Counted from the stretch's first letter, positions 1-64,000 are shown. The stretch is DNA of 64,000 nt from Verrucomicrobiia bacterium (GCA_035577805.1 DATLUX010000516.1:4841-68840), one strand, 5' to 3'. Notes: generated from the letters alone by a model not told the origin. Translations and numbers: made by a program.

Positions 1-1892
1 TCTCCGCCAAGAATACCTTGGGCATCGCCCAGGCGCTTTACGAGAAGCATAAGGTTCTAACTTATCCGCGCACGGACTCGCGGGCTTTGCCGGAAGATTA
101 TCTGGAGACCGTGAAGCAGACCCTTGGCATGCTGCAAGAGACCAATTACCGGCCGTTTGCGGACGAGATCCTCAATAACGATTGGATCAAACCCAACAAA
201 CGCATTTTCAACAACGCGAAGATCTCCGATCACTTCGCCATCATCCCCACTTCCCTCGCTCCTAAAAACCTCAGCGAACCCGAACAGAAACTCTACGACC
301 TGGTCACCAAACGATTTTTGGCTGTGTTTTATCCCGCGGCCGAATTTCTGGTCACCACCCGCATCACTCGCGTGGAAGGCGAGCCTTTCAAGAGTGAAGG
401 CAAGGTCATGGTCAAGGCTGGCTGGATGACGGTCTATGGACGGGAGGTTGAAACGGAGGACGCGCCCAACCTGGTCCCGGTGCAACCGGCTGAAACGGTG
501 CAGACCATTCGGATCGACGTGAATGCCAACCAGACCAAACCGCCGCCGCGATTCAGCGAAGCCACGCTGCTGACGGCGATGGAAGGCGCCGGCAAACTGG
601 TGGATGACGAGGAACTGCGCGCCGCCATGAAGGAAAAAGGGTTGGGCACCCCGGCGACGCGCGCGGCCATCATCGAGGGATTGATCAGCGAAAAGTACGT
701 GCATCGTCTGGGCCGGGAACTGCAGCCGACGGCCAAGGCCTTTTCCCTGATCACGTTGTTGCGCGGGCTGAGTATTGCCGAACTTTGTTCGCCTGAATTA
801 ACCGGCGATTGGGAGTTCAAACTGCGCTTGATGGCGCGGGGTCAGCTCAAACGCGAGGAGTTCATGCGCGAGATCGCCGACATGACCCGACGCATCGTCG
901 ATCGCGCCAAAGGCTACGAAAGCGATACCGTGCCGGGCGATTTCGACGAGCTCAAAACCCCCTGTCCGAAATGCGGCGGAGTGGTGAAAGAGAACTATCG
1001 CAAGTTCCAGTGCACATCGCCGGGCTGCGATTTTGCCTTGTGGAAAAGCGCCGCCGGCCGCCTCTTCGAGGCTTCGGAGATCGAGGAATTGTTGACGAAA
1101 CGTCAAGTCGGGCCGCTCCAGGGCTTCCGCAGCAAACAAGGTTTCCCCTTTGCTGCGATCATTAAACTCACCCCAGAACTCAAGCCCGAGTTCGACTTCG
1201 GCAACAACGACAAAAACTCAGGCGCTGCCGCCGAGGTCGACTTCAAAGGCAAAGAACCCGTGGGCTCCTGCCCCAAATGTCACGCCAAGGTTTACGAAAA
1301 CGGGATGAATTATATCTGCGAGAACGCGGTGGGCGCCAAGCGCACCTGCGACTTCCGCTCCGGCACGATCATCCTGCAACAGCCGATCGAACGAGAGCAG
1401 ATGGCCAAACTCCTCGCCACCGGTCGGACCGATCTGCTGCAGAAATTCATCTCGAAGAAAAACGGACGGGCCTTCAAGGCTTTCCTGGTCGTAGGCAAGG
1501 AAGGCAAGATCGGTTTCGAGTTCGAGAAACGCGAGCCTAAGGCCAAAGGCGCCGCCAGAGCCAAGGCCAAGGAACCCCCGCCGAAGCTTGATTTCACCGG
1601 CCAGGAACCCATCGGCAAATGTCCCAAATGCGGCGGCCATGTCTACGAAGGCCCCACCGATTACGTCTGCGAAAATTCGCAGGCCGCCACCAAACCCTGC
1701 AAGTTCAAGACCGGCAAAGTCATTTTGCAACAACCCATCGACCGCGTGCAAATGGGCAAACTGCTGGCCGGCGGCAAAACCGATCTTCTCGATAAGTTCA
1801 TTTCCAAGGCCGGACGACCTTTCCCCGCCTATCTGGTGATGGATGAGGCCGGCAAGGCTACTTTCGAGTTTCCTCCGCGTGATGGGGAATAG
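1..1892 (+). CDS. topB: DNA topoisomerase III (type IA), N-terminus outside window
   Basis: The reading frame of ORF 18..1892 stays open to the window edge. Type IA motifs are present: LTYPRTDSR (catalytic Tyr region), [24 protein letters not shown]. The C-terminus has three Cys4 zinc-ribbon + topoisomerase C-terminal-repeat modules (CPKCGGVV.., CPKCHAKV.., CPKCGGHV.., the last two followed by ..TDLL.KFISK..). Confidence 0.85.
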
Positions 1893-2076
1893 TCGTTCGT
1901 CGCCGGGCGGCACCGGCACGGACCGGTCTGGTGCGCACCCACATCACTAGCACTAGCGATTTATGAGGCCCGAGCGGCATCCGCAGCGGCACGCACCGGC
2001 AGGCAACTCAGCGTCCGCGCCCGGTGGTCCAGATGTCCCTTGGTCAGGTGGGTCGGTTGCAGCAGCTGCCCCCGCG

Positions 2077-3036
2077 GTGAGCGACCTCTGGCTCGATCGG
2101 TTTACGCAACATCTCACGACTGAGCGCGGCGTTTCGCCTTATACCGTTCGCAACTATAGCCAGATCCTCACTGAATTCTTTCGCTGGCATCAGGCCGAGC
2201 GTGGCCAGGCGCCAATCTGGCGCAGCCTGCACCGGGATGACTTCCGCGCGTACCTCCGGTCTCTGGGGCGCCAACAATTGAGCCGGGCGGCCATCCAACT
2301 CCGCTTCAGTGCCCTCCGCACGTTTTATAAATTCCTGGTGCGCCGAGGCGAATTGGACAGTTCACCGGTGCGAAACCTGAATCTGCCGAAACGCGAACAA
2401 CGGTTGCCACGGTTTCTGACGCGCGAACAGATGGAAGCGCTGCTTCAGGCACCGCTGCGCGAGAACTGGTCCGAGCCGAACGTCCCTGGACGGGCGGCCC
2501 GGGGCAAACGCACGGGGCGCCCGGTCGATCCAGCCGCGCCGGTGCGTGACCTGGCGATTCTCGAAACGATTTACTCATGCGGGCTGCGCATTGGAGAGCT
2601 GTGCGGCTTGCGGGTGGAGGACATCCATTGGCAGGAACAATTGGTGCGCGTGCGCGGCAAGGGCCGCAAAGAACGCGTGGTGCCCATCGGCGAACCGGCG
2701 CTGGAGGCGATCCGGTTCTACTGGCAACGGCTGCCGCGGCTGCCTTCGCTGAAAGACCCTGTTTTTCTTCGGTCCAGCGCGGAATTCGTGCCGGTACCTG
2801 CCCGCACGTTGCAAAGTCGTCTCAAACGTTACCTGGAGATCGCTGGGCTCGACCCTCATCTGACGCCGCACAAGCTGCGACACAGTTACGCCACGCACCT
2901 TTTGGATGCGGGCGCCGACCTGCGCAGTGTCCAGGAATTGCTGGGCCACGCGCATCTCGTCACGACCCAAGTCTACACGCACGTCACCACCGAACGCCTC
3001 AAGCGAGCTTATGATCAAGCGCACCCGCGCGCTTGA
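2077..3036 (+). CDS. xerC: XerC/XerD-type site-specific tyrosine recombinase
   Basis: C-terminal catalytic motifs GLRIGELCGL and HKLRHSYATHLLDAGADLRSVQELLGHAHLVTTQVYTHV. N-terminal core-binding domain LDRFTQHLTTERGVSPYTVRNY. The ORF opens at ATG 1963, but the Ala/Pro/Gly-rich leader looks non-coding. GTG 2077 gives a 319-aa XerC/D-sized product. XerC versus XerD cannot be separated by eye. Confidence 0.8.
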   Translation: MSDLWLDRFTQHLTTERGVSPYTVRNYSQILTEFFRWHQAERGQAPIWRSLHRDDFRAYLRSLGRQQLSRAAIQLRFSALRTFYKFLVRRGELDSSPVRNLNLPKREQRLPRFLTREQMEALLQAPLRENWSEPNVPGRAARGKRTGRPVDPAAPVRDLAILETIYSCGLRIGELCGLRVEDIHWQEQLVRVRGKGRKERVVPIGEPALEAIRFYWQRLPRLPSLKDPVFLRSSAEFVPVPARTLQSRLKRYLEIAGLDPHLTPHKLRHSYATHLLDAGADLRSVQELLGHAHLVTTQVYTHVTTERLKRAYDQAHPRA

Positions 3037-3062
3037 AGTCAGCGGGCGGTGCGGGCGGTGAC

Positions 3063-4457
3063 TCAGACTTCCATGACCTGCTGGTAGACCGGTACGATCA
3101 CTTCGGCTTTGGGTTTGAGGTGGCGCAACGTCTCGGCCCAGGGCAGGCATTGGTCTTCATCGCCATGGATCACTGCGATTTTCTTGATCTCGCCGGTCAT
3201 GGCCTGGACGTAGCGGGTCAGTTCGTTCTTATCCGCATGCCCGCTGAACGCATCGATCGACGCAACCCGCGCCCGCACCGGGTAAGGGTCCCCGAAAATA
3301 TTGACCGGATTTTTGCCGGCGAGGATTTGGGCGCCCAGGGTGTGTTCGGCGCAATAGCCGATGAAAAGGATCAGGTTTTCCGGCTGGCCGATGTGATTTT
3401 TCAGGTGATGCCGGATGCGTCCGGCTTCGGCCATGCCGGAGGCGCTGATAATGATGGCGGGACCCTGCAGCTCGTTTAACTTTATCGAATGTGCCACCTC
3501 GCGGATGTAGGTGAGATTCGTCATGGCGAACGGGTTGGCCTTCTCGCGCAGGAACCGATAGATGTCTTGGTTAAAGCATTCCGGGTGCAGCCGGTAAACC
3601 TCCGTGGCGTTGGTGGAAAGCGGCGAATCCACGAAGATCGGCACGGCGGCGCATTCGCCTTCGAGGGTGCATTGGTTCAGTTCGTAGACGATTTGTTGAG
3701 TGCGCCCAACGGCAAACGCCGGGATGATGACCTTGCCGCCCTGGCGCAAGGTTTGGGTGACTAACCGGCGCAGTTCCTCTCCGGCGGCGGCCTTGGCGGA
3801 ATGCACGCGGTTCCCATACGTCGCCTCGATCTGCAGATAATCCACGCGCTCCACCGGCTGCGGATCCCGGAGGATCAGATCGTCCCCGCGCCCCACGTCG
3901 CCACTAAACAGGTAACGAAACGAACGTTGTCCTTCTCGAATGTCCAGGATCACCTGCCCCGCCCCGAGGATGTGGCCCGCATCGCGGAAGGTAACCGTCA
4001 CACCATCGGTGACCGGCATCGGCCGATCGTAACCGAAGGTGACAAACTGGCGGACGGCTTTTTCGGCATCAGTGGCGGAGTAAAGCGGCTCGATGGGCGG
4101 AAGTCCTTTTTTGGCCCGAACGCGGGTGAGAAAGGCGGCGTCGTCCTTCTGAATCTCGGCGGAATCTTCCAGCATGATGGCCGCCAGGTCCCGCGTGGCG
4201 AAGGTGGAGTAAATGTTGCCGGCATAACCGGTTCGACAAAGATTGGGCAGGTTTCCGCAATGGTCGATATGCGCGTGGCTGAGCACCACTCCATCGAGGG
4301 TGGCGGGATCAAAGGGGAACTTGCGGTTGCGCTCGACGGATTCTTCACGCCGCCCTTGGAACAAGCCGCATTCCAGCAACAGTCGGCGGCCATTTACCTC
4401 GAGGAGATACATCGATCCCGTGGTCGTGCGGGTGGCGCCAAAGAAATGGACTCGCAT
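3063..4457 (-). CDS. MBL-fold beta-CASP metallo-hydrolase (RNA/DNA nuclease family)
   Basis: HAHIDHCG (HxHxDH) motif after an N-terminal MRVHFFGATRTTTGSMYLLE.. beta-lactamase fold. Size is about 464 aa, typical of beta-CASP nucleases. The ORF extends to 4583, but that part overlaps the upstream RND gene end, so ATG 4457 was chosen. Confidence 0.8.
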   Translation of the reverse strand: MRVHFFGATRTTTGSMYLLEVNGRRLLLECGLFQGRREESVERNRKFPFDPATLDGVVLSHAHIDHCGNLPNLCRTGYAGNIYSTFATRDLAAIMLEDSAEIQKDDAAFLTRVRAKKGLPPIEPLYSATDAEKAVRQFVTFGYDRPMPVTDGVTVTFRDAGHILGAGQVILDIREGQRSFRYLFSGDVGRGDDLILRDPQPVERVDYLQIEATYGNRVHSAKAAAGEELRRLVTQTLRQGGKVIIPAFAVGRTQQIVYELNQCTLEGECAAVPIFVDSPLSTNATEVYRLHPECFNQDIYRFLREKANPFAMTNLTYIREVAHSIKLNELQGPAIIISASGMAEAGRIRHHLKNHIGQPENLILFIGYCAEHTLGAQILAGKNPVNIFGDPYPVRARVASIDAFSGHADKNELTRYVQAMTGEIKKIAVIHGDEDQCLPWAETLRHLKPKAEVIVPVYQQVMEV

Positions 4458-4500
4458 GCGATTCAGGATTGGAAATCGAAAATTGAAAATCGCAAATCTG

Positions 4501-7500
4501 TCACAGGGCGGTCGCCCCTTTGGCGGCCGGTTGGCTGACGGGTTCGGCGTGTTTGCGGAAGAACCGGGACCCACCCCAATCATCCAGGATCGAATAAGCC
4601 ACCGGCGTGAAAAGCAAAGTCAGGAGCAGGCATAGGGATTGTCCGCCAATGACGATCACGGCCGTAGCCCGCCGTTCTTCGGCGCCGGGGCCGGTCCCGA
4701 GGGCGAGCGGGATCATGCCGGCGATCAAGGTAAGTGTAGTCATGAGGATGGGCCGGAGCCGATCGCGGTTCGCTTGGAGAATGGCGGCGAGCCGGGTTAC
4801 GCCTTCCCGGCGCAGATTGTTCATGTGATCGATCTGAAGGATGGCGTTCTTTTTGACCACGCCGAACAATACCAGCATCCCCAGAGCGGAATACAAATTG
4901 ATGGTTTGGTTGGCGACGTAGAGGGAGACCAGGGCGAAAGGCACGGAGAGTGGCAAGGACAGAAGGATGGTGAACGGATGAACCAGGTTTTCGAACTGCG
5001 ACGCCAGAATGATGTACATCAGGATGACCGAGAGCAGAAACGCCCACAGAAACTCCTGAAAGGTTGTCTCCAGCTCGCGGGCGCGCCCCGACACGCGCGT
5101 GGAATATTCGGGCCCAAGGTTCATGGACGCCACTTCGGCACGGAGCGCCGCGATGCGATCGGCCTGGGCATAGCCCGGGGCGACCGCGGCCCGCAAACGC
5201 ACCAGACGCTGGCGGTCGAGCCGATCAATCCGCGAGGCGGATTGAGCGGGAACGATCTTCACCACGTTATCGAGCCGGATCAAGCCCCCTCCCTGCCTGG
5301 GCACATAAAGCCGGGCGATGGCCGCGGCATCGTTGCGGTCGCTTTCCTGCAAGCGCAACTGGACATCGTAATCGTCGTTCACCGATTCATCCCGGAATCG
5401 GGAGACCTTCTGGTCACCCCCGACCATGATCCGGACGGCCGTGGCGATGTCTTCGGTATCCACGCCCAGGCGCGCGGCGCGTTCGCGGTCGATCTCGATC
5501 TGTAATTCCGGCTTGTCCAGTCGCAGGGTGGTATCGGCATCGAGTAAGCCCAATTGCGGCGCCCGCTGACGGAGTTGTTCCCCGTAAGCCGCCAGATCTT
5601 TCAGCTCGGGTCCGAGCAGAGCAAAGTCGATGTCGTAGTTAGGACCGCCCAGGCTGAAGGTTTGAGGGTTGCGCACCGAGCCGCGCAGGTCCGGAAACTG
5701 TTTCAGGCGCCTGCGAATCTCCATGATCGCGTCGCGCTGCGAGTAATTTCCCTGAAACGCGCGCCAGGGCGGCCAATGCAGCAGGCGTTGCCAGGAGAAA
5801 ATCCGTTCGGCATGCGGCGCCAAGCGGACGTAAAAGCGGGCTCCGTTGACCCCGCCCAGGAAACCGCCGCTGCCGATCGAGGTGAGCACCAGGCGTACTC
5901 CGCGGACAGCGCGGATCTCCGTCTCCACGCGGTTGGCGACTTCTTTCATGGCATCGAGGCTGGCTCCTTCCGGGGCATTCACATAAACGTCGAATTCACC
6001 TTCGTCGGTGTTGCTGGGGACATATTCCTGACGAACCAGCTTGTAGAGAGGCACCGAGGAGGCAATGACCAGCAGGCTGGCGAGGGCCAGCCACCAACGA
6101 TACTGCATGGCCCGCGTCAGCAATCCGGTATAGGTGCGATCCAAGACCGCATAAAATCCGCGCCGGGAGCGGGGTTCAGGCAGATGAGCGCCCGCGCCAT
6201 TGGCGGGGCGCAGGAGGCGGGCGCTCATCATCGGCGTGAGGGTGAAGGAGACCAGCAGGCTGACCAGCACGGCCACGGCCGCCGTGATCCCGAACTGGTA
6301 GAGGAATCGTCCGGAGATGCTCGACATGAAGGAGACGGGCACAAAGATCACCACCAGACTGAAGGTCGTGGCCATGACCGGCAGGCCGATCTCCGCGGTG
6401 GCGGCCCGGGCTGCTTCGAAGGGGGCCATCTTCTTCTCTTCGATGTAACGAAAAATATTTTCCAGAACCACGATCGCATCGTCGATCACGATGCCGACCA
6501 TGAGGACCAGAGCCAGCATGGTCACGCTGTTCAACGTGAAATCCAACGCTTTCATCATCGCGAAAGTGGCAATCACCGAAGTCGGGATGGCAACGGCCGC
6601 GATGACAGTCGCCCGCCAGTTGCGCATGAACAACAGCACCACCAAACAGGCCAGGATGCTGCCCAGGATTAGGTGCCGCTGAATCTCGTGCAACGCCTCG
6701 TAAATGTAACGGGATTGATCCCGGATAATCTCCAGCCGCACGTCCGCCGGCAGCTGGCTCTGGATGGAATGCAGCTTGGCTTTGACTCCTTCGATCACCG
6801 CGACGGTGTTGGCCGCCGATTGTCGCAGGACATCCATGGTCACCGAGGGCACCCCATTGAGACGCGCGGCCGAACGCGGCTCCTTCGTCCCGTCTTCGGC
6901 CCGACCGATGTCCCGGACGCGAATGGGCGTGCCCTTGCGGGTGACGATGGTCAGATCGTTGAAGGCGCGCGCGTCCGGCAGCCGGCCCATGGTGCGAAGG
7001 CTTTGTTCCCGCAGGCTGGTCGTGACATTGCCGCCCGCCACATCCGCGTTTTGACGTTCCACGGCCGCGCGCACCGCCGTGATGGGAATCTGGTAGGCGG
7101 CCAACCGGTCGGCGTCGACCCATATGTTGATGGCGCGTTCGAGGCCACCGATGATCTCGACTTCACCCACGCCGAACGAACGTTCCACCTGCACTTTCAC
7201 CACCTTGTCCGCCAATTCCGTCAGCTCCCGATGCGAACGTTGCCCGGTGATGGCGATGGAAAGAACGGGGGACAGGTTGTTGTCGGATTTGGTGATGATG
7301 GGCGGATCGGCGTCCCGGGGCAACTCGCGCAAGACGGCCGCCACGCGATCGCGCACGTCCTGGGCCGCGGCTTCGATGTCGCGGTTCAGTTCGAAGTTCA
7401 CGTTGATAAAGGACATGCCCGAGCCGCTGATCGACTGGAGCTCTTTGATCCCTTCAACGGTGTTGACGGATTCCTCGATGGGCTTGGAGATCTGGGACTC

Positions 7501-7680
7501 CACCTCGGCCGGCGAAGCCCCCGGCAGTCGCGTGTTGATCCGAACCGTCGGCAGGTCTACCGCGGGAAAGCGGTCCACGGCCAAATGAACGAAGCTGGCT
7601 GAACCCACCACCACCAGGGTCAGAATAAGCATCGACGCGAAAACCGGCCGGCGGATGCAGATTTCGGCGAGCTTTTGCAC
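4501..7680 (-). CDS. RND efflux transporter permease (AcrB/MdtB-like), pump 1
   Basis: 1059 aa with RND architecture: N-terminal IRRPVFASMLILTLVVVG TM1, two large periplasmic loops, and the conserved IVIDDAIVVLENIFRYIE region in TM4. Confidence 0.9.
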   Translation of the reverse strand: MQKLAEICIRRPVFASMLILTLVVVGSASFVHLAVDRFPAVDLPTVRINTRLPGASPAEVESQISKPIEESVNTVEGIKELQSISGSGMSFINVNFELNRDIEAAAQDVRDRVAAVLRELPRDADPPIITKSDNNLSPVLSIAITGQRSHRELTELADKVVKVQVERSFGVGEVEIIGGLERAINIWVDADRLAAYQIPITAVRAAVERQNADVAGGNVTTSLREQSLRTMGRLPDARAFNDLTIVTRKGTPIRVRDIGRAEDGTKEPRSAARLNGVPSVTMDVLRQSAANTVAVIEGVKAKLHSIQSQLPADVRLEIIRDQSRYIYEALHEIQRHLILGSILACLVVLLFMRNWRATVIAAVAIPTSVIATFAMMKALDFTLNSVTMLALVLMVGIVIDDAIVVLENIFRYIEEKKMAPFEAARAATAEIGLPVMATTFSLVVIFVPVSFMSSISGRFLYQFGITAAVAVLVSLLVSFTLTPMMSARLLRPANGAGAHLPEPRSRRGFYAVLDRTYTGLLTRAMQYRWWLALASLLVIASSVPLYKLVRQEYVPSNTDEGEFDVYVNAPEGASLDAMKEVANRVETEIRAVRGVRLVLTSIGSGGFLGGVNGARFYVRLAPHAERIFSWQRLLHWPPWRAFQGNYSQRDAIMEIRRRLKQFPDLRGSVRNPQTFSLGGPNYDIDFALLGPELKDLAAYGEQLRQRAPQLGLLDADTTLRLDKPELQIEIDRERAARLGVDTEDIATAVRIMVGGDQKVSRFRDESVNDDYDVQLRLQESDRNDAAAIARLYVPRQGGGLIRLDNVVKIVPAQSASRIDRLDRQRLVRLRAAVAPGYAQADRIAALRAEVASMNLGPEYSTRVSGRARELETTFQEFLWAFLLSVILMYIILASQFENLVHPFTILLSLPLSVPFALVSLYVANQTINLYSALGMLVLFGVVKKNAILQIDHMNNLRREGVTRLAAILQANRDRLRPILMTTLTLIAGMIPLALGTGPGAEERRATAVIVIGGQSLCLLLTLLFTPVAYSILDDWGGSRFFRKHAEPVSQPAAKGATAL

Positions 7681-7715
7681 GGCGTCAGGCAGGACAACAA
7701 TTCATGGTCGGCACT

Positions 7716-8969
7716 TCAGGGCGCTCGGGAGACCGTTCGCCCCGAACCCACCGGTGGCGAAGTGTCGTCAGTCACCACCGTCATGACCACGGCCTGGCCG
7801 GAACGCAGGTTCCCGGGATCGACCACAATGTTTTCACCGGGCTGGAGGCCGCTCACCACCTCCACCCAGTCGGGCCCGCGCCGGCCGGTGTCCACGGGTT
7901 TCTCGACGGCTTTCCCGTCGCGCACGATGATCACCTTCTCGAGTCCCGCGAACACGACCAGCGCGTTGGCAGGCACGGCCAGGCCGGGGTCATCGGCTCG
8001 CGCCACCAACTGGACGCGAGCGAACAGGCCGGGACGCAAAACGCCCTGGCTCGGCACGTCGGCCTCCACCCGCAGCACTCGAGCTTGCTCATCCAGGGCT
8101 GGACTGACCCGGGTGAGCAAACCATGGTAAATGTTGGTGTCTCCTTCGACGGTCAGGCGGACGGCCTGCCCGGGGTGAACGGCGGCGGATTCACGCTCGG
8201 GGATATCCACGCGCAACCGGAGTGGATCGACCTGCACCAGTTCGGCGACCGGCGCGCCCGCGGCCAGAAATTCACCGGGATCAATCAGCCGAGCCTGCAG
8301 GATACCGGAGAAGGGCGCGTTCACGGTGGTATCGGAGAGTTGCTGTTTGGCCAGCTCATATTCGGCCCGACGCTGGGCGAGGGCGGCTCGCCGGGTCTGA
8401 GCTTCCTCCAAGGCGGCCTCGTATCGGTTGACCGCGACCGTGTAGAGGGATTCGGCGGTGTCCAGTTCGGACTTGGCCAAGACACCTTGCTCGTGCAGGC
8501 TTTTGATCCGCTGATAACTCTTGGTGACTTCGTCCAGCACGGCCTTGGTCTGGCGGCCGGTGGTGGTTTTCTCCGGTTCGAAGCGATCGTCATTGCCGTC
8601 CAAGGGCAGACCCACGGTGGCTCGGGCCTGGGCCAAAGCAGCGGCGGCTTGTTGGACGCGCAGTTCGTAATCGCGCGGTTCGATCTGCGCAATAAGTTCG
8701 CCCTGGTTCAACACGCTCCCAATGTCGACGGCCAGTGTTTTCACCCGTCCGGCGACCTTGACGCTGATCGTAGCCTGCTCTTGCGCTGCCAAGGAGCCGG
8801 TCAGGCTGATCAATCGTTCCATGGGCCTGAGCTCGGCCGTCACCGTCCGCACGGGGCGAGCAGGACCGTTGGCGGCCGTTCGGCCGCCACCCGTCGGTTC
8901 GGAACAGGAGACCAGCAGCGCCGCAAATAAACCCGTGGCAAGCGCGGGCGCGCTGGAGGTCAATGGCAT
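7716..8969 (-). CDS. RND efflux periplasmic adaptor (HlyD/AcrA family), adaptor 1
   Basis: 417 aa. Lipoprotein-like N-terminus (..ALLVSCSE). Alpha-hairpin coiled coil (..AQTRRAALAQRRAEYELAKQQL..) flanked by beta-barrel segments. Lies 35 nt upstream of pump 1 on the same strand. Confidence 0.85.
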   Translation of the reverse strand: MPLTSSAPALATGLFAALLVSCSEPTGGGRTAANGPARPVRTVTAELRPMERLISLTGSLAAQEQATISVKVAGRVKTLAVDIGSVLNQGELIAQIEPRDYELRVQQAAAALAQARATVGLPLDGNDDRFEPEKTTTGRQTKAVLDEVTKSYQRIKSLHEQGVLAKSELDTAESLYTVAVNRYEAALEEAQTRRAALAQRRAEYELAKQQLSDTTVNAPFSGILQARLIDPGEFLAAGAPVAELVQVDPLRLRVDIPERESAAVHPGQAVRLTVEGDTNIYHGLLTRVSPALDEQARVLRVEADVPSQGVLRPGLFARVQLVARADDPGLAVPANALVVFAGLEKVIIVRDGKAVEKPVDTGRRGPDWVEVVSGLQPGENIVVDPGNLRSGQAVVMTVVTDDTSPPVGSGRTVSRAP

Positions 8970-9023
8970 GCTCCAAGTCTACCAGGAAACCGGCACCGGA
9001 AGCCAACAGGGAAAAGCAGTGGG

Positions 9024-9057
9024 AGGAAAGCGGAAGGCGGAAAGCGAAAGCGGAAAC
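9024..9057. repeat. Degenerate GCGGAAA-type heptamer tract
   Basis: aggaaagcggaaggcggaaagcgaaagcggaaacg. Related to the perfect (GCGGAAA)x4 tract at 57229-57256. Confidence 0.7.
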
Positions 9058-9066
9058 GCCTCACCC

Positions 9067-9240
9067 GGCCCCGCAGTCGCGGGGTACGTGTTTAGCGTCC
9101 CCGGAGCGCGGGCTTCAGCCCGCTTCAAGTTGGGAATCGGAGCAAGCGCTTGCAACTCCCACCGCGGCCGACCCGCCGGACATTGAAGCGGCGTAAACGC
9201 CGCGCTCCCTCGCGCGCTAAACAAGTACGTCGCGGGGCCG
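9067..9240. repeat. Long imperfect palindromic intergenic element (family B, copy 1)
   Basis: Outer arms are ggccccgcagtcgcggggtacgtgtttagcg / cgctaaacaagtacgtcgcggggcc. Inner arms are ggagcgcgggcttcagcccgcttcaa (9103-9128) / ttgaagcggcgtaaacgccgcgctcc (9183-9208). It abuts the pump 2 stop codon. Confidence 0.85.
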
Positions 9241-9241
9241 C

Positions 9242-12200
9242 CTATTTCACCGGGGCCAACTGGGATGCCGGCTTGATCTCAGGTGAAGCCGATTTATGCC
9301 GAGGGGAGGCCGCGAGTTCGCTGAAGAACGTGTAGACCATGGGGATGACCCAGAGCGTCAGGATGGTGCTGCTGAGCATACCGCCGACCACGACGATACC
9401 CATCGGCCGGCGGCTTTCGGCCCCAGCGCCGAACCCGATGGCCACCGGAAGAATCCCGGCGATGGTGGAAAAAGCGGTCATGAGGATGGGGCGCAACCGG
9501 ACCTTGCCCGCCTCGAGCATGGCGTCGCCGGGAGGGATGCCGGCCGCGCGGCGTTGGTTGGCGAATTCGACCAGCAGAATGCCATTTTTGGTGACCAACC
9601 CCACCAGGAGCACGAACCCGATTAGACTGAAGAGGTTGATGTTCATCGCAACCAACGGAGGCAACACGTGAATCTTGCACAGGAAACTCACGAGCCACAG
9701 CAGGCCCAAGGCGCCGAATCCAGCGAGCGGCACGCATAGGATCACCACGACCGGGTGAACCAAACTCTCGAATTGAGCCGCCAACACCATGTAAGTGATG
9801 ACCAACGCCAGAATGAGCACAAAAAGGAATTGCCCGATCGAATCAGTGAACTCCCGGGATTCGCCGGCCCAGTCATGCAAAAACCCAGGCGGCAAATCGT
9901 TCTTCAGCAATTCTTCCACTTGCCGGATGGCGGTGCCAAGCGGGACGCCATTGAGCGAGGCGGAGATGGTGGTGCTGCGCAGGCGATTGTAATGCTCGAT
10001 GGCATTGGCGGTGGCTCCTTCCGAGCGGCGAACGATCGCACTGAGCTGAATCAGCTGTCCGCCCTGATTGCGCACGTAGATCCGGTCGAGATCCTGCGGA
10101 AGCAGCCGGGAGGTGCGTTGCAGTTGGGCAATGACGTCGTATTCCTTGCCGTCCAGTTTAATCCGGCTCAAATCGAGGCTGCCAAAAAGAATCTGGAGCG
10201 TGCGTGAGACGTCTTCGATGCTCACCCCCAGGGCCGCGGCCCGGCTGCGGTCGATGGCCAGACGCAACTCGGGCTTGGTCACCTCGTAGCTGCTGCGGGC
10301 GTTGACCAGCGTGGGCATAGCCCGAAGTTTGTTCAGCAGACTGTCGGTATAGGCGCTGAGTTGATCCAGGTCCTGGGCCTGGATCACCAGCTGAAAGGGC
10401 GAACCGAAGCTGCGCCCAATGGCCTTGGGAATGTTCGGCACCGCGATGGCCCCTTCCACTTCCTCGAAGAATTGCTGACGCAGGCCGCCGGGCGCATTGA
10501 CGATCTGTTGAATGTCGCGTTTCCGCTTGGTTGGATCCTGCAGCCGCACGAATACGATGCCCTGGTTGACTTGGCCCGGACCAACCTGGGCGAAGGCGGT
10601 TACACTACCATACGCCTCCACCTCCGGGGTTTTCTTCAGCATGGCCTCCATCTTGGCCGCTTGCCGGTCGGTATACTCGAGAGTCGAGCCTTCCGGCGTG
10701 AAGACAAAACAAAAGAAACGGCCTTTGTCTTCCTCCGGCAGGAATTCCCCCTCGAGTTGTCCCAGAAGAAAGTAGTTGGGGTACCCGACCACGATGGCCA
10801 GCAGGCCGGCAAAGGCCACGCCGGCCAGCAGACGCAGACCAAACGGCCAGCGGACAAACGGCCGGGCCAGGGTTGAGGCGAGACGGACGCTGGGCTGCAA
10901 GAGCCGGGCGTAAAGCCGCGTAAACCAGCCCAGCATGGCGTCGAACCAGCGGATGACGAAGAAACGGCTGTGCGGCTCGTGTTCCCGAAGCACGCGCGCC
11001 GCCATCATCGGCGAAAGCGTCAAGGCGACGAACGCGCTGACCGCCACGCTGCCGGCCACCGCCACGGCAAATTCCACAAACAAACGGCCGGTGGCGCTCT
11101 GCACGAAGGCCAGTGGCGTGAAGACCGCGATCAAAGACAAGGTGATGGCAATGACGGCGAAGGAGATTTCCTCCATGCCTTTAAACGCCGCTTGCATCGG
11201 AGACAGCCCCTGCTCGACGTGGCGATGAATGTTTTCCAACACCACAATGGCGTCATCCACCACCACCCCAATCGCCAGCACCAACGCCAGCATGGTCAGG
11301 ATGTTCACCGAATAACCGAACGCATGCAGGATCGCGAAGGTCCCGATGATGGAAACGGGAATGGCCACCGACGGGATGAGCGTGGACCGGAAACTGCCTA
11401 GAAACAGCCAAATCAATAACACCACCAAGACAAAAGCGAGGCTGAGGGTGGTCCAGACTTCGCTGATGGCCTTGCGCACGAAAGTCGACTCATCGTAATT
11501 AAAAACCAGTTCGATCCCTTCGGGCAACGTCGGCTTCAACCGCGCCACTTCGGCCATAATCCCGTCGGCCACCTCCACGGTGTTGGCTTTCGATTGTTTG
11601 ACGATGCCCAGGAAAATGCAGGGACGCCCATTGTTGCGGGCCACCGTCCGTTCGTTTTCAACTCCGGAGCGGGCTTCGCCCACGTCGTGCAAATGCACGA
11701 GCTTGGCGCCGTCGTGGCGCAACACCAAATCGTTGAATTCCTCCGGGGTCTTCATCTGGCCGCGGGTTTGGATGGTCATCTCGCGCTGGAGGTTTTCCAC
11801 CCGGCCGCTGGGCAGTTCGACGTTCTGCTGGCGCAGAGCCCGTTCGATGTCCAACACGGTGAGCTGATGGGCCGCCATTTTCTCCGAATCCAACCACAAG
11901 CGCATGGCGTAACGCTTTTCGCCGCCGATGATCACGCCGGAAACGCCTCGCACCGTCTGCAGGCGGTTCTTCATTTGTTTCTCGGCCAACAAGGTGAGTT
12001 CCAGCGCAGTGTAGACATCGCTGTTGACTCCAATCCAGATGATGGGCTGGGCATCGGCGTCCTGCTTGGCCACGATCGGTTCGTCGATGGACTCCGGGAG
12101 GCGCCCGCGCACGCGCGACACGCGATCGCGCACGTCCTGAGCGCACTGATCGATGTCACGGCTCAAATCGAATTCGAGCGTGATGGTGCTGACCTGTTCG

Positions 12201-12454
12201 CGGGATTGGCTCGAAAGCGTGCGAATGCCCTCGATGTTATTCAGTTGTTCTTCCAGCCGCTCGGACACCTCGGTTTCCACCACGCTGGCGTTGGCGCCGG
12301 GATAAACCGTGGTCACGCTGACGATGGGCGGATCGATGTCAGGCAACTCGCGCACCGGCAGGCGGGACAATGAGATCGCGCCAAACAGGATCAAGGCCAG
12401 GTTCATCATCACGGTGAGAACCGGCCGCTTGATGCTGATGCGCGGTAAAATCAC
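9242..12454 (-). CDS. RND efflux transporter permease, pump 2 (distinct paralogue)
   Basis: 1070 aa. N-terminal ISIKRPVLTVMMNLALILFG TM1, conserved VVVDDAIVVLENIHRHVE, 12-TM RND layout. Its start overlaps the adaptor 2 stop by 4 nt. Confidence 0.9.
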   Translation of the reverse strand: MILPRISIKRPVLTVMMNLALILFGAISLSRLPVRELPDIDPPIVSVTTVYPGANASVVETEVSERLEEQLNNIEGIRTLSSQSREQVSTITLEFDLSRDIDQCAQDVRDRVSRVRGRLPESIDEPIVAKQDADAQPIIWIGVNSDVYTALELTLLAEKQMKNRLQTVRGVSGVIIGGEKRYAMRLWLDSEKMAAHQLTVLDIERALRQQNVELPSGRVENLQREMTIQTRGQMKTPEEFNDLVLRHDGAKLVHLHDVGEARSGVENERTVARNNGRPCIFLGIVKQSKANTVEVADGIMAEVARLKPTLPEGIELVFNYDESTFVRKAISEVWTTLSLAFVLVVLLIWLFLGSFRSTLIPSVAIPVSIIGTFAILHAFGYSVNILTMLALVLAIGVVVDDAIVVLENIHRHVEQGLSPMQAAFKGMEEISFAVIAITLSLIAVFTPLAFVQSATGRLFVEFAVAVAGSVAVSAFVALTLSPMMAARVLREHEPHSRFFVIRWFDAMLGWFTRLYARLLQPSVRLASTLARPFVRWPFGLRLLAGVAFAGLLAIVVGYPNYFLLGQLEGEFLPEEDKGRFFCFVFTPEGSTLEYTDRQAAKMEAMLKKTPEVEAYGSVTAFAQVGPGQVNQGIVFVRLQDPTKRKRDIQQIVNAPGGLRQQFFEEVEGAIAVPNIPKAIGRSFGSPFQLVIQAQDLDQLSAYTDSLLNKLRAMPTLVNARSSYEVTKPELRLAIDRSRAAALGVSIEDVSRTLQILFGSLDLSRIKLDGKEYDVIAQLQRTSRLLPQDLDRIYVRNQGGQLIQLSAIVRRSEGATANAIEHYNRLRSTTISASLNGVPLGTAIRQVEELLKNDLPPGFLHDWAGESREFTDSIGQFLFVLILALVITYMVLAAQFESLVHPVVVILCVPLAGFGALGLLWLVSFLCKIHVLPPLVAMNINLFSLIGFVLLVGLVTKNGILLVEFANQRRAAGIPPGDAMLEAGKVRLRPILMTAFSTIAGILPVAIGFGAGAESRRPMGIVVVGGMLSSTILTLWVIPMVYTFFSELAASPRHKSASPEIKPASQLAPVK

Positions 12455-13605
12455 AGGGGCTTGCCCTTCTCGCCGGCGTCTGACCCGATCGGCTCCGCCG
12501 GTTTTACCGGCTTGACCTTGCCCCCCGGCCGGATCTTTTGGTGTCCTTCCACCACCACGCGCTCCCCGGCTTTCAGGCCCTCGGCGATCTCCACGATGCC
12601 GGCCTGGCGCAAGCCCAGTTTCACCGGTCGAATCTGCGCTGTGTCCTGTTTGTCCACCACATAGATCACGGTGCGGTCGCCAGTGGCCATGACGGAGGTC
12701 TCGGGAATGACGATGGCCTGCTCTTTCAGGCGCAGGGTCAGATCGAGGTTGGCAAACATGCCGGGTTTCAGCTCGTCCTGCGGATTCGGAACGCGCGCTT
12801 TGACCAAAGCGGTGCGCGTGTTGGCTTCCACGAACGGCGCGATGAAAAAGACTTCGCCGGAAAAGACGCGCGCCGGGAAGGCCGCCACCGTGATCTCGAG
12901 CTTCTGCCCGAGCCGCAGTTGGCTGACAAACCGTTCCGGCACGTTCAATTCCACTTTTACCGGGTCGAGATCCACCAGCCAGGTTAAGGTCGTGTTCTTG
13001 GAGATCACTTGACCCGGACTCACCTGACGGGAGCTGACGATCCCCTCAAACGGCGCCACGATCCGCGCATCCTTGAGTTCCCGTTTGCGCATCGCCACGC
13101 TCGCCTGATGGGCCTGGAACTGGGCGCCCGCTTGGTCGAACTCCTGTTGGCTGATCAATTTGTCCTGAAACAACTGGCGGCTCCGGTCATAGGTCAGCCG
13201 GCTGAGTTTGAAATTGGCCTCCGCCTCCTCCAGGGCGGCGCTGGCTCTCACTTCGTCCAGGCGCAACAACAAATCGCCGCCCTTCACCTTCTGTCCTTCC
13301 TGGAAAAGGATCTCGACCACCATCCCGTCGGTCTCGGACTTGATCTCCACCATCTCGTCGGCGGCTAGCGTGCCGACCAAGGAGAGCGTTTCAGAAATCG
13401 ACTGCAGGGTTGCATCGACTACCACGGCTTGCACGGCAAACCCCCCGCCGGCCCCTGTGCTCGCTTTCGCGCTTTGTTCCCGGCAACCCGTGGCCAGCAG
13501 TAGCAACGGAGCCAGGAGCAGGAAAGCGGTGGGGAAAAAGCGGAACGAAGTCGGTGTCAGTTCGTGGTCCATCAGCGTGGCGGTGGCGGTGTGTTCCATG
13601 GTCAA
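12451..13605 (-). CDS. RND efflux periplasmic adaptor, adaptor 2
   Basis: 384 aa with a signal/anchor segment, a coiled-coil hairpin (..EEAEANFKLSRLTYDRSRQLFQ..) and C-terminal beta domains. Its start overlaps the tetR stop by 4 nt. Confidence 0.85.
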   Translation of the reverse strand: MTMEHTATATLMDHELTPTSFRFFPTAFLLLAPLLLLATGCREQSAKASTGAGGGFAVQAVVVDATLQSISETLSLVGTLAADEMVEIKSETDGMVVEILFQEGQKVKGGDLLLRLDEVRASAALEEAEANFKLSRLTYDRSRQLFQDKLISQQEFDQAGAQFQAHQASVAMRKRELKDARIVAPFEGIVSSRQVSPGQVISKNTTLTWLVDLDPVKVELNVPERFVSQLRLGQKLEITVAAFPARVFSGEVFFIAPFVEANTRTALVKARVPNPQDELKPGMFANLDLTLRLKEQAIVIPETSVMATGDRTVIYVVDKQDTAQIRPVKLGLRQAGIVEIAEGLKAGERVVVEGHQKIRPGGKVKPVKPAEPIGSDAGEKGKPL

Positions 13606-14201
13606 GCGGCGTGACGGGCCGCCCCGCCGAGGTAAAGGTGAACCACCGATTCCGCGTCGCGCCGGGTCAGTGGCGGATGGCCGGTGACCAGGTATTCCAT
13701 GACGCGGATGGTCATTAAACCCCAGATGCCCAGAGCCAACTCGCGCGTGCTGTAGCCCGGAAGCAGGCCGCCTTTGGCGCGTCCTTGCCGGATCAGCCGG
13801 TGGATGAAATTGAAATTGCGCTGGGGCTTGTCCAGATACCGGATTTGGGCGGGGATTTCGCCGCGGGCGGCGAACGCGGTGGCGAAAGCGATTCGCATCA
13901 ACGGTCGATGATGGGTGATGAATTCGAACAGGGCGGCGAGGATCTCGATCAGCTGTTCCTTCAGGCTGGCCCGATTTTTGAGGGCCTGCCGCATGAGCCG
14001 GTACCGTTCATCGTGCGCCCAATCGAGCAAGGCCTGGAACAAACCGGCTTTGCTGTCGAAATGATAATAAAGCGTGGGTTTGGTCACGCCAGCCGCATCG
14101 ACAATCGACTGGACGGAGGCGCCCGCGTAGCCGCGATCGGCAAATTGCCGAAGGGCGGCGTGCAGGAGGCGGGCTCGGGCTCTGGAATCGCGCCTTTTCA
14201 C
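13602..14201 (-). CDS. TetR/AcrR family transcriptional regulator
   Basis: 199 aa. N-terminal HTH (ASVQSIVDAAGVTKPTLYYHFDSKAGLF) typical of TetR. GTG start at 14201. It is the first gene of the efflux gene string. Confidence 0.85.
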   Translation of the reverse strand: MKRRDSRARARLLHAALRQFADRGYAGASVQSIVDAAGVTKPTLYYHFDSKAGLFQALLDWAHDERYRLMRQALKNRASLKEQLIEILAALFEFITHHRPLMRIAFATAFAARGEIPAQIRYLDKPQRNFNFIHRLIRQGRAKGGLLPGYSTRELALGIWGLMTIRVMEYLVTGHPPLTRRDAESVVHLYLGGAARHAA

Positions 14202-14265
14202 CAGATCTTACCGCTCGGTATACGCAGCATCCGCCGGCGAGTCAACCTGCAACCATCCCCATCCC

Positions 14266-14376
14266 GTAGTAGCCGACGTCAGGAGGCTCATTCTTCCCGT
14301 TTGCCCTGGAGATACGATCGCAGCCGGCGGGTGCTTACGCGCAGGCAGATCAGATCCTCCTGACCTCAGCTGCTCC
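14266..14376. repeat. MITE/REP-like element, family A, copy 1
   Basis: Terminal inverted repeats gtagtagccgacgtcaggagg (14266-14286) and cctcctgacctcagctgct (14356-14374). The left 30 nt match the other family A copies. Confidence 0.8.
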
Positions 14377-14384
14377 AGCGAATA

Positions 14385-17063
14385 CTACTTCCGTTCCTTG
14401 GCGGGTCGTGTGGGGGGCTTGCCTGATTTATCGTCGGCGGTTTTGGGCGTGAGCGCCTCGAGCTTCTTTTTCAGCTCGTCGAGGTCGCGACGCAGTTGGC
14501 GGTTATCTTTCTGCAAGTTGACCACTTCGTTGCGGAGGGCGCTGACTTCAACCGACGGCTTGCGGCCGTCGCGCAATGTATTAGCGGCGCGTTCGGCGGC
14601 GGCGCGTTCCGGGTTTTCCTTGGGGCCGGCGGCGATCCGTTCGAGGGCGGCCAGGGCCTTGGTGTCCCCGAGAGTGCCGAGGGCGTTGATGGCCGCCTGT
14701 TGCACCTGTTTTTTGGGATGCTCCAGGCGCGCCATGAGAAAGTCGCGCACCGCGTCTTTCTTGTCTTCATTGCGGGCCAGCCAGGCGAGAGCGCCCAGGC
14801 CGCGGCCGAAGCCGCCGGTGGTGAACGCCATTTCATTGGTTTTCAGTGTGTCGAGCAGGGGCCCGATGTAACTGGCGTTGTCCTGTCCGCGGATGGCGCC
14901 GACACTGGTCTCCGCCAGATGATTCCGGTAGGAGCTCGACTGCAGGAAACGCTGAAGAATGTCGTGCACGTCCGGTTTGTCGTATGGCCCGAGGGCGCCC
15001 AGTGCCACCGCTTGAATGTCAGGGTTCTTTTCCTGCTCCAGGACCGTCTTGGCGGTTTCATAGCTGGATTCGCGATAGGAGGAAGTGAGGGCCGACACGA
15101 CTTCCCGCCGGACGCGGGCATCGTTTTGTTTGAGGCTGTCGCGGAGGGCGGCGGTGGCGTCGTCGTTTTGGATCGCGCGGATCGAGCGGGCGGCGGCCAG
15201 ACGCACGCCATGGAACGAGTCATGGTTGAGGGCGTGTTTCAGTTTGGAGAGGGCATCGCTGTGGCCGCTCAGTTGTTCGGCGGCGAGCAGACGGCCAATC
15301 ACGTCGTTGGTGTCGGTCAATTGACGATCGAGCATGGCGGCGGTCGGAGTGAAAGAGATCTTGGCCAGGACCGTGAGGTTGGGATCGATGCGAACCAGCT
15401 CCGGGGCCTCGGGCAGGGCGACATAAAAATCTTCCGCTTTGGCTTTCACGTCGAGGGTGCGTTCGATCAGCCCGGACTTGGTCCGGAACCGGACGGGCAG
15501 CGGGACCTTGAAGAGCAACACGTCGTCGCTGAGTTTTTGGACCTGCGTGATCGAGAGCCGGGCGAGTTTGGCCCGTTCATCCCAGCCGTAACTGATGTTC
15601 AGCTCCGGATGATGCGCGTGATAAACGTATTGGTTGAAGAACTGGTCGAAAGAACGGCCGGAGATTTCCTCGATGACGCGGTTGAGGTCTTCGGTGACGA
15701 CATTGCCGTATTGATGGCGTTGCAGATAGGTTTTGATGGAGAGGTGATACAGGTCGTCGCCCAGTTGTTGACGCAGCATGTGCAAGACCCAGCAGCCTTT
15801 CGGATAGGCATGAAACCCGAACTGATCGTCCGGATCATTGAAGTCCCGCCGCACGATGGCGTTGGTATCGTTGGCCTGGCCCAGGATTCCTTGGGCGTTC
15901 TGGTACATCTCATAGAGAAACAGCTCGTGCCCGAACTTGTGCCTCTGGTAGAGGGCTTCGTAGTAGGTGGCGAATCCTTCGTTCAGCCAGAGATGCGACC
16001 AATCCTTGCAGGTGACCAGGTCACCAAACCACTGATGGGCGAGTTCGTGCGCGACCAACCCGATGCTGTCGCGCAGGTTTTCGGTGGCCGGCGTGAAGAG
16101 CGTGTGGTCCGTCAGGATGGTGAGGGTGGTGTTCTCCATCCCGCCCCAGGAAAAATCGTCGACACAAACCTGGTAATATTTGGCCCACGGATAGTCGACG
16201 CCGATCTCTTTCTCGAAGAAAGCCATCATATCCTTGGTGTCCTGGAACGACGTGGCCGCTTGTTCGATTTGGGACGCCGGCGTGTAGAAGGCCAGCGGAA
16301 TATCGCGATACGTGTCGTCCACGTTCTTGAAATAACCCGCGCAGAGCGCGATCAGATAATTGGCATGGGGCTTCTCCTGCATCCAGCGCACGGCCACCAG
16401 GCCAGTGCTGGAATCCTTGGTCTCGGAGACCTTGCGACCGTTCGACAGCACCGTCATGCCCTCCACCACGTGGCAGATCACTTCGCTGGTGAACTTCGCG
16501 TTGGGCGCGTCCACCGACGGGAACCAATGCCTGGCCTCCAGGGGTTCGCCCTGCGTCCAGAGATGCGTGTCCCCCTGCTTGTAGCCCATCTCCGGCGTGC
16601 GAAAGTAAAGTCCTTTCTTCGGGGAAGCGCTGTACTTCACCGTTACGCTGGCCTCGCGATCGGGCGGGATCGGTTCGGCAAACGTGACGATGACCTGCGA
16701 CTCGGTGGCTTGCCAGCCCAGCAGTTTCTCGGACGACTCGACCGCGGCGACCGACAAGTTAATCCCATCGAGTTTAAGCTCGCTGAAGGATCTGGCGATT
16801 GGCTGAAAGCGCACCGTGACGGACCCGGACACCGTCCGCGCCTTAAAATCAGGCGTCACGTCGAGGGTCAGATGCCGGACCTGAATCTCGCGGCTGGGCG
16901 CGTATTTGAGATACTCCGGGCTGTCGAGGGCGGCCGCCAGCCAGGCTTGGGCTTTGCCGCAGCCGAGTTGTTCCGATTCAGCTCGGGCCATGATGGGGGG
17001 GAGCGCAAGCACGGCCAGAGCCAGGGTGCCGGCGGGAAATAACCGAAACGAACGCGTCTTCAT
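14385..17063 (-). CDS. M1-family zinc aminopeptidase (aminopeptidase N-like) with C-terminal HEAT-like repeats
   Basis: Signal peptide. Gluzincin motifs GGMEN and HELAHQWFGD-x18-WLNEGFATY (HExxH+E). The C-terminal third is helical-repeat-like and ends in a coiled-coil / Lys-rich tail (..LRRDLDELKKKLEAL..KERK). Confidence 0.85.
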   Translation of the reverse strand: MKTRSFRLFPAGTLALAVLALPPIMARAESEQLGCGKAQAWLAAALDSPEYLKYAPSREIQVRHLTLDVTPDFKARTVSGSVTVRFQPIARSFSELKLDGINLSVAAVESSEKLLGWQATESQVIVTFAEPIPPDREASVTVKYSASPKKGLYFRTPEMGYKQGDTHLWTQGEPLEARHWFPSVDAPNAKFTSEVICHVVEGMTVLSNGRKVSETKDSSTGLVAVRWMQEKPHANYLIALCAGYFKNVDDTYRDIPLAFYTPASQIEQAATSFQDTKDMMAFFEKEIGVDYPWAKYYQVCVDDFSWGGMENTTLTILTDHTLFTPATENLRDSIGLVAHELAHQWFGDLVTCKDWSHLWLNEGFATYYEALYQRHKFGHELFLYEMYQNAQGILGQANDTNAIVRRDFNDPDDQFGFHAYPKGCWVLHMLRQQLGDDLYHLSIKTYLQRHQYGNVVTEDLNRVIEEISGRSFDQFFNQYVYHAHHPELNISYGWDERAKLARLSITQVQKLSDDVLLFKVPLPVRFRTKSGLIERTLDVKAKAEDFYVALPEAPELVRIDPNLTVLAKISFTPTAAMLDRQLTDTNDVIGRLLAAEQLSGHSDALSKLKHALNHDSFHGVRLAAARSIRAIQNDDATAALRDSLKQNDARVRREVVSALTSSYRESSYETAKTVLEQEKNPDIQAVALGALGPYDKPDVHDILQRFLQSSSYRNHLAETSVGAIRGQDNASYIGPLLDTLKTNEMAFTTGGFGRGLGALAWLARNEDKKDAVRDFLMARLEHPKKQVQQAAINALGTLGDTKALAALERIAAGPKENPERAAAERAANTLRDGRKPSVEVSALRNEVVNLQKDNRQLRRDLDELKKKLEALTPKTADDKSGKPPTRPAKERK

Positions 17064-17196
17064 GATGCGAAAATTTAGTGGGGCGTTGATACACGCGGCG
17101 GTCCTGAAAAGAAAGAGGCAATCTCCCGCTCCCTTCAGCCAGTGCGGCAGGCGATTTCGTTCGTGTTCAGCAAGCCTATTGCTTAGGCTCTCGCCC

Positions 17197-18357
17197 GTGC
17201 GCCCGTCCGAACGAATTCAGGCCGTGCAATCCCCCATCATCCCAGTGGTGGCGGAATGGATTCGCCAGGTACCTGACACCATTTCGTTGGGCCAGGGGGT
17301 GGTCAGTTACGGCCCGCCTCCGGAGGCCATCGCGCAGGTCCAGCATTTTCTCGCCAACTCGGACAACCACAAATACAAGCCGGTGGTTGGGATGCCCGAA
17401 TTGATTGAGGCCTTTGGCCGCAAGCTGAAGGAGGAGAACGGAATTGTCCTCGGGGAAGAAGCCCGGGTGGTAATCACGGCGGGCGGCAACATGGCATTTT
17501 GGAATGCGCTCCTGGCCATCGCCGATCCGGGAGACGAGATCATCCTGCAGACGCCTTATTACTTCAATCACGAGATGGCGGTCACCATGGCCAATTGCCG
17601 CCCCGTGTTGGTCCCGACCGATACCAATTATCAACTGCAACTCGATGCCATCCGCGATGCAGTGACTGCCCGCACGCGCGCCGTGGTCACGGTCTCGCCC
17701 AACAATCCCACCGGGGCCGTTTATCCCGAGGCTGCGCTGCGGGCGGTGAACGAACTTTGCCGCGAACGAGGGTTATTCCACATCCATGACGAGGCCTACG
17801 AATATTTCGTTTACGAGCAGGCGCGCCATTTTTCGCCCGGGTCCCTGCCGGGCGCCGCTTCCCACACCATCTCGCTTTATTCGTTATCGAAGGCCTACGG
17901 GTTTGCGAGCTGGCGCATTGGCGCGATGGTGATCCCGGAATCCTTGCTGACGCCGGTGCGCAAAATCCAGGACACCATCCTGATTTGCGCCCCGGTCATT
18001 TCCCAATATGCGGCGCTGGGTGCCCTCCGGGTTGGAGCCGCTTACTGCCGGGAACGGCTGAAGGACATCGCGCGCGTGCGGACCATCGTGCGGCGGGAAT
18101 TGACGGCATTGGGCGGGCTCTGCGAAGTTCCTCCGGCCGATGGCGCCTTTTATTTCTTGCTGCGTCTGCCGGGAGGCGGCGAGCCGTTGGCGCTCTGCGA
18201 ACGTTTGATTTGCGAGCATCACGTCGCGGTCATCCCAGGCAACGCGTTTGGTCTCGAGCAAGGTTGTCATCTGCGAATCGCCTACGCCGCGTTGCCGGAG
18301 AAAACCGTGATGGAAGGCGTGAACCGACTCGTCAACGGCTTGAGCAAGCTGGTATGA
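17197..18357 (+). CDS. PLP-dependent aminotransferase, class I/II
   Basis: Motifs VSPNNPTGAVY and SLSKAYGFASWRIG (Schiff-base Lys). The ORF opens at 16906, but that part overlaps the aminopeptidase gene. GTG 17197 (VRPSERIQAVQSPIIP..) or TTG 17179 are the plausible starts. Confidence 0.8.
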   Translation: MRPSERIQAVQSPIIPVVAEWIRQVPDTISLGQGVVSYGPPPEAIAQVQHFLANSDNHKYKPVVGMPELIEAFGRKLKEENGIVLGEEARVVITAGGNMAFWNALLAIADPGDEIILQTPYYFNHEMAVTMANCRPVLVPTDTNYQLQLDAIRDAVTARTRAVVTVSPNNPTGAVYPEAALRAVNELCRERGLFHIHDEAYEYFVYEQARHFSPGSLPGAASHTISLYSLSKAYGFASWRIGAMVIPESLLTPVRKIQDTILICAPVISQYAALGALRVGAAYCRERLKDIARVRTIVRRELTALGGLCEVPPADGAFYFLLRLPGGGEPLALCERLICEHHVAVIPGNAFGLEQGCHLRIAYAALPEKTVMEGVNRLVNGLSKLV

Positions 18358-19115
18358 AACTCTATTGCGTTCAACTGGACATCATCTGGGAAAACAAAAA
18401 AGCGAACTTTGCGCGCGTGGAACGGTTGCTGGCCGCCACGCCGCCGGAGCGCGGGTCCCTCGTGCTGCTGCCGGAGATGTTCGCCACCGGATTCAGCATG
18501 AACGTTCCGGCCGTCCGCGAGGGCCGCGAACGCGAAACCGAACGGTTTCTGGCCCGGACGGCCAAGGAACATGACATTTATCTGATGGGCGGCTTGGTCA
18601 CCGCCAAGGCCAATGGCAAGGGCAGCAATCAAGCCGTTGTTTTCTCTCCGGAAGGCGAAGAGATCGCGCGCTATTCGAAACTGCAACCATTTACCCTCGG
18701 CGGCGAATCCAAGAATTATGACGCGGGCCGCAGTGTGGTCTTGTTCGAATGGAACCGGCTCAAAGTCTCGCCCTTTGTCTGTTACGATTTGCGGTTCCCG
18801 GAACATTTCCGGGCAGCCACCAAACGCGGGGCACAACTCTTGACCGTGATCGCCAACTGGCCGATCGCCCGCATCCATCACTGGACCGCTTTGCTGCAAG
18901 CCCGCGCCATTGAGAACCAGGCCTACGTCGCGGGCGTCAACCGCTCCGGCAAGGATCCGACCCTCACCTACAACGGCCGGAGCCTGATCGTCAGTCCCAA
19001 AGGCGACATCCTGGCCGACGGCGGCTACGGCGAGAGCGTCATCAGCGCTGAACTCGATCCCGCGGAACTGGCCGTCTACCGCCAGCAATTGCCCTTCCTG
19101 GCCGACATGCGCTGA
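18354..19115 (+). CDS. Carbon-nitrogen hydrolase (nitrilase superfamily, omega-amidase/Nit2-like)
   Basis: Glu-Lys-Cys triad contexts LVLLPEMF, YSKLQPF, FVCYDLRFPE. ATG 18354 overlaps the upstream stop (ATGA), indicating translational coupling. Confidence 0.8.
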   Translation: MKLYCVQLDIIWENKKANFARVERLLAATPPERGSLVLLPEMFATGFSMNVPAVREGRERETERFLARTAKEHDIYLMGGLVTAKANGKGSNQAVVFSPEGEEIARYSKLQPFTLGGESKNYDAGRSVVLFEWNRLKVSPFVCYDLRFPEHFRAATKRGAQLLTVIANWPIARIHHWTALLQARAIENQAYVAGVNRSGKDPTLTYNGRSLIVSPKGDILADGGYGESVISAELDPAELAVYRQQLPFLADMR

Positions 19116-19202
19116 TGATCGCGTTTCCTCCCGCCCAAAATCTTTTTGGCAAGAATGCCGCACTAGCCTCCTTGGGGGCCAGCAACCGGGCGTATTTAGG
19201 CA

Positions 19203-19341
19203 CTGCCCCCCCGAACAATGCAGTTTGGTGCGCGGCGTTTACGCCGCTTCATCGTCCGTCGGCTCGAGGACCAAGGAACTACCCAACGCTTCTTCCGATC
19301 CCCATCTCGAAGCGGCCTAAAGGCCGCGATCCCGGGGGCAG
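19203..19341. repeat. Palindromic intergenic element (family B, copy 2)
   Basis: Arms are ctgcccccccgaa.. / ..cccgggggcag. The core gcgcggcgtttacgccgcttca (19230-19251) is the exact reverse complement of 9184-9205. A second hairpin module is gaagcggcctaaaggccgc. Confidence 0.85.
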
Positions 19342-19407
19342 TATCCGAATGCGCCCCCGGCAAACAACGGTTGGACAATCCTCTCCTGACCCATTACCTA
19401 GAATGCT

Positions 19408-22044
<2,637 letters not shown>

Positions 22045-22119
22045 GTAGGCGCTGGTTTATCCCGCGGACACGGAGCGCGGCTCGGCGAGCCCCCCGCGAT
22101 GCCGCATGTCTCTTAGCTT

Positions 22120-23265
22120 ATGCAATGGTCCATTAAGGTTGCGCGGGTGGCCGGGACTGAGGTCCGGATTCATTTCACCTTTCTGCTTTTCCTGGCCTGG
22201 ATTGGCATTGGGTACTATCAAGAGGGCGGCGCTGCGGCGGCCATCCAAGGGATCCTTTTCATCGTGCTGCTGTTTGGTTGCGTGCTGCTGCACGAGTTCG
22301 GTCATGTCCTGGCGGCGCGCGTCTACGGCATCCGCACTCCGGATATCACGTTGCTGCCGATTGGAGGGGTCGCCCGCTTGCAGCGCATGCCGGACCAGCC
22401 TTGGCAGGAACTGATCGTGGCGCTCGCCGGGCCGGCCGTGAACGTGATGATCGCAGGCCTGCTCTTGCTCGTGACGGGTTTCAAATTCCACTTCTCCGAT
22501 TTGGAACAGATGCATCATCCTCAGGCGGCGCTGGCCGCCAAGGTCGCGGGCTTTAATGTCGTGATGGTGTTGTTTAATCTCATCCCGGCTTTTCCAATGG
22601 ACGGCGGGCGGGTTCTCCGCGCCGGGCTGGCTCTGGTGATGGATCACGGGCGGGCCACCCGGTTGGCGGCCCGGGTCGGTCAGGTGTTGGCCTTCGGGTT
22701 CGGCATTTTTGGATTGTTTGGGTCCCCGTCGCCCAATTGGCTGCTGATCGTTATTGCCTTGTTTGTTTACATGGGAGCGGCCCAGGAAGCTGCCATGGCG
22801 CAAATGAAGGACATGACCACCGGCCTCCCGGTCGCGGAGGCCATGGTCACCCAGTTTGTCACCCTGGCTGAAGGGGCGCGGCTCGAGGAAGCGGTGGAAG
22901 CCCTTTTGCGCACGTCGCAGCACGAGTTTCCGGTCGTAGACTCCGGCGGACGCCTGCTGGGGATTCTCACCAGAAACGATATGTTCGCCGCCCTCCAGCG
23001 CAGCGGCATGACGACGCCGGTCGTGGATGTGATGCGCCGGAACCTTCCGGCGGTGCATCCCTTCGATCCCTTTGAGCAAGCCTTTCGCCTGATGCAAGAG
23101 AGCAATTACCCGGCGTTGCCGGTGGAGGATGCGCAGGGACGGCTGGTGGGTTTGATAACGCCGGAGAACGTGGGCGAACTGATGTTTGTGCGCTCGGTGC
23201 TGCAGCGGGGAGCCGTTCCTCCCTGGCGGCGGGGCGCGTCCGTGGCCGGCCGGAGTGCTCCCTAG
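22120..23265 (+). CDS. Site-2 protease family (M50) metalloprotease with tandem CBS domains
   Basis: HEFGHVLAAR (HExxH) in TM2, NLIPAFPMDGGR second metal-ligand motif, and a C-terminal CBS pair (..HEFPVVDSGGRLLGILTRNDM.., ..YPALPVEDAQGRLVGLITPENV..). Confidence 0.85.
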   Translation: MQWSIKVARVAGTEVRIHFTFLLFLAWIGIGYYQEGGAAAAIQGILFIVLLFGCVLLHEFGHVLAARVYGIRTPDITLLPIGGVARLQRMPDQPWQELIVALAGPAVNVMIAGLLLLVTGFKFHFSDLEQMHHPQAALAAKVAGFNVVMVLFNLIPAFPMDGGRVLRAGLALVMDHGRATRLAARVGQVLAFGFGIFGLFGSPSPNWLLIVIALFVYMGAAQEAAMAQMKDMTTGLPVAEAMVTQFVTLAEGARLEEAVEALLRTSQHEFPVVDSGGRLLGILTRNDMFAALQRSGMTTPVVDVMRRNLPAVHPFDPFEQAFRLMQESNYPALPVEDAQGRLVGLITPENVGELMFVRSVLQRGAVPPWRRGASVAGRSAP

Positions 23266-23411
23266 TCCAGGAAAGGGAAGGGTGCATTGAGCGAATGCGC
23301 CCGTCTGGGAAAGAAAGCCAAGCCAGCGCTCGCCAAGGCCAAAAGATTCGCGAATACTCCCGGGCCTATGGATAGGGGACTGGTGGTTTTCACGCCAATC
23401 TAAATCCGAAC

Positions 23412-23873
23412 ATGGAACTCGTTCTTTTCATTGGCATTCCCGCCACCGGCAAAGCGCGTTTCTACCGGGAACGCCTTTTTCGCACGCATGTCCGCGTGAG
23501 CTTCGACATGCTCAAGAGCAAGAATCGCGAACAGCTGCTGGTCAGCGCCTGCCTGAACGGCGAGACGGCGTTCGTGGTGGACCATACCAACCTCACGCGC
23601 GAGGAACGCGCTCGTTACATCAACCCGGCGCGCACCGCCCGCTTTGCCGTGCACGGCTATTTCTTTCAATCCAATGTGTCGGAGGCCCTGGCGCGTAACG
23701 CCAGTCGTGAAGTCAGTGAGCGCATCTCCGAGTTTGCGATTCGCGGCGCCCGCGGCCGACTGGAAATGCCTTCTCTGAATGAGGGGTTTAATCGCCTCCA
23801 CTTCGTCCGTCTTGATGCCCGCGACCAATTTGTCGTGGAACCCTGGAAGGAGGATCACTCGTTGGCCAACTGA
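23412..23873 (+). CDS. Small P-loop kinase (polynucleotide-kinase / AAA_33-like)
   Basis: 153 aa. The Walker A-like motif is GIPATGKA. The layout is PNK-kinase-like (..VVDHTNLTREER.., ..P...EGFNRLHFV). Its last 19 nt overlap the 3' end of the convergent gspF-like gene. Confidence 0.6.
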   Translation: MELVLFIGIPATGKARFYRERLFRTHVRVSFDMLKSKNREQLLVSACLNGETAFVVDHTNLTREERARYINPARTARFAVHGYFFQSNVSEALARNASREVSERISEFAIRGARGRLEMPSLNEGFNRLHFVRLDARDQFVVEPWKEDHSLAN

Positions 23874-25174
23874 CTTTGGCCCTCGCTGTCCGGGTCGCCG
23901 AAGCCATCGATGATAGAGATGAGGGGCAGGAAAAGGGCGATGACAATGCTGCCCGCCACCAGGGCTAGGATCACGATCATAATCGGTTCCAGCAGCGACG
24001 TCATGCTCGCGACCGCATTGTCGACCTCCTCTTCGTAGGTATCGGCAATCTTCAGCAACATCTCCGGCAAGGCGCCCGTCTGCTCGCCGACGTCGACCAT
24101 GCCGACCACCATGGGCGGAAACACGCCGGAGGCAGCGAGGGGCGCGGTGATCGTTTCACCGTCCTTGACGCCCTCGTGCACCTGGCTGACCGCGGAGGCA
24201 ACGACCAGGTTTCCGGCGGTTTCTTTCACGATCGTGAGCGCCTGCAGGATGGGAACCCCACTGTGGACCAGCGTGCCCAGGGTCCGGCTGAACCGGGAGA
24301 TGGCAACCTGGCTGATCACATTACCCAGAATGGGCAGACTGAGTTTGATCCGATCAATCAGGCGCCGGCCGAAGCGGGTGCGGGCGAACCAAAGAAACCC
24401 CACGACTCCCAACGCCAGGGTCAATGAGGTGGCGAGCAGGTGGTGGGCTATGCTCGAGCTGAGATCAAACACGAACTCCGTGAAGGCCGGCAGCCCCCTT
24501 TTGGGAGCCAAGTCCTTGAAGATTTCCTTGAACCTGGGCACGACCCAAATGATCAGCACCGCCAGGATGATCACCGCCACCACCAGCACGGCGCACGGAT
24601 AGAACATGGCGGCGCGGACTTTGCTCCTGATCTTCTGGGCTTTTTCCATGAACTCGGCGATGCGCGCCAACACGACTTCGAGAATCCCGCCGATCTCGCC
24701 GGCTTTGACCATGTTGAGGTAAAGATGATTGAACACCTTGGGATGCTGGGCGAGCGCCTCGGTCAAGGTGCCTCCACCCTCGATGGTGCCCCCGATCTCG
24801 CCGATGATCCGTTTGAGGGCAGGATGTCGCTGTTGCGTTTCCAGCAGACGCAATCCGCGCAAGAGCGGCATGCCGGCATCAACCAGCGTGGCGAGTTGAC
24901 GCGTAAACGACGCGAGGATTTTCGCATTCACTCGGTCGCTCACACCCGGGATATGAATGGAGGTACGAAACAGGCCTTTGGTCCTGCCGGCCCGGCGCGC
25001 CCGACGGTGTGGGCGGGCGCCGGCGTTTCGAGGCTTGTCGGCGGCGGCAACTTTGGTCGGAAAGACCCCGAGTGCCTTGAGGCGCATCAACGCTTCGCTT
25101 TGGCTCGCTACTTCCATGACGCCCGCCGTTTCTCTTCCACGGGAGTCCAGGGCTACATACTTGAAGCTTGGCAT
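23855..25174 (-). CDS. gspF: Type II secretion / type IV pilus platform protein, GspF/PilC family
   Basis: Characteristic N-terminus MPSFKYVALDSRGRETAGVMEVASQSEALMRLKALGVFP. Two GspF repeats (..LATLVDAGMPLLRGL.., ..LGTLVHSGVPILQAL..) and three TM segments. ATG 25174 was chosen over the ORF opening at 25291. Confidence 0.85.
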   Translation of the reverse strand: MPSFKYVALDSRGRETAGVMEVASQSEALMRLKALGVFPTKVAAADKPRNAGARPHRRARRAGRTKGLFRTSIHIPGVSDRVNAKILASFTRQLATLVDAGMPLLRGLRLLETQQRHPALKRIIGEIGGTIEGGGTLTEALAQHPKVFNHLYLNMVKAGEIGGILEVVLARIAEFMEKAQKIRSKVRAAMFYPCAVLVVAVIILAVLIIWVVPRFKEIFKDLAPKRGLPAFTEFVFDLSSSIAHHLLATSLTLALGVVGFLWFARTRFGRRLIDRIKLSLPILGNVISQVAISRFSRTLGTLVHSGVPILQALTIVKETAGNLVVASAVSQVHEGVKDGETITAPLAASGVFPPMVVGMVDVGEQTGALPEMLLKIADTYEEEVDNAVASMTSLLEPIMIVILALVAGSIVIALFLPLISIIDGFGDPDSEGQSQLANE

Positions 25175-25518
25175 AATTCGAATGGCTCGCTTCCGGCGCC
25201 AATGTTTGGCAGTCGGGGATAGCGAGGTCCCGCCGGCCCCTGCGGAGGTGCGACATCGTTCAGACCTCGATACATCAGCCGCCCGGAGCAAGACCGGCGG
25301 AGGTCGCTGGTGGGTTTAGATGGCGCCGGAGCGCACTCCTCACGCGGCGCGCGCGCTATTCTTCAACCGGCGCGCGTTGCGGCCTTCTCCTTACTTCAAT
25401 GCCTGCTAATGACCCGTTTGGAACTGTGCGAAGAAACCGTGTTGATCGAAGGGAAAATGTTGCACGAGCGCGATCGCAAGGACGTGTTCCTTTGGATCGA
25501 TTTGGCAGTCCGGAAGGT

Positions 25519-26403
25519 CTACTTCGGCTGGGAACGGTGGGGACGAAACTGGCTGGACTCCTCGGTGGTCCGGTAGCGCAGGGAGCCGAACAGTTTCCGG
25601 GCCACGAACCAGAGCGTCTGTTTGGCGTTCACCCACACACCATCCGGCATGCGGATGCGGTCCAAGGTAATCTGGCAATGGTTGAGCGAACCCATCAGAC
25701 CGAGCCAGCCCATGGAAATGGCCTCACGCAGGCTCGCATCCAGGCGGGCTACTTCGTAGTCTTGTTCGTCGACCCAAACGGTCCCCGCCAGGCGGGTCAG
25801 CACCTTGTCTTGGATGCTGCCATCGGTGGCGGGCGCGGATTTCGGCGCGAAACTCAGGACCAGGGTGGAACGTCCGCGCACTGTTTCGCGTTTAAGGATC
25901 ACGAACTCAAAGCGGTCGACCAGCTCCTGGGTGACCCAACTCTGCCCTTGCTCGGCTTGGCGTCTGAGGTTCATCCGAGTCACCTTGTCGCGAAACTCCG
26001 TTTCGCGCCGGGTTTCGCGTTCGAGTTCCTTCTCGGCAAGCTCGCGGCCGCCGATTCTCACCAGCCGGGAAAACGGCAACCCACCGATCAGTTCGACGCT
26101 GTAATATTTCTCCGTGGATTTAACCGCCTGTCCGTTGCTATCCAGTTCTTCGACCAACGCGCGCTTGTCGTAGGAGTAGCGAGTAGCGTTTCCCGCCCGG
26201 GCTACCTGCTGGGCTCGTTCCACAATCCGCCGCGTGACATTGGTGGCCGCCGGCCAGTCCGCGGTGGCCCCGGATGCGTTCAGATCCGGCCCGGCCGCCG
26301 CGCTTAAGCAGAGTCCAACCAGAACTTTCAGACCGCCCGCTTTCACCGCGGGCTTGCGCACCACGGTTACCTCTGGCCTGTGTTGTCTGGATGTTGCGCT
26401 CAT
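25519..26403 (-). CDS. Hypothetical secreted protein (possible LolA-like beta fold)
   Basis: Signal peptide (..LKVLVGLCLSAAAG) followed by a charged coiled segment and a beta-rich C-terminal half (..GTVWVDEQDYEVARLDA..). I recognise no motif. An alternative GTG start lies at 26487. Confidence 0.5.
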   Translation of the reverse strand: MSATSRQHRPEVTVVRKPAVKAGGLKVLVGLCLSAAAGPDLNASGATADWPAATNVTRRIVERAQQVARAGNATRYSYDKRALVEELDSNGQAVKSTEKYYSVELIGGLPFSRLVRIGGRELAEKELERETRRETEFRDKVTRMNLRRQAEQGQSWVTQELVDRFEFVILKRETVRGRSTLVLSFAPKSAPATDGSIQDKVLTRLAGTVWVDEQDYEVARLDASLREAISMGWLGLMGSLNHCQITLDRIRMPDGVWVNAKQTLWFVARKLFGSLRYRTTEESSQFRPHRSQPK

Positions 26404-26670
26404 CAGTCTGCGTCTGGCCTTGGCTGTGGCTCTGTGGTCGTCATTGTCCTTGGTGCGCCTCAATCGGCTGTCTTGTGGCACAATCACTCAACCGCTAACA
26501 GGTGGCAAGCCAACGATGGGCCAAAACGAAAACAACGTGCGGACGCCGTGTTTATTGAGGTTTGCACATGCGCACCTCCCGGCCTGGCCCGGAAATGTGC
26601 AATGAGCAATGGGCTTAATGCACGTAACTGGCTAGGTTCATGGCGAGTTCCGGTTGGGCAAGTAAGCGAG

Positions 26671-27369
26671 TCACCAATATTCCCAGGCGCGCCGTTGCAG
26701 GACCCACAGGCCGAGCAGCAGGTTAGTGAGGCCGTGTGCGACGATGGCATCGCCCAGGCGTTTTTTCCAACAAACCAACCCTTGGTACGCGAATCCGCAG
26801 AGGATGCCAGCCAGCCAATGGCGATGTTCGAAGCCGAAGACCACCGATGTGACCAAGAACGGGATCCAAAACCAGGCGCCGATGGGTACCGATTGGAAAT
26901 CCACCCGGGCCACGTAACGATAAAAGAAGGATCGATAGAAGACCTCCTCCAATGGCGGGACGACACAAGCGGAGCCGACCAGGCGCACGACGATGAAAAG
27001 CCAGGCGAACGCCGACCCCTGGCCAAAGGTGGCATGCGGGTTCCAGTCTGCGCCTGAGCCGGAAAGATTCGGCTTTGGGTATGAATGCGGAAAGCCGAGC
27101 TGCACCAAAAGAGGGTCCAGGCCCACCCAAAGAACGAACACAGCCGTCCCGACCACCAACGCTTCCCAGCTGAACACCCATTTCATCTCAGGGACCACGC
27201 CGCGAACCGCCCAAAGCATCCAGGCCGCCAGCAATGTCTTGGCGAGATACAGCCAATACGGTCCCGTCCGGCCAACGTAGCCTTGGGCAAACGTCACCAG
27301 GATGAAGACGACAAAAGGCGCGACGCGCGCCAGCAAGGGAGAGGAGGTGAGTTTGGAGAGCAGATTCAT
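26671..27369 (-). CDS. CPBP-family intramembrane glutamic endopeptidase (CAAX protease-related)
   Basis: 232 aa polytopic membrane protein with CPBP motifs ..PPLEEVFYRSF.. (EExxxR), ..FGFEHRHW.. (FxxxH) and ..IVAHGLTN.. (HxxxN/D). Confidence 0.8.
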   Translation of the reverse strand: MNLLSKLTSSPLLARVAPFVVFILVTFAQGYVGRTGPYWLYLAKTLLAAWMLWAVRGVVPEMKWVFSWEALVVGTAVFVLWVGLDPLLVQLGFPHSYPKPNLSGSGADWNPHATFGQGSAFAWLFIVVRLVGSACVVPPLEEVFYRSFFYRYVARVDFQSVPIGAWFWIPFLVTSVVFGFEHRHWLAGILCGFAYQGLVCWKKRLGDAIVAHGLTNLLLGLWVLQRRAWEYW

Positions 27370-27491
27370 GGACCGCCAGCCCCGGATCGTGTGCGGCTCG
27401 CGCTCGGAAGCGCGCCGCGCGTTCCGGGTGCCGGCGGGTCTACCCGGGAGCTGAACTCAGCGCAAGAACAACCGCAGTGAACGCGGGCTAA

Positions 27492-27578
27492 GAGGCAGGG
27501 CCTCAGACCTGCAAGGCAAGGACGGTTCTTTGCAAGATCGAACGGCTTGGAGGCCTTGCCGCTCTGAGGCCCTGCCTC
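27492..27578. repeat. Long hairpin / REP-like palindrome between the gspB-like and CPBP genes
   Basis: Perfect 16-nt arms gaggcagggcctcaga (27492-27507) and tctgaggccctgcctc (27563-27578), plus an inner 7-bp pairing ggcaagg/ccttgcc. No T-run follows on either strand. Confidence 0.8.
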
Positions 27579-27763
27579 GTTAGTTGCGCCTGCACCTGAC
27601 GACGCGCAGGTGACTTCGCAAGGTGCTCGCGACTCCCTCGCTCCTTAATGGGGTTTAATGGGGAGAGGGCGCAGGTGGGAAGCGGGACAAGATGTTCGGT
27701 TCCCAAAGAAAGGACAACAGATCCAGCGTCCCCCAACCACGCACCGGCGTGCGCGGCTTGCTT

Positions 27764-28306
27764 TTACCTCATCGTCAGGACCTTGCTTTGTCCGTCGACG
27801 ATGAGAGTCACGCTATCGCGCGTGATGGCTTTGACCTTGCCGCTGCCGACGGTGTCACCGATGTAAACGGTCTGGGAATTAACCACAGCGGAGGGGCGGT
27901 TAAGTCGGAAGAAGATCCCTTGCAGCCGAAAGGCTTCTTCGGTCGGGGCGGGTGTTTCTTCGACCACGAACCGACGGTTTTCAGGCGCGGCTGCGGGCGG
28001 CTCGGTTGCGGTGGTTGCCTGGGCAGCGACCACGGGGACGGGGGTCGGGGTGGCGTGGGGGATTTCCCTGGCCTGGATGTTCACGGGTTGAGGGTAGAGG
28101 AGGGCCTGGCGCCGGTGGTCCCAGCCTTTCACGATGAAAAAGCAAGCACCCGTGATCACAAACAGCAACACAGGCATGAAATAGGTCGGCAATCCGACCG
28201 AACCGTGGGACTCGGCCGCACGCATGGAGACGTCGAGATTGGTGCCGTCGGGCTTGGGAGCCCGGGCTTGGGTAGCGCGCTTGAGGGCGTCGTTGATCAA
28301 GCTCAT
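27764..28306 (-). CDS. GspB/ExeB-like bitopic membrane protein
   Basis: 180 aa. GspB-type N-terminus MSLINDALKRA, a single TM (YFMPVLLFVITGACFFIV), a Pro/Thr/Ala-rich linker, and a C-terminal beta domain (..VVNSQTVYIGDTVGSGKVKAITRDSVTLIVDGQ..). Its start overlaps the stop of the ExeA-like gene by 4 nt. Confidence 0.6.
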   Translation of the reverse strand: MSLINDALKRATQARAPKPDGTNLDVSMRAAESHGSVGLPTYFMPVLLFVITGACFFIVKGWDHRRQALLYPQPVNIQAREIPHATPTPVPVVAAQATTATEPPAAAPENRRFVVEETPAPTEEAFRLQGIFFRLNRPSAVVNSQTVYIGDTVGSGKVKAITRDSVTLIVDGQSKVLTMR

Positions 28307-29118
28307 AAGTCGATTTTCCCTTCCAACTCGCGGATGGCACGCCCGACCAAGCTGTAGTCGATGCTGCCGCGTTGCTGAACGAACCCAGCCAACAGGGATT
28401 TGTCGCAGACGGCATTGACCAGCCGCGGTATACCGTGGCTATAGCAATAAACCCGCCATAGTGCCGGAGCGGTGAATTGAGGGCGCCCCTTGGCGCCCGA
28501 GATGGACAGGCGATGCTGCACGTACTGGCGTATTTCAGCGCGTTTTAAGGGCCTTAGATGGTAGCGGACGGTAATTCGCTGGCGGAGTTGGCGCAGGGCT
28601 GGGTCGTTTAGCCGGTCTCTCAATTCGGGTTGTCCCATCAACACAATCTGGAGCAGCTTCCGATCATCTGTCTCCAAATTGGACAGGAGCCGGACCTGTT
28701 CGAGCAGGTCGTTGGTCAGGTCCTGGGCTTCGTCGATGACCAGGACGGACTCCCGTCCTGCCTCCACCTGATGGAGGAGGAAGAGGTTAATCTCTTCGAG
28801 GATTTCCAGGCGGTCCAAGCCCCGGGCGTCCAGGCCGAACTCGGTGGCGATAGCCCGCATCAACTGGTCGGCGCTCAGCACGGGATTCAAGATCAGGGCC
28901 GTAGAGCAATTATTGCCCAGTAGACCGAGCAGCGCCCGGCAAAGTGTGCTTTTCCCCGCGCCGACTTCACCGGTAATCTGGACGAACCCTTTGCGGGCCC
29001 GAATGCCGTAGAGCATGTGGTTCAGCGCTTCCCGATGCTTGGCGCCGTAATAAAGGAAGCGCGGATTGGGAGTGATGCTGAAGGGGTCTTCGCTCAGGCC
29101 GTAGTATTCCAAGTACAC
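28303..29118 (-). CDS. ExeA/GspA/MshM-like AAA ATPase (AAA_22 type)
   Basis: Hallmark N-terminus YLEYYGLSEDPFSITPNPRFLY. Walker A GEVGAGKST and Walker B LVIDEAQDL. About 271 aa, so it lacks the C-terminal peptidoglycan-binding domain of full-length ExeA. GTG 29118 was chosen; the ORF opens at 29205. Confidence 0.8.
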   Translation of the reverse strand: MYLEYYGLSEDPFSITPNPRFLYYGAKHREALNHMLYGIRARKGFVQITGEVGAGKSTLCRALLGLLGNNCSTALILNPVLSADQLMRAIATEFGLDARGLDRLEILEEINLFLLHQVEAGRESVLVIDEAQDLTNDLLEQVRLLSNLETDDRKLLQIVLMGQPELRDRLNDPALRQLRQRITVRYHLRPLKRAEIRQYVQHRLSISGAKGRPQFTAPALWRVYCYSHGIPRLVNAVCDKSLLAGFVQQRGSIDYSLVGRAIRELEGKIDL

Positions 29119-29310
29119 GCCCGGCCCTAAGCATAGTCTTTGCCGTTCCACCCTGCACCAGTAACGGGCGTCACGCCAGCTCAGCTGCAACGAAATCCAA
29201 ACCAACCTCGCCCTCCTGGCTTTGGCCTCTGTGGGTAATCCAACGGAAAGGACGCATTTTCGACCACTTCACGGCTTGTCCAGTGGTCAACCTCTGTTAC
29301 CTTCAGGGCT

Positions 29311-30327
29311 GTGTCAGACGTAGCGAGTCATGACCGAAAACCTCTGCGCTTGGCCATATGCGGTTCTTGCAAAAAGAAGCATTGGCTTTCCAGCGATTTG
29401 CCCCCCTTGGAACAGATCAACTGCAGCCAATGCGGGCATCCGGTCATCGTCCCGACCGTGATCCGGAACTTCGAAGTGCGCGAAGTCGTCGCCTCCGGAG
29501 GGATGGGCACCGTTTATCGGGCCTTCGATTCCAAGTTGGAACGGATGGTGGCGATTAAGATGCTCAAGCGCGAGATGGTCGAGGACAAGCAGGTCATGGA
29601 AAGCTTTTATCGCGAAGCCCGCGCCACCGCTGCCCTCAACCACACCAGCATCATTCACGTGTATTCCTTCGACGAACACGCGGGCAGCCCCTACATCGTC
29701 ATGGAACTGGCCGATCACGGCAGCCTCGACAGCTGGATTATTCGCGACGGCGTCGTGCCGGAACTCAATGTTCTCGATATCGGGATCAAAGTAGCCTCCG
29801 CCCTGGAGAGCGCTCTGCAACGCAACTTGCTCCATCGCGATATCAAACCCGGCAATATCCTCTTCAACGAATATGGCGAACCCAAGCTGGTGGACTTTGG
29901 ACTCGCCCGCCAGGCCGAGCAGAACGAGGAATATGAAGCCGCCGTCTGGGGCACCCCATATTATGTCGCTCCGGAAAAAATCCAGCGGCAGGGCGAGGAT
30001 TTTCACTCGGATATGTACAGCCTGGGCGGCACCCTCTACCATGCGTTAACCGGGCACGTCCCGTTCGAAGCTGAGACAGTGGAACAGGTCGTCGCCGGCC
30101 ACGTGCATACCCCATTGACGCCCCCCTGTGATGTCCGGGTCGAGATCAGTCAACTCACCAGCGACGCCATCACGACAGCCATGGCCAAGGAGCCCACTCA
30201 ACGGTTCGCCAGCTATAGCGAGTTCCAGATGGCGCTCGAAAATGCGCGCAGCCATTACCTGGTTGACATCCACAAACATCAGGGCGATGACCGCAAGAAC
30301 CAGGGCCGCTCCTGGTGGCGCCGGTAG
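29311..30327 (+). CDS. Ser/Thr protein kinase with N-terminal Cys4 zinc-ribbon
   Basis: Hanks kinase motifs GGMGTVYRA, VAIKMLK, HRDIKPGNIL, DFGLA, APE. The N-terminal CGSC-x17-CSQC pair forms the ribbon. No TM or other sensor domain. GTG start at 29311 (alternative TTG 29350). Confidence 0.85.
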   Translation: MSDVASHDRKPLRLAICGSCKKKHWLSSDLPPLEQINCSQCGHPVIVPTVIRNFEVREVVASGGMGTVYRAFDSKLERMVAIKMLKREMVEDKQVMESFYREARATAALNHTSIIHVYSFDEHAGSPYIVMELADHGSLDSWIIRDGVVPELNVLDIGIKVASALESALQRNLLHRDIKPGNILFNEYGEPKLVDFGLARQAEQNEEYEAAVWGTPYYVAPEKIQRQGEDFHSDMYSLGGTLYHALTGHVPFEAETVEQVVAGHVHTPLTPPCDVRVEISQLTSDAITTAMAKEPTQRFASYSEFQMALENARSHYLVDIHKHQGDDRKNQGRSWWRR

Positions 30328-30341
30328 GCCCCCTTCATCTT

Positions 30342-30425
30342 GTAGCAGCCGAGGTCAGGAGGCCTGCCCTGAGCTTGTCGAAGGGGCTCACTTCTTTCGA
30401 ACGCGCGTGTCGGGGAGGGAGTCGC
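30342..30425. repeat. MITE/REP-like element, family A, copy 2 (one-armed, truncated)
   Basis: gtagcagccgaggtcaggaggcctgccctgagcttgtcgaaggggctca.. matches the first ~50 nt of copy 3 (47905-) with 3 mismatches. The right arm is absent. Confidence 0.8.
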
Positions 30426-30486
30426 GTTCGCGGCCGTGCTCTTTTTGTCTCGATGAACCATCGGGTTCTTCGCATACTCCCGGGCG

Positions 30487-31683
30487 ATGTCTGCGATCGA
30501 ACGCACCGTGACCGTCCAGTTCCAGCATCGGGTGCATTTCACCAAGAATGTATTCGGGCTGGGCAATCCGTTGCTCAAACAGGTTTTGACCGGGGGCCGG
30601 GCGGTCGTTCCCAAGGTGCTGGTGGTGGTGGATGAATCGTTGCATCAGGCCCAGCCCGCGTTGGCGCATCAAATCGAGACTTGGTTCCGCAACCACGCCT
30701 CGTCCGTGAAGCTGGTGGCCCCGCCGCTGATTCTGGAAGGCGGCGAACGGGTGAAGAACTCCTACTTTCACGTTTCGGAGATTCAATCCCAGATCGACCG
30801 GTATCATATCGATCGCCATTCTTACGTGATCGCGATCGGAGGCGGGGCGCTGCTGGACCTGGTCGGACTGGCGGCGGCCACGGCGCATCGGGGCGTGCGG
30901 CATGTGCGCATCCCCACCACGACTCTTAGCCAGGACGATTCCGGGGTGGGGGTGAAGAATGGCATGAACGCGTTTGGGAAAAAGAATTTCATCGGCACCT
31001 TTGCCGTGCCGTGGGCGGTGGTCAATGACCACGAACTGCTGGCCTCCCTGTCGCCTAGAGACAAACGGGCCGGTTACATCGAAGCCGTCAAGGTCGCCTG
31101 CATTCGGGACCTGGCGTTTTTTGAAGAGATCGAACAAGCGGCGGTGAAGTTGCGCGAATTTGATCCCGACGCAATGCAGCGCCTGATCTATCGATGCGCG
31201 GAATTGCATGTCAATCACATCGCCACGTCCGGTGACCCGTTCGAGATGGGCTCGGCGCGTCCGCTGGATTTCGGGCATTGGGTGGCCCACAAACTCGAAC
31301 AGATCTCCGAATACAAGATTCGTCATGGCGAGGCGGTGGCGGTGGGCATCGCCGTGGATGTGATTTATTCGCGGCGGATGGGTTTTCTGGAAGCCCCGGC
31401 GGCTGAACGGATCCTCCGGTTAATCGAGGATTTGGGCTTCGAAATCTACGCCAACGAACTGCAGCATGTGGATTCCGCCGGATCGTTGGTCGTGCTGCAA
31501 GGGCTCGAGGAGTTTCGTGAACATCTGGGCGGAGAATTGACGATCACCTTGTTGCGCGGCATTGGGGACGGGTTCGAAGTGCACGAAATGCATGCCTCCA
31601 CCGTCGCGGCGTCCATCCACGAGTTGGAAGAGCGCGCCCAACGACGCGTGCAGGCTCGAGTGGTCGCCATGTTCAAACGCTGA
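30487..31683 (+). CDS. 3-dehydroquinate-synthase-like sugar phosphate cyclase (EboD-like)
   Basis: DHQS-superfamily core GGGALLDLVGLAAATAHRGVRHVRIPTTTLSQDDSGVGVKNGMNAFGKKNFIG, plus metal-binding His region (HGEAVAVG). 398 aa. Confidence 0.8.
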   Translation: MSAIERTVTVQFQHRVHFTKNVFGLGNPLLKQVLTGGRAVVPKVLVVVDESLHQAQPALAHQIETWFRNHASSVKLVAPPLILEGGERVKNSYFHVSEIQSQIDRYHIDRHSYVIAIGGGALLDLVGLAAATAHRGVRHVRIPTTTLSQDDSGVGVKNGMNAFGKKNFIGTFAVPWAVVNDHELLASLSPRDKRAGYIEAVKVACIRDLAFFEEIEQAAVKLREFDPDAMQRLIYRCAELHVNHIATSGDPFEMGSARPLDFGHWVAHKLEQISEYKIRHGEAVAVGIAVDVIYSRRMGFLEAPAAERILRLIEDLGFEIYANELQHVDSAGSLVVLQGLEEFREHLGGELTITLLRGIGDGFEVHEMHASTVAASIHELEERAQRRVQARVVAMFKR

Positions 31684-31695
31684 CCGGCCCTGGCC

Positions 31696-33099
31696 ATGCC
31701 TCTGCGACGCACGGCGGTCATCAACGTCGTCGGCCTCACCGAATCTCTTTTGGGCCCGGCCACACCCCGGCTCACCGCGTTTCGGAAAAAAGGGCGTGCG
31801 GCCTTGATCCGTCCTGCCCTGCCGGCGGTCACTTGCACCGCCCAATCGAATTATCTCACCGGCACTCCCCCGTCCCAGCATGGGGCCATCGCCAATGGCT
31901 GGTACGATCGGGAATTGGCCGAAATCCAATTCTGGAAACAATCCAACCACCTGGTCCAGGGCCGCAAAGTCTGGGAGAAGCTTCGGGAACGCCAGCCGGG
32001 ACTGACCTGCGCCAAACTTTTCTGGTGGTACAACATGTATTCGAGCGCGGACTGGTCGATCACACCCCGGCCGATCTATCCGGCCGATGGCCGCAAGGTC
32101 TTTGACATCTACACGGGGCCCCTCTCGCTGCGGCCTGAGATCAAGCAAGCCCTCGGCGACTTTCCGTTTCCGGCTTTTTGGGGGCCGGCGGCTGGAATCA
32201 ACACGCCGCAAGGCCGGCCGGAGGCGGCATCCCGTTGGATTGCTGACGCCGCGAAATGGGTGGAGGAACGGCATCAGCCCGGACTTAGCCTTATTTATCT
32301 GCCGCATCTGGACTATAACCTCCAGCGACTTGGGCCAGCTCATCCGCGGATCGCGCAGGATCTCTGCGCGATCGATGCGATCGTGGGCGATGTGCTGGAT
32401 TTTTTCCGGGCTCGTGATGTGGCAGTGCTGTTGTTGTCCGAGTATGGCATCACGCCCGTCGACACGCCCGTGCATCTCAACCGGGTGTTCCGGGCTCAAG
32501 GCTGGCTCACGGTCAAGGAAGAGCTGGGATTGGAATTGCTGGATGCCGGGGCCAGCCGGGTCTTTGCCGTGGCCGACCATCAAATCGCTCATATTTACTT
32601 GAACGATCCATCGCTCGAAACGCAGGTGCGTGACCTGGTCAGCCGCCAGCCGGGGGTGGCTCGGGTGCTGGCCGGCCCGGACAAGCCGCAGGCCGGCTTG
32701 GATCATCGGCGTTCGGGCGACCTGATTGCGTTAAGCCAGGAGAACGCGTGGTTCACTTATTATTACTGGGACGATGATCGGTGGGCACCTGACTTCGCGC
32801 GTTGCGTCGATATCCATCGCAAACCCGGCTACGACCCGGTTGAACTGTTTTTGGATCCGTCGCTGGCCTTTCTCAAATTCAGAATTGCCTGGCGGCTGCT
32901 GCGCAAGCGCCTCGGATTTCGCATGCTGATGGATGTCATTCCGCTCGATGCCACCTTGGTGAAGGGTTCGCACGGCGCTTGTCCGGCCAACCCGCGCGAT
33001 TATCCGATCCTGATCAGCGAACGGCCAGACCTGTTCTCCGGCGAACGATTGGAATCCACCGAAGTCTGCCAGGTGATCGAACGGGCCGTCCTCGACTGA
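31696..33099 (+). CDS. Alkaline-phosphatase-superfamily nucleotide pyrophosphatase/phosphodiesterase-like protein (EboF-like)
   Basis: 467 aa. Nucleophile region LPAVTCTAQSNYLTGTPPSQHGAIANGWY and metal-ligand region ..SEYGI... Starts 13 nt after the cyclase stop. Confidence 0.75.
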   Translation: MPLRRTAVINVVGLTESLLGPATPRLTAFRKKGRAALIRPALPAVTCTAQSNYLTGTPPSQHGAIANGWYDRELAEIQFWKQSNHLVQGRKVWEKLRERQPGLTCAKLFWWYNMYSSADWSITPRPIYPADGRKVFDIYTGPLSLRPEIKQALGDFPFPAFWGPAAGINTPQGRPEAASRWIADAAKWVEERHQPGLSLIYLPHLDYNLQRLGPAHPRIAQDLCAIDAIVGDVLDFFRARDVAVLLLSEYGITPVDTPVHLNRVFRAQGWLTVKEELGLELLDAGASRVFAVADHQIAHIYLNDPSLETQVRDLVSRQPGVARVLAGPDKPQAGLDHRRSGDLIALSQENAWFTYYYWDDDRWAPDFARCVDIHRKPGYDPVELFLDPSLAFLKFRIAWRLLRKRLGFRMLMDVIPLDATLVKGSHGACPANPRDYPILISERPDLFSGERLESTEVCQVIERAVLD

Positions 33100-33110
33100 A
33101 CCCGCCTTGG

Positions 33111-33399
33111 GGGGCAGAAAGATGGGGGCAGAAAAATGGCCTGGCAGCTGGACGCCACAAAATTAATAAGGCCCGTGCCGACAGTGCGTCCTGCGTGTCA
33201 TTTTTCTGCCAGTTATTTTTCTGCCCACAGTTCCTGCCCGGTCTGATCACTAGCGGCGGAACCAGGGGCAGAAAGATGGGGGCAGAAAGATGGCCTGGCA
33301 GCTGGACGCCACAAAATTAATAAGGCGCGTGCCCGACAGGTGCGTCCCTGCGTGGCGTCATTTTTCTGCCAGTTATTTTCCTGCCCACAGTTCCTGCCT
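33111..33399. repeat. Two tandem copies of a ~130-bp MITE-like element (family E, GGCAGAAA-rich termini)
   Basis: Unit 1 (33111-33239) and unit 2 (33265-33399) are near-identical, with a 154-nt period and a few indels. Each unit is bounded by inverted repeats ggggcagaaagatgggggcagaaaaatg / catttttctgccagttatttttctgccc. Confidence 0.9.
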
Positions 33400-33515
33400 G
33401 GTTGGCTGCTTTTCGGTTGAATCAGCTTGGGTGGCCACCCAAGCTTGGCGGGGTGAGCGGACAAGTCGGTGCGCACAACGGGGCGACCCGTGTCAGTGAC
33501 CTGGTGAAACGGATC

Positions 33516-34877
33516 ATGGGTTCAGCCGTGATTTGGTCCTGGGGCATGAATGCGATCCGATTGGGGTTCGGGTTGCTGGTATTGCCGCTCTTGGTTCTGT
33601 TGCTGCCGACTAAACAAGACCTGGGCTTCTATCAATTGCTGACCAACCTGGTGGTGGTCGTGCCGTTGCTGGATGTGGGGTTGTCGTTTGGGATCGAGCG
33701 GGGCCTGAGCTTTGCGATGGGGGGCGCGGCTGAACTCAAGCCGCATGGCGTTCATCTCGCGGTTGGGGGCGGACGCCCCAACGAGGCGCTTTTGTGGCGG
33801 ATTGTCCATGCGGCCAAGATGTATTACTCGGCGCTGGCCGCGGTGGGGTTTGTTGGGCTTGGGGCAGTCGGCTCGTGGCTGGTGGTGCGGAATGCGGATC
33901 AAACATCCAATCCCACCTTATGCTGGGTCAGCCTGGGCATCGCCGTGGCCAATGCCGGATTCGAGATCTACGCGGGCTGGTGGGCTGCGGTTCTGCGCGG
34001 AGTTAATGGGGTGCCGGCCAGCGCGCGCATCGGTTTTTTTGCCCATGGCCTCAAGCTGGTGCTTTCCTGCGTGCTGTTGTTGGCCGGAGCGGGGTTGGCG
34101 AGCGTCTTTGCGGCCGGATTCGTGTCGAGTTTCGTGCTGCGTTTCTTGTCGCGGCGAGCCGCGCTGAGGTTGCTTCCCCCTCCGCCGGAACGGAAGGCGA
34201 GTTGGCAGGAGATCGTGGGTGTGTTGCGAGTGCTTTGGCCGAACAGCTGGCGGGTGGGGTTGCAAGTGTTGAGCAGCTTTCTCACGACGCTGCTTTTGTC
34301 GGTGTTATGTACCGAGTTCCTGGATCTGGCCGATTACCAGGCTTATGGGTTGTCGATCCAGGTGGCCAACATCATTCAAGGGATTTCGGCCGTCTGGGTG
34401 ACCGTCAAATGGCCCTTGGTGGGACAATTGCGTGCCCGCCACGATCACGATGCGTTGCGGCGCCTGCTTCGTCCCCGGTTTTGGCTGCAGGCGGTCACTT
34501 TCGTGGTCGTCGCGGTGGTGGCAGGGACGCTCGGTCCTTATTTGTTGAGCCTGCTCCGCACCGATAAACAGCTGCTCCCGCACCCGTGGCTGACGCTCAT
34601 TCTCATCCAGGGGTTTATTGATCTGCAGGTCAGCTTCTGGACTTTCCTGTTGGCGACGGAAAACCGCGTGCCTTCCCTCTGGCCCATGGTCTGCACCTAC
34701 GCGGTGACCCTGCTCCTGACGATCATCTTGAGCGGAGCGACCACGCTCGGGGTGGGGGTATTTGCCCTAGCACCCTTTCTGGCCAGCGTGGCTTTCAACT
34801 TTTGGTACTGGCCTGTGGCCGGCGCGCGGAACCTTCGCACCAGTTGGTGGCGGTTTATCTTCGCGCGCGTCGCTTGA
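33516..34877 (+). CDS. Polytopic membrane protein, oligosaccharide flippase (MOP/Wzx)-like
   Basis: About 453 aa and highly hydrophobic, with roughly 12 or more predicted TM segments and a flippase-like N-terminus (..AIRLGFGLLVLPLLVLLLPTKQDLGFYQL..). The assignment rests on architecture only. The ORF opens at 33402 inside the repeat; ATG 33516 was chosen. Confidence 0.5.
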   Translation: MGSAVIWSWGMNAIRLGFGLLVLPLLVLLLPTKQDLGFYQLLTNLVVVVPLLDVGLSFGIERGLSFAMGGAAELKPHGVHLAVGGGRPNEALLWRIVHAAKMYYSALAAVGFVGLGAVGSWLVVRNADQTSNPTLCWVSLGIAVANAGFEIYAGWWAAVLRGVNGVPASARIGFFAHGLKLVLSCVLLLAGAGLASVFAAGFVSSFVLRFLSRRAALRLLPPPPERKASWQEIVGVLRVLWPNSWRVGLQVLSSFLTTLLLSVLCTEFLDLADYQAYGLSIQVANIIQGISAVWVTVKWPLVGQLRARHDHDALRRLLRPRFWLQAVTFVVVAVVAGTLGPYLLSLLRTDKQLLPHPWLTLILIQGFIDLQVSFWTFLLATENRVPSLWPMVCTYAVTLLLTIILSGATTLGVGVFALAPFLASVAFNFWYWPVAGARNLRTSWWRFIFARVA

Positions 34878-34911
34878 CGCCATTGCACCAAACCCCTGAG
34901 ACTCTGCCGCC

Positions 34912-35970
34912 ATGCACGTGCTCGTCACTGGCGGCGCCGGATTTATCGGCTCGAATTTAATCCGGCAGGTTCTGTCGCGTGCCGCCATCCAACGGCTGGT
35001 GAATCTCGACTGTCTTACCTACGCGGGCAATCTCGTGAATCTGGAGGCGGCGGTGGACCATCCCAACTACGTGTTTGAAAAGGTCGACTTGCGCGACCGG
35101 GCCGAGGTCCAACGCGTGGTCGTCGAGCATGACATCACGCATGTCCTGCACCTGGCCGCCGAATCGCATGTGGACCGTTCCATCGCCGCCCCGGGCGATT
35201 TCGTGCAGACGAATGTGCTGGGCACCTTCCATCTGCTGGAGGCATGCCGCGGCCATTGGCTGGCCTCGGCACACGCGTCCTCGAAACCTCGGCTTGACCC
35301 TCGGTTTGTTCACGTTTCCACGGACGAAGTTTATGGAAGTCTCCTTGACGGATCGCCGTTCACCGAATCGTCGCCGTACGCCCCCAATTCGCCTTACTCC
35401 GCCAGCAAAGCCGGCGCGGATATGCTCGTGCGCGCGTATGGGCGCACCTACGGACTGCCCGTCATCATCACCAATTGCTCCAATAATTACGGCCCTTACC
35501 AGTATCCTGAGAAACTCATCCCCGTGGTGATCCAGCGCGTGATGGCGCGCCAACCAATCCCTATTTATGGCGATGGTCTGCAGGTGCGCGACTGGATCCA
35601 TGTGTTGGACCACGCCCAGGCCTTGTGGTGTGTGCTGGAACGCGGGCGGAAGGGCGAGACCTACAATATCGGCGGACGCAACGAATGGCCCAATCTCCGG
35701 CTGGTCGAGACGCTCTGCGATTTGCTGGACGAGCTTGCCCCAGCCCGCTTTCGGGATTCGCGCAAGCTAATGACTTGCGTGGCGGATCGGCCCGGGCATG
35801 ATCGCCGTTACGCGCTGGACATCTCGAAGATCGAGCGTGAAGTCGGATGGTCCCCGGCCGTGGACTTTGCCGAAGGCTTGCGTGAAACCGTCCGGTGGTA
35901 TCTGGGTCACGAGGATTGGCTGGCCCAGGCTGCGCGCGCCAGCACCCGCGGCCAGCGTGTGGAGAGCTGA
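34912..35970 (+). CDS. rfbB: dTDP-glucose 4,6-dehydratase
   Basis: TGGAGFIGSN Rossmann motif, catalytic YSASKAGAD (YxxxK), and the conserved NCSNNYGPYQYPEKLIP and GDGLQVRDWIHV motifs. Confidence 0.9.
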   Translation: MHVLVTGGAGFIGSNLIRQVLSRAAIQRLVNLDCLTYAGNLVNLEAAVDHPNYVFEKVDLRDRAEVQRVVVEHDITHVLHLAAESHVDRSIAAPGDFVQTNVLGTFHLLEACRGHWLASAHASSKPRLDPRFVHVSTDEVYGSLLDGSPFTESSPYAPNSPYSASKAGADMLVRAYGRTYGLPVIITNCSNNYGPYQYPEKLIPVVIQRVMARQPIPIYGDGLQVRDWIHVLDHAQALWCVLERGRKGETYNIGGRNEWPNLRLVETLCDLLDELAPARFRDSRKLMTCVADRPGHDRRYALDISKIEREVGWSPAVDFAEGLRETVRWYLGHEDWLAQAARASTRGQRVES

Positions 35971-35979
35971 GCGCTATTT

Positions 35980-37128
35980 CTAACGAGGAGATTCCTGCAA
36001 CGCGCGCAGATATTCGCGATCCCAGGCGGCGGGGATGCTCTCGCGCGGGGAATAGGGCCCGGGCTGATAGGCGCGGGAAGCAATGCCTTGTTGGCTTAAC
36101 TCGCAGACACGCCAATCCTGTCGGTTGGTCATGTCCCAGAAAATGATGGCGTCATCCGGGCGGAAATCGTGCTGGCCGAAAGCCTCGGGATGAAACAGCC
36201 AATCGCAAACAATTCTCACGCGATCGGGAGCCTGCGGCCAGAGCTGATGGACCATGACATAATCCGGGTGCAGGCTGAGCAGCAGATTGGGGAAAATGGA
36301 GTAGTAGAAGATGCGATGTGGATCGGCATCGGTCTGGGCCTCCGGCCTCTCCCCGACCGGCCTGGCACAGGCCTGTCCGCTCATCGTCAAGCTGCGGCCT
36401 TTGCGGATCGGCATGGGCCCGCCCAGGAACGGCCCTTCAAAAAGATCGTTCTCGGCGGCGTCGGAAGGGCTTAACTTGGCCAGGGTGGGGTGGACCAGCG
36501 GGCAATGATAACACTCGGAATAATTCTGGCAGACCAGCTTCCAATTCGCGCGCACGTCGTATTCAATCCGCCGGGCGGAACGAAGTCTGGGCAGGTTCCA
36601 TTCCGTGAACTTGCCAGCCAAGGGCTCGAATGACTTCTGCAACGGCGTGGCTTGGTCAGACAGGTTTACGAAGAGGAGCCCTTCCCATATTCCCAGCGCT
36701 ACTGGGACCAGCGAATGCGCCGCCTTGTCGAATTCCGCAACCTCATCCATGTGCGGTGCGCCGGCCAAACGGCCGTCGAGCTGATAGGTCCAGGCGTGAT
36801 ACGGGCATTGAACCGTTTGGAAATGGCCGCGGGTCTGCTCGCACATCCGGGTGCCGCGGTGGCGGCAGACATTATAAAAAGCCCGCACCTCGTGGTGCTG
36901 ATCGCGCAGCACGATCAGGCTTTCGCCCGCCACGTCTTGCAGGAAATAATCCCCGGCATTGGGGAGCTGACTCTGATGGCCGACGCAGAGCCAGCGCCTG
37001 GAGAAGATCCGTTCCTGTTCCTGGGCAAATACCGACGGGGCCACGAAGTAGGGTTGCGCCAATGTCTTCGCGCCCGCGCGGAAGGTGTCCGCGGTTTTAC
37101 GAAAGTCCGGCTTCGAACTCGGGCGCAT
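35980..37128 (-). CDS. Rieske [2Fe-2S] non-heme-iron oxygenase, alpha subunit type
   Basis: Rieske motif CRHRGTRMC-x16-CPYHAW. Mononuclear iron motif region NYSECYHCPLVHP. 382 aa. No reductase or ferredoxin partner is adjacent. Confidence 0.85.
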   Translation of the reverse strand: MRPSSKPDFRKTADTFRAGAKTLAQPYFVAPSVFAQEQERIFSRRWLCVGHQSQLPNAGDYFLQDVAGESLIVLRDQHHEVRAFYNVCRHRGTRMCEQTRGHFQTVQCPYHAWTYQLDGRLAGAPHMDEVAEFDKAAHSLVPVALGIWEGLLFVNLSDQATPLQKSFEPLAGKFTEWNLPRLRSARRIEYDVRANWKLVCQNYSECYHCPLVHPTLAKLSPSDAAENDLFEGPFLGGPMPIRKGRSLTMSGQACARPVGERPEAQTDADPHRIFYYSIFPNLLLSLHPDYVMVHQLWPQAPDRVRIVCDWLFHPEAFGQHDFRPDDAIIFWDMTNRQDWRVCELSQQGIASRAYQPGPYSPRESIPAAWDREYLRALQESPR

Positions 37129-37265
37129 GGTTCAATGACAACACCGAAGTCAACCGTAGTGCGCGCGCGGAAACAAAGAGAAAATCCACTTTGTTCCAAT
37201 CCCAATCGGAGTATGCTTGCTCCGGTCCGCGGCGTTCATCGAACGCATGGACTGAAGTGTTCCGC

Positions 37266-40200
37266 ATGAAACGCATCACCCTCAGCCTGCTCCTGGGTTG
37301 GGTGCTGGCTCTGGGGGTGACGCCAGCGCGGGCGGCTGCCATCTCCTTGCCCGTCCCGATTTACCTCGAAAACTTCAATGCCGTGCCGGAAGGAAGTCTG
37401 CCGGCCGGCTGGACGCAGACCAATTATTCCACGCTCCCGGAGACTATTTTTGATCTGCAAGACCTGGCCTCCGCGTCGTATGCCGGGTGGGTGGTCGTTG
37501 ACCGCAGTCGTTTCACCTCGAACTTCCTGGCCTACTCGAGTCATACCCCGACCGATTATTCCCGGGTCCTCTCTTTCAACGCAGACAACGTTGTGAATGG
37601 GCAGGTGGTGACGAATCTGGCGGAGGGCCGCTTTCTCATGGCCAACTCGGGGTATCGCGAAGGCAGTCAGGTCCAATATTTATGGTCCGGTGATTTTGAT
37701 TTAACCGGCAAAACCAACATCCACCTGTCGTACCACAGCCTGTGGGAACAGAATCAGGATAACTTCGGCGCGGTCGAATACTCGGTGGACGGTGGCGCGA
37801 ACTGGCTGCCGATCGTTTACATGCTGGACACGCCCGACGTCATCACCAGCGGCGGTGTGGTTGATGCCATCCGGACTTTGACGAATCGTTATCCGGACGT
37901 CGCCACTTATGTGGATCCGGGTTCGGGAGCCGTGCAGGGAGGCTATTATGGCGCATTCATAGCCGCGCCCATCAGCCAGGCTTTAGCTCCCTTCATCAGC
38001 GCGCGCATCAATGACGACCCAGTTGAATCCAAACGAGTCGAGCTCTTTCGTTTGCCCGCCGCGGATAATCAGGCCACCGTCCGTTTCCGGTTTGCCCATG
38101 CCGGCACCGATAGCTGGTACTTCGGCATCGACGATTTCGGACTCTACAGCATTACGCCCACGGCGCCCGTCATCAGCGCCGCGCCGAAAAGCGTGAATGT
38201 CAGCGCAGGCGCATTCGCCACGTTCGAGGTGGCCGCCAGCGGTGAGCCACCATTGACCTTTCAGTGGCGGTTGAACGGAACGAACATTCCCGGAGCCACT
38301 AATGCGACACTGCCGGTGACCGCAGCTGCCGGCCCCAGCGCGGGCGCCTATACCGTGGTGGTCAGCAACGGTGCGGGCGCTGTTGAAAGTCCCGGCGCAA
38401 TTTTGACCGTGTATGTGCCAGCGGTCACAGGGCAATGGGATTTTGACGCCGGCGACCTGCGCGCCACGGCTGGTTCTGACGTCGAATCTCGCGATGGCAC
38501 GTTGCGTCCGGCGGCGTTTACCGAGCTGACCCTTGGCGGTCAACCGGCGCAGGTGCTGCATTTCGGCAGCAACGTGGTCGATCACGGCCTGCTCATGCGT
38601 CATGGAGCCCGTCCCAATGCCGGCGGGCGTTTGGTCAATCAATACACATTGCTCATGGATGTGATGTATCCGTCCGAGAGCAGCGGCCATTGGCGCGCCC
38701 TGTGGCAAACCGATCCGTTCAATCACTCCGGTAACGAAGCGGATTTTCTGGTGGGCGCCGCCGCCGCGTTGCCTGACCCGAATGGGATCGGCGCCAACCA
38801 TCAGTTCCACGCTTCGTTGGAGCCGAACCGTTGGTATCGAGTTGGCTTGGCCGTCGATCTGGCAGCTCCGCCCGCGCAACGGCTCACCACCTATCTCGAC
38901 GGCCTCAAGGTCGCCACCCAGGAACTTGAAGAAGGCGTGGACGGACGCTATGCGCTCGGCCCGACCGGGGTGCTGTTTGCTGGCGGCGACGGTTCCAGTC
39001 CAGCTGGCTTCGTCAACAGCATCCAATTCGTCAACGGTTGGTGGCCCGACACGGCCTTCGCGGCGTTGGGCGGACCGGTCGCAAGCGGTCTTCCGCCTGG
39101 CGACGCGGTGGTGCGCGTCTCCTCGCTGGAGCAGGCAACCGGCTCCCTCACCCTGCGCTGGTCTGGCGGCGGCGGACTGTTCCGGATCCAAAAGGCGAGC
39201 AGTCTGGCCTTGAGCGATTGGCAGGATGCCGGCATGCCGACCTCAAACCGGATCTTCACCGTGAGCCTGGATGGGGGCGGGGCTTTTTATCGTGTCAAAA
39301 GTGTGCCTCCTCCGTTGCGGGTTGGTCTGCAGCCTGGCGGAGAGAGCGCGTTGCCCACCGCGCAATTGATTCGAACCATCGGGGACTCGCTTCCGTTCAG
39401 CGGGCGTCCCGTGGATCTGGCAGCGGGACCGGGCGGGCAACGGCTCTACGTGAAAAGAAACGATGCGGTCGTGGTCATCGATGCCAAAGCTTGGAAGCTG
39501 GTTCAGCAGTTGGGATTCCCCGGCAGCGGCGCTTCGATGCACGGGATTACCGTCACCCGCGATGGAACTCGTCTTTATGTGACTGGAGCCGGCCAGGAAC
39601 TTTACGAGGCGACGATTGGCGCGACCAACGGCGCCTTGGTTTGGTCACGCACGGTAGGCATGCCTGGCAGTTCCTATCCGTGCGGCGTGGCTGTGTCGTC
39701 CGACCGAACCCGCGCTTACGTTTGTCTTTCGCGCCTCAACACCTTGGCGGTGGTGAATCTACCAACAGGCGCCGTGCTGCGCCAAATCAACGTGGGCATT
39801 GCGCCGTTTGATGTGGTGTTGTCTCCGGACGAAACCGTGGCTTACGTGTCGGACTGGGGCGGACGCCGTCCTGCGCCCGGCGAAACCACGGCTGATTCCG
39901 CCGGCACGCAGGTGGTGGTGGACGGGCGCGGGATCGGCGCCAGCGGCGCGGTATCAATCGTGGACCTAGTGCAGAATGTGCAGACCGCCTTGGTTCCAAC
40001 CGGATTGCATCCGGCCGATTTGGAGCTGAGTCCGGATGGCGGCACCCTCTACGTGGCAAACGCCAATTCCGACACGATCACGGTCATTGAGACCGCCACG
40101 GCGACGGTGCGCGAGACGATTTTGGTTCGGCCTGATGCCACGCTGCCCTTCGGCAGCGCCGCCAACGCCCTCGCGCTGACGACGGATGCCAAGACCTTGG

Positions 40201-41819
40201 TCGTGGCGAACGCCGGGAACAACGCCGTGGCACTGATCGAACTACCCAACGCCCAGCACGCCACCAGCGTGGTCCAAGGATTTATCCCCACCGACTGGTA
40301 TCCAGGCGCCGTGGTGGTCGATCGCGATTATATCTACGTGGCCAATGTGAAGGGTTTGGGAACACGCAATGGCGCTCCCAACACCACCGCTTGGGATGCC
40401 AACCGCGCTCTGGGCACCGTCAACCGGATTCCATTCCCAGGCGCCGAACTCTTAAGCAAATACACCGCCTGGGTCCACGAAGATGGACGTGTGCCCGAAA
40501 TGCTGCGCGCTCTGGAGCGGGTGAACGGCCCCGCCCCGCCGGTGCCCGTGCCGGCACGCCCCGGAGAGCCCTCCGTTTTCCAGCATGTTGTTTATGTCAT
40601 CAAAGAAAACAAAACCTATGACCAGGTGCTTGGGGATCTTCCACAAGGCAACGGCGCCTCTAACCTCTGTGTCTTCCCACGCTTCGTCACTCCTAATCAC
40701 CACGCGCTGGCGGAGCGTTACGTTCTGCTGGACAACTTTTACTGCAACGGGGTGAACTCGGCGGATGGGCATTCCTGGTCGACCGAAGGCAATGTCACCG
40801 ACCATCTGGAAAAGGCGTTTGGCGGATTCAGCCGGAGTTACACGTTTGGCGATGATGCGCTGACCTACTCTTCCTCGGGATTCATCTGGGACAACGTCCT
40901 TTCCCACGGCCTTTCGTTCCGTAATTACGGCGAGATGGATTACGCGTCGCCCATTCCAGCCAGTGCGTCGTGGCTGACCATTTATCGGGACTTCACCAAC
41001 CGCACGGGCCAGATTCGCTATGCCCAGAACATCGGGATTGCGCCGCTTCGTCCCTACAGTTCGACCAACGTCCCGGGTTGGAACCTTGGCATTCCGGATG
41101 TGGTGCGGGCCGCGGCCTTCATCAAGGAGTTGAAGGCGGCCGAGTCGGATGGATTCTGGGCCAGCTTTCACATTCTGTATCTGCCCAATGATCATACGAT
41201 CGGAACATCGCCTGGTTATCCCACGCCGCGGGCGCAAGTCGCCGACAATGATCTGGCCTTGGGCCAGGCTGTCGCAGCCATCACCCAAAGCCGTTTCGGC
41301 AGCAATACGTGCATCTTTGTGATCGAGGACGATCCTCAGAGCGGTTATGACCATGTGGATGGGCATCGGTCTCTTTGTCTGGTCATCAGCCCGTACACCA
41401 AACGTGGCAGTGTGATCAGCGAGTTCTACAATCAAACCGCCGTGCTTCACACCATGGAACGCATCCTGGGCCTGCCGCCCATGAACCAACTCGATGCGCT
41501 CGCTCCTCTCATGGCTGAATGTTTCACTTCCCTCGCCAATTTCGAGCCCTACACCGCTTTGACCAATAACGTGCGTCTCGACGAAATGAATGGCGGCAGC
41601 GCCTCGCTCTCGCGGAAAGAACAATATTGGGTCAAGCAAAGCCTGAAACTGAACTTTAGCTTGCCTGACCGCGCCAACGAAGATGTGCTCAATCGCATTG
41701 TCTGGCATTCCGTGAAAGGCGTGGATGCCAAGTATCCCGCGCGCTGGGCCGGCGCTCACGGCAAAGGCCTCAAGAAACTCGGGCTCGTCCTCACCGGCGA
41801 ACGCGATGCGGACGATTAA
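37266..41819 (+). CDS. Giant secreted multidomain protein: MAM/'choice-of-anchor'-like + Ig-like + LamG-like + beta-propeller (YncE-like) + phosphoesterase (PLC/AcpA family)
   Basis: Signal peptide MKRITLSLLLGWVLALGVTPARA at ATG 37266. Ig-like module (..LTFQWRLNGTNIPGATNATL..YTVVVSNGAG..). LamG-like module (..NQYTLLMDVMYP..NRWYRVGLAVD..). Repeated ..DG..LYV.. propeller blades (LSPDETVAYVSD, LSPDGGTLYVANANSDTITVIE). C-terminal phosphoesterase motifs HVVYVIKENKTYDQVLGDL, NSADGHSWSTEG, LPNDHT, VIEDDPQSGYDHVDGHRS. Confidence 0.8.
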   Translation: MKRITLSLLLGWVLALGVTPARAAAISLPVPIYLENFNAVPEGSLPAGWTQTNYSTLPETIFDLQDLASASYAGWVVVDRSRFTSNFLAYSSHTPTDYSRVLSFNADNVVNGQVVTNLAEGRFLMANSGYREGSQVQYLWSGDFDLTGKTNIHLSYHSLWEQNQDNFGAVEYSVDGGANWLPIVYMLDTPDVITSGGVVDAIRTLTNRYPDVATYVDPGSGAVQGGYYGAFIAAPISQALAPFISARINDDPVESKRVELFRLPAADNQATVRFRFAHAGTDSWYFGIDDFGLYSITPTAPVISAAPKSVNVSAGAFATFEVAASGEPPLTFQWRLNGTNIPGATNATLPVTAAAGPSAGAYTVVVSNGAGAVESPGAILTVYVPAVTGQWDFDAGDLRATAGSDVESRDGTLRPAAFTELTLGGQPAQVLHFGSNVVDHGLLMRHGARPNAGGRLVNQYTLLMDVMYPSESSGHWRALWQTDPFNHSGNEADFLVGAAAALPDPNGIGANHQFHASLEPNRWYRVGLAVDLAAPPAQRLTTYLDGLKVATQELEEGVDGRYALGPTGVLFAGGDGSSPAGFVNSIQFVNGWWPDTAFAALGGPVASGLPPGDAVVRVSSLEQATGSLTLRWSGGGGLFRIQKASSLALSDWQDAGMPTSNRIFTVSLDGGGAFYRVKSVPPPLRVGLQPGGESALPTAQLIRTIGDSLPFSGRPVDLAAGPGGQRLYVKRNDAVVVIDAKAWKLVQQLGFPGSGASMHGITVTRDGTRLYVTGAGQELYEATIGATNGALVWSRTVGMPGSSYPCGVAVSSDRTRAYVCLSRLNTLAVVNLPTGAVLRQINVGIAPFDVVLSPDETVAYVSDWGGRRPAPGETTADSAGTQVVVDGRGIGASGAVSIVDLVQNVQTALVPTGLHPADLELSPDGGTLYVANANSDTITVIETATATVRETILVRPDATLPFGSAANALALTTDAKTLVVANAGNNAVALIELPNAQHATSVVQGFIPTDWYPGAVVVDRDYIYVANVKGLGTRNGAPNTTAWDANRALGTVNRIPFPGAELLSKYTAWVHEDGRVPEMLRALERVNGPAPPVPVPARPGEPSVFQHVVYVIKENKTYDQVLGDLPQGNGASNLCVFPRFVTPNHHALAERYVLLDNFYCNGVNSADGHSWSTEGNVTDHLEKAFGGFSRSYTFGDDALTYSSSGFIWDNVLSHGLSFRNYGEMDYASPIPASASWLTIYRDFTNRTGQIRYAQNIGIAPLRPYSSTNVPGWNLGIPDVVRAAAFIKELKAAESDGFWASFHILYLPNDHTIGTSPGYPTPRAQVADNDLALGQAVAAITQSRFGSNTCIFVIEDDPQSGYDHVDGHRSLCLVISPYTKRGSVISEFYNQTAVLHTMERILGLPPMNQLDALAPLMAECFTSLANFEPYTALTNNVRLDEMNGGSASLSRKEQYWVKQSLKLNFSLPDRANEDVLNRIVWHSVKGVDAKYPARWAGAHGKGLKKLGLVLTGERDADD

Positions 41820-41912
41820 CGCTCGAAATAACGCACTTGAATTGTCGTCGACCCGCCGGTATGACGGGGGCGACTCAATTGATCGCCAGTGGCGGGTTCG
41901 AGGGTGGTGTTC

Positions 41913-42716
41913 ATGGCTAATGCACATGTGTCGTTGAAAGAGCGCTCATTCGGCCAGACCATGCGTCGTGATGCATGGTGGGCACAGCCGATCTTTGTCT
42001 GTCTTGGGCTTTCCACGTTCGTGATCTATTCCACCTGGGCGGCCTTGCAGGGGGAGCATTATACGTCCGGACCTTATCTGTCACCGTTTTACTCGCCGGA
42101 ACTGCTGGGGGCATCGCCGCATGCCTTGTTTGGGCCTCAGCCGGGTTGGTGGCCGACCTGGCTGCCCTTTTCACCGGCCTTGTTGATCCTGTGGGCGCCG
42201 GGGTTGTTTCGACTCACTTGTTATTACTATCGCGGCGCCTACTACAAGGCGTTCTGGGCCGACCCGCCTTCCTGCACGGTGAGCGAACCGCGCAAGTCGT
42301 ATCTGGGCGAGAATTCTTTTCCGCTCATCCTGCAGAACGTCCACCGCTATTTTCTTTATGTTGGTTTTGTGTTTTTGGCTTTTCTGGCGGTCGACGTCTG
42401 GAAGGCGATGTGGTTTGCGGACCCTGTAAGCGGCCAGAAACACTTTGGCCTGGGCCTGGGGACGCTGGTGCTGGCGGTGAATGTGGTCTTGCTGAGTGGT
42501 TACGCGTGCGGCTGCCATTCTCTGCGGCATTTGATTGGAGGATTCAGTGATCGACTCTCCCAAGCGCCACTCTGCGAACGAGCTTACCAGTGCGTCAGCT
42601 GCTTTAACCGGCGCCACATGCTCTGGGCGTGGCTCAGCTTGTTTTGGGTGGGTTTCAGCGACCTTTATGTGCGGCTTTGCTCGGTCGGCGTCTGGACTGA
42701 CTGGAGGATCTTCTGA
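41913..42716 (+). CDS. Succinate dehydrogenase/fumarate reductase membrane anchor (Sdh1/Rv0249c-like)
   Basis: About 267 aa polytopic membrane protein with conserved His residues, sitting immediately upstream of sdhA/sdhB. This size and position match the actinobacterial Sdh1-type anchor as I recall it. The ORF opens at GTG 41889. Confidence 0.6.
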   Translation: MANAHVSLKERSFGQTMRRDAWWAQPIFVCLGLSTFVIYSTWAALQGEHYTSGPYLSPFYSPELLGASPHALFGPQPGWWPTWLPFSPALLILWAPGLFRLTCYYYRGAYYKAFWADPPSCTVSEPRKSYLGENSFPLILQNVHRYFLYVGFVFLAFLAVDVWKAMWFADPVSGQKHFGLGLGTLVLAVNVVLLSGYACGCHSLRHLIGGFSDRLSQAPLCERAYQCVSCFNRRHMLWAWLSLFWVGFSDLYVRLCSVGVWTDWRIF

Positions 42717-42766
42717 TTACAGCAGTGACCGAATGATTCCTTAACCTTCCGCCCGCAACCGAAACC

Positions 42767-44593
42767 ATGGCCGACTATCCGACCTTCGAGCACGACGTTC
42801 TGGTTATCGGCTCCGGCGGCGCCGGGTTGCGCGCGGCGATTGAGGCGTCCGCCGCCGGCGTGTCGGTTGGCATGGTGTGCAAGAGTCTCTTGGGCAAAGC
42901 GCATACCGTGATGGCGGAGGGCGGGATCGCGGCGGCGCTGGCCAACGTCGATGAGCGCGACAGTTGGAAAGTGCATTTCGCCGACACCATGCGGGGCGGG
43001 CAGTACGTCAACAACTGGCGCATGGCGGAGCTGCACGCCAAGGAAGCGCCCGATCGGGTCCGCGAACTGGAAGCGTGGGGAGCGGTTTTCGATCGCACGC
43101 CGGACGGGCGGATCCTGCAAAGGAATTTCGGCGGGCACAAATATCCGCGGCTGGCGCATGTCGGCGACCGCACCGGGCTGGAATTGATTCGGACGCTGCA
43201 AGACCATGGGGTGCATCGCGGCATCGATGTGCACATGGAAGTGTGCGTGCTGGCGCTGCTGAAAGACGGCGAGCGGGTGGTGGGCGCATTTGCCTATGAT
43301 CGGGAACGAGGTCGGTTCAAGGTGTTTCAGGCCAAGGCCGTCGTGCTGGCCACCGGAGGCGTCGGCAAAGCCTACAAGATCACGAGCAACAGCTGGGACT
43401 GCACCGGGGACGGCCATGCTCTGGCCTATCACGCGGGAGCGGCGCTCATCGACATGGAATACCTGCAGTTCCATCCTACCGGCATGGTCTGGCCGCCCAG
43501 CGTCTGCGGGATGCTCGTCACCGAAGGCGTCCGCGGCGAAGGCGGCGTCCTCACCAACAAGGACGGCAAGCGGTTCATGTTCGACTCCATCCCGGATAAT
43601 TACAAAGCGCAGACGGCCGACAACGAAGAGGAAGGCTGGCGTTATACGCAAGGCGACAAAAATGCCCGGCGTCCCCCGGATTTGCTCACGCGCGATCACG
43701 TCGCCCGCTGCATTGTTCGCGAGATCAAGGAAGGCCGCGGCACTGCGCATGGCGGGGTCTATCTGGACATCTCCTGGATTAAGAAACGGCTGCCGAATGC
43801 GGCCGAGCACATCAAGCGCAAGCTGCCCAGCATGTATCATCAATTCAAGCAGTTGGGCGATGTCGACATCACGCGCGAACCGATGGAGGTCGGCCCCACC
43901 ACCCATTACGTCATGGGCGGAGTGCGCGTCGATGCGGACACGCAGATGTCGAACGTGCCTGGCCTGTTTGCGGCGGGAGAATGCGCCGCCGGGATCAACG
44001 GAGCGAACCGGTTGGGCGGCAATTCGCTCTCCGATCTCCTGGTGTTCGGCAAACGGGCCGGTGAATTCGCCGCCCAGTACGCGAAGGAACACAAGGCAGG
44101 CCAGATTAACTCCATGCAGCTGGAGGAAGCGTCGCGGCGAGCCCTGGAGCCATTTGAACGTAACGTGCGCTCGGACGCCGGCCCGGACGGCCCGTTCCAG
44201 GTCCAATATGATCTCCAGGAACTGATGCAAAACCTCGTCGGCATCGTGCGCCGCGAGGATGAGATGTTGCGCGCGGTCGATGGACTCGAACGCTTGTGGG
44301 AACGCGCCCGCCGCGTCGGGGCGACTGGACACCGCGAGTTTAATCCCGGCTGGCACACGGCCCTCGATCTCACCAGCCTCTTAACCGTTTCCCAATGCAT
44401 CGCCCGCGCCGCCCTGGAAAGAAAAGAAAGCCGCGGCGCCCATTTTCGGGACGATTTTCCCGACAAAGACCCGGCCTTCGCCAAGGTCAGCGTCATGGTC
44501 CGCAAAGGCCGCGATGGCGGCATGGAAGTCAGCCGTGAACCGCTTCCGCCAATGCCTGACTATCTCAAGCAGATCATCGACGAAATGAAGTGA
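42767..44593 (+). CDS. sdhA: Succinate dehydrogenase/fumarate reductase flavoprotein subunit
   Basis: FAD dinucleotide fold DVLVIGSGGAGLRAA, covalent-FAD His context KAHTVMAEGG, and active-site motifs HPTG and RGEGG. Confidence 0.92.
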   Translation: MADYPTFEHDVLVIGSGGAGLRAAIEASAAGVSVGMVCKSLLGKAHTVMAEGGIAAALANVDERDSWKVHFADTMRGGQYVNNWRMAELHAKEAPDRVRELEAWGAVFDRTPDGRILQRNFGGHKYPRLAHVGDRTGLELIRTLQDHGVHRGIDVHMEVCVLALLKDGERVVGAFAYDRERGRFKVFQAKAVVLATGGVGKAYKITSNSWDCTGDGHALAYHAGAALIDMEYLQFHPTGMVWPPSVCGMLVTEGVRGEGGVLTNKDGKRFMFDSIPDNYKAQTADNEEEGWRYTQGDKNARRPPDLLTRDHVARCIVREIKEGRGTAHGGVYLDISWIKKRLPNAAEHIKRKLPSMYHQFKQLGDVDITREPMEVGPTTHYVMGGVRVDADTQMSNVPGLFAAGECAAGINGANRLGGNSLSDLLVFGKRAGEFAAQYAKEHKAGQINSMQLEEASRRALEPFERNVRSDAGPDGPFQVQYDLQELMQNLVGIVRREDEMLRAVDGLERLWERARRVGATGHREFNPGWHTALDLTSLLTVSQCIARAALERKESRGAHFRDDFPDKDPAFAKVSVMVRKGRDGGMEVSREPLPPMPDYLKQIIDEMK

Positions 44594-44642
44594 ACCGAAT
44601 GAAATGAAATGAGTTCAACGAGGTGAACTGGATCCACTTGAC

Positions 44643-45389
44643 ATGAAAAAAGCCCTGTTCCGAATCTGGCGTGGTGATGCGCAAGGCGGCAAGTTCCAGG
44701 ATTATCAGGCCGAGGTCAGCGAAGGGATGGTAGTGCTGGATGCCGTTCACCAGATTCAGGCCAGGCAAGCCAACGATCTGGCCTGCCGCTGGAATTGCAA
44801 AGCCGGCAAATGCGGCTCTTGCTCCGCGGAAGTCAATGGGTTGCCCCGCCTCATGTGCATGACCCGGCTGAGCCAGATTCCGCTCGACCAACCCATCACG
44901 ATCGAGCCGATGAAGGCGTTCCCGGTCGTCCGCGATCTGACCACGGATCTCTCGTGGAATTTTCAAGTGAAGAAAAAGATCAAGCCGTTCAAGCCCTGCC
45001 CGCCGCAGGCTCCGGACGGCACCTGGCGCATGGCGCAAGCCGACATCGATCGTGTGCAGGAATTCCGCAAGTGCATCGAATGCTTTCTTTGCCAGGACGT
45101 CTGCCACGTCTTGCGCAATCATCAGAAGCACCAGGAGTTCATCGGCCCGCGTTTTCTCGTTTACGCGGCCGCGTTGGAGATGCATCCGCTCGACACCGAG
45201 GATCGGCTCGACGAGCTGCGGCAAGCGCACGGCCTCGGCTTTTGCAACATCACCAAGTGCTGCACCAAAGTCTGCCCTGAAAGCATCACCATCACCGACA
45301 ACGCCATCATCCCGCTCAAGGAACGGGTGGTGGACCGTTTTTACGATCCGTTGGGCAAATTGTTGAGCTGGTTGCGGCCAAAAACCTGA
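44643..45389 (+). CDS. sdhB: Succinate dehydrogenase/fumarate reductase iron-sulfur subunit
   Basis: Three Cys clusters: CRWNCKAGKCGSC (2Fe-2S), CIECFLCQDVC (4Fe-4S), CTKVCPESI (3Fe-4S). Confidence 0.9.
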   Translation: MKKALFRIWRGDAQGGKFQDYQAEVSEGMVVLDAVHQIQARQANDLACRWNCKAGKCGSCSAEVNGLPRLMCMTRLSQIPLDQPITIEPMKAFPVVRDLTTDLSWNFQVKKKIKPFKPCPPQAPDGTWRMAQADIDRVQEFRKCIECFLCQDVCHVLRNHQKHQEFIGPRFLVYAAALEMHPLDTEDRLDELRQAHGLGFCNITKCCTKVCPESITITDNAIIPLKERVVDRFYDPLGKLLSWLRPKT

Positions 45390-45426
45390 CCGACCTGGTC
45401 CTGAGCGCTCCGGCGCTCCCACGTCT

Positions 45427-45924
45427 ATGTTCGAACTCAAAGCGCTTTCGCCCGAAGGCATCCCGGCTGCGCTCGACAAGGCCATGCGTTACCGCCTCCT
45501 GAACGAGCCGGGCGCGGCCGAAAGCATCTGCCATGACGTTCTGCGCATCGATCCGGACAACCAACAGGCGTTGGTGTTGCTCTTGCTGGCGCTCACCGAT
45601 CGCTTCAGCAAAGGCTACGCGGTCGGGGTCAGCGGCGCGCAGGAGGTTCTGGCCCGCCTGCGCGACCCTTACGAACGGGTTTATTACGCCGGCCTGATCT
45701 GCGAACGACGCGGCAAGGCCATCCTGCATCAGGGCGGCGTCGGCGCCGGCGGAGCCGCCTACGGTTTCCTGCGGGAGGCGATGGAACACTACGAAAACGC
45801 CGAGAAACTTCGCCCGGCCCACAACGACGACGCTCTCCTGCGTTGGAACGCTTGCGCCCGGATCATCATGCAGAACAAATTAACTGCGCCGGACGACGGC
45901 GGCACGGAGCTGCCTTTGGAATGA
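45427..45924 (+). CDS. Hypothetical helical (TPR-like) protein
   Basis: 165-aa ORF 37 nt after sdhB with genome-typical codon usage and alpha-helical repeat-like sequence. No recognisable catalytic motif. Confidence 0.5.
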   Translation: MFELKALSPEGIPAALDKAMRYRLLNEPGAAESICHDVLRIDPDNQQALVLLLLALTDRFSKGYAVGVSGAQEVLARLRDPYERVYYAGLICERRGKAILHQGGVGAGGAAYGFLREAMEHYENAEKLRPAHNDDALLRWNACARIIMQNKLTAPDDGGTELPLE

Positions 45925-45973
45925 GCGCGGATTTGCTTAGAGTGTCCGGGCTCTATGGTTTATACCCTGTGGC

Positions 45974-47878
45974 GTGAACGCGGTTGGTCGAGTGGCCTTG
46001 GCGCCTGCCAAGCCCGTCCTGATCTACGATGGCGATTGCAACTTCTGCCGCCTCTGGATTCGGCGTTGGCAACAGCGGACCGGCGACACCGTGGAGTATG
46101 TGTCGTTGCAGGCCGACTCCGTGGCGGTCCAGTTCCCGGAATTGTCGCGGGAAACCCTCCAGGAGGCAGTGCACCTGGTGGGAACGGACGGCTCGGTGCA
46201 ACGGGCGGCGGCGGCGGTGTTCGGCGCCCTGGCCGCGGTCAACCCGTGGCCGCTTTGGATTTATCGATCCTTGCCGGGAGCACGGCCCGTCACTGAGACC
46301 GCCTACCGGATGGTGGCGCGGCACCGTTCCATCTTCTCGCTACTGACGCGGCTGTTTTGGGGCTCAAACCTGGAGCCGGCCTCTTACGCGCTGGTTCGTT
46401 GGCTTTTTTTGCGCGGTTTGGGGTTGGTTTATCTCGTGGCTTTTCTTTCCCTTGGTTCGCAGGTTCTGGGGCTGGCCGGCAGTCGCGGGATCTTGCCGGC
46501 CGAACAGACGATGGGCCTGGCCGCCCAGCACTGGTCGGCGGGGGGCTTGAGCCGATTTCTGGCCGAACCGACGCTGTGTTGGTTTCGAGCAGACGATGTG
46601 TTCTTGAAAGGGCAGTGCACGGTCGGGGTCATCCTGTCGGGGCTGGTGATCGCGGGAATTTTCCAGGCGCCCTGCCTGTTGTTGTTATGGCTGCTTTATT
46701 TGTCACTCACGGTGGTGGGCGGCGTTTTCCTGGGGTATCAATGGGACAATCTGCTTTTGGAAACCGGGTTGCTGGCGATTTTCTTCGCGCCGGTGCGTTG
46801 GTCGGCGGGGTTGCGTCGCGAGTTGGCGCCATCCCGGTGTATCCTTTGGTTGCTGCGCTGGTTACTGTTCCGGCTGCTCTTCGCGTCGGGATGCGTGAAG
46901 CTTCTGAGTGGCGATAGGACCTGGCATGAGTTGACGGCCTTGACGTTTCATTATGAAACGCAGCCATTGCCGACCTGGGTGGGGTGGTACGTTCATCAAT
47001 TGCCGGCTTGGTTTCAGAAGGGTAGTTGTGCGGCCATGTTTGGGGTCGAATTGGTTTTGCCGTTGTTCATCTGGTTTCCGCGGCGGCTCCGGCTTCTGGC
47101 TTTCTGGCCTTTGGTGCTGCTTCAACTGGCCATCATGCTTACCGGTAATTACACCTTCTTTAACTATTTGACCCTCGTCTTGTGCCTGACGCTGCTGGAT
47201 GATCAGGCCTTGAGGCGTTTGTTTCCCAACTTCGTTTTGCAACGCCTGGGCGAAGGCGCCGCTTGGGAGAGAGTCCACCCGCGTCGCTGGCAGCACCTGG
47301 CCCGTCGACTCGCGGTGTTCCCGTTAACCGCCGTCATCCTGATCCTGACGGGCGAGCAAATGTTGGGGATGTTCCGGGTCCGAATCGACTGGCCGCAGCC
47401 GGTGCAGCGGCTTGACGAATGGGCCAGCCCCTTTCGGAGCGTGAATAGTTACGGGTTGTTCGCGGTGATGACGACCTCTCGCCCTGAGATCGTGGTGGAA
47501 GGGAGCCGGGATGGCGTTACCTGGCTGCCCTACGAGTTTCCTTTCAAGCCGGGTGCGCTGGACGTTGCGCCCCGCTTCGTCGCGCCCCACCAGCCGCGCC
47601 TCGACTGGCAAATGTGGTTCGCTGCCCTGGGCGATGTCCGCCAGAATCCCTGGTTTATCAACTTCGCGGTCCGCCTGATGCAAGGCGCGCCCGAAGTCCT
47701 CGCCCTTGTCCGCCATAACCCATTTCCAGGGCGGCCGCCGAAGTATATCCGAGCTTCACTCTATGAATATCGATTCACCGATTCGGCTGGACGCCAGGCG
47801 AATGGGACCTGGTGGCGGCGGGATGCGAAGGGATTATACTGCCCGCCGATTTCACTCAATGGCCGGCAGGGATTATGA
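45974..47878 (+). CDS. Fusion protein: DCC-family thiol-disulfide oxidoreductase (DUF393) + lipase maturation factor (LMF) family membrane domain
   Basis: N-terminal VLIYDGDCNFCRLWIRRW (DCC CxxC motif). From about aa 130 there is an LMF-like polytopic domain (..FLRGLGLVYLVAFLSLGSQVLGLAGSRGILP..) and an LMF-type C-terminus (..NPFPGRPPKYIRASLYEYRFT...GTWWRR..). GTG start at 45974. Confidence 0.75.
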   Translation: MNAVGRVALAPAKPVLIYDGDCNFCRLWIRRWQQRTGDTVEYVSLQADSVAVQFPELSRETLQEAVHLVGTDGSVQRAAAAVFGALAAVNPWPLWIYRSLPGARPVTETAYRMVARHRSIFSLLTRLFWGSNLEPASYALVRWLFLRGLGLVYLVAFLSLGSQVLGLAGSRGILPAEQTMGLAAQHWSAGGLSRFLAEPTLCWFRADDVFLKGQCTVGVILSGLVIAGIFQAPCLLLLWLLYLSLTVVGGVFLGYQWDNLLLETGLLAIFFAPVRWSAGLRRELAPSRCILWLLRWLLFRLLFASGCVKLLSGDRTWHELTALTFHYETQPLPTWVGWYVHQLPAWFQKGSCAAMFGVELVLPLFIWFPRRLRLLAFWPLVLLQLAIMLTGNYTFFNYLTLVLCLTLLDDQALRRLFPNFVLQRLGEGAAWERVHPRRWQHLARRLAVFPLTAVILILTGEQMLGMFRVRIDWPQPVQRLDEWASPFRSVNSYGLFAVMTTSRPEIVVEGSRDGVTWLPYEFPFKPGALDVAPRFVAPHQPRLDWQMWFAALGDVRQNPWFINFAVRLMQGAPEVLALVRHNPFPGRPPKYIRASLYEYRFTDSAGRQANGTWWRRDAKGLYCPPISLNGRQGL

Positions 47879-47904
47879 CGCCTGTCCCTGAAGCCGACCC
47901 TCAG

Positions 47905-48035
47905 GTAGCAGCCGACGTCAGGCAGCCTGCCCTGAGCTTGTCGAAGGGGCTCATTCTATCCCAACGCGTTCGTCGGGAAAAAAGATCAGAGCCCTTCGAC
48001 AGGCTCAGGGTGTACCTCGTGACCTCGGCTGCTAC
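47905..48035. repeat. MITE/REP-like element, family A, copy 3 (full length, 131 bp)
   Basis: TIRs are gtagcagccgacgtcagg.. / ..cctcgtgacctcggctgctac. The internal halves are also self-complementary (ctgagcttgtcgaaggggc / gcccttcgacaggctcag). Confidence 0.9.
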
Positions 48036-48046
48036 GTTAGATTGGT

Positions 48047-48100
48047 AGGTCCATGGCCCCAATTCGCGTGCATCAGCAGGTGGAAACTATCCGTGAAGCC
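48047..48100. repeat. Family C repeat fragment
   Basis: aggtccatggccccaattcgcgtgca...gtggaaactatccgtgaagcc resembles 50256-50312 (ggttcatggccccaatgttcgtgcaca...gtgaaagctctccatgaacc). Confidence 0.6.
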
Positions 48101-48150
48101 GAGGCTCGGTTACTTGACTGGGTCCGGCAGAGTTCGCACACTGGCCCACC

Positions 48151-49086
48151 ATGAACCTGCCTTTCATCCCATTGATTAGCCTGCTGATCGCCGGCGCGCT
48201 CCAGGCTTCCGCGGCCGAGCTCGTGGTCGGGTTCTCGCAGATGGGCTCCGAGAGCGCCTGGCGCACTGCCGAAACGGAATCGATTCGGTCTGAAGCCGCC
48301 AAGCGCGGCATTAAACTCCAGTTCTCCGATGCGCAAGACCGGCAAGAGAACCAGATCAAGGCGCTGCGCAGCTTCATCGCGCAACGCGTCGATGCCATCA
48401 TCCTGGCGCCGAAGGTCGAAACAGGCTGGGAACCGGTTCTGCGCGAAGTGAAGCGAGCCAAGATTCCTGTGGTCCTGGTCGATCGCGGGATCAAAGTGCG
48501 CGATGAATCGCTCTACGCGACTCTGATTGCTTCGGATTTCGTGGCGGAAGGTCGTCTGGCGGCAGAATGGCTGGCCGGCAAGATGCAGGGTAAGGGCAAT
48601 ATCGTGGAGCTGCAGGGCACGCCCGGTGCCGCGCCGGCCCTCGACCGCAAACGCGGTTTCCAGGAAGGCCTGGTCAAGTTTCCCGACTTGAAGATCATCA
48701 AATCGCAGAGCGGCGATTTCACTCGTTCCAAAGGCAAGGAGGTCATGGAGGCATTCCTGAAAGCCGAAGGGAAAAATATCCAGGCCGTCTACGCGCATAA
48801 CGACGACATGGCGCTCGGCGCCATCCAGGCGATCGAGGAAGCCGGGATCAAACCCGGCACTGAACTGGTAGTCGTCTCGATCGATGGAGTCAAAGCCGCC
48901 TTTGAGGCGATGCTGGCCGGCAAGTTAAACTGCACGGTCGAGTGTAATCCGTTGCTGGGCCCGGCTGCCTTCGATGCGGTCCTCGCCTTGCAGGCCGGCA
49001 AAACGTTGCCCAAGAAAACGATCGTGCCGGACCGCGTCTTTGAACAGTCCGTGGCCAAGGACGTCATCGGAAGCCGGAAGTATTAG
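48151..49086 (+). CDS. ytfQ: Periplasmic sugar-binding protein, YtfQ (galactofuranose-binding) type
   Basis: Signal peptide. From memory, it matches E. coli YtfQ along its whole length (VGFSQMGSESAWR.AET, QENQIKALRSFIAQ.VDAII.AP, SQSGDFTRSKGKEVMEAFLKAEG, VYAHNDDMALGAIQAIEEAGIKPG). Confidence 0.85.
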   Translation: MNLPFIPLISLLIAGALQASAAELVVGFSQMGSESAWRTAETESIRSEAAKRGIKLQFSDAQDRQENQIKALRSFIAQRVDAIILAPKVETGWEPVLREVKRAKIPVVLVDRGIKVRDESLYATLIASDFVAEGRLAAEWLAGKMQGKGNIVELQGTPGAAPALDRKRGFQEGLVKFPDLKIIKSQSGDFTRSKGKEVMEAFLKAEGKNIQAVYAHNDDMALGAIQAIEEAGIKPGTELVVVSIDGVKAAFEAMLAGKLNCTVECNPLLGPAAFDAVLALQAGKTLPKKTIVPDRVFEQSVAKDVIGSRKY

Positions 49087-49101
49087 CGGTCAGCAGGCGG
49101 C

Positions 49102-50073
49102 GTGAAGACGGATTACCCAGGCACTCCTCAGGAACGTGACCGCTGGATCCTGGACCATCGGCCGGCCCGGAATGCGGTCGACCCCCAACGCGCCTATGCC
49201 ACGCTGGTGGAGGAGGAACGTTCCGAGTCAGGAGAAATCGTGGAGGTGGCCACGATTTTTCTCACGAATCGGGAGTGTCCGTGGCGCTGTTTGATGTGTG
49301 ATCTGTGGAAGAACACCTTGCCGGGCCCGACGCCACCGGGAGCAATCCTTGCCCAACTCGATGCGGCGCTCAGTTGGCTGGCGGCCCGGCGGCCCGCACC
49401 GCGTTTCATCAAGTTGTACAACAGTGGCAGCTTCTTCGATCCGCGCGCCATCCCCCCGGCCGACCATGCGCCCATCGCCGAGCGCTTGCGGGATTTCGAA
49501 CGGGTGATCGTCGAATGTCATCCCAGCCTGATTGGCGACTCGACGCTGCGCTTCCGCGATCGACTGCAGGGCCGCCTCGAAGTGGCCATGGGCCTGGAAA
49601 CAGCGCACCCGGACGTTCTCGCCAAACTCAACAAACGGATGACGCTCGACGATTTCGCCCAGGCGGCTGCGCGATTGCGACAAGAGGCGATTGGCTTGCG
49701 CGCGTTTGTGCTGGTCAAACCACCATTCCTGGATGAGGCCGAAGGCCGCTGGTGGTGCGAACGTTCGATCGACTTCGCAATGAATTGCCATGCCAGCGTC
49801 ATTGTTCTGATCCCCACGCGTGCCGGCAACGGCGCACTCGAGGCCTTGGCGGGATCGGGACATTTCGCTCCACCACGATTAGCCACCCTCGAAGCAGTCC
49901 TTGATTACGGAATCCGTCTGGGCCGCAGCCGTGTGTTTGCCGATCTGTGGGACTTGAATGTTTTCTCCCGCTGCGGGGCTTGTTTTGATCGCCGGCAAAG
50001 TCGGTTACGCCGCTTGAATCTGGCTCAACAAATGGAAACACCGATCCACTGTGACGCTTGCGCCGAGCGCTGA
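49102..50073 (+). CDS. Radical SAM enzyme (TIGR01210 / RaSEA-like small family)
   Basis: CPWRCLMC (CxxxCxxC) at aa 59-66 (nt 49276-49299), preceded by ..IFLTNRE... 323 aa with a TIM-barrel-sized body. GTG start 15 nt after the ytfQ stop. Confidence 0.75.
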   Translation: MKTDYPGTPQERDRWILDHRPARNAVDPQRAYATLVEEERSESGEIVEVATIFLTNRECPWRCLMCDLWKNTLPGPTPPGAILAQLDAALSWLAARRPAPRFIKLYNSGSFFDPRAIPPADHAPIAERLRDFERVIVECHPSLIGDSTLRFRDRLQGRLEVAMGLETAHPDVLAKLNKRMTLDDFAQAAARLRQEAIGLRAFVLVKPPFLDEAEGRWWCERSIDFAMNCHASVIVLIPTRAGNGALEALAGSGHFAPPRLATLEAVLDYGIRLGRSRVFADLWDLNVFSRCGACFDRRQSRLRRLNLAQQMETPIHCDACAER

Positions 50074-50079
50074 GGCCAT

Positions 50080-50312
50080 TCCATTGTCGAATGCTGATTG
50101 CCGAATGCCGATTGTCGAAAGTCGACCCATGAACCTGACCCTCACCCGGCCCCGCAGTCGCGTGGCCACCCTCTCCCACTCGCCTCGGCGAAGCCTCCGG
50201 CGTAGCCAGGGTCGGATGGGAGAGGGGCTGGGGGTGAGGGCTCTTTTTCAGTGTAGGTTCATGGCCCCAATGTTCGTGCACATGATGTGCACGTGAAAGC
50301 TCTCCATGAACC
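50080..50312. repeat. Composite repeat (family C) filling the radical-SAM / flavoprotein intergenic gap
   Basis: Three modules. (i) cattgtcgaatgctgattgccgaatgccgattgtcgaaag. (ii) 50127-50263, bounded by ccatgaacct / aggttcatgg. (iii) 50256-50312, ggttcatggccccaatgttcgtgcacatgatgtgcacgtgaaagctctccatgaacc. Module (ii) contains a 23-mer identical to 9059-9081. Confidence 0.85.
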
Positions 50313-51874
50313 TGGATGTCGATCTGGCGGTGGTGGGGTCGGGTTTCTCGGGGTCGTTGCTGGCGATGATCGCGCGGCGGCTGGGGTGGTCGGTGGCACT
50401 GTTGGAACGGGGCCGGCACCCGCGTTTTGCGATCGGCGAATCCTCGACGCCCCTGGCCAACTTGCTTCTGGAAGAACTCGCCGGCCGTTATGAGCTCCCG
50501 GGGGTGGCGCCTCTCGCCAAGTGGGGGAGTTGGCAGGCTGCGCATCCGTCGGTGGGCTGCGGATTGAAGCGTGGGTTCACCTTCTTTCATCATGAACAAG
50601 GGCAGAGCTGGCAGAGTGATTGGGCTCACCGGAATCAGTTGCTGGTCGCAGCCAGTCCCCACGATGCCATCGCCGACACACATTGGTATCGACCGGATTT
50701 TGATCAATTGCTGGTCGGCCAGGCGGAAGAGCTCGGGGTAAAATTCATCGATGAACTGGACCTCAAGCAGGCTGGATTCACTAGAGACCGAGCTGAACTG
50801 AGCGGCTGGCGTCGCGGCACTGGCGTCAAGCTGACCGCGCGCCTGGTGGTGGACGCGACTGGTCCGCGTGGATTTCTTCATCGAACTCTTGGACTGCCCG
50901 AGGCGGAATTCCCGGCGTTGCCACGAACTCAAGCGCTCTACACTCACTTTCGTGGAGTCCGGCGGTGGGACAGCCTGCAGCAGGCGGAGGCGGCGCCACC
51001 TTATCCGGTGGATGACGCGGCCGTACACCATGTTTTCAAGGGCGGCTGGATTTGGGTGTTGCGATTCAACAATGGGCTTACCAGCGCCGGCCTTGCCGCC
51101 ACGGCCGCATTGGCGGAGGAACTGCAGTTGGGCGAAGGCCAGCCCGCCTGGCGCCGCTTGTTGGAACGGTTGCCGTCGGTGGCCGGACAATTTGCGGACG
51201 CGGTGCCCACCCAACCCTTCGTGCACACGAGCCGGCTCCCGTTTCGGAGCGGGCTGGTCGCGGCTGACCGATGGCTGTTGCTGCCTTCGGCGGCGGGTTT
51301 CGTTGATCCGCTGTTGTCGACGGGATTCCCGCTCACGCTGCTTGGGATCGAAAGGGTAAGTCGCTTAATGTCCGTGAGCATGCCGGATGAGCCTGGCTGG
51401 AAAGAGGGCCTGCAAGATTACGCCCAGCAAACTTTGGCAGAACTGGACATCACGGCGGAGTTGGTGGCGGCGCTCTACGACAGTCTGGACGACTTTGAAG
51501 TGTTCGCTGCGTTGACCTTTCTTTATTTCGGGGCGGCCATGTATAGCGAAACGGTTCGGCGCCTGGGCCAACCCGAACGCATGCGAGGTTTTCTGTTGCA
51601 TGAACACCCGAAGTTCGGCGTCTCGTTGCGGCAATGTGTGAGGCGTGTGTATGGCGGGCCTGCCCTGACCGGTCAGGAACGGACAGCATGGGCGGCCGAA
51701 CTGCGGGCAGCGCTTGAGCCGTTCAATTTGGCCGGGCTGGGGGAGCCGGAGCGCCGAAATTGGTATCCAGCGCGAGCAGCCGATCTGTTGGCGGCCGGGG
51801 CCAAGCTCGGCGCGGATCGGCCGGCGCTCGCGGCGCTCCTGACCCAGTGCGGTTGGCCGTCTGTAGGTGTTTAG
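50306..51874 (+). CDS. FAD-dependent oxidoreductase, flavin-halogenase/monooxygenase fold
   Basis: N-terminal DLAVVGSGFSGSLLA (GxGxxG), ..LLERGRHPRFAIGESSTP.., and GGWIWVLRF (a WxWxIP-like motif that is degenerate). 522 aa. Confidence 0.75.
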   Translation: MNLDVDLAVVGSGFSGSLLAMIARRLGWSVALLERGRHPRFAIGESSTPLANLLLEELAGRYELPGVAPLAKWGSWQAAHPSVGCGLKRGFTFFHHEQGQSWQSDWAHRNQLLVAASPHDAIADTHWYRPDFDQLLVGQAEELGVKFIDELDLKQAGFTRDRAELSGWRRGTGVKLTARLVVDATGPRGFLHRTLGLPEAEFPALPRTQALYTHFRGVRRWDSLQQAEAAPPYPVDDAAVHHVFKGGWIWVLRFNNGLTSAGLAATAALAEELQLGEGQPAWRRLLERLPSVAGQFADAVPTQPFVHTSRLPFRSGLVAADRWLLLPSAAGFVDPLLSTGFPLTLLGIERVSRLMSVSMPDEPGWKEGLQDYAQQTLAELDITAELVAALYDSLDDFEVFAALTFLYFGAAMYSETVRRLGQPERMRGFLLHEHPKFGVSLRQCVRRVYGGPALTGQERTAWAAELRAALEPFNLAGLGEPERRNWYPARAADLLAAGAKLGADRPALAALLTQCGWPSVGV

Positions 51875-51917
51875 CACGACAAATGCTGCGCGCATACTGA
51901 GGGAGAAGATAGAAAGG

Positions 51918-52177
51918 CTGTAGCGGCGGTCTATGACCGCCGCCCCTGCACATGGAGAGCTTCCAGCTGCACATGACGTGCACGCGCATTGGGGCCATGA
52001 ACCCAACCCAATCTCACGTAGCAGCCGAGGTAACGAGGTACACCCTGAGCCTGTCGAAGGGCTCTGATCTCTTTCCCGACGAACGCGGCGGATAGAGTGA
52101 GCCTCCTTACGTCGGCTGCTACGCGACAGGAAAGGTTCGTGGGGAGAACGAACGGCGGTCACAGACCGCCGCTGCAG
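51918..52177. repeat. Nested repeat mosaic: hairpin F1, family C copy, family A copy 4, hairpin F2
   Basis: F1 (ctgtagcggcggtctatgaccgccgc, 51918-51943) and F2 (cggcggtcacagaccgccgctgcag, 52153-52177) are inverted copies of each other. Between them lie a family C module (51951-52003, reverse complement of 50256-50308) and family A copy 4 (52018-52122). Copy 4 equals the reverse complement of copy 3 with a ~26-nt internal deletion. Confidence 0.85.
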
Positions 52178-52300
52178 TAGGCGGTGTATCTGGGAAGCGC
52201 GCGGTCACCTCGCTAACTAAAGAGGTACGGCCGTCCCGGCCCGCGGCTGGGCTCATTTCGGATCCTTGCCGCTGCGCTGGAGCTTGGGTAGGCTGCGGTC

Positions 52301-53788
52301 ATGAGACGCTCTCGGTGTTGTCTCCTTTTAGCCGGTTCCATGGCGTTGCTGGCCGATCCGCTGCTGACCGATCTGGCGCCGGCAGCGACCCAGGATACCA
52401 ACACGCCCCCGGCCTCCCCGCCCCGGTCGCGCAAGGTTTATGTCCTGCCCATCCGCGAAGACATCAAACCGCCGTTGCTTTACCTGGTGCGGCGCGGAGT
52501 CAAAGAAGCCATCGAAAACAATGCCGATTTGCTGGTGCTCGACATGCAAACTAATGGCGGACGGCTCGATACAACGCGGGAGGTCATCAGTATCCTGAAC
52601 CAGTTTACCGGGGACACCCTGACCTACGTGAACAAGAATGCGTTCTCTGCCGGAGCGTTCATTGCGGTCTCGACGAAGCGCGTTTATATGGCGCCCGAAA
52701 GTGTGATCGGAGCGGCGGCGCCCATTCTGCTGTCTCCCACCGGTGCGGGCGTCCAGCAGATGCCGGACACCTACGAAAGAAAGACAGTTTCAGCTGTCAA
52801 AGCCCTCGTGCGCACCAGCGCGGAGAAGAATGGTTACAACGTCGCCGTGGTGGAAGCGATGGTGGACAGGACCCGCACTTTAATCGTCACGAACGTGACC
52901 GATGGCGCCACCAACGCGGTGGTGCTGAATGAAGAAGGCAACATCCTTACGCTCACCAACACGGAGGCGGAAAAGGAATACGGGACGCCGCCCAGGAAGC
53001 TGCTGTCGTCGGGCACGGTCCGAAGCCTGGATGAACTGCTCAGGATGGTCGGCTATGGGGGCGCCCAACGGATCGACATTAAACCTACCGGGATGGAACG
53101 GCTTGGGACCTGGCTGAACTCGATCAGTTTCTTGCTGCTGATCGTCGGGGTGGTGGGCATTTACATCGAATTCAAGACACCGGGCTTCGGGCTGCCCGGC
53201 ATTATCGGTCTGACTGCGTTCGCTCTGTATTTTCTGGGCGGCTATGTGTCGGGGCTTTCGGGTTTGGAATGGATCGTTGTCTTCATCGTCGGCCTGGCGC
53301 TGGTGGTGGTGGAAATGTTTGTTTACCCGGGAACGGTCCTCATCGGCCTGGCGGGCGCGTGCCTGATGCTGATTGCCGTGATCATGGCCCTGGTCGATGT
53401 CTATCCGACCCCCGGACCGCAAACGCTGCCGCGGATTCCGTCTTTGGACAAGTTCGAGTTGCCGTTGCGACATTTGGTGATCGCGACGGTGGGCGGGGCT
53501 TTTGGGATTTGGCTGGCGAGCCGGCTACTTCCCAAGACATCCATTTATCAAAAGATGATCTCAACTTCCGCCAGCGGGATGAAGACCGAGGCGGCGTTGG
53601 AAGAGAAGCGGCGGGCGCGTCTGGGGCAGATCGGCACCACGATTTCGGCGCTGCGTCCGGGGGGCAAAGCCAAGTTCGGGGATGAAATCCTGGACGTGAT
53701 CTCGCCTGGGGAAATGATCCCCAAAGGCACGCAGGTAAAGATCATTGGTTACAGCGCCGCGGAGGCGGTGGTCGAAGTGGCAGCGTGA
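52301..53788 (+). CDS. NfeD-family membrane-bound ClpP-class serine protease
   Basis: Signal peptide. ClpP-like domain (..YVLPIREDIKPPLLYLVRRGVKEAIENNADLLVLDMQTNGGRLD..). A central block of 4-5 TM helices. C-terminal NfeD OB-fold (..GQIGTTISALRPGGKAKFGDEILDVISPGEMIPKGTQVKIIG..). Confidence 0.8.
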   Translation: MRRSRCCLLLAGSMALLADPLLTDLAPAATQDTNTPPASPPRSRKVYVLPIREDIKPPLLYLVRRGVKEAIENNADLLVLDMQTNGGRLDTTREVISILNQFTGDTLTYVNKNAFSAGAFIAVSTKRVYMAPESVIGAAAPILLSPTGAGVQQMPDTYERKTVSAVKALVRTSAEKNGYNVAVVEAMVDRTRTLIVTNVTDGATNAVVLNEEGNILTLTNTEAEKEYGTPPRKLLSSGTVRSLDELLRMVGYGGAQRIDIKPTGMERLGTWLNSISFLLLIVGVVGIYIEFKTPGFGLPGIIGLTAFALYFLGGYVSGLSGLEWIVVFIVGLALVVVEMFVYPGTVLIGLAGACLMLIAVIMALVDVYPTPGPQTLPRIPSLDKFELPLRHLVIATVGGAFGIWLASRLLPKTSIYQKMISTSASGMKTEAALEEKRRARLGQIGTTISALRPGGKAKFGDEILDVISPGEMIPKGTQVKIIGYSAAEAVVEVAA

Positions 53789-54354
53789 TTGGACGCGCGC
53801 GGTGATCGACGCAATGGCTTCGTTCAAACTGATCCACTCTCTGGCTGGATTCGTTCAAGTTGGTCAACAAGAGACAGGGTGCGTTGACGGAATTCTTGCC
53901 GCAAATGCGTCGAAGTCCTTGTGTAGGTTGGAAGTGAAGTGAGTCACGCGCCGGTTGGCATTGAGGTTGCGTAATGCGTTGCGCATTCAGGCTGCTGCCT
54001 GCTGCGATCGGGGTTGGGACTGCTGCCTGGGCGTGGGTGGGGTCCCAACCTCCCGCGGCGGAAGACGGCCGCCGCGTCTCGAAGCTTCGGGAGTTCGTTG
54101 CGAGAAAGTTCTTGCCAAGCGTCCCAGGCTTACCCGAAATCACGGGCATCACTTGTTCGCACAGGTTTTCGGCTGGATGTCGTTTCTGCGACCGGCTGGG
54201 TCTGAGGCGAGGCACTTTTGGTGGCGGGCAGCATTCCGCCCATCCCTCAGGGTGCCGTAGTCGCGGCCTTGTGCCGGTAGTGAGGCTGGAGCGCGCCGCG
54301 GGTGGGCGTTCGCAGCTCAGAACCTAAAAAACAAAAAAACGGAAGGAACAGAGA

Positions 54355-55566
54355 ATGAAAGTAAGCAAATGGACGCTGGGACTGGCTGGCCTCGGCTTGG
54401 TCAGCCTCCCGGCGGCAGGTCTCGCAGAGGAGAAGATGAACCAGATGTGGACAGCGCTCTCCTCGACGACGATCAGTGGGTACGTCAACACCTCAATTCA
54501 CTGGAACACGGGCACCGGCAACGGCCACGTGCCCGCCGTGTCCTACAACACCTCGAGCAAACAGGACGGGTTCAATCTCAACGCCGTCAAGTTGGCGATT
54601 GAGAAGCCCCTGGATGAAGCGCAATGGGCCGCAGGATACAAGGCTGAACTGATCTTCGGTGATGACGCGAGGGATTATCTCACCACCCTCGATAGCGGTG
54701 GTGATTCCAGCCCAGCCGCCATCAAGCAAGCCTATGTTGCCCTGCGGGCGCCGATTGGCAATGGCCTGGACTTCAAGTTGGGCGTGTTCGATACGATCAT
54801 CGGTTACGAAGTATTCGATGGCGGGAGCAACCCCAACTATACTCGTTCCTACGGTTTCACCATCGAACCTACGACCCACACTGGTTTGCTGGCGACCTAC
54901 CAGCTTTGTAAAGCGGCTAGCGTCTCGGCCGGCATCGCCAATACGATGGGTCCCGTCATCAACCAAAAAGCGGATGAAGGCGGCCTGAAGGCGGAGTCCT
55001 TCAAAACCTACATGGCGTCCCTCGCCTTGACGGCTCCGGAAGACTGGGGCTCGCTCTCGGGCTCCACCGCTTACTTTGGTGTTGTGACCGGGCTTAACCC
55101 CTCCACGCCCGCAGACCAGACCAGCTGGTATGTCGGCACCACGGTGAACACGCCGGTCAAAAACTTAAAGGTCGGCGCTTCCTATGATTACCTCGGAATG
55201 ACCCAGGAATTCGGCGCCGATGAAGGTTATGCCAATGCCCTGGCTCTCTACACCTCGTTCCAGGCCACCGAAAAAATGAGCCTCCATCTCCGCGGCGAAT
55301 ACGCCTGGACGGACACCACCCTCCTTGGCGACGGTCCGGCGGCCCAGGTCGGTGGCAATAGCGAGGTGTTCGCGCTCACCGGAACCATCCAATATGACCT
55401 CTGGAAAAACGTCCTGAGTCGCTTGGAAATCCGCTGGGATCACCTCTCGGGTGATGGCGGGCAGACCGGCTACGGCGGCACGCCGGCCGGTGGCGGTGGT
55501 GGCGGAACGACCGGCAGCAAGCGCAATAACGTGCTGATCGCGGCCAACGTCATCTACAAGTTCTAA
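54355..55566 (+). CDS. Outer-membrane beta-barrel porin-like protein
   Basis: Signal peptide MKVSKWTLGLAGLGLVSLPAAGLA, alternating amphipathic beta-strand pattern, Gly-rich loop, C-terminal ..NVIYKF (terminal Phe). A GGAAGGA Shine-Dalgarno-like element lies upstream. Confidence 0.7.
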   Translation: MKVSKWTLGLAGLGLVSLPAAGLAEEKMNQMWTALSSTTISGYVNTSIHWNTGTGNGHVPAVSYNTSSKQDGFNLNAVKLAIEKPLDEAQWAAGYKAELIFGDDARDYLTTLDSGGDSSPAAIKQAYVALRAPIGNGLDFKLGVFDTIIGYEVFDGGSNPNYTRSYGFTIEPTTHTGLLATYQLCKAASVSAGIANTMGPVINQKADEGGLKAESFKTYMASLALTAPEDWGSLSGSTAYFGVVTGLNPSTPADQTSWYVGTTVNTPVKNLKVGASYDYLGMTQEFGADEGYANALALYTSFQATEKMSLHLRGEYAWTDTTLLGDGPAAQVGGNSEVFALTGTIQYDLWKNVLSRLEIRWDHLSGDGGQTGYGGTPAGGGGGGTTGSKRNNVLIAANVIYKF

Positions 55567-55589
55567 GCACCGTTTTCCGCAGACTTCAC

Positions 55590-55626
55590 CCCCCCTCTCG
55601 AGAAATCGAGAGGGGGGCCTTTTTTT
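55590..55626 (+). terminator. Rho-independent terminator downstream of the porin gene
   Basis: Perfect 12-bp GC-rich stem CCCCCCTCTCGA / TCGAGAGGGGGG with a GAAA tetraloop (55590-55617), followed by CC and a run of 7 T (55620-55626). It lies 24 nt after the TAA stop. Confidence 0.9.
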
Positions 55627-55724
55627 GAGGAGCTCGCCTCATTTCCACCGATCGTCTGCGGTAGGCCTCACCCCTTGGATTATTCCCTTTATTCCCGAAG
55701 TCTCCTGCGCTACAAGTCCATCCC

Positions 55725-56444
55725 ATGTCCACGCAAGGGACAAATGGTGTCTGTTATAAGATTTGGGGCGTTGACGGCGTCGTCTATGGACCCGTCGAGC
55801 TGCCCGTGTTGGTCGGATGGGTGAAGGAAGAGCGGGTGACGTCGACGACCTGGGTGTATTCCGAGCGGGACGACGCCTGGCACAAGGCCGCGGACATCCC
55901 GGAGTTGTTGATGTTCTTTCGTCCCAAGGAGTCCAGTGAACCCTCCACTCAAGTCGTGCGCGACCCCAGTGTTTCAGCGTTGAAACCCGGTTCGTTGCGG
56001 CGGGTCAAGATCTTCGCGGATCTAACGGATGAACAATTGGAACGGTTCGTCACCTTCATGGAAATCGAACGCGCCAGACAATGGAGCGAGATCGTCAAGC
56101 AAGGTCAACCGGGTGACGCCATGTACCTCGTCCTGGAGGGCGAACTGCGCGTGCGCATGATGATCGGTGGCAAGGAAAGTATCCTGGTCACGCTCGGTCC
56201 CGGTGAGTTCTTCGGGGAGATCTCTCTCTTCGATCACGGTCCGCGCTCGGCCGATGTGGTGGCCAACACCGACAGCGTGTTGTTGAAGATCTCCGCGAAA
56301 AAGTTCGAGCACTTGCTTGGCCAGGCTCCAGACCTGGCGGCACCCTTCCTTTTCGCCATGGGCAAGACCCTGACGGCTCGCATCCGCGCGGATAACAAAC
56401 GTTATCGCGATTCCATAAGCTTCGCCCGAGCCGCCGGGAAATGA
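55725..56444 (+). CDS. GYF_2 (DUF4339)-domain + cyclic-nucleotide-binding-domain protein
   Basis: N-terminal YKIWGVDGVVYGPVELPVLVGWVKEERVTSTTWVYSERDDAWHKAADIPEL (GYF_2-like). C-terminal cNMP-binding fold (..GEFFGEISLFDHGPRSADVVA..). Confidence 0.75.
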   Translation: MSTQGTNGVCYKIWGVDGVVYGPVELPVLVGWVKEERVTSTTWVYSERDDAWHKAADIPELLMFFRPKESSEPSTQVVRDPSVSALKPGSLRRVKIFADLTDEQLERFVTFMEIERARQWSEIVKQGQPGDAMYLVLEGELRVRMMIGGKESILVTLGPGEFFGEISLFDHGPRSADVVANTDSVLLKISAKKFEHLLGQAPDLAAPFLFAMGKTLTARIRADNKRYRDSISFARAAGK

Positions 56445-56467
56445 GGCGCCAACGGATGGCGGTGTCC

Positions 56468-57172
56468 TTACCCGGCGCCGGCCTTGAGCAGGCCATCCTG
56501 CAGTTCGAGCGTGCGCTTCATCTGCCGGGCCAATTCGACCGCGTGCGTCACGACCACGAGGGTCACTTGCTCTTCCTTGTTCAAATCGATCAATAACTGC
56601 GTCAGAGCTTGCGCCGATCCGCGATCCAACGCGCCGGTCGGCTCGTCCGCCAGCAGTAATTTGGGACCATTGATCAGCGCGCGCACCACCGCGACTCGTT
56701 GACGCTCGCCGCCCGATAGCTGGCCCGGACGATGTTTCAGCCTGTCGCCCAAGCCCACCCGCTGCAGTAATTGAGCCGCCCGTCCGGCTGACTCCGCCCG
56801 ATTGGCCTGGCGCGAATCGGCCAGCGTCGGTACCAGCACATTCTCCCAGACCGAGCATTGAGGCAATAAATGGTGAGCCTGAAAAACGAACCCAATTTTG
56901 CGATTGCGAACGGTCGCCAGCTCTTCCTCAGGCAACCTCATCAAATCCTGCCCGTCGAGCGCCACCCGCCCGGCGCTCGGTCGATCGAGCGTGCCAATGA
57001 TGTTGAGCAGCGTGCTTTTGCCCGAGCCCGACGGCCCGACAATCGCAACGGATTCCCCGCCCTCAATCTGCAAAGAAAGCTCGCGCAAGACGTGGACGGG
57101 TGGCGCGCCGGCGCCTCCCGCGTAGTCTTTGGTCACTTTTTCCAAACTCACCAACGGAACCGCAGGTGACAT
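56468..57172 (-). CDS. ABC transporter ATP-binding protein (LolD/MacB/FtsE-like)
   Basis: Walker A GPSGSGKST, Q-loop, signature LSGGERQR, Walker B LLLADEPTGALD, H-loop VVVTH. 234 aa. No permease gene is adjacent. Confidence 0.88.
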   Translation of the reverse strand: MSPAVPLVSLEKVTKDYAGGAGAPPVHVLRELSLQIEGGESVAIVGPSGSGKSTLLNIIGTLDRPSAGRVALDGQDLMRLPEEELATVRNRKIGFVFQAHHLLPQCSVWENVLVPTLADSRQANRAESAGRAAQLLQRVGLGDRLKHRPGQLSGGERQRVAVVRALINGPKLLLADEPTGALDRGSAQALTQLLIDLNKEEQVTLVVVTHAVELARQMKRTLELQDGLLKAGAG

Positions 57173-57228
57173 GCCTTATTGTTGCGATAACTCCACTGGC
57201 GCAGAACAGGAAAAACTACTGGAGAAAA

Positions 57229-57256
57229 GCGGAAAGCGGAAAGCGGAAAGCGGAAA
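57229..57256. repeat. Perfect tandem heptamer (GCGGAAA)x4
   Basis: gcggaaagcggaaagcggaaagcggaaa, in the 146-nt divergent intergenic region between the ABC ATPase (start 57172) and the greA/B-like gene (start 57319). Confidence 0.9.
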
Positions 57257-57318
57257 AACCGGCAAAGCGGACTGCGGCGGATGGACAAGCAGCGAGGGAA
57301 TCAATAGAATCCTTAAGC

Positions 57319-57837
57319 ATGAGCAAGGCGTTTACGCGGGAATCCGATGAGCAACCCGACCCGCCGGCCATCCCGCGTCCTGTCTCTTCCCTGCCGCCGG
57401 GGGCCAAGAATTATTTGACGCCAGGCGGCGCGCGGCGGCTGCGCGAGGAACTGGAGCGCCTAGTGCAAACGGAGCGGCCCCGCATGGCGGCTGGGCTTGA
57501 TCCGGATGAAACCCGGGGCCGGTTGCAGGCGCTCGATCAGCGGATCGCTCACCTTGCTCATAGTCTGGAAACCGCGGCGGTGACCCCGGCTCCGCCCCCG
57601 CCGCATGACCGGGTCCGGTTTGGCGCGACGGTTACGGTGCGAGACCGTGCTGGGACAGAGTCATGTTATCGGCTGGTGGGGGTCGATGAAACCGACCTGG
57701 ACCAAGGCTGGGTGAGTTGGTGTTCTCCGATCGGCCGGGCCTTGCTCAACGCCCGGTTGGGGCAACGCGCGAGGCTGCGGCTTCCCGCGGCGGAAGAGGA
57801 TCTGGAGATCGTGAAGGTGGCCTATGAAGAGTGTTGA
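57319..57837 (+). CDS. GreA/GreB-family transcription elongation factor-like protein
   Basis: 172 aa. N-terminal helical segment (..GGARRLREELERLV..). C-terminal Gre FKBP-like domain (..VRFGATVTVRD..YRLVGVDETD...VSWCSPIGRALLNARLGQ..). The ORF opens at 57100 inside the repeat region; ATG 57319 was chosen. Confidence 0.65.
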   Translation: MSKAFTRESDEQPDPPAIPRPVSSLPPGAKNYLTPGGARRLREELERLVQTERPRMAAGLDPDETRGRLQALDQRIAHLAHSLETAAVTPAPPPPHDRVRFGATVTVRDRAGTESCYRLVGVDETDLDQGWVSWCSPIGRALLNARLGQRARLRLPAAEEDLEIVKVAYEEC

Positions 57838-57891
57838 TCGGCCGGGCGCGTGCTTGGGCTCCGGGCTTTCGGACTTCTGCTTCGCTTGGGT

Positions 57892-58578
57892 TCAGAGGAG
57901 CTGAGCCGGTTTGGAGTCTCTTCCGTGGCGGGGAAAAGTTCGGAGCAATGCTTCGCATTGCTGCAAGCATCGCAGAGTCGGCTCATCGTGCGGTGTGATC
58001 TTCAAGGCCGCGCGCAAGGAATGGCACGCGCCCGCGACGTCACCAAGTTCCAACTGACAGACCCCCAGACCTTGCCAGGCTCCGTAATGGTTCGGGTTCA
58101 GTTTCAAGGCGCGTTCGCAGTCGATCCGGCTCTTCTCGTATTCGTGCATCTGCCACAGGACCGAGGCGCGCCGGTTCCAGCCCTCGGCGTAGCGGGGATA
58201 TTTCCGGGTCAATTGGTCAAGAATTTGGAGGGCCTTCGAATGCTCATCCGCCTCCGCAGCCCGAAAGGCCGACTCCATCATGGTGCAGGCTTCCTGACCG
58301 GAAGCGTGGAACCATATGTGTTCTAAAGCCCGGCGGGCCATAGCTTGGACATCAGGATCATCCTGCTGCAAGGCCCGCAGCAGCTCGGATTCGCCTCCGA
58401 CGGAGGCCAGGACGCTGGCGGCGTGGAGTTTGGCGTTGGCGTCGCCCGCCAGCAACTGGTGGTAAAGATGCGCTTTAAACGCTGGCGTCTGGCGCCCGAA
58501 ATGCATCACCACATAGGCAACGATGAACGAGGCCACCAGGATGCACAACCACCGCACCAGCAACACCACAGGCTTCAT
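57892..58578 (-). CDS. Membrane-anchored TPR-repeat protein
   Basis: N-terminal TM (VVLLVRWLCILVASFIVAYVV), then HEAT/TPR-like repeats (..YAEGWNRRASVLWQMHEYEKSRIDCERALKLNPNHYGAWQGLG..). Confidence 0.7.
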   Translation of the reverse strand: MKPVVLLVRWLCILVASFIVAYVVMHFGRQTPAFKAHLYHQLLAGDANAKLHAASVLASVGGESELLRALQQDDPDVQAMARRALEHIWFHASGQEACTMMESAFRAAEADEHSKALQILDQLTRKYPRYAEGWNRRASVLWQMHEYEKSRIDCERALKLNPNHYGAWQGLGVCQLELGDVAGACHSLRAALKITPHDEPTLRCLQQCEALLRTFPRHGRDSKPAQLL

Positions 58579-58661
58579 GATTGCCCAGACGATAAGCGCA
58601 GCCAGCAGCCTGCGAAATCGGGACCGGCACCGTACAGAAGACCGGGGAAACTACGGCGTTT

Positions 58662-59693
58662 TCAGGCGCCCATGCCTTCTTCGAAGGAGCCGCCCGCCAC
58701 CGGAAAGCAGAGGTTATCGCGGACGAAGGCGATCCCATTGGCGCTGGTGGCATCCAAGTCGCGATAGGCGCTTTCGGCTTCCACGATCAAGGGCGCCGTC
58801 GTCGTGCTCATCGTCTGGCAATAACGCTTCGGGTAACCAATGTGAATCAACATCTCCGCGTAACGCGCCATGCTCAGATCGCCGGTCGGCAAATCGGTGA
58901 ATTGCATGGCTCGATCCGCCCACTCCGGCGCCATCTTCCGTAAAGGCACGCCTGGGCGGATCACAAAATTCTTCACGTGACAGGCATAGACACGGCTGCC
59001 GACCTTGCGGAAGCGCGTCTCCCAATCTTCCCCTTCCCAACAGTGAGACGGGTCGGCGTTGACGGCCAGGATCTTGTCTCCGTCGCAGATCTGCACGAGC
59101 AAATTGAAATCGTCCGCACACATGGCGGCGGTGCCGGGATGAATCTCATGGGCCAGGTAGATCCCCAAGGAACGGGCCTTGGCGCGGACCTTGGCGGTTT
59201 TCTTCACGAACCGTTCCGAGCCTTCCTCGATCAGATCATAGTCGCCTCCTTTCCAGAAGCCCCACGGATAACCGCTGGCCAACTCCCAGCCAAAGGCCAC
59301 ACCCCAGAACATGGGCAACACTTTCACCTCCAGCTCCGCGCACAAATCGAGCAACTCCAGCACGTAATCCTCCGCCCAACGTTCGATCTGGTCGGCCGAT
59401 TTCTTGGCCACGTCCGCCGGGAGGAACGGCCGGATTGATGGACTGCCCGTCCAGGCGGTGGTGTGCACCCAGAACGGGCAATGGCCTGAAATGCCGTCCA
59501 GGGAAAGCTTGTTTTTGGCGAACGTCTGTTTGATCTCCTTGGCGGACTGGAACCCTTTGGGTCCTTGCAACATATAATTGGACGGCTGAGCTCCTTGGGC
59601 TCCGGAACGTTTCGCATAGGCCAGGAAATCTCCCAGACTCTTGGCGCCATGCTGTGCGCCTTCCACGCTCGGATGAAAGCAGATTTGAGGCAT
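58662..59693 (-). CDS. Sugar phosphate isomerase/epimerase, xylose-isomerase-like TIM barrel
   Basis: 343 aa from ATG 59693 (MPQICFHPS..). TIM-barrel family pattern with metal-ligand contexts (..YLAHEIHPGT.., ..VNADPSH.., ..ACHVKN..). The ORF opens further upstream at 59843. Confidence 0.65.
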   Translation of the reverse strand: MPQICFHPSVEGAQHGAKSLGDFLAYAKRSGAQGAQPSNYMLQGPKGFQSAKEIKQTFAKNKLSLDGISGHCPFWVHTTAWTGSPSIRPFLPADVAKKSADQIERWAEDYVLELLDLCAELEVKVLPMFWGVAFGWELASGYPWGFWKGGDYDLIEEGSERFVKKTAKVRAKARSLGIYLAHEIHPGTAAMCADDFNLLVQICDGDKILAVNADPSHCWEGEDWETRFRKVGSRVYACHVKNFVIRPGVPLRKMAPEWADRAMQFTDLPTGDLSMARYAEMLIHIGYPKRYCQTMSTTTAPLIVEAESAYRDLDATSANGIAFVRDNLCFPVAGGSFEEGMGA

Positions 59694-59797
59694 AGTTCGG
59701 TTTGGTTCGCGAGAGGGTTTACCGGCGTTGCTGGCCGAAAGCAACTTGAAATGTAACAGCCCTTCTGCGCGGCGGGACGCCTCTCGAATCACGCGCC

Positions 59798-61078
59798 TCA
59801 ACGCCCGAAGTGCGCCTCCGCGAACTCCAGAAAAACCTCCCAATCACCGGCGGTCATCGAGTGTTTGCCTGGCCGGATATAGTAACCGAGTTTGCTTTTT
59901 ACCAAGTGGTTGAGCTCCGGCATGGACGTCGCCTCCAACCCGCCGGCTGTCAGCCAACGATACACCGGGTCTGCCGCCTGGAGGACCTCGAATTGTCCGG
60001 TGGGGTTGGCCCATTGATCTTCCACGGCGTTGGAGAAAAGGACTGGCCGCGGCGCACACAACGCCACCAACGCGTTCTGGTCGAAGGGCAGCCGCTCCGG
60101 CTGGTCGTTGAACTTCTTGAACACGCCATTAAACCAATGCGGGAAGGACTCGTTGATGCGCTTCACGGATTCCCCGATCTTTCCGCGGCTTGGCGCCGTG
60201 CCGCCGCAACCGGCCTGATGCGGGATGGTCAGCGCGATCCGCTCATCGAACGCGGCGGCCAGCAGGGCGGTCTTGCCATTGCGCGAATGCCCCACCGTGG
60301 CGATTCGGCGCGGGTCGATCCGACGGTTGGTTACGAGATAATCCACACACCGATGAAAGCCCCAGGCCCACGCCGAGATCGTCCCCCGGTCCGCCGGCTC
60401 GGCCAGCTGGGCTTGGCCGGTCTGGCGCGCGCGCCACGCGTAGACTCCATCTGAAACGTCTTTGCGATCCGAATCAATATCCGAGGTGCAGAAGGTGGCC
60501 AAGGCGTAACCCCGTTCCAGAATTCGCTCAATGGGCCAGTCGCTGCTTTGCCCGCCGCGAGCCGCGGCAGTGGCGCGATTCTCCAGGCAGCCTTTGCAAC
60601 TGTCATACAGCCATCCGCGCGTGAGCGGAATCCGCGGGTCAGCGCAGAGGGCGTGGTTCCCACAAAAGTTCATGGCCAAAAATACGGGGTGCTTTCCCTG
60701 GCTGCCTTTGGGCAAGAAGAGCGCGAGATCGATCTGGGGCGCCGTCGTCTCCACTCCGCAGTGGATCCGCACCAATTTCAGGACTGCTTTGCCGTCCAAC
60801 GCGTCGGTGTATTCGCCCAGAACTTCAAAACGTTCCTGCGGCGGCGCGGGTGGCAACTCGCCATACATATATTCTTGAAACAATCGTTTTAGTTCCGGGC
60901 GCCGTTCGTTGATCCATTGTCTTTTGGTCGTGACCGTCCGTCCATCCAACATCACTAAGGGGTCGGGCAATTCCTTTCGCGCTGGCAAAGCGGCCGGCTC
61001 GGGAAGCGCCGCTTGACCAGCGAGGGCCGATGACAAAGTTGAAGCAAGCAGGGTCATGATCAGGAGGTGTTGGGGCAT
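59798..61078 (-). CDS. Carbohydrate esterase family 15 (glucuronoyl esterase)-like protein
   Basis: Signal peptide MPQHLLIMTLLASTLSSALAG. CE15-type nucleophile motif VGHSRNGKTAL (GxSRxGK). Conserved N-terminal ..LPDPLVMLDGRTVTTKRQW..RRPELKRLF.. The ORF opens at TTG 61129. Confidence 0.7.
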   Translation of the reverse strand: MPQHLLIMTLLASTLSSALAGQAALPEPAALPARKELPDPLVMLDGRTVTTKRQWINERRPELKRLFQEYMYGELPPAPPQERFEVLGEYTDALDGKAVLKLVRIHCGVETTAPQIDLALFLPKGSQGKHPVFLAMNFCGNHALCADPRIPLTRGWLYDSCKGCLENRATAAARGGQSSDWPIERILERGYALATFCTSDIDSDRKDVSDGVYAWRARQTGQAQLAEPADRGTISAWAWGFHRCVDYLVTNRRIDPRRIATVGHSRNGKTALLAAAFDERIALTIPHQAGCGGTAPSRGKIGESVKRINESFPHWFNGVFKKFNDQPERLPFDQNALVALCAPRPVLFSNAVEDQWANPTGQFEVLQAADPVYRWLTAGGLEATSMPELNHLVKSKLGYYIRPGKHSMTAGDWEVFLEFAEAHFGR

Positions 61079-61132
61079 AACGCGCGCAGAATACCAAGCT
61101 GACCGTCGATGGCAATGGCCAGGGCGCAACGT

Positions 61133-62398
61133 TTACGACGCCGCCGGGACATATCCCAGCCGCTTGCGCCATTCCGTTCGCGAAAGTTTGCCGCGTTGGT
61201 TGGGAGACAAGGATTCAACAACTCTCCATTCCCGGGGCACCTGCCAGGCCGGCAGCCGTTCGAGCAGGAATTGCCGGAGATCCTCGATGCGGACCGATGG
61301 CTCAACCACCACGCACGCCACCACCATCTCGGAACGCTCTGCTTCCGGGCTGGGAGCGCCGAAGACCAGACAATCCTGGACTCTTTCATGGCGGAGGAGT
61401 TCGTGCTCGATGCTCTCAGGTGAAACCTTCCGTCCGGCCACGTTGATTTGGTCACCGGCCCGTCCGCGCAAATACACCATGCCATCCCGGAGATCGGCGA
61501 GATCGCTGGTCCGATAGCAGCCTTGATCGAGAGTTGCTGCGGGAGTCGGCCAGTAGGTGCTTCCCACGGCGGCACCGCGGACCTCCAGACAACCTTGGGA
61601 ATCGAGCGAGAGCCGCACGTCCTGCAACGGAGCGCCGATGCAACTGGCATCCTGCCGCGGCACGGCCGACGAGTCATAAGCGATGCCGCCGCATTCAGTG
61701 GCGCCATAGAAGTTGTGAATCTTCAGGCCACACTGGCCGTAGATCGCCGTTTCCAAGGGAAGCGGGAGCGGCGCGCCGGCAGAAATGGCGAGGCGCAGAT
61801 TGGCGGGTAAGGCGCTGGCCTCGTGCCAGGCACGCCACAGGGCCGGCACCGCGGCCAGGGTGAGGTGCGGGGCCAGGGAGCAAGCCGGCCGCACCATCTC
61901 CGGCCAAGCCGCCTCGAGCAGAAACAAAGGCACCCCATGCAGCAGCAGCGGGAGCACCAGGTTCGAAAACCCATACGAGTGAGCCAGGGAGATCACACCG
62001 AGATTTGGCCAATCCGGTCTGAGACCCATGGTGGCCACAATGTGATCGGCATCCGCGGCCAGTTGCTCGGCCGTGAAAGCGACCAGCCGCGCTCTCTGCG
62101 TGGTGGCGGAGGTGAACTTCAGATGAACCGTCTCCGCCGGGGGCGCAGGCAGGTTCGGTGGACTCTGGCCGGCTTCCAGGGGGCACACGATCCGGCCAGC
62201 CCGCCAGCCGTCCAAAAGCTCAAGGATGAACGAGGCGCGGTTGCCCCGCGGACAACACAAGCCATGCGTCGGCTGGGAATGCGGCGGGCGGGCCTGAGCC
62301 AATTGGCTGAATGTCCACTGCTCGCCGCTGGCGAGATCGCGCAGAGCGAGTCGGGCCCGGTTTTGCCTGGCGATACGCAGCCAGCGGTCGTAAAGCAT
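61133..62398 (-). CDS. Adenylate-forming (AMP-binding, ANL superfamily) enzyme with degenerate P-loop
   Basis: ANL core motifs NFYGATECG (A5), YRTSDLA (A7), GRAGDQINVAGRKVSPESIE (A8), PNQRGKLSR (A10). The A3 P-loop position reads FTSATTQRAR instead of T[SG]GTTGxPKG. ATG 62398 is favoured; the ORF opens at TTG 62449. Confidence 0.7.
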   Translation of the reverse strand: MLYDRWLRIARQNRARLALRDLASGEQWTFSQLAQARPPHSQPTHGLCCPRGNRASFILELLDGWRAGRIVCPLEAGQSPPNLPAPPAETVHLKFTSATTQRARLVAFTAEQLAADADHIVATMGLRPDWPNLGVISLAHSYGFSNLVLPLLLHGVPLFLLEAAWPEMVRPACSLAPHLTLAAVPALWRAWHEASALPANLRLAISAGAPLPLPLETAIYGQCGLKIHNFYGATECGGIAYDSSAVPRQDASCIGAPLQDVRLSLDSQGCLEVRGAAVGSTYWPTPAATLDQGCYRTSDLADLRDGMVYLRGRAGDQINVAGRKVSPESIEHELLRHERVQDCLVFGAPSPEAERSEMVVACVVVEPSVRIEDLRQFLLERLPAWQVPREWRVVESLSPNQRGKLSRTEWRKRLGYVPAAS

Positions 62399-62434
62399 TG
62401 CCAGGTTCGTAGCGCAGCGATAGCGTCCGCCGCA

Positions 62435-63277
62435 ATGCTGAAGTGTCAAGCTACTTCCACCCGGGCGGTTTGGGTTGGCCGCCGCTGGATTGGAAGTGCG
62501 GCGTGCCTCATGTTATTGCTCGTGCTGTCCGGGTGCGCCGGGCACGCGGTTCGCCACACCTCGTTCAGCCGTCCTTTCGTTCTGGGACAGGATAATTTTG
62601 TGTATCGCAACGACCTGGTCTGGCTTTATTACGTCGATCCCGGGACCGGGGAATGGACTCATCGCCCGCGTGAGCCGAAGCCGGATTACACCCATCACTG
62701 TTTTGTCGTGGCGCGCGCCGCCCGGCAGTTCTTTCAGCACGCGCGGTTTGATCCGTCGCAGCCGGTGGCCGACACGGCGACCTACCGGCAGCTTGTGCAC
62801 GAAGTCGCCACCACCAGCCCGCGCCGGCTGCTTCCGCCAGAAAAGGTCATCGTCATTCCTGGCTACACGAATCTCCTTCAGTTCAGCCAGGCGCACGAGC
62901 GGCTGCTCAAGGACGAATGCGGCAGCTTTTGGCAGAGCTACTTTCAACGGGGCCATTGGCGGATGATTTTCCCATTTAGCTCCGGACATCAGCAGCGCAC
63001 CGCCGACGAGTTGCTGGACGCGCTTCGGCGGAATCGGCCGCCGGTGCTGCATTTGGTTCGGTTCCCGTCCCTCAGCATCAACCATGCGGTGCTGGTGATT
63101 GGCAGTGAGGAGACCGAGGAGAAGATCCGGTTTGCGGTTTACGATCCGTATGAACCAACCAACCCGGTCAACCTGGAGTTCGATCGCAAGCAGCAACGCT
63201 TTTCGTTTCCTCGCAACGCCTATTTCATTGGCGGCCGCGTGGATGTCTATGAGGTCTATTGCTCCTGGAAATATTGA
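62435..63277 (+). CDS. Hypothetical lipoprotein (possible Cys-His-Asp thiol-hydrolase fold)
   Basis: Lipobox LVLSGC after a basic n-region. The mature part has no motif I recognise, apart from ordered Cys (..THHCFVVARAARQFF..), His (..SINHAVLVIG..) and Asp (..AVYDPYEP..). The long ORF 61823..63277 is open upstream, but that part overlaps the ligase gene. Confidence 0.5.
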   Translation: MLKCQATSTRAVWVGRRWIGSAACLMLLLVLSGCAGHAVRHTSFSRPFVLGQDNFVYRNDLVWLYYVDPGTGEWTHRPREPKPDYTHHCFVVARAARQFFQHARFDPSQPVADTATYRQLVHEVATTSPRRLLPPEKVIVIPGYTNLLQFSQAHERLLKDECGSFWQSYFQRGHWRMIFPFSSGHQQRTADELLDALRRNRPPVLHLVRFPSLSINHAVLVIGSEETEEKIRFAVYDPYEPTNPVNLEFDRKQQRFSFPRNAYFIGGRVDVYEVYCSWKY

Positions 63278-63315
63278 GGATTGATGGCCGCGCGTGGTGT
63301 CTGGGCACTGCCGGA

Positions 63316-63708
63316 TCAAGCTTCGGGCAAACGTTCGCGGCCGGCGTAGCCGGTGTCGAGATCGTGCCAAAACTCGATGTCCTCCTCGTCCTTTTCCCAG
63401 CAAAGGAAAACTTCGCGCCCGGCCAGCACGGCCGGGAAATCGACCAGACCCCGATCGATGTCCTTGATTTGAATCTCACGGCTCTTGAACTGGTCGAGCA
63501 CACGTTTGATCGCAGCGAGGTGGCGAATCCAGTCATTGACTATGTTGCCGCCGGCGTCGTTTCCGACGCTGACGATCTGGCCGAGGCGCTGGTCCAGTTG
63601 GGTTACCTTCTGGCGGGAGCGGCTTAGTTCCGCGAGCCACTGGCGCAACTGGGGGAGCAAGGCCCGCGCCTCTTCGATGGTGTAGTGTTTGCCGAACTGA
63701 AATGCCAT
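63316..63708 (-). CDS. DUF2203-family protein
   Basis: 130 aa. The N-terminal ..YTIEEARALLPQLRQWLAEL.. and C-terminal ..REVFLCWEKDEEDIEFWHDLDTGYAGR.. match my recollection of the DUF2203 family pattern. Confidence 0.6.
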   Translation of the reverse strand: MAFQFGKHYTIEEARALLPQLRQWLAELSRSRQKVTQLDQRLGQIVSVGNDAGGNIVNDWIRHLAAIKRVLDQFKSREIQIKDIDRGLVDFPAVLAGREVFLCWEKDEEDIEFWHDLDTGYAGRERLPEA

Positions 63709-63713
63709 GCTCG

Positions 63714-64000
63714 CTAAGGTTTATCGTTCCCAGGCACGGAAGCTTTCAGCTTCTTTTCAATCTCCGCGTTGGGCTCGAGGGTCAGCGATTTTCGCCAGGC
63801 TTCCCGCGCCTTTTCCGGTTGTTTGAGCGAAGCGTAGATATCACCGAGGTGCTCCCACAAGGTCGGGTCAGGCTCCTGGCTTTGTTCCACGGCTTGCAGC
63901 AGCCATTTGAGAGCTTCCTTCGGACGGTCGAGCTTGTAGAGAACCCAGCCCAGACTATCGAGGAAAGCCGCGTTCTTCGGTTCGCTGCGGACGGCCCGTT
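63714..64000 (-). CDS. TPR-repeat protein, C-terminal part (N-terminus outside window)
   Basis: Manual translation of the minus strand gives an open frame from the window edge to TAG at 63714-63716: ..AAFLDSLGWVLYKLDRPKEALKWLLQAVEQSQEPDPTLWEHLGDIYASLKQPEKAREAWRKSLTLEPN... These are canonical TPR units. It ends 5 nt upstream of the DUF2203 gene. Confidence 0.7.
   Translation of the reverse strand, partial: RAVRSEPKNAAFLDSLGWVLYKLDRPKEALKWLLQAVEQSQEPDPTLWEHLGDIYASLKQPEKAREAWRKSLTLEPNAEIEKKLKASVPGNDKP

Follow-up and report, generated by a model that had tools for sequence, protein, structure and literature searches.

A small secretion-type ATPase, an adaptor with an HR domain and a CPBP protease make up a conserved three-gene unit in a soil Verrucomicrobium, and this unit is not the remnant of an exosortase locus. 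We infer its function, and the reading we prefer, to which we give about an even chance, is that of a stand-alone conserved verrucomicrobial envelope module, in which a GspA/GspB-like pair would act at the secretin interface together with a recruited protease of the PEP-CTERM type. Table 1 lists the features by position in the window, that is the whole 64-kb stretch of DNA that was analysed.

Table 1. The three-gene unit and neighbouring features in the window
Feature	Position	Strand	Remarks
ExeA/GspA/MshM-type P-loop ATPase, short	28303..29118	-	271 aa, GTG start, cytoplasmic
GspB/MshK-like bitopic inner-membrane adaptor	27764..28306	-	180 aa, one TM segment
Intergenic spacer with one long hairpin	27370..27763	-	394 nt
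CPBP (Rce1-like) glutamic intramembrane protease, TIGR03008 subfamily	26671..27369	-	232 aa
Lineage-specific protein, hydrophobic N-terminal segment	25519..26403	-	outside the conserved module
GspF/PilC-type inner-membrane platform protein (T2SS or type IV pilus)	23855..25171	-	context gene

An earlier note on this DNA had described the ATPase and adaptor genes as overlapping by 4 nt, and the adaptor start does lie over the ATPase stop in exactly that manner; the 394-nt gap and the 232-aa CPBP gene that follows it on the same strand also have the claimed coordinates. The gap had further been called repeat-filled, which is wrong, as the spacer carries a single long inverted repeat. The ATPase reading frame is open upstream to a TTG at 29205, and we prefer the GTG start because the homologues are 271 aa long and begin with M-Y-L-E-x-Y-G-L.

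The ATPase has a Walker A motif GEVGAGKS at residues 50-57 and a DEAQ box at 129, and it matches the Pfam model AAA_22 at 93.8 bits. Neither a TM or hydrophobic segment nor any Pfam domain beyond the AAA ATPase was found in its 271 aa, in agreement with the earlier statement that a peptidoglycan-binding domain is lacking. Its homologues number more than 7900; the closest are 75-91% identical and come from Verrucomicrobiota/Verrucomicrobiales wherever the source gives a name. Identity to Aeromonas ExeA, Ideonella GspA and the D. vulgaris XrtA-ATPase is 44-46% (46.1% over residues 1-270 for the Aeromonas caviae protein and 44.6% for Ideonella GspA). The protein has the N-terminal cytoplasmic ExeA-type AAA domain of GspA/ExeA, but not the TM segment and periplasmic region with PF01471 of the Vibrio/Aeromonas archetype, nor the cysteine-peptidase-like region. 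The closest archetype is the Alteromonas-type, a short GspA which also lacks the periplasmic region (PMC9239104).

In the earlier note the ATPase was read as an exosortase-locus marker by way of TIGR03015, which is indeed its best NCBIfam match, but the score of 307.2 bits misses the curated cutoff of 324.5. Members of TIGR03015 have a P-loop GxxGxGK[ST] and a DEAQ box. The window ATPase has both, but as they are common to the whole ExeA family they do not discriminate. Two controls were scored on the same model, with 427.7 bits for a genuine XrtA-locus ATPase and 282.6 for a bona fide GspA. Ten members of the window ATPase's clade, from six or more phyla, scored 298-320 bits whatever their context, those adjoining GspE/GspF included, and only 1 of 47 clade members reached an E-value equivalent to the cutoff. 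None of the neighbours of the XrtA/EPS-locus setting (exosortase, chain-length determinant, tyrosine kinase, TIGR03016 protein) accompanies the ATPase. As the two controls bracket its score, the whole clade scores alike and a GspB-like partner is missing beside the canonical XrtA ATPase, the marker reading is weak.

From its N-terminus the adaptor has an MSLINDALKRA peptide, then a TM helix and a disordered linker of Pro/Ala, and it ends in an HR beta domain of the GspC/GspB/PilP type. In the AF2 model, built on a 63-sequence alignment, the TM helix spans residues 42-69 and the beta domain 127-177, with pLDDT >90. The N-terminal motif is invariant and kept across phyla, and in its general form, MS-x-I-x-DAL-[KR]-[KR]-A, it is shared with GspB, as are the TM helix, the Pro/Ala linker and the HR/T2SSB C-terminal domain; the annotated Ideonella GspB begins MSYILDALRRADAER, matches the adaptor in N-terminal motif and four-part architecture, and aligns to it by hhalign at E = 2.5e-5. 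The five best PDB matches of the modelled C-terminal domain found by Foldseek are all secretin-binding HR domains: GspC HR 3OSS_C (TM-score on target 0.76), OutB/GspB 4WFW (rmsd 1.5 Å), PulC HR 6HCG_e, PilP 2LC4 and LspC 7OIO. The domain being small, the E-values of these matches are modest (4e-3 to 0.2).

The adaptor is predicted to be a single-pass inner-membrane protein with a periplasmic GspC/PilP-fold HR domain, as expected for GspB. The profile models, on the other hand, were missed: Pfam PF16537 (T2SSB) gave 16.8 bits against a threshold of 28.4, T2SSC was weak at 18.2 bits, and NF037978, with a threshold of 100 bits, did not match at E ≤ 0.01; the annotated Ideonella GspB itself reaches just 51.2 bits on NF037978. 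Two adaptor homologues carry the JGI label 'MshK', and no MshM- or MshK-specific model matched in the NCBIfam profile search. The HR domain is described as binding the secretin N0 domain, and a short GspA without periplasmic region together with GspB is a described archetype (PMC9239104); further, assembly of the ExeD secretin requires ExeAB (PMC4098917). By analogy with these reports, the adaptor may bind a secretin.

The pair is conserved across at least six phyla and was found in Verrucomicrobiota, Thermoanaerobaculia, Kiritimatiellae, Lentisphaerota, Planctomycetia and Omnitrophota, with the 4-nt overlap recurring in 36 of the 54 called pairs outside the window. The ATPase gene is translationally coupled to the GspB-like gene, its neighbour on the same strand, in the order of Ideonella gspA-gspB. 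In one large verrucomicrobial clade CPBP is the third gene (35/40 verrucomicrobial loci, counting those with enough sequence only), and the trio is kept down to 40% CPBP identity (L170-172). Pair and trio were each seen again in dozens of genomes that are independent of one another, which puts their arrangement far beyond chance, and the synteny that the earlier note made its test is strongly conserved across related genomes.

Kiritimatiellae and Lentisphaerota have the pair within a cluster of genes for a TPR protein, the ATPase, the HR protein, an MshEN protein, a second ExeA-like protein, a GspE (GspE/MshE-like), a GspF (GspF/MshG-like), a sigma-54 regulator and a pseudopilin; in the Kiritimatiellae locus L074 a second GspE copy takes the place of the second ExeA-like protein. 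Partial msh-like or T2SS-like clusters of this kind are present in L074, L075 and L079, T2SS/T4P neighbours occur in only four lineages (~80 loci), and a secretin gene adjoining the pair was found in none of the loci examined. The MSHA pilus proteins MshM/MshK share with the pair a short ExeA-like ATPase without periplasmic domain and a small HR/PilP-like partner, but the window has no msh operon (MshL secretin, MshE, MshG, MshN), only an orphan GspF/PilC. Secretin, GspE, pseudopilin and prepilin motif were all missing from the 64-kb window. The pair also differs from GspA/GspB in its hosts, which are PVC, Acidobacteriota and Omnitrophota instead of gamma- and betaproteobacteria, in lying outside any gsp operon and in having the CPBP protease as a third gene.

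The earlier note had suggested a fragment or variant of either an exosortase/EPS-associated or a pilus-secretin-assembly module. On the predicted HR fold, the GspB architecture and the T2SS/MSHA-type neighbours, the secretin-assembly alternative is the better supported for the pair, and we consider it quite likely that the pair works like GspA/GspB. The fragment idea was rejected, the trio being a stand-alone unit among housekeeping genes. The module idea as such is not refuted despite the miss by the ATPase, as synteny is conserved and the CPBP protein passes TIGR03008 (147.9 bits over its full length against a cutoff of 81.05).

The CPBP protease further matches the Rce1-like Pfam model at 38 bits, and its catalytic motifs EExxxR, FxxxH and HxxxN/D are all intact (EEVFYR at 141, FGFEH at 178 and HGLTN at 212). 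The NCBI name of the identical protein is CAAX prenyl protease-related. Relatives of ~490-570 aa at 30-39% identity include exosortase E/protease fusions, and all 6 long relatives tested passed the XrtE model TIGR04162; by sequence comparison these fusions are the nearest non-verrucomicrobial relatives of the protein. In TIGR03008 score the window CPBP falls among the XrtE-fused CPBP domains (132-158 bits), in contrast to the 318 bits of the canonical member from the D. vulgaris pDV PEP-CTERM super-locus, but it has no exosortase domain of its own, and the XrtE loci have neither an ExeA-like ATPase nor a GspB-like gene. Such fusions in XrtE proteins have been described (PMC1569441). Given the fusion proteins and the D. 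vulgaris super-locus, the tie of the CPBP protease to exosortases is real at the family level.

This tie allows another explanation, which is possible though doubtful: the trio could be a detached accessory sub-module of a PEP-CTERM/exosortase system that acts in trans with a remote exosortase and without any secretin, for example in post-cleavage processing or in energising PEP-CTERM protein export. Besides the TIGR03008 and TIGR03015 matches, it has in its favour that both families occur in the pDV super-locus, that L046 has a PEP-CTERM-tailed ORF three genes upstream of the ATPase (PEP-CTERM-like tails were seen in the related loci L046 and L047), and that Verrucomicrobia have many PEP-CTERM proteins (PMC1569441; PMC4960237). 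The similarity to pDV is however at superfamily or subfamily level. The pDV ATPase is 439 aa long with a low-complexity, coiled-coil C-terminal extension, the gene after it encodes a TIGR03016 outer-membrane protein, it has no HR partner, and the pDV CPBP gene lies ~23 kb from it, whereas the two are grouped in one trio here, with neither EPS genes nor an exosortase nearby. The TIGR03015 scores, nearer to GspA (283) than to the XrtA ATPase (428) and indifferent to context throughout the clade, also speak against it.

Neither the ATPase nor the adaptor was found in 80 exosortase-CPBP fusion loci (655 kb). Conversely, an exosortase HMM made from 30 XrtE N-terminal domains, and hence representing one exosortase subfamily, was run at E ≤ 1 on the window and on 80 related loci of ±10 kb (L001-L086) and matched in neither; as a positive control, it scores as high as 386 bits on the fusion loci. 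Among the multi-TM ORFs of the window, the sole match was to a Wzx-like flippase, and PEP-CTERM tails were not found in its 64 kb. The absence of exosortase, secretin and PEP-CTERM substrate noted before holds within the window. An exosortase acting in trans would furthermore leave the HR domain unexplained.

It is quite unlikely, in our view, that the CPBP gene stands beside a GspA/GspB-type pair by inherited gene order only and does unrelated housekeeping work. Inherited order could account for some of the adjacency, since the CPBP gene lies beside an RluA/methyltransferase gene also where the pair is absent (L167, L173). The other flanking genes are of a housekeeping kind as well (hisD, hisC, trigger factor and a TolC-like gene), five further phyla and another verrucomicrobial clade have the pair but no CPBP, some verrucomicrobial loci lack CPBP beside the pair (L017, L039, L044, L049-L062), and in the window the spacer with its strong hairpin parts CPBP from the pair. 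Against this, pair and CPBP are very closely spaced or overlapping in most loci, with ≤70 nt in 22/25 related loci, which makes the spacer of the window unusually long; the trio survives the deep CPBP divergence mentioned above; in L046, where the adaptor is missing, CPBP and the ATPase stop share 4 nt; and both families are found together independently in the canonical PEP-CTERM region. A functional link between CPBP and ATPase is somewhat more likely than not.

A role of the ATPase in Wzx/Wzy-PCP-type exopolysaccharide export, with the adaptor as a divergent co-polymerase-like partner, is very improbable. The short ExeA-like ATPase of Roseobacter pRLO149_63 shows a 4-nt overlap with a chain-length determinant and tyrosine kinase, the D. 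vulgaris ATPase lies among EPS genes, and a Wzx-like flippase and a sugar dehydratase are encoded 4-6 kb away in the window. The predicted adaptor fold is however HR and not PCP/Wzz, the sugar genes of the window lie on the opposite strand and lack conservation among related loci, and the Roseobacter-type ATPase is far more distant (198 bits on TIGR03015, 37% identity). CPBP domains were formerly named Abi and defence islands often hold pairs of an ATPase and a membrane protein, but an anti-phage or abortive-infection module is disfavoured to the point of being hardly credible, as PADLOC gives the ATPase weak generic P-loop matches (≤21.8 bits) and the other three proteins none, and as the housekeeping neighbourhood and the synteny, stable over deep divergence, are unlike a defence island.

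In the envelope module that we prefer, the ATPase would dock onto the cytoplasmic MSLINDALKRA peptide, and its ATP-dependent oligomerisation would place the HR domain of the adaptor, which in turn would bind the N0 domain of a PilQ- or GspD-like secretin encoded elsewhere. The pair may in this way help secretin assembly or inner-membrane tethering, like ExeAB/GspAB and OutB; an abundant PilQ secretin is known from Verrucomicrobia (PMC1569441; PMC4960237). The CPBP protease, in the same membrane complex, would cut a membrane-anchored segment of its client, and the clipped clients might be released to, or sent through, the outer-membrane secretin route. The likeliest clients would be C-terminally anchored PEP-CTERM-type surface proteins, an identification we make with little confidence. 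In favour of a PEP-CTERM connection are the TIGR03008 match with its exosortase fusions, the place of both families in the pDV super-locus, the tails in L046 and L047, the wealth of PEP-CTERM proteins in Verrucomicrobia and the sorting-protease role of other CPBP enzymes (the myxosortases, below).

Further, we speculate that the trio might be the outer-membrane leg that PEP-CTERM sorting has so far been missing in Verrucomicrobiota, although we think this unlikely. The CPBP protease would here trim or free exosortase clients or other C-terminally anchored ones at the inner membrane, and ATPase and HR adaptor would then build the secretin pore or pass the clients to it. If true, long-unexplained TIGR03015 and TIGR03008 families would gain a role, and ExeA-like ATPases would act directly with intramembrane proteases, as the coupling of ATPase and CPBP in L046 suggests. 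MYXO-CTERM cargo depends on the T2SS for arrival at the surface. Such a leg would parallel this myxosortase system and that of rhombosortase, whose GlyGly-CTERM cargo requires the T2SS for its delivery to the cell surface (bioRxiv 10.1101/2023.06.07.544157). The myxosortases MrtX, MrtP and MrtJ are, like the window protein, CPBP glutamic intramembrane proteases and have been proposed as sorting proteases that process C-terminal sorting signals (bioRxiv 10.1101/2023.06.07.544157). Their models match the CPBP relatives weakly (27-31 bits), with none reported for the window CPBP, and a cognate Cys-containing sorting signal was not found for it.

The inverted repeat in the spacer has arms of 26 nt at 27492-27517 and 27553-27578 that are 92% complementary, and it occurs once in the window. 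The predicted hairpin (MFE -69.4 kcal/mol, z = -6.0) did not match any Rfam family and probably represents a palindromic element that was inserted here, or else an RNA stem-loop. The ORF at 25519..26403 is present where the earlier note placed it, with its hydrophobic N-terminal segment, and adjoins CPBP only on contigs of the same species. It has no match in Pfam, NCBIfam or PADLOC, its start codon is uncertain as metagenome gene callers give 281 aa, and its single-sequence AF2 model has a pLDDT of 37, too low to use. Two genes further downstream than CPBP, and likewise on the minus strand, lies a GspF/PilC gene which the earlier note did not mention and which adjoins the trio only in this species. 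It matches T2SSF in Pfam at 214 bits, and its scores for GspF (TIGR02120, 381 bits) and PilC (379 bits) are both under the equivalog cutoffs.

The ATPase and its GspB-like partner are translationally coupled and built like GspA/GspB, with a fold of the secretin-binding type; as a unit they are widespread outside the Proteobacteria, and in Verrucomicrobiota a TIGR03008 CPBP protease, predicted from its motifs to be catalytically intact, is joined to it. Six-frame ORF listing gave five consecutive genes on the minus strand of the window, and along with the motif checks it bears out the gene layout described in the earlier note, including the 4-nt overlap between the ATPase gene and the GspB-like gene. 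The window comes from a Verrucomicrobiae MAG of soil origin. The ATPase ORF is open as far as a TTG at 29205; as the 271-aa homologues begin MYLExYGL, we place the start at the GTG. Walker A (GEVGAGKS) and DEAQ motifs are present in the ATPase, no hydrophobic segment was seen, and AAA_22 was the sole Pfam domain found, in agreement with the reported lack of a peptidoglycan-binding domain. All of EExxxR, FxxxH and HxxxN are present in the CPBP.

Coordinates of the features discussed, in the window and in loci of other genomes (L numbers)
Feature	Sequence	Coordinates	Strand	Remark
ATPase	window	28303..29118	-	271 aa, GTG start at 29118
GspB-like partner	window	27764..28306	-	180 aa; ATG overlaps ATPase stop by 4 nt
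Spacer	window	27370..27763	-	394 nt
Hairpin stretch	window	27470-27600	-	131 nt; arms 27492-27517 and 27553-27578, 26 nt
CPBP	window	26671..27369	-	232 aa
Uncharacterised ORF	window	25519..26403	-	downstream of CPBP
GspF/PilC gene	window	23855..25171	-	downstream of 25519..26403 ORF
AAA_33 kinase-like gene	window	23412..23873		convergent with GspF/PilC gene
Serine/threonine kinase gene	window	29311..30327		upstream of the ATPase
3-Dehydroquinate-synthase-like gene	window	30487-31683	+	
3-Dehydroquinate-synthase-like gene	L080	7953-9044		Planctomycetia MAG
3-Dehydroquinate-synthase-like gene	L082	6351-7535		Omnitrophota MAG
Tandem duplication	window	33111-33425		intergenic, ~155-nt unit
Wzx-like flippase gene	window	33402..34877		
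Rieske oxygenase gene	window	35980-37128	-	
1729-aa ORF	window	36630-41819	+	
Unrelated hairpin	L008	5787-6006		~30-bp stem
ATPase and CPBP, no partner gene	L046	2846-4398		verrucomicrobial MAG
ATPase and CPBP, no partner gene	L043	9971-11629		verrucomicrobial MAG
RluA/SAM-methyltransferase gene	L009	12304-13947		after CPBP
RluA/SAM-methyltransferase gene	L170	8076-9656		after CPBP
RluA/SAM-methyltransferase gene	L167	8702-10303		after CPBP
RluA/SAM-methyltransferase gene	L173	9795-11351		after CPBP
ATPase and TIGR03016 partner	L179	14001-16819		XrtA locus, D. vulgaris pDV
ATPase and chain-length determinant	L181	8118-10414		R. litoralis pRLO149_63

TIGR03015 and TIGR03008 are the TIGRFAM families of the PEP-CTERM-locus ATPase and CPBP, and the genes had been put forward as markers of such a locus. 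The window ATPase does not reach TIGR03015 (307.2 bits, cutoff 324.5). On the same model the XrtA-locus ATPase of D. vulgaris pDV scores 427.7 bits, members of the window's ATPase clade from six or more phyla 298-320, an annotated GspA with a GspB neighbour (Ideonella) 282.6 and an EPS-type short ATPase (Roseobacter) 197.9, and only one of 47 clade members attains the E-value equivalent of the cutoff. From the scores of controls and clade we read the near-threshold value as general ExeA-family similarity and not as exosortase context, hence it should not be taken as evidence for an exosortase system. By BLAST the protein has the same degree of similarity to Aeromonas ExeA (46%), Ideonella GspA (45%) and the pDV ATPase (44.5%), its clade takes in copies adjoining GspE and GspF, and a search against PDB sequences returned P-loop noise only. 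The pair is below threshold for TIGR03015, PF16537 and NF037978.

The GspB-like nature of the partner held for architecture and fold and did not hold for the family models, as T2SSB (16.8 bits) and T2SSC (18.2 bits) were sub-threshold and NF037978 gave no match; its profile likewise matched no PDB sequence at E ≤ 10. An alignment of 63 homologues, mostly annotated 'hypothetical' with two labelled 'MshK', divides the protein into four: MSLINDALKRA at the N-terminus is invariant and is followed by a TM helix, then by a Pro/Ala linker that varies, and at the C-terminal side by a conserved block of ~55 aa. In the AlphaFold2 model computed from this alignment, residues 3-11 form a helix and residues 42-69 the TM helix; the linker is disordered, and residues 127-177 make up a six-stranded C-terminal domain with pLDDT above 90. 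The top five Foldseek matches in the PDB were exclusively secretin-N0-binding HR domains, namely GspC 3OSS_C (TM-score on target 0.76, 29% identity), OutB/GspB 4WFW (rmsd 1.5 Å), PulC 6HCG, PilP 2LC4 and LspC 7OIO; E-values for so small a domain are modest, and the top matches are mutually consistent. The annotated GspB of Ideonella, with the N-terminus MSYILDALRRADAER, has the same four-part layout, and the two C-terminal domains aligned at E = 2.5e-5 in a profile comparison. The HR domain of GspB is known to bind secretin N0, gspB usually adjoins gspA, and a GspA lacking the periplasmic region is a known archetype (PMC9239104), while assembly of the ExeD secretin requires ExeAB (PMC4098917). 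Architecture, HR fold and published archetype thus give the pair the anatomy of a short GspA/GspB (or MshM/MshK), and it would presumably work like one of these.

Further, we compared 80 loci (one genome per species, flanks up to 10 kb, mostly MAG contigs) by BLAST and clustering of ORFs. Presence counts are lower bounds, since our simple, crude ORF picker at times called a spurious ORF on the opposite strand in place of the adaptor. The gene order proved conserved, with the pair as a core that occurs in Verrucomicrobiota, Thermoanaerobaculia/Acidobacteriota, Kiritimatiellae, Lentisphaerota, Planctomycetia and Omnitrophota. Of the called pairs, 36/54 have the 4-nt overlap, and the N-terminal motif of the partner is present in all groups that have the pair. 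In one large verrucomicrobial clade the CPBP comes third after the pair in 35 of the 40 loci with enough downstream sequence, and the trio is still intact where the CPBP is only 40% identical (contigs L170-172). The trio is flanked by housekeeping genes (hisD, hisC, an RluA/SAM-methyltransferase fusion, a TolC-like gene, trigger factor, ExbBD). In Kiritimatiellae and Lentisphaerota the pair lies inside a T2SS/MSHA-like cluster in the order TPR protein, ATPase, HR partner, MshEN-domain protein, second ExeA-like ATPase, GspE (MshEN + T2SSE), GspF, sigma-54 response regulator and pseudopilin; in one Kiritimatiellae locus (L074) a second GspE copy takes the place of the second ExeA-like ATPase.

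The CPBP passes TIGR03008 (147.9 bits, cutoff 81.05), and an identical protein has already been named 'CAAX prenyl protease-related protein' by NCBI; it is a threshold-level member of the family, but outside the family's defining genomic context. Exhaustive searching of representatives clustered at 50% identity found many relatives of ~490-570 aa at 30-39% identity. All six of the long relatives tested pass TIGR04162 (exosortase E/protease), with CPBP domains of 132-158 bits on TIGR03008, which makes the link of this CPBP subfamily to exosortases a real one at the family level; EpsH-CAAX fusions were noted already in 2006 (Haft et al., PMC1569441). An exosortase HMM built from 30 fusion N-termini of one subfamily matches exosortase-CPBP fusion ORFs at up to 386 bits in 80 metagenomic loci (655 kb), and it gave no match in either the window or loci L001-L086 (~1.2 Mb). 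An ATPase and adaptor were expected in the fusion loci, an expectation we rejected at 0 matches in the 80 loci (655 kb). Nor did a regex search find PEP-CTERM tails in the 64-kb window; two related loci have such tails, in L046 at a distance of three genes upstream of the ATPase. The canonical XrtA/PEP-CTERM region of pDV differs in that its TIGR03015 ATPase has 439 aa with a low-complexity coiled-coil tail and is followed by a TIGR03016 outer-membrane protein, with no HR partner, and in that its TIGR03008 CPBP lies ~23 kb from the ATPase, beside PEP-CTERM genes. In the window and the related loci, the pair or trio lies outside any exosortase or EPS locus. Verrucomicrobia, including Akkermansia, are among the richest carriers of PEP-CTERM proteins, with 65 of them and two EpsH genes in V. 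spinosum (PMC1569441) and 23 in Akkermansia, which also has an EpsH-like gene and a PilQ secretin of very high abundance (PMC4960237). That the trio is an exosortase accessory acting in trans, with no secretin involved, we consider unlikely, if still worth keeping in mind given the family-level tie.

It seems rather improbable that the CPBP stands beside the pair through inherited gene order only. The CPBP is very often followed by a same-strand gene for an RluA-type pseudouridine synthase-SAM methyltransferase fusion, even without the ATPase pair, as in L167 and L173, the latter with two GspE genes, a PilT-like gene and GspF at 3-8 kb distance; in the window the 25519..26403 gene occupies this place. 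Two loci, L046 and L043, lack the partner gene and have the CPBP directly after the ATPase, in L046 with a 4-nt overlap (ATGA), and this layout argues for a direct ATPase-CPBP relationship. If the adjacency were mere gene order, the finding would shrink to an ordinary GspA/GspB-like pair.

For the trio we infer every functional step of the mechanism we propose. The ATPase would bind the cytoplasmic peptide of the adaptor, and the HR domain would bind N0 of a secretin encoded elsewhere, aiding its assembly or anchoring. The CPBP may be active in a complex with the pair, as the tight spacing and the ATPase-CPBP coupling in L046 support, and could plausibly act on C-terminally anchored (PEP-CTERM-type) proteins. 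By analogy, a precedent for a C-terminal sorting protease coupled to T2SS export exists in the GlyGly-CTERM/rhombosortase system, whose cargo needs T2SS, and in myxosortases, which are CPBP enzymes (Haft 2023, bioRxiv 10.1101/2023.06.07.544157).

We give very little credence to an ATPase serving PCP-type EPS export, for which there is the short ExeA-like ATPase of the Roseobacter litoralis pRLO149_63 EPS plasmid (L181), coupled to a chain-length determinant, whereas the partner in the window's clade is an HR-domain adaptor. The idea of a defence (Abi) module was dropped, as PADLOC returned no defence-system match. The coupled partner of short ExeA-like ATPases differs by system, the one in the XrtA locus (L179, ATPase with coiled-coil tail) being the TIGR03016 outer-membrane protein. 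Which envelope machine each such ATPase serves may be predicted best from its downstream partner.

A description of the trio was not found in the literature searched, which also held nothing specific on gene order for TIGR03015, TIGR03008 or 'PEP-CTERM locus'. Automated names are 'AAA family ATPase' or 'general secretion pathway protein A' for the ATPase, 'hypothetical protein' for the partner and 'CAAX prenyl protease-related protein' for the CPBP. GspA/GspB-type pairs, described as gamma- and betaproteobacterial, now extend to PVC, Acidobacteriota and Omnitrophota. This compact, deeply conserved operon of an ExeA-type ATPase, a secretin-binding-type adaptor and a PEP-CTERM-type CPBP bears on how PEP-CTERM proteins exit the periplasm and on the roles of the 'PEP-CTERM-locus' ATPase and CPBP families, and offers a concrete, genetically tractable hypothesis for both that role and the outer-membrane crossing of cargo.

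The spacer before the CPBP gene, earlier called 'repeat-filled', has one inverted repeat. It forms a near-perfect hairpin (-69.4 kcal/mol, z = -6.0), after which comes a small stem-loop that has a T-rich tail. The sequence belongs to no Rfam family and has no second copy in the window, so at this scale it does not count as a dispersed repeat. The pair-CPBP spacer is ≤70 nt in 22/25 related loci versus 394 nt in the window, and the hairpin stretch accounts for this atypical length. An unrelated hairpin is found in the same intergenic position in the related locus L008; two unrelated hairpins at one position suggest that palindromic elements insert here preferentially, or that an RNA stem between pair and CPBP gene is under selection. 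The whole window matched no Rfam family and the tRNA scan found none, and in 25200..29400 the promoter and terminator scan gave no excess over shuffled expectation (0 promoters; 7 terminator-like sites, 4.6 ± 3.0 expected).

Two genes downstream of the CPBP lies a T2SS/T4P platform gene that the earlier note had overlooked, an orphan GspF/PilC gene (GspF 381 bits, PilC 379 bits, both under equivalog cutoffs) whose 3' end overlaps the AAA_33 kinase-like gene by ~19 nt. No GspE/PilB, pseudopilin or secretin genes were found anywhere in the 64-kb window, nor prepilin N-termini by regex. The 25519..26403 product had no Pfam match even at E ≤ 10, and its single-sequence AF2 model was unusable (pLDDT 37.4, pTM 0.24); in the synteny comparison this gene and GspF adjoin the trio only in the window's own species. 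The upstream serine/threonine kinase gene was rejected as part of the module, being adjacent only on same-species contigs with weak paralogue-level matches elsewhere.

A 3-dehydroquinate-synthase-like gene lies one to three genes from the pair in the window, L080 and L082, in the latter two with thioesterase-like and PilZ-domain genes beside it; either chance or a weak conserved linkage may account for this. The trio- or pair-bearing MAG records L042, L008 and L011 are deposited as 'Klebsiella sp.' (e.g. L042) or 'Akkermansia muciniphila'; as these come from lake or other environmental bins, the names are probably taxonomic mislabels. Elsewhere in the window, a tandem duplication (sub-blocks 97% and 81% identical) lies just upstream of the Wzx-like flippase gene and reaches into the gene start. 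The 1729-aa ORF has Ig-like, beta-propeller and phosphoesterase domains; as listed, it shares ~500 nt with the 5' part of the convergent Rieske oxygenase gene, hence the true start of the ORF is probably further downstream.
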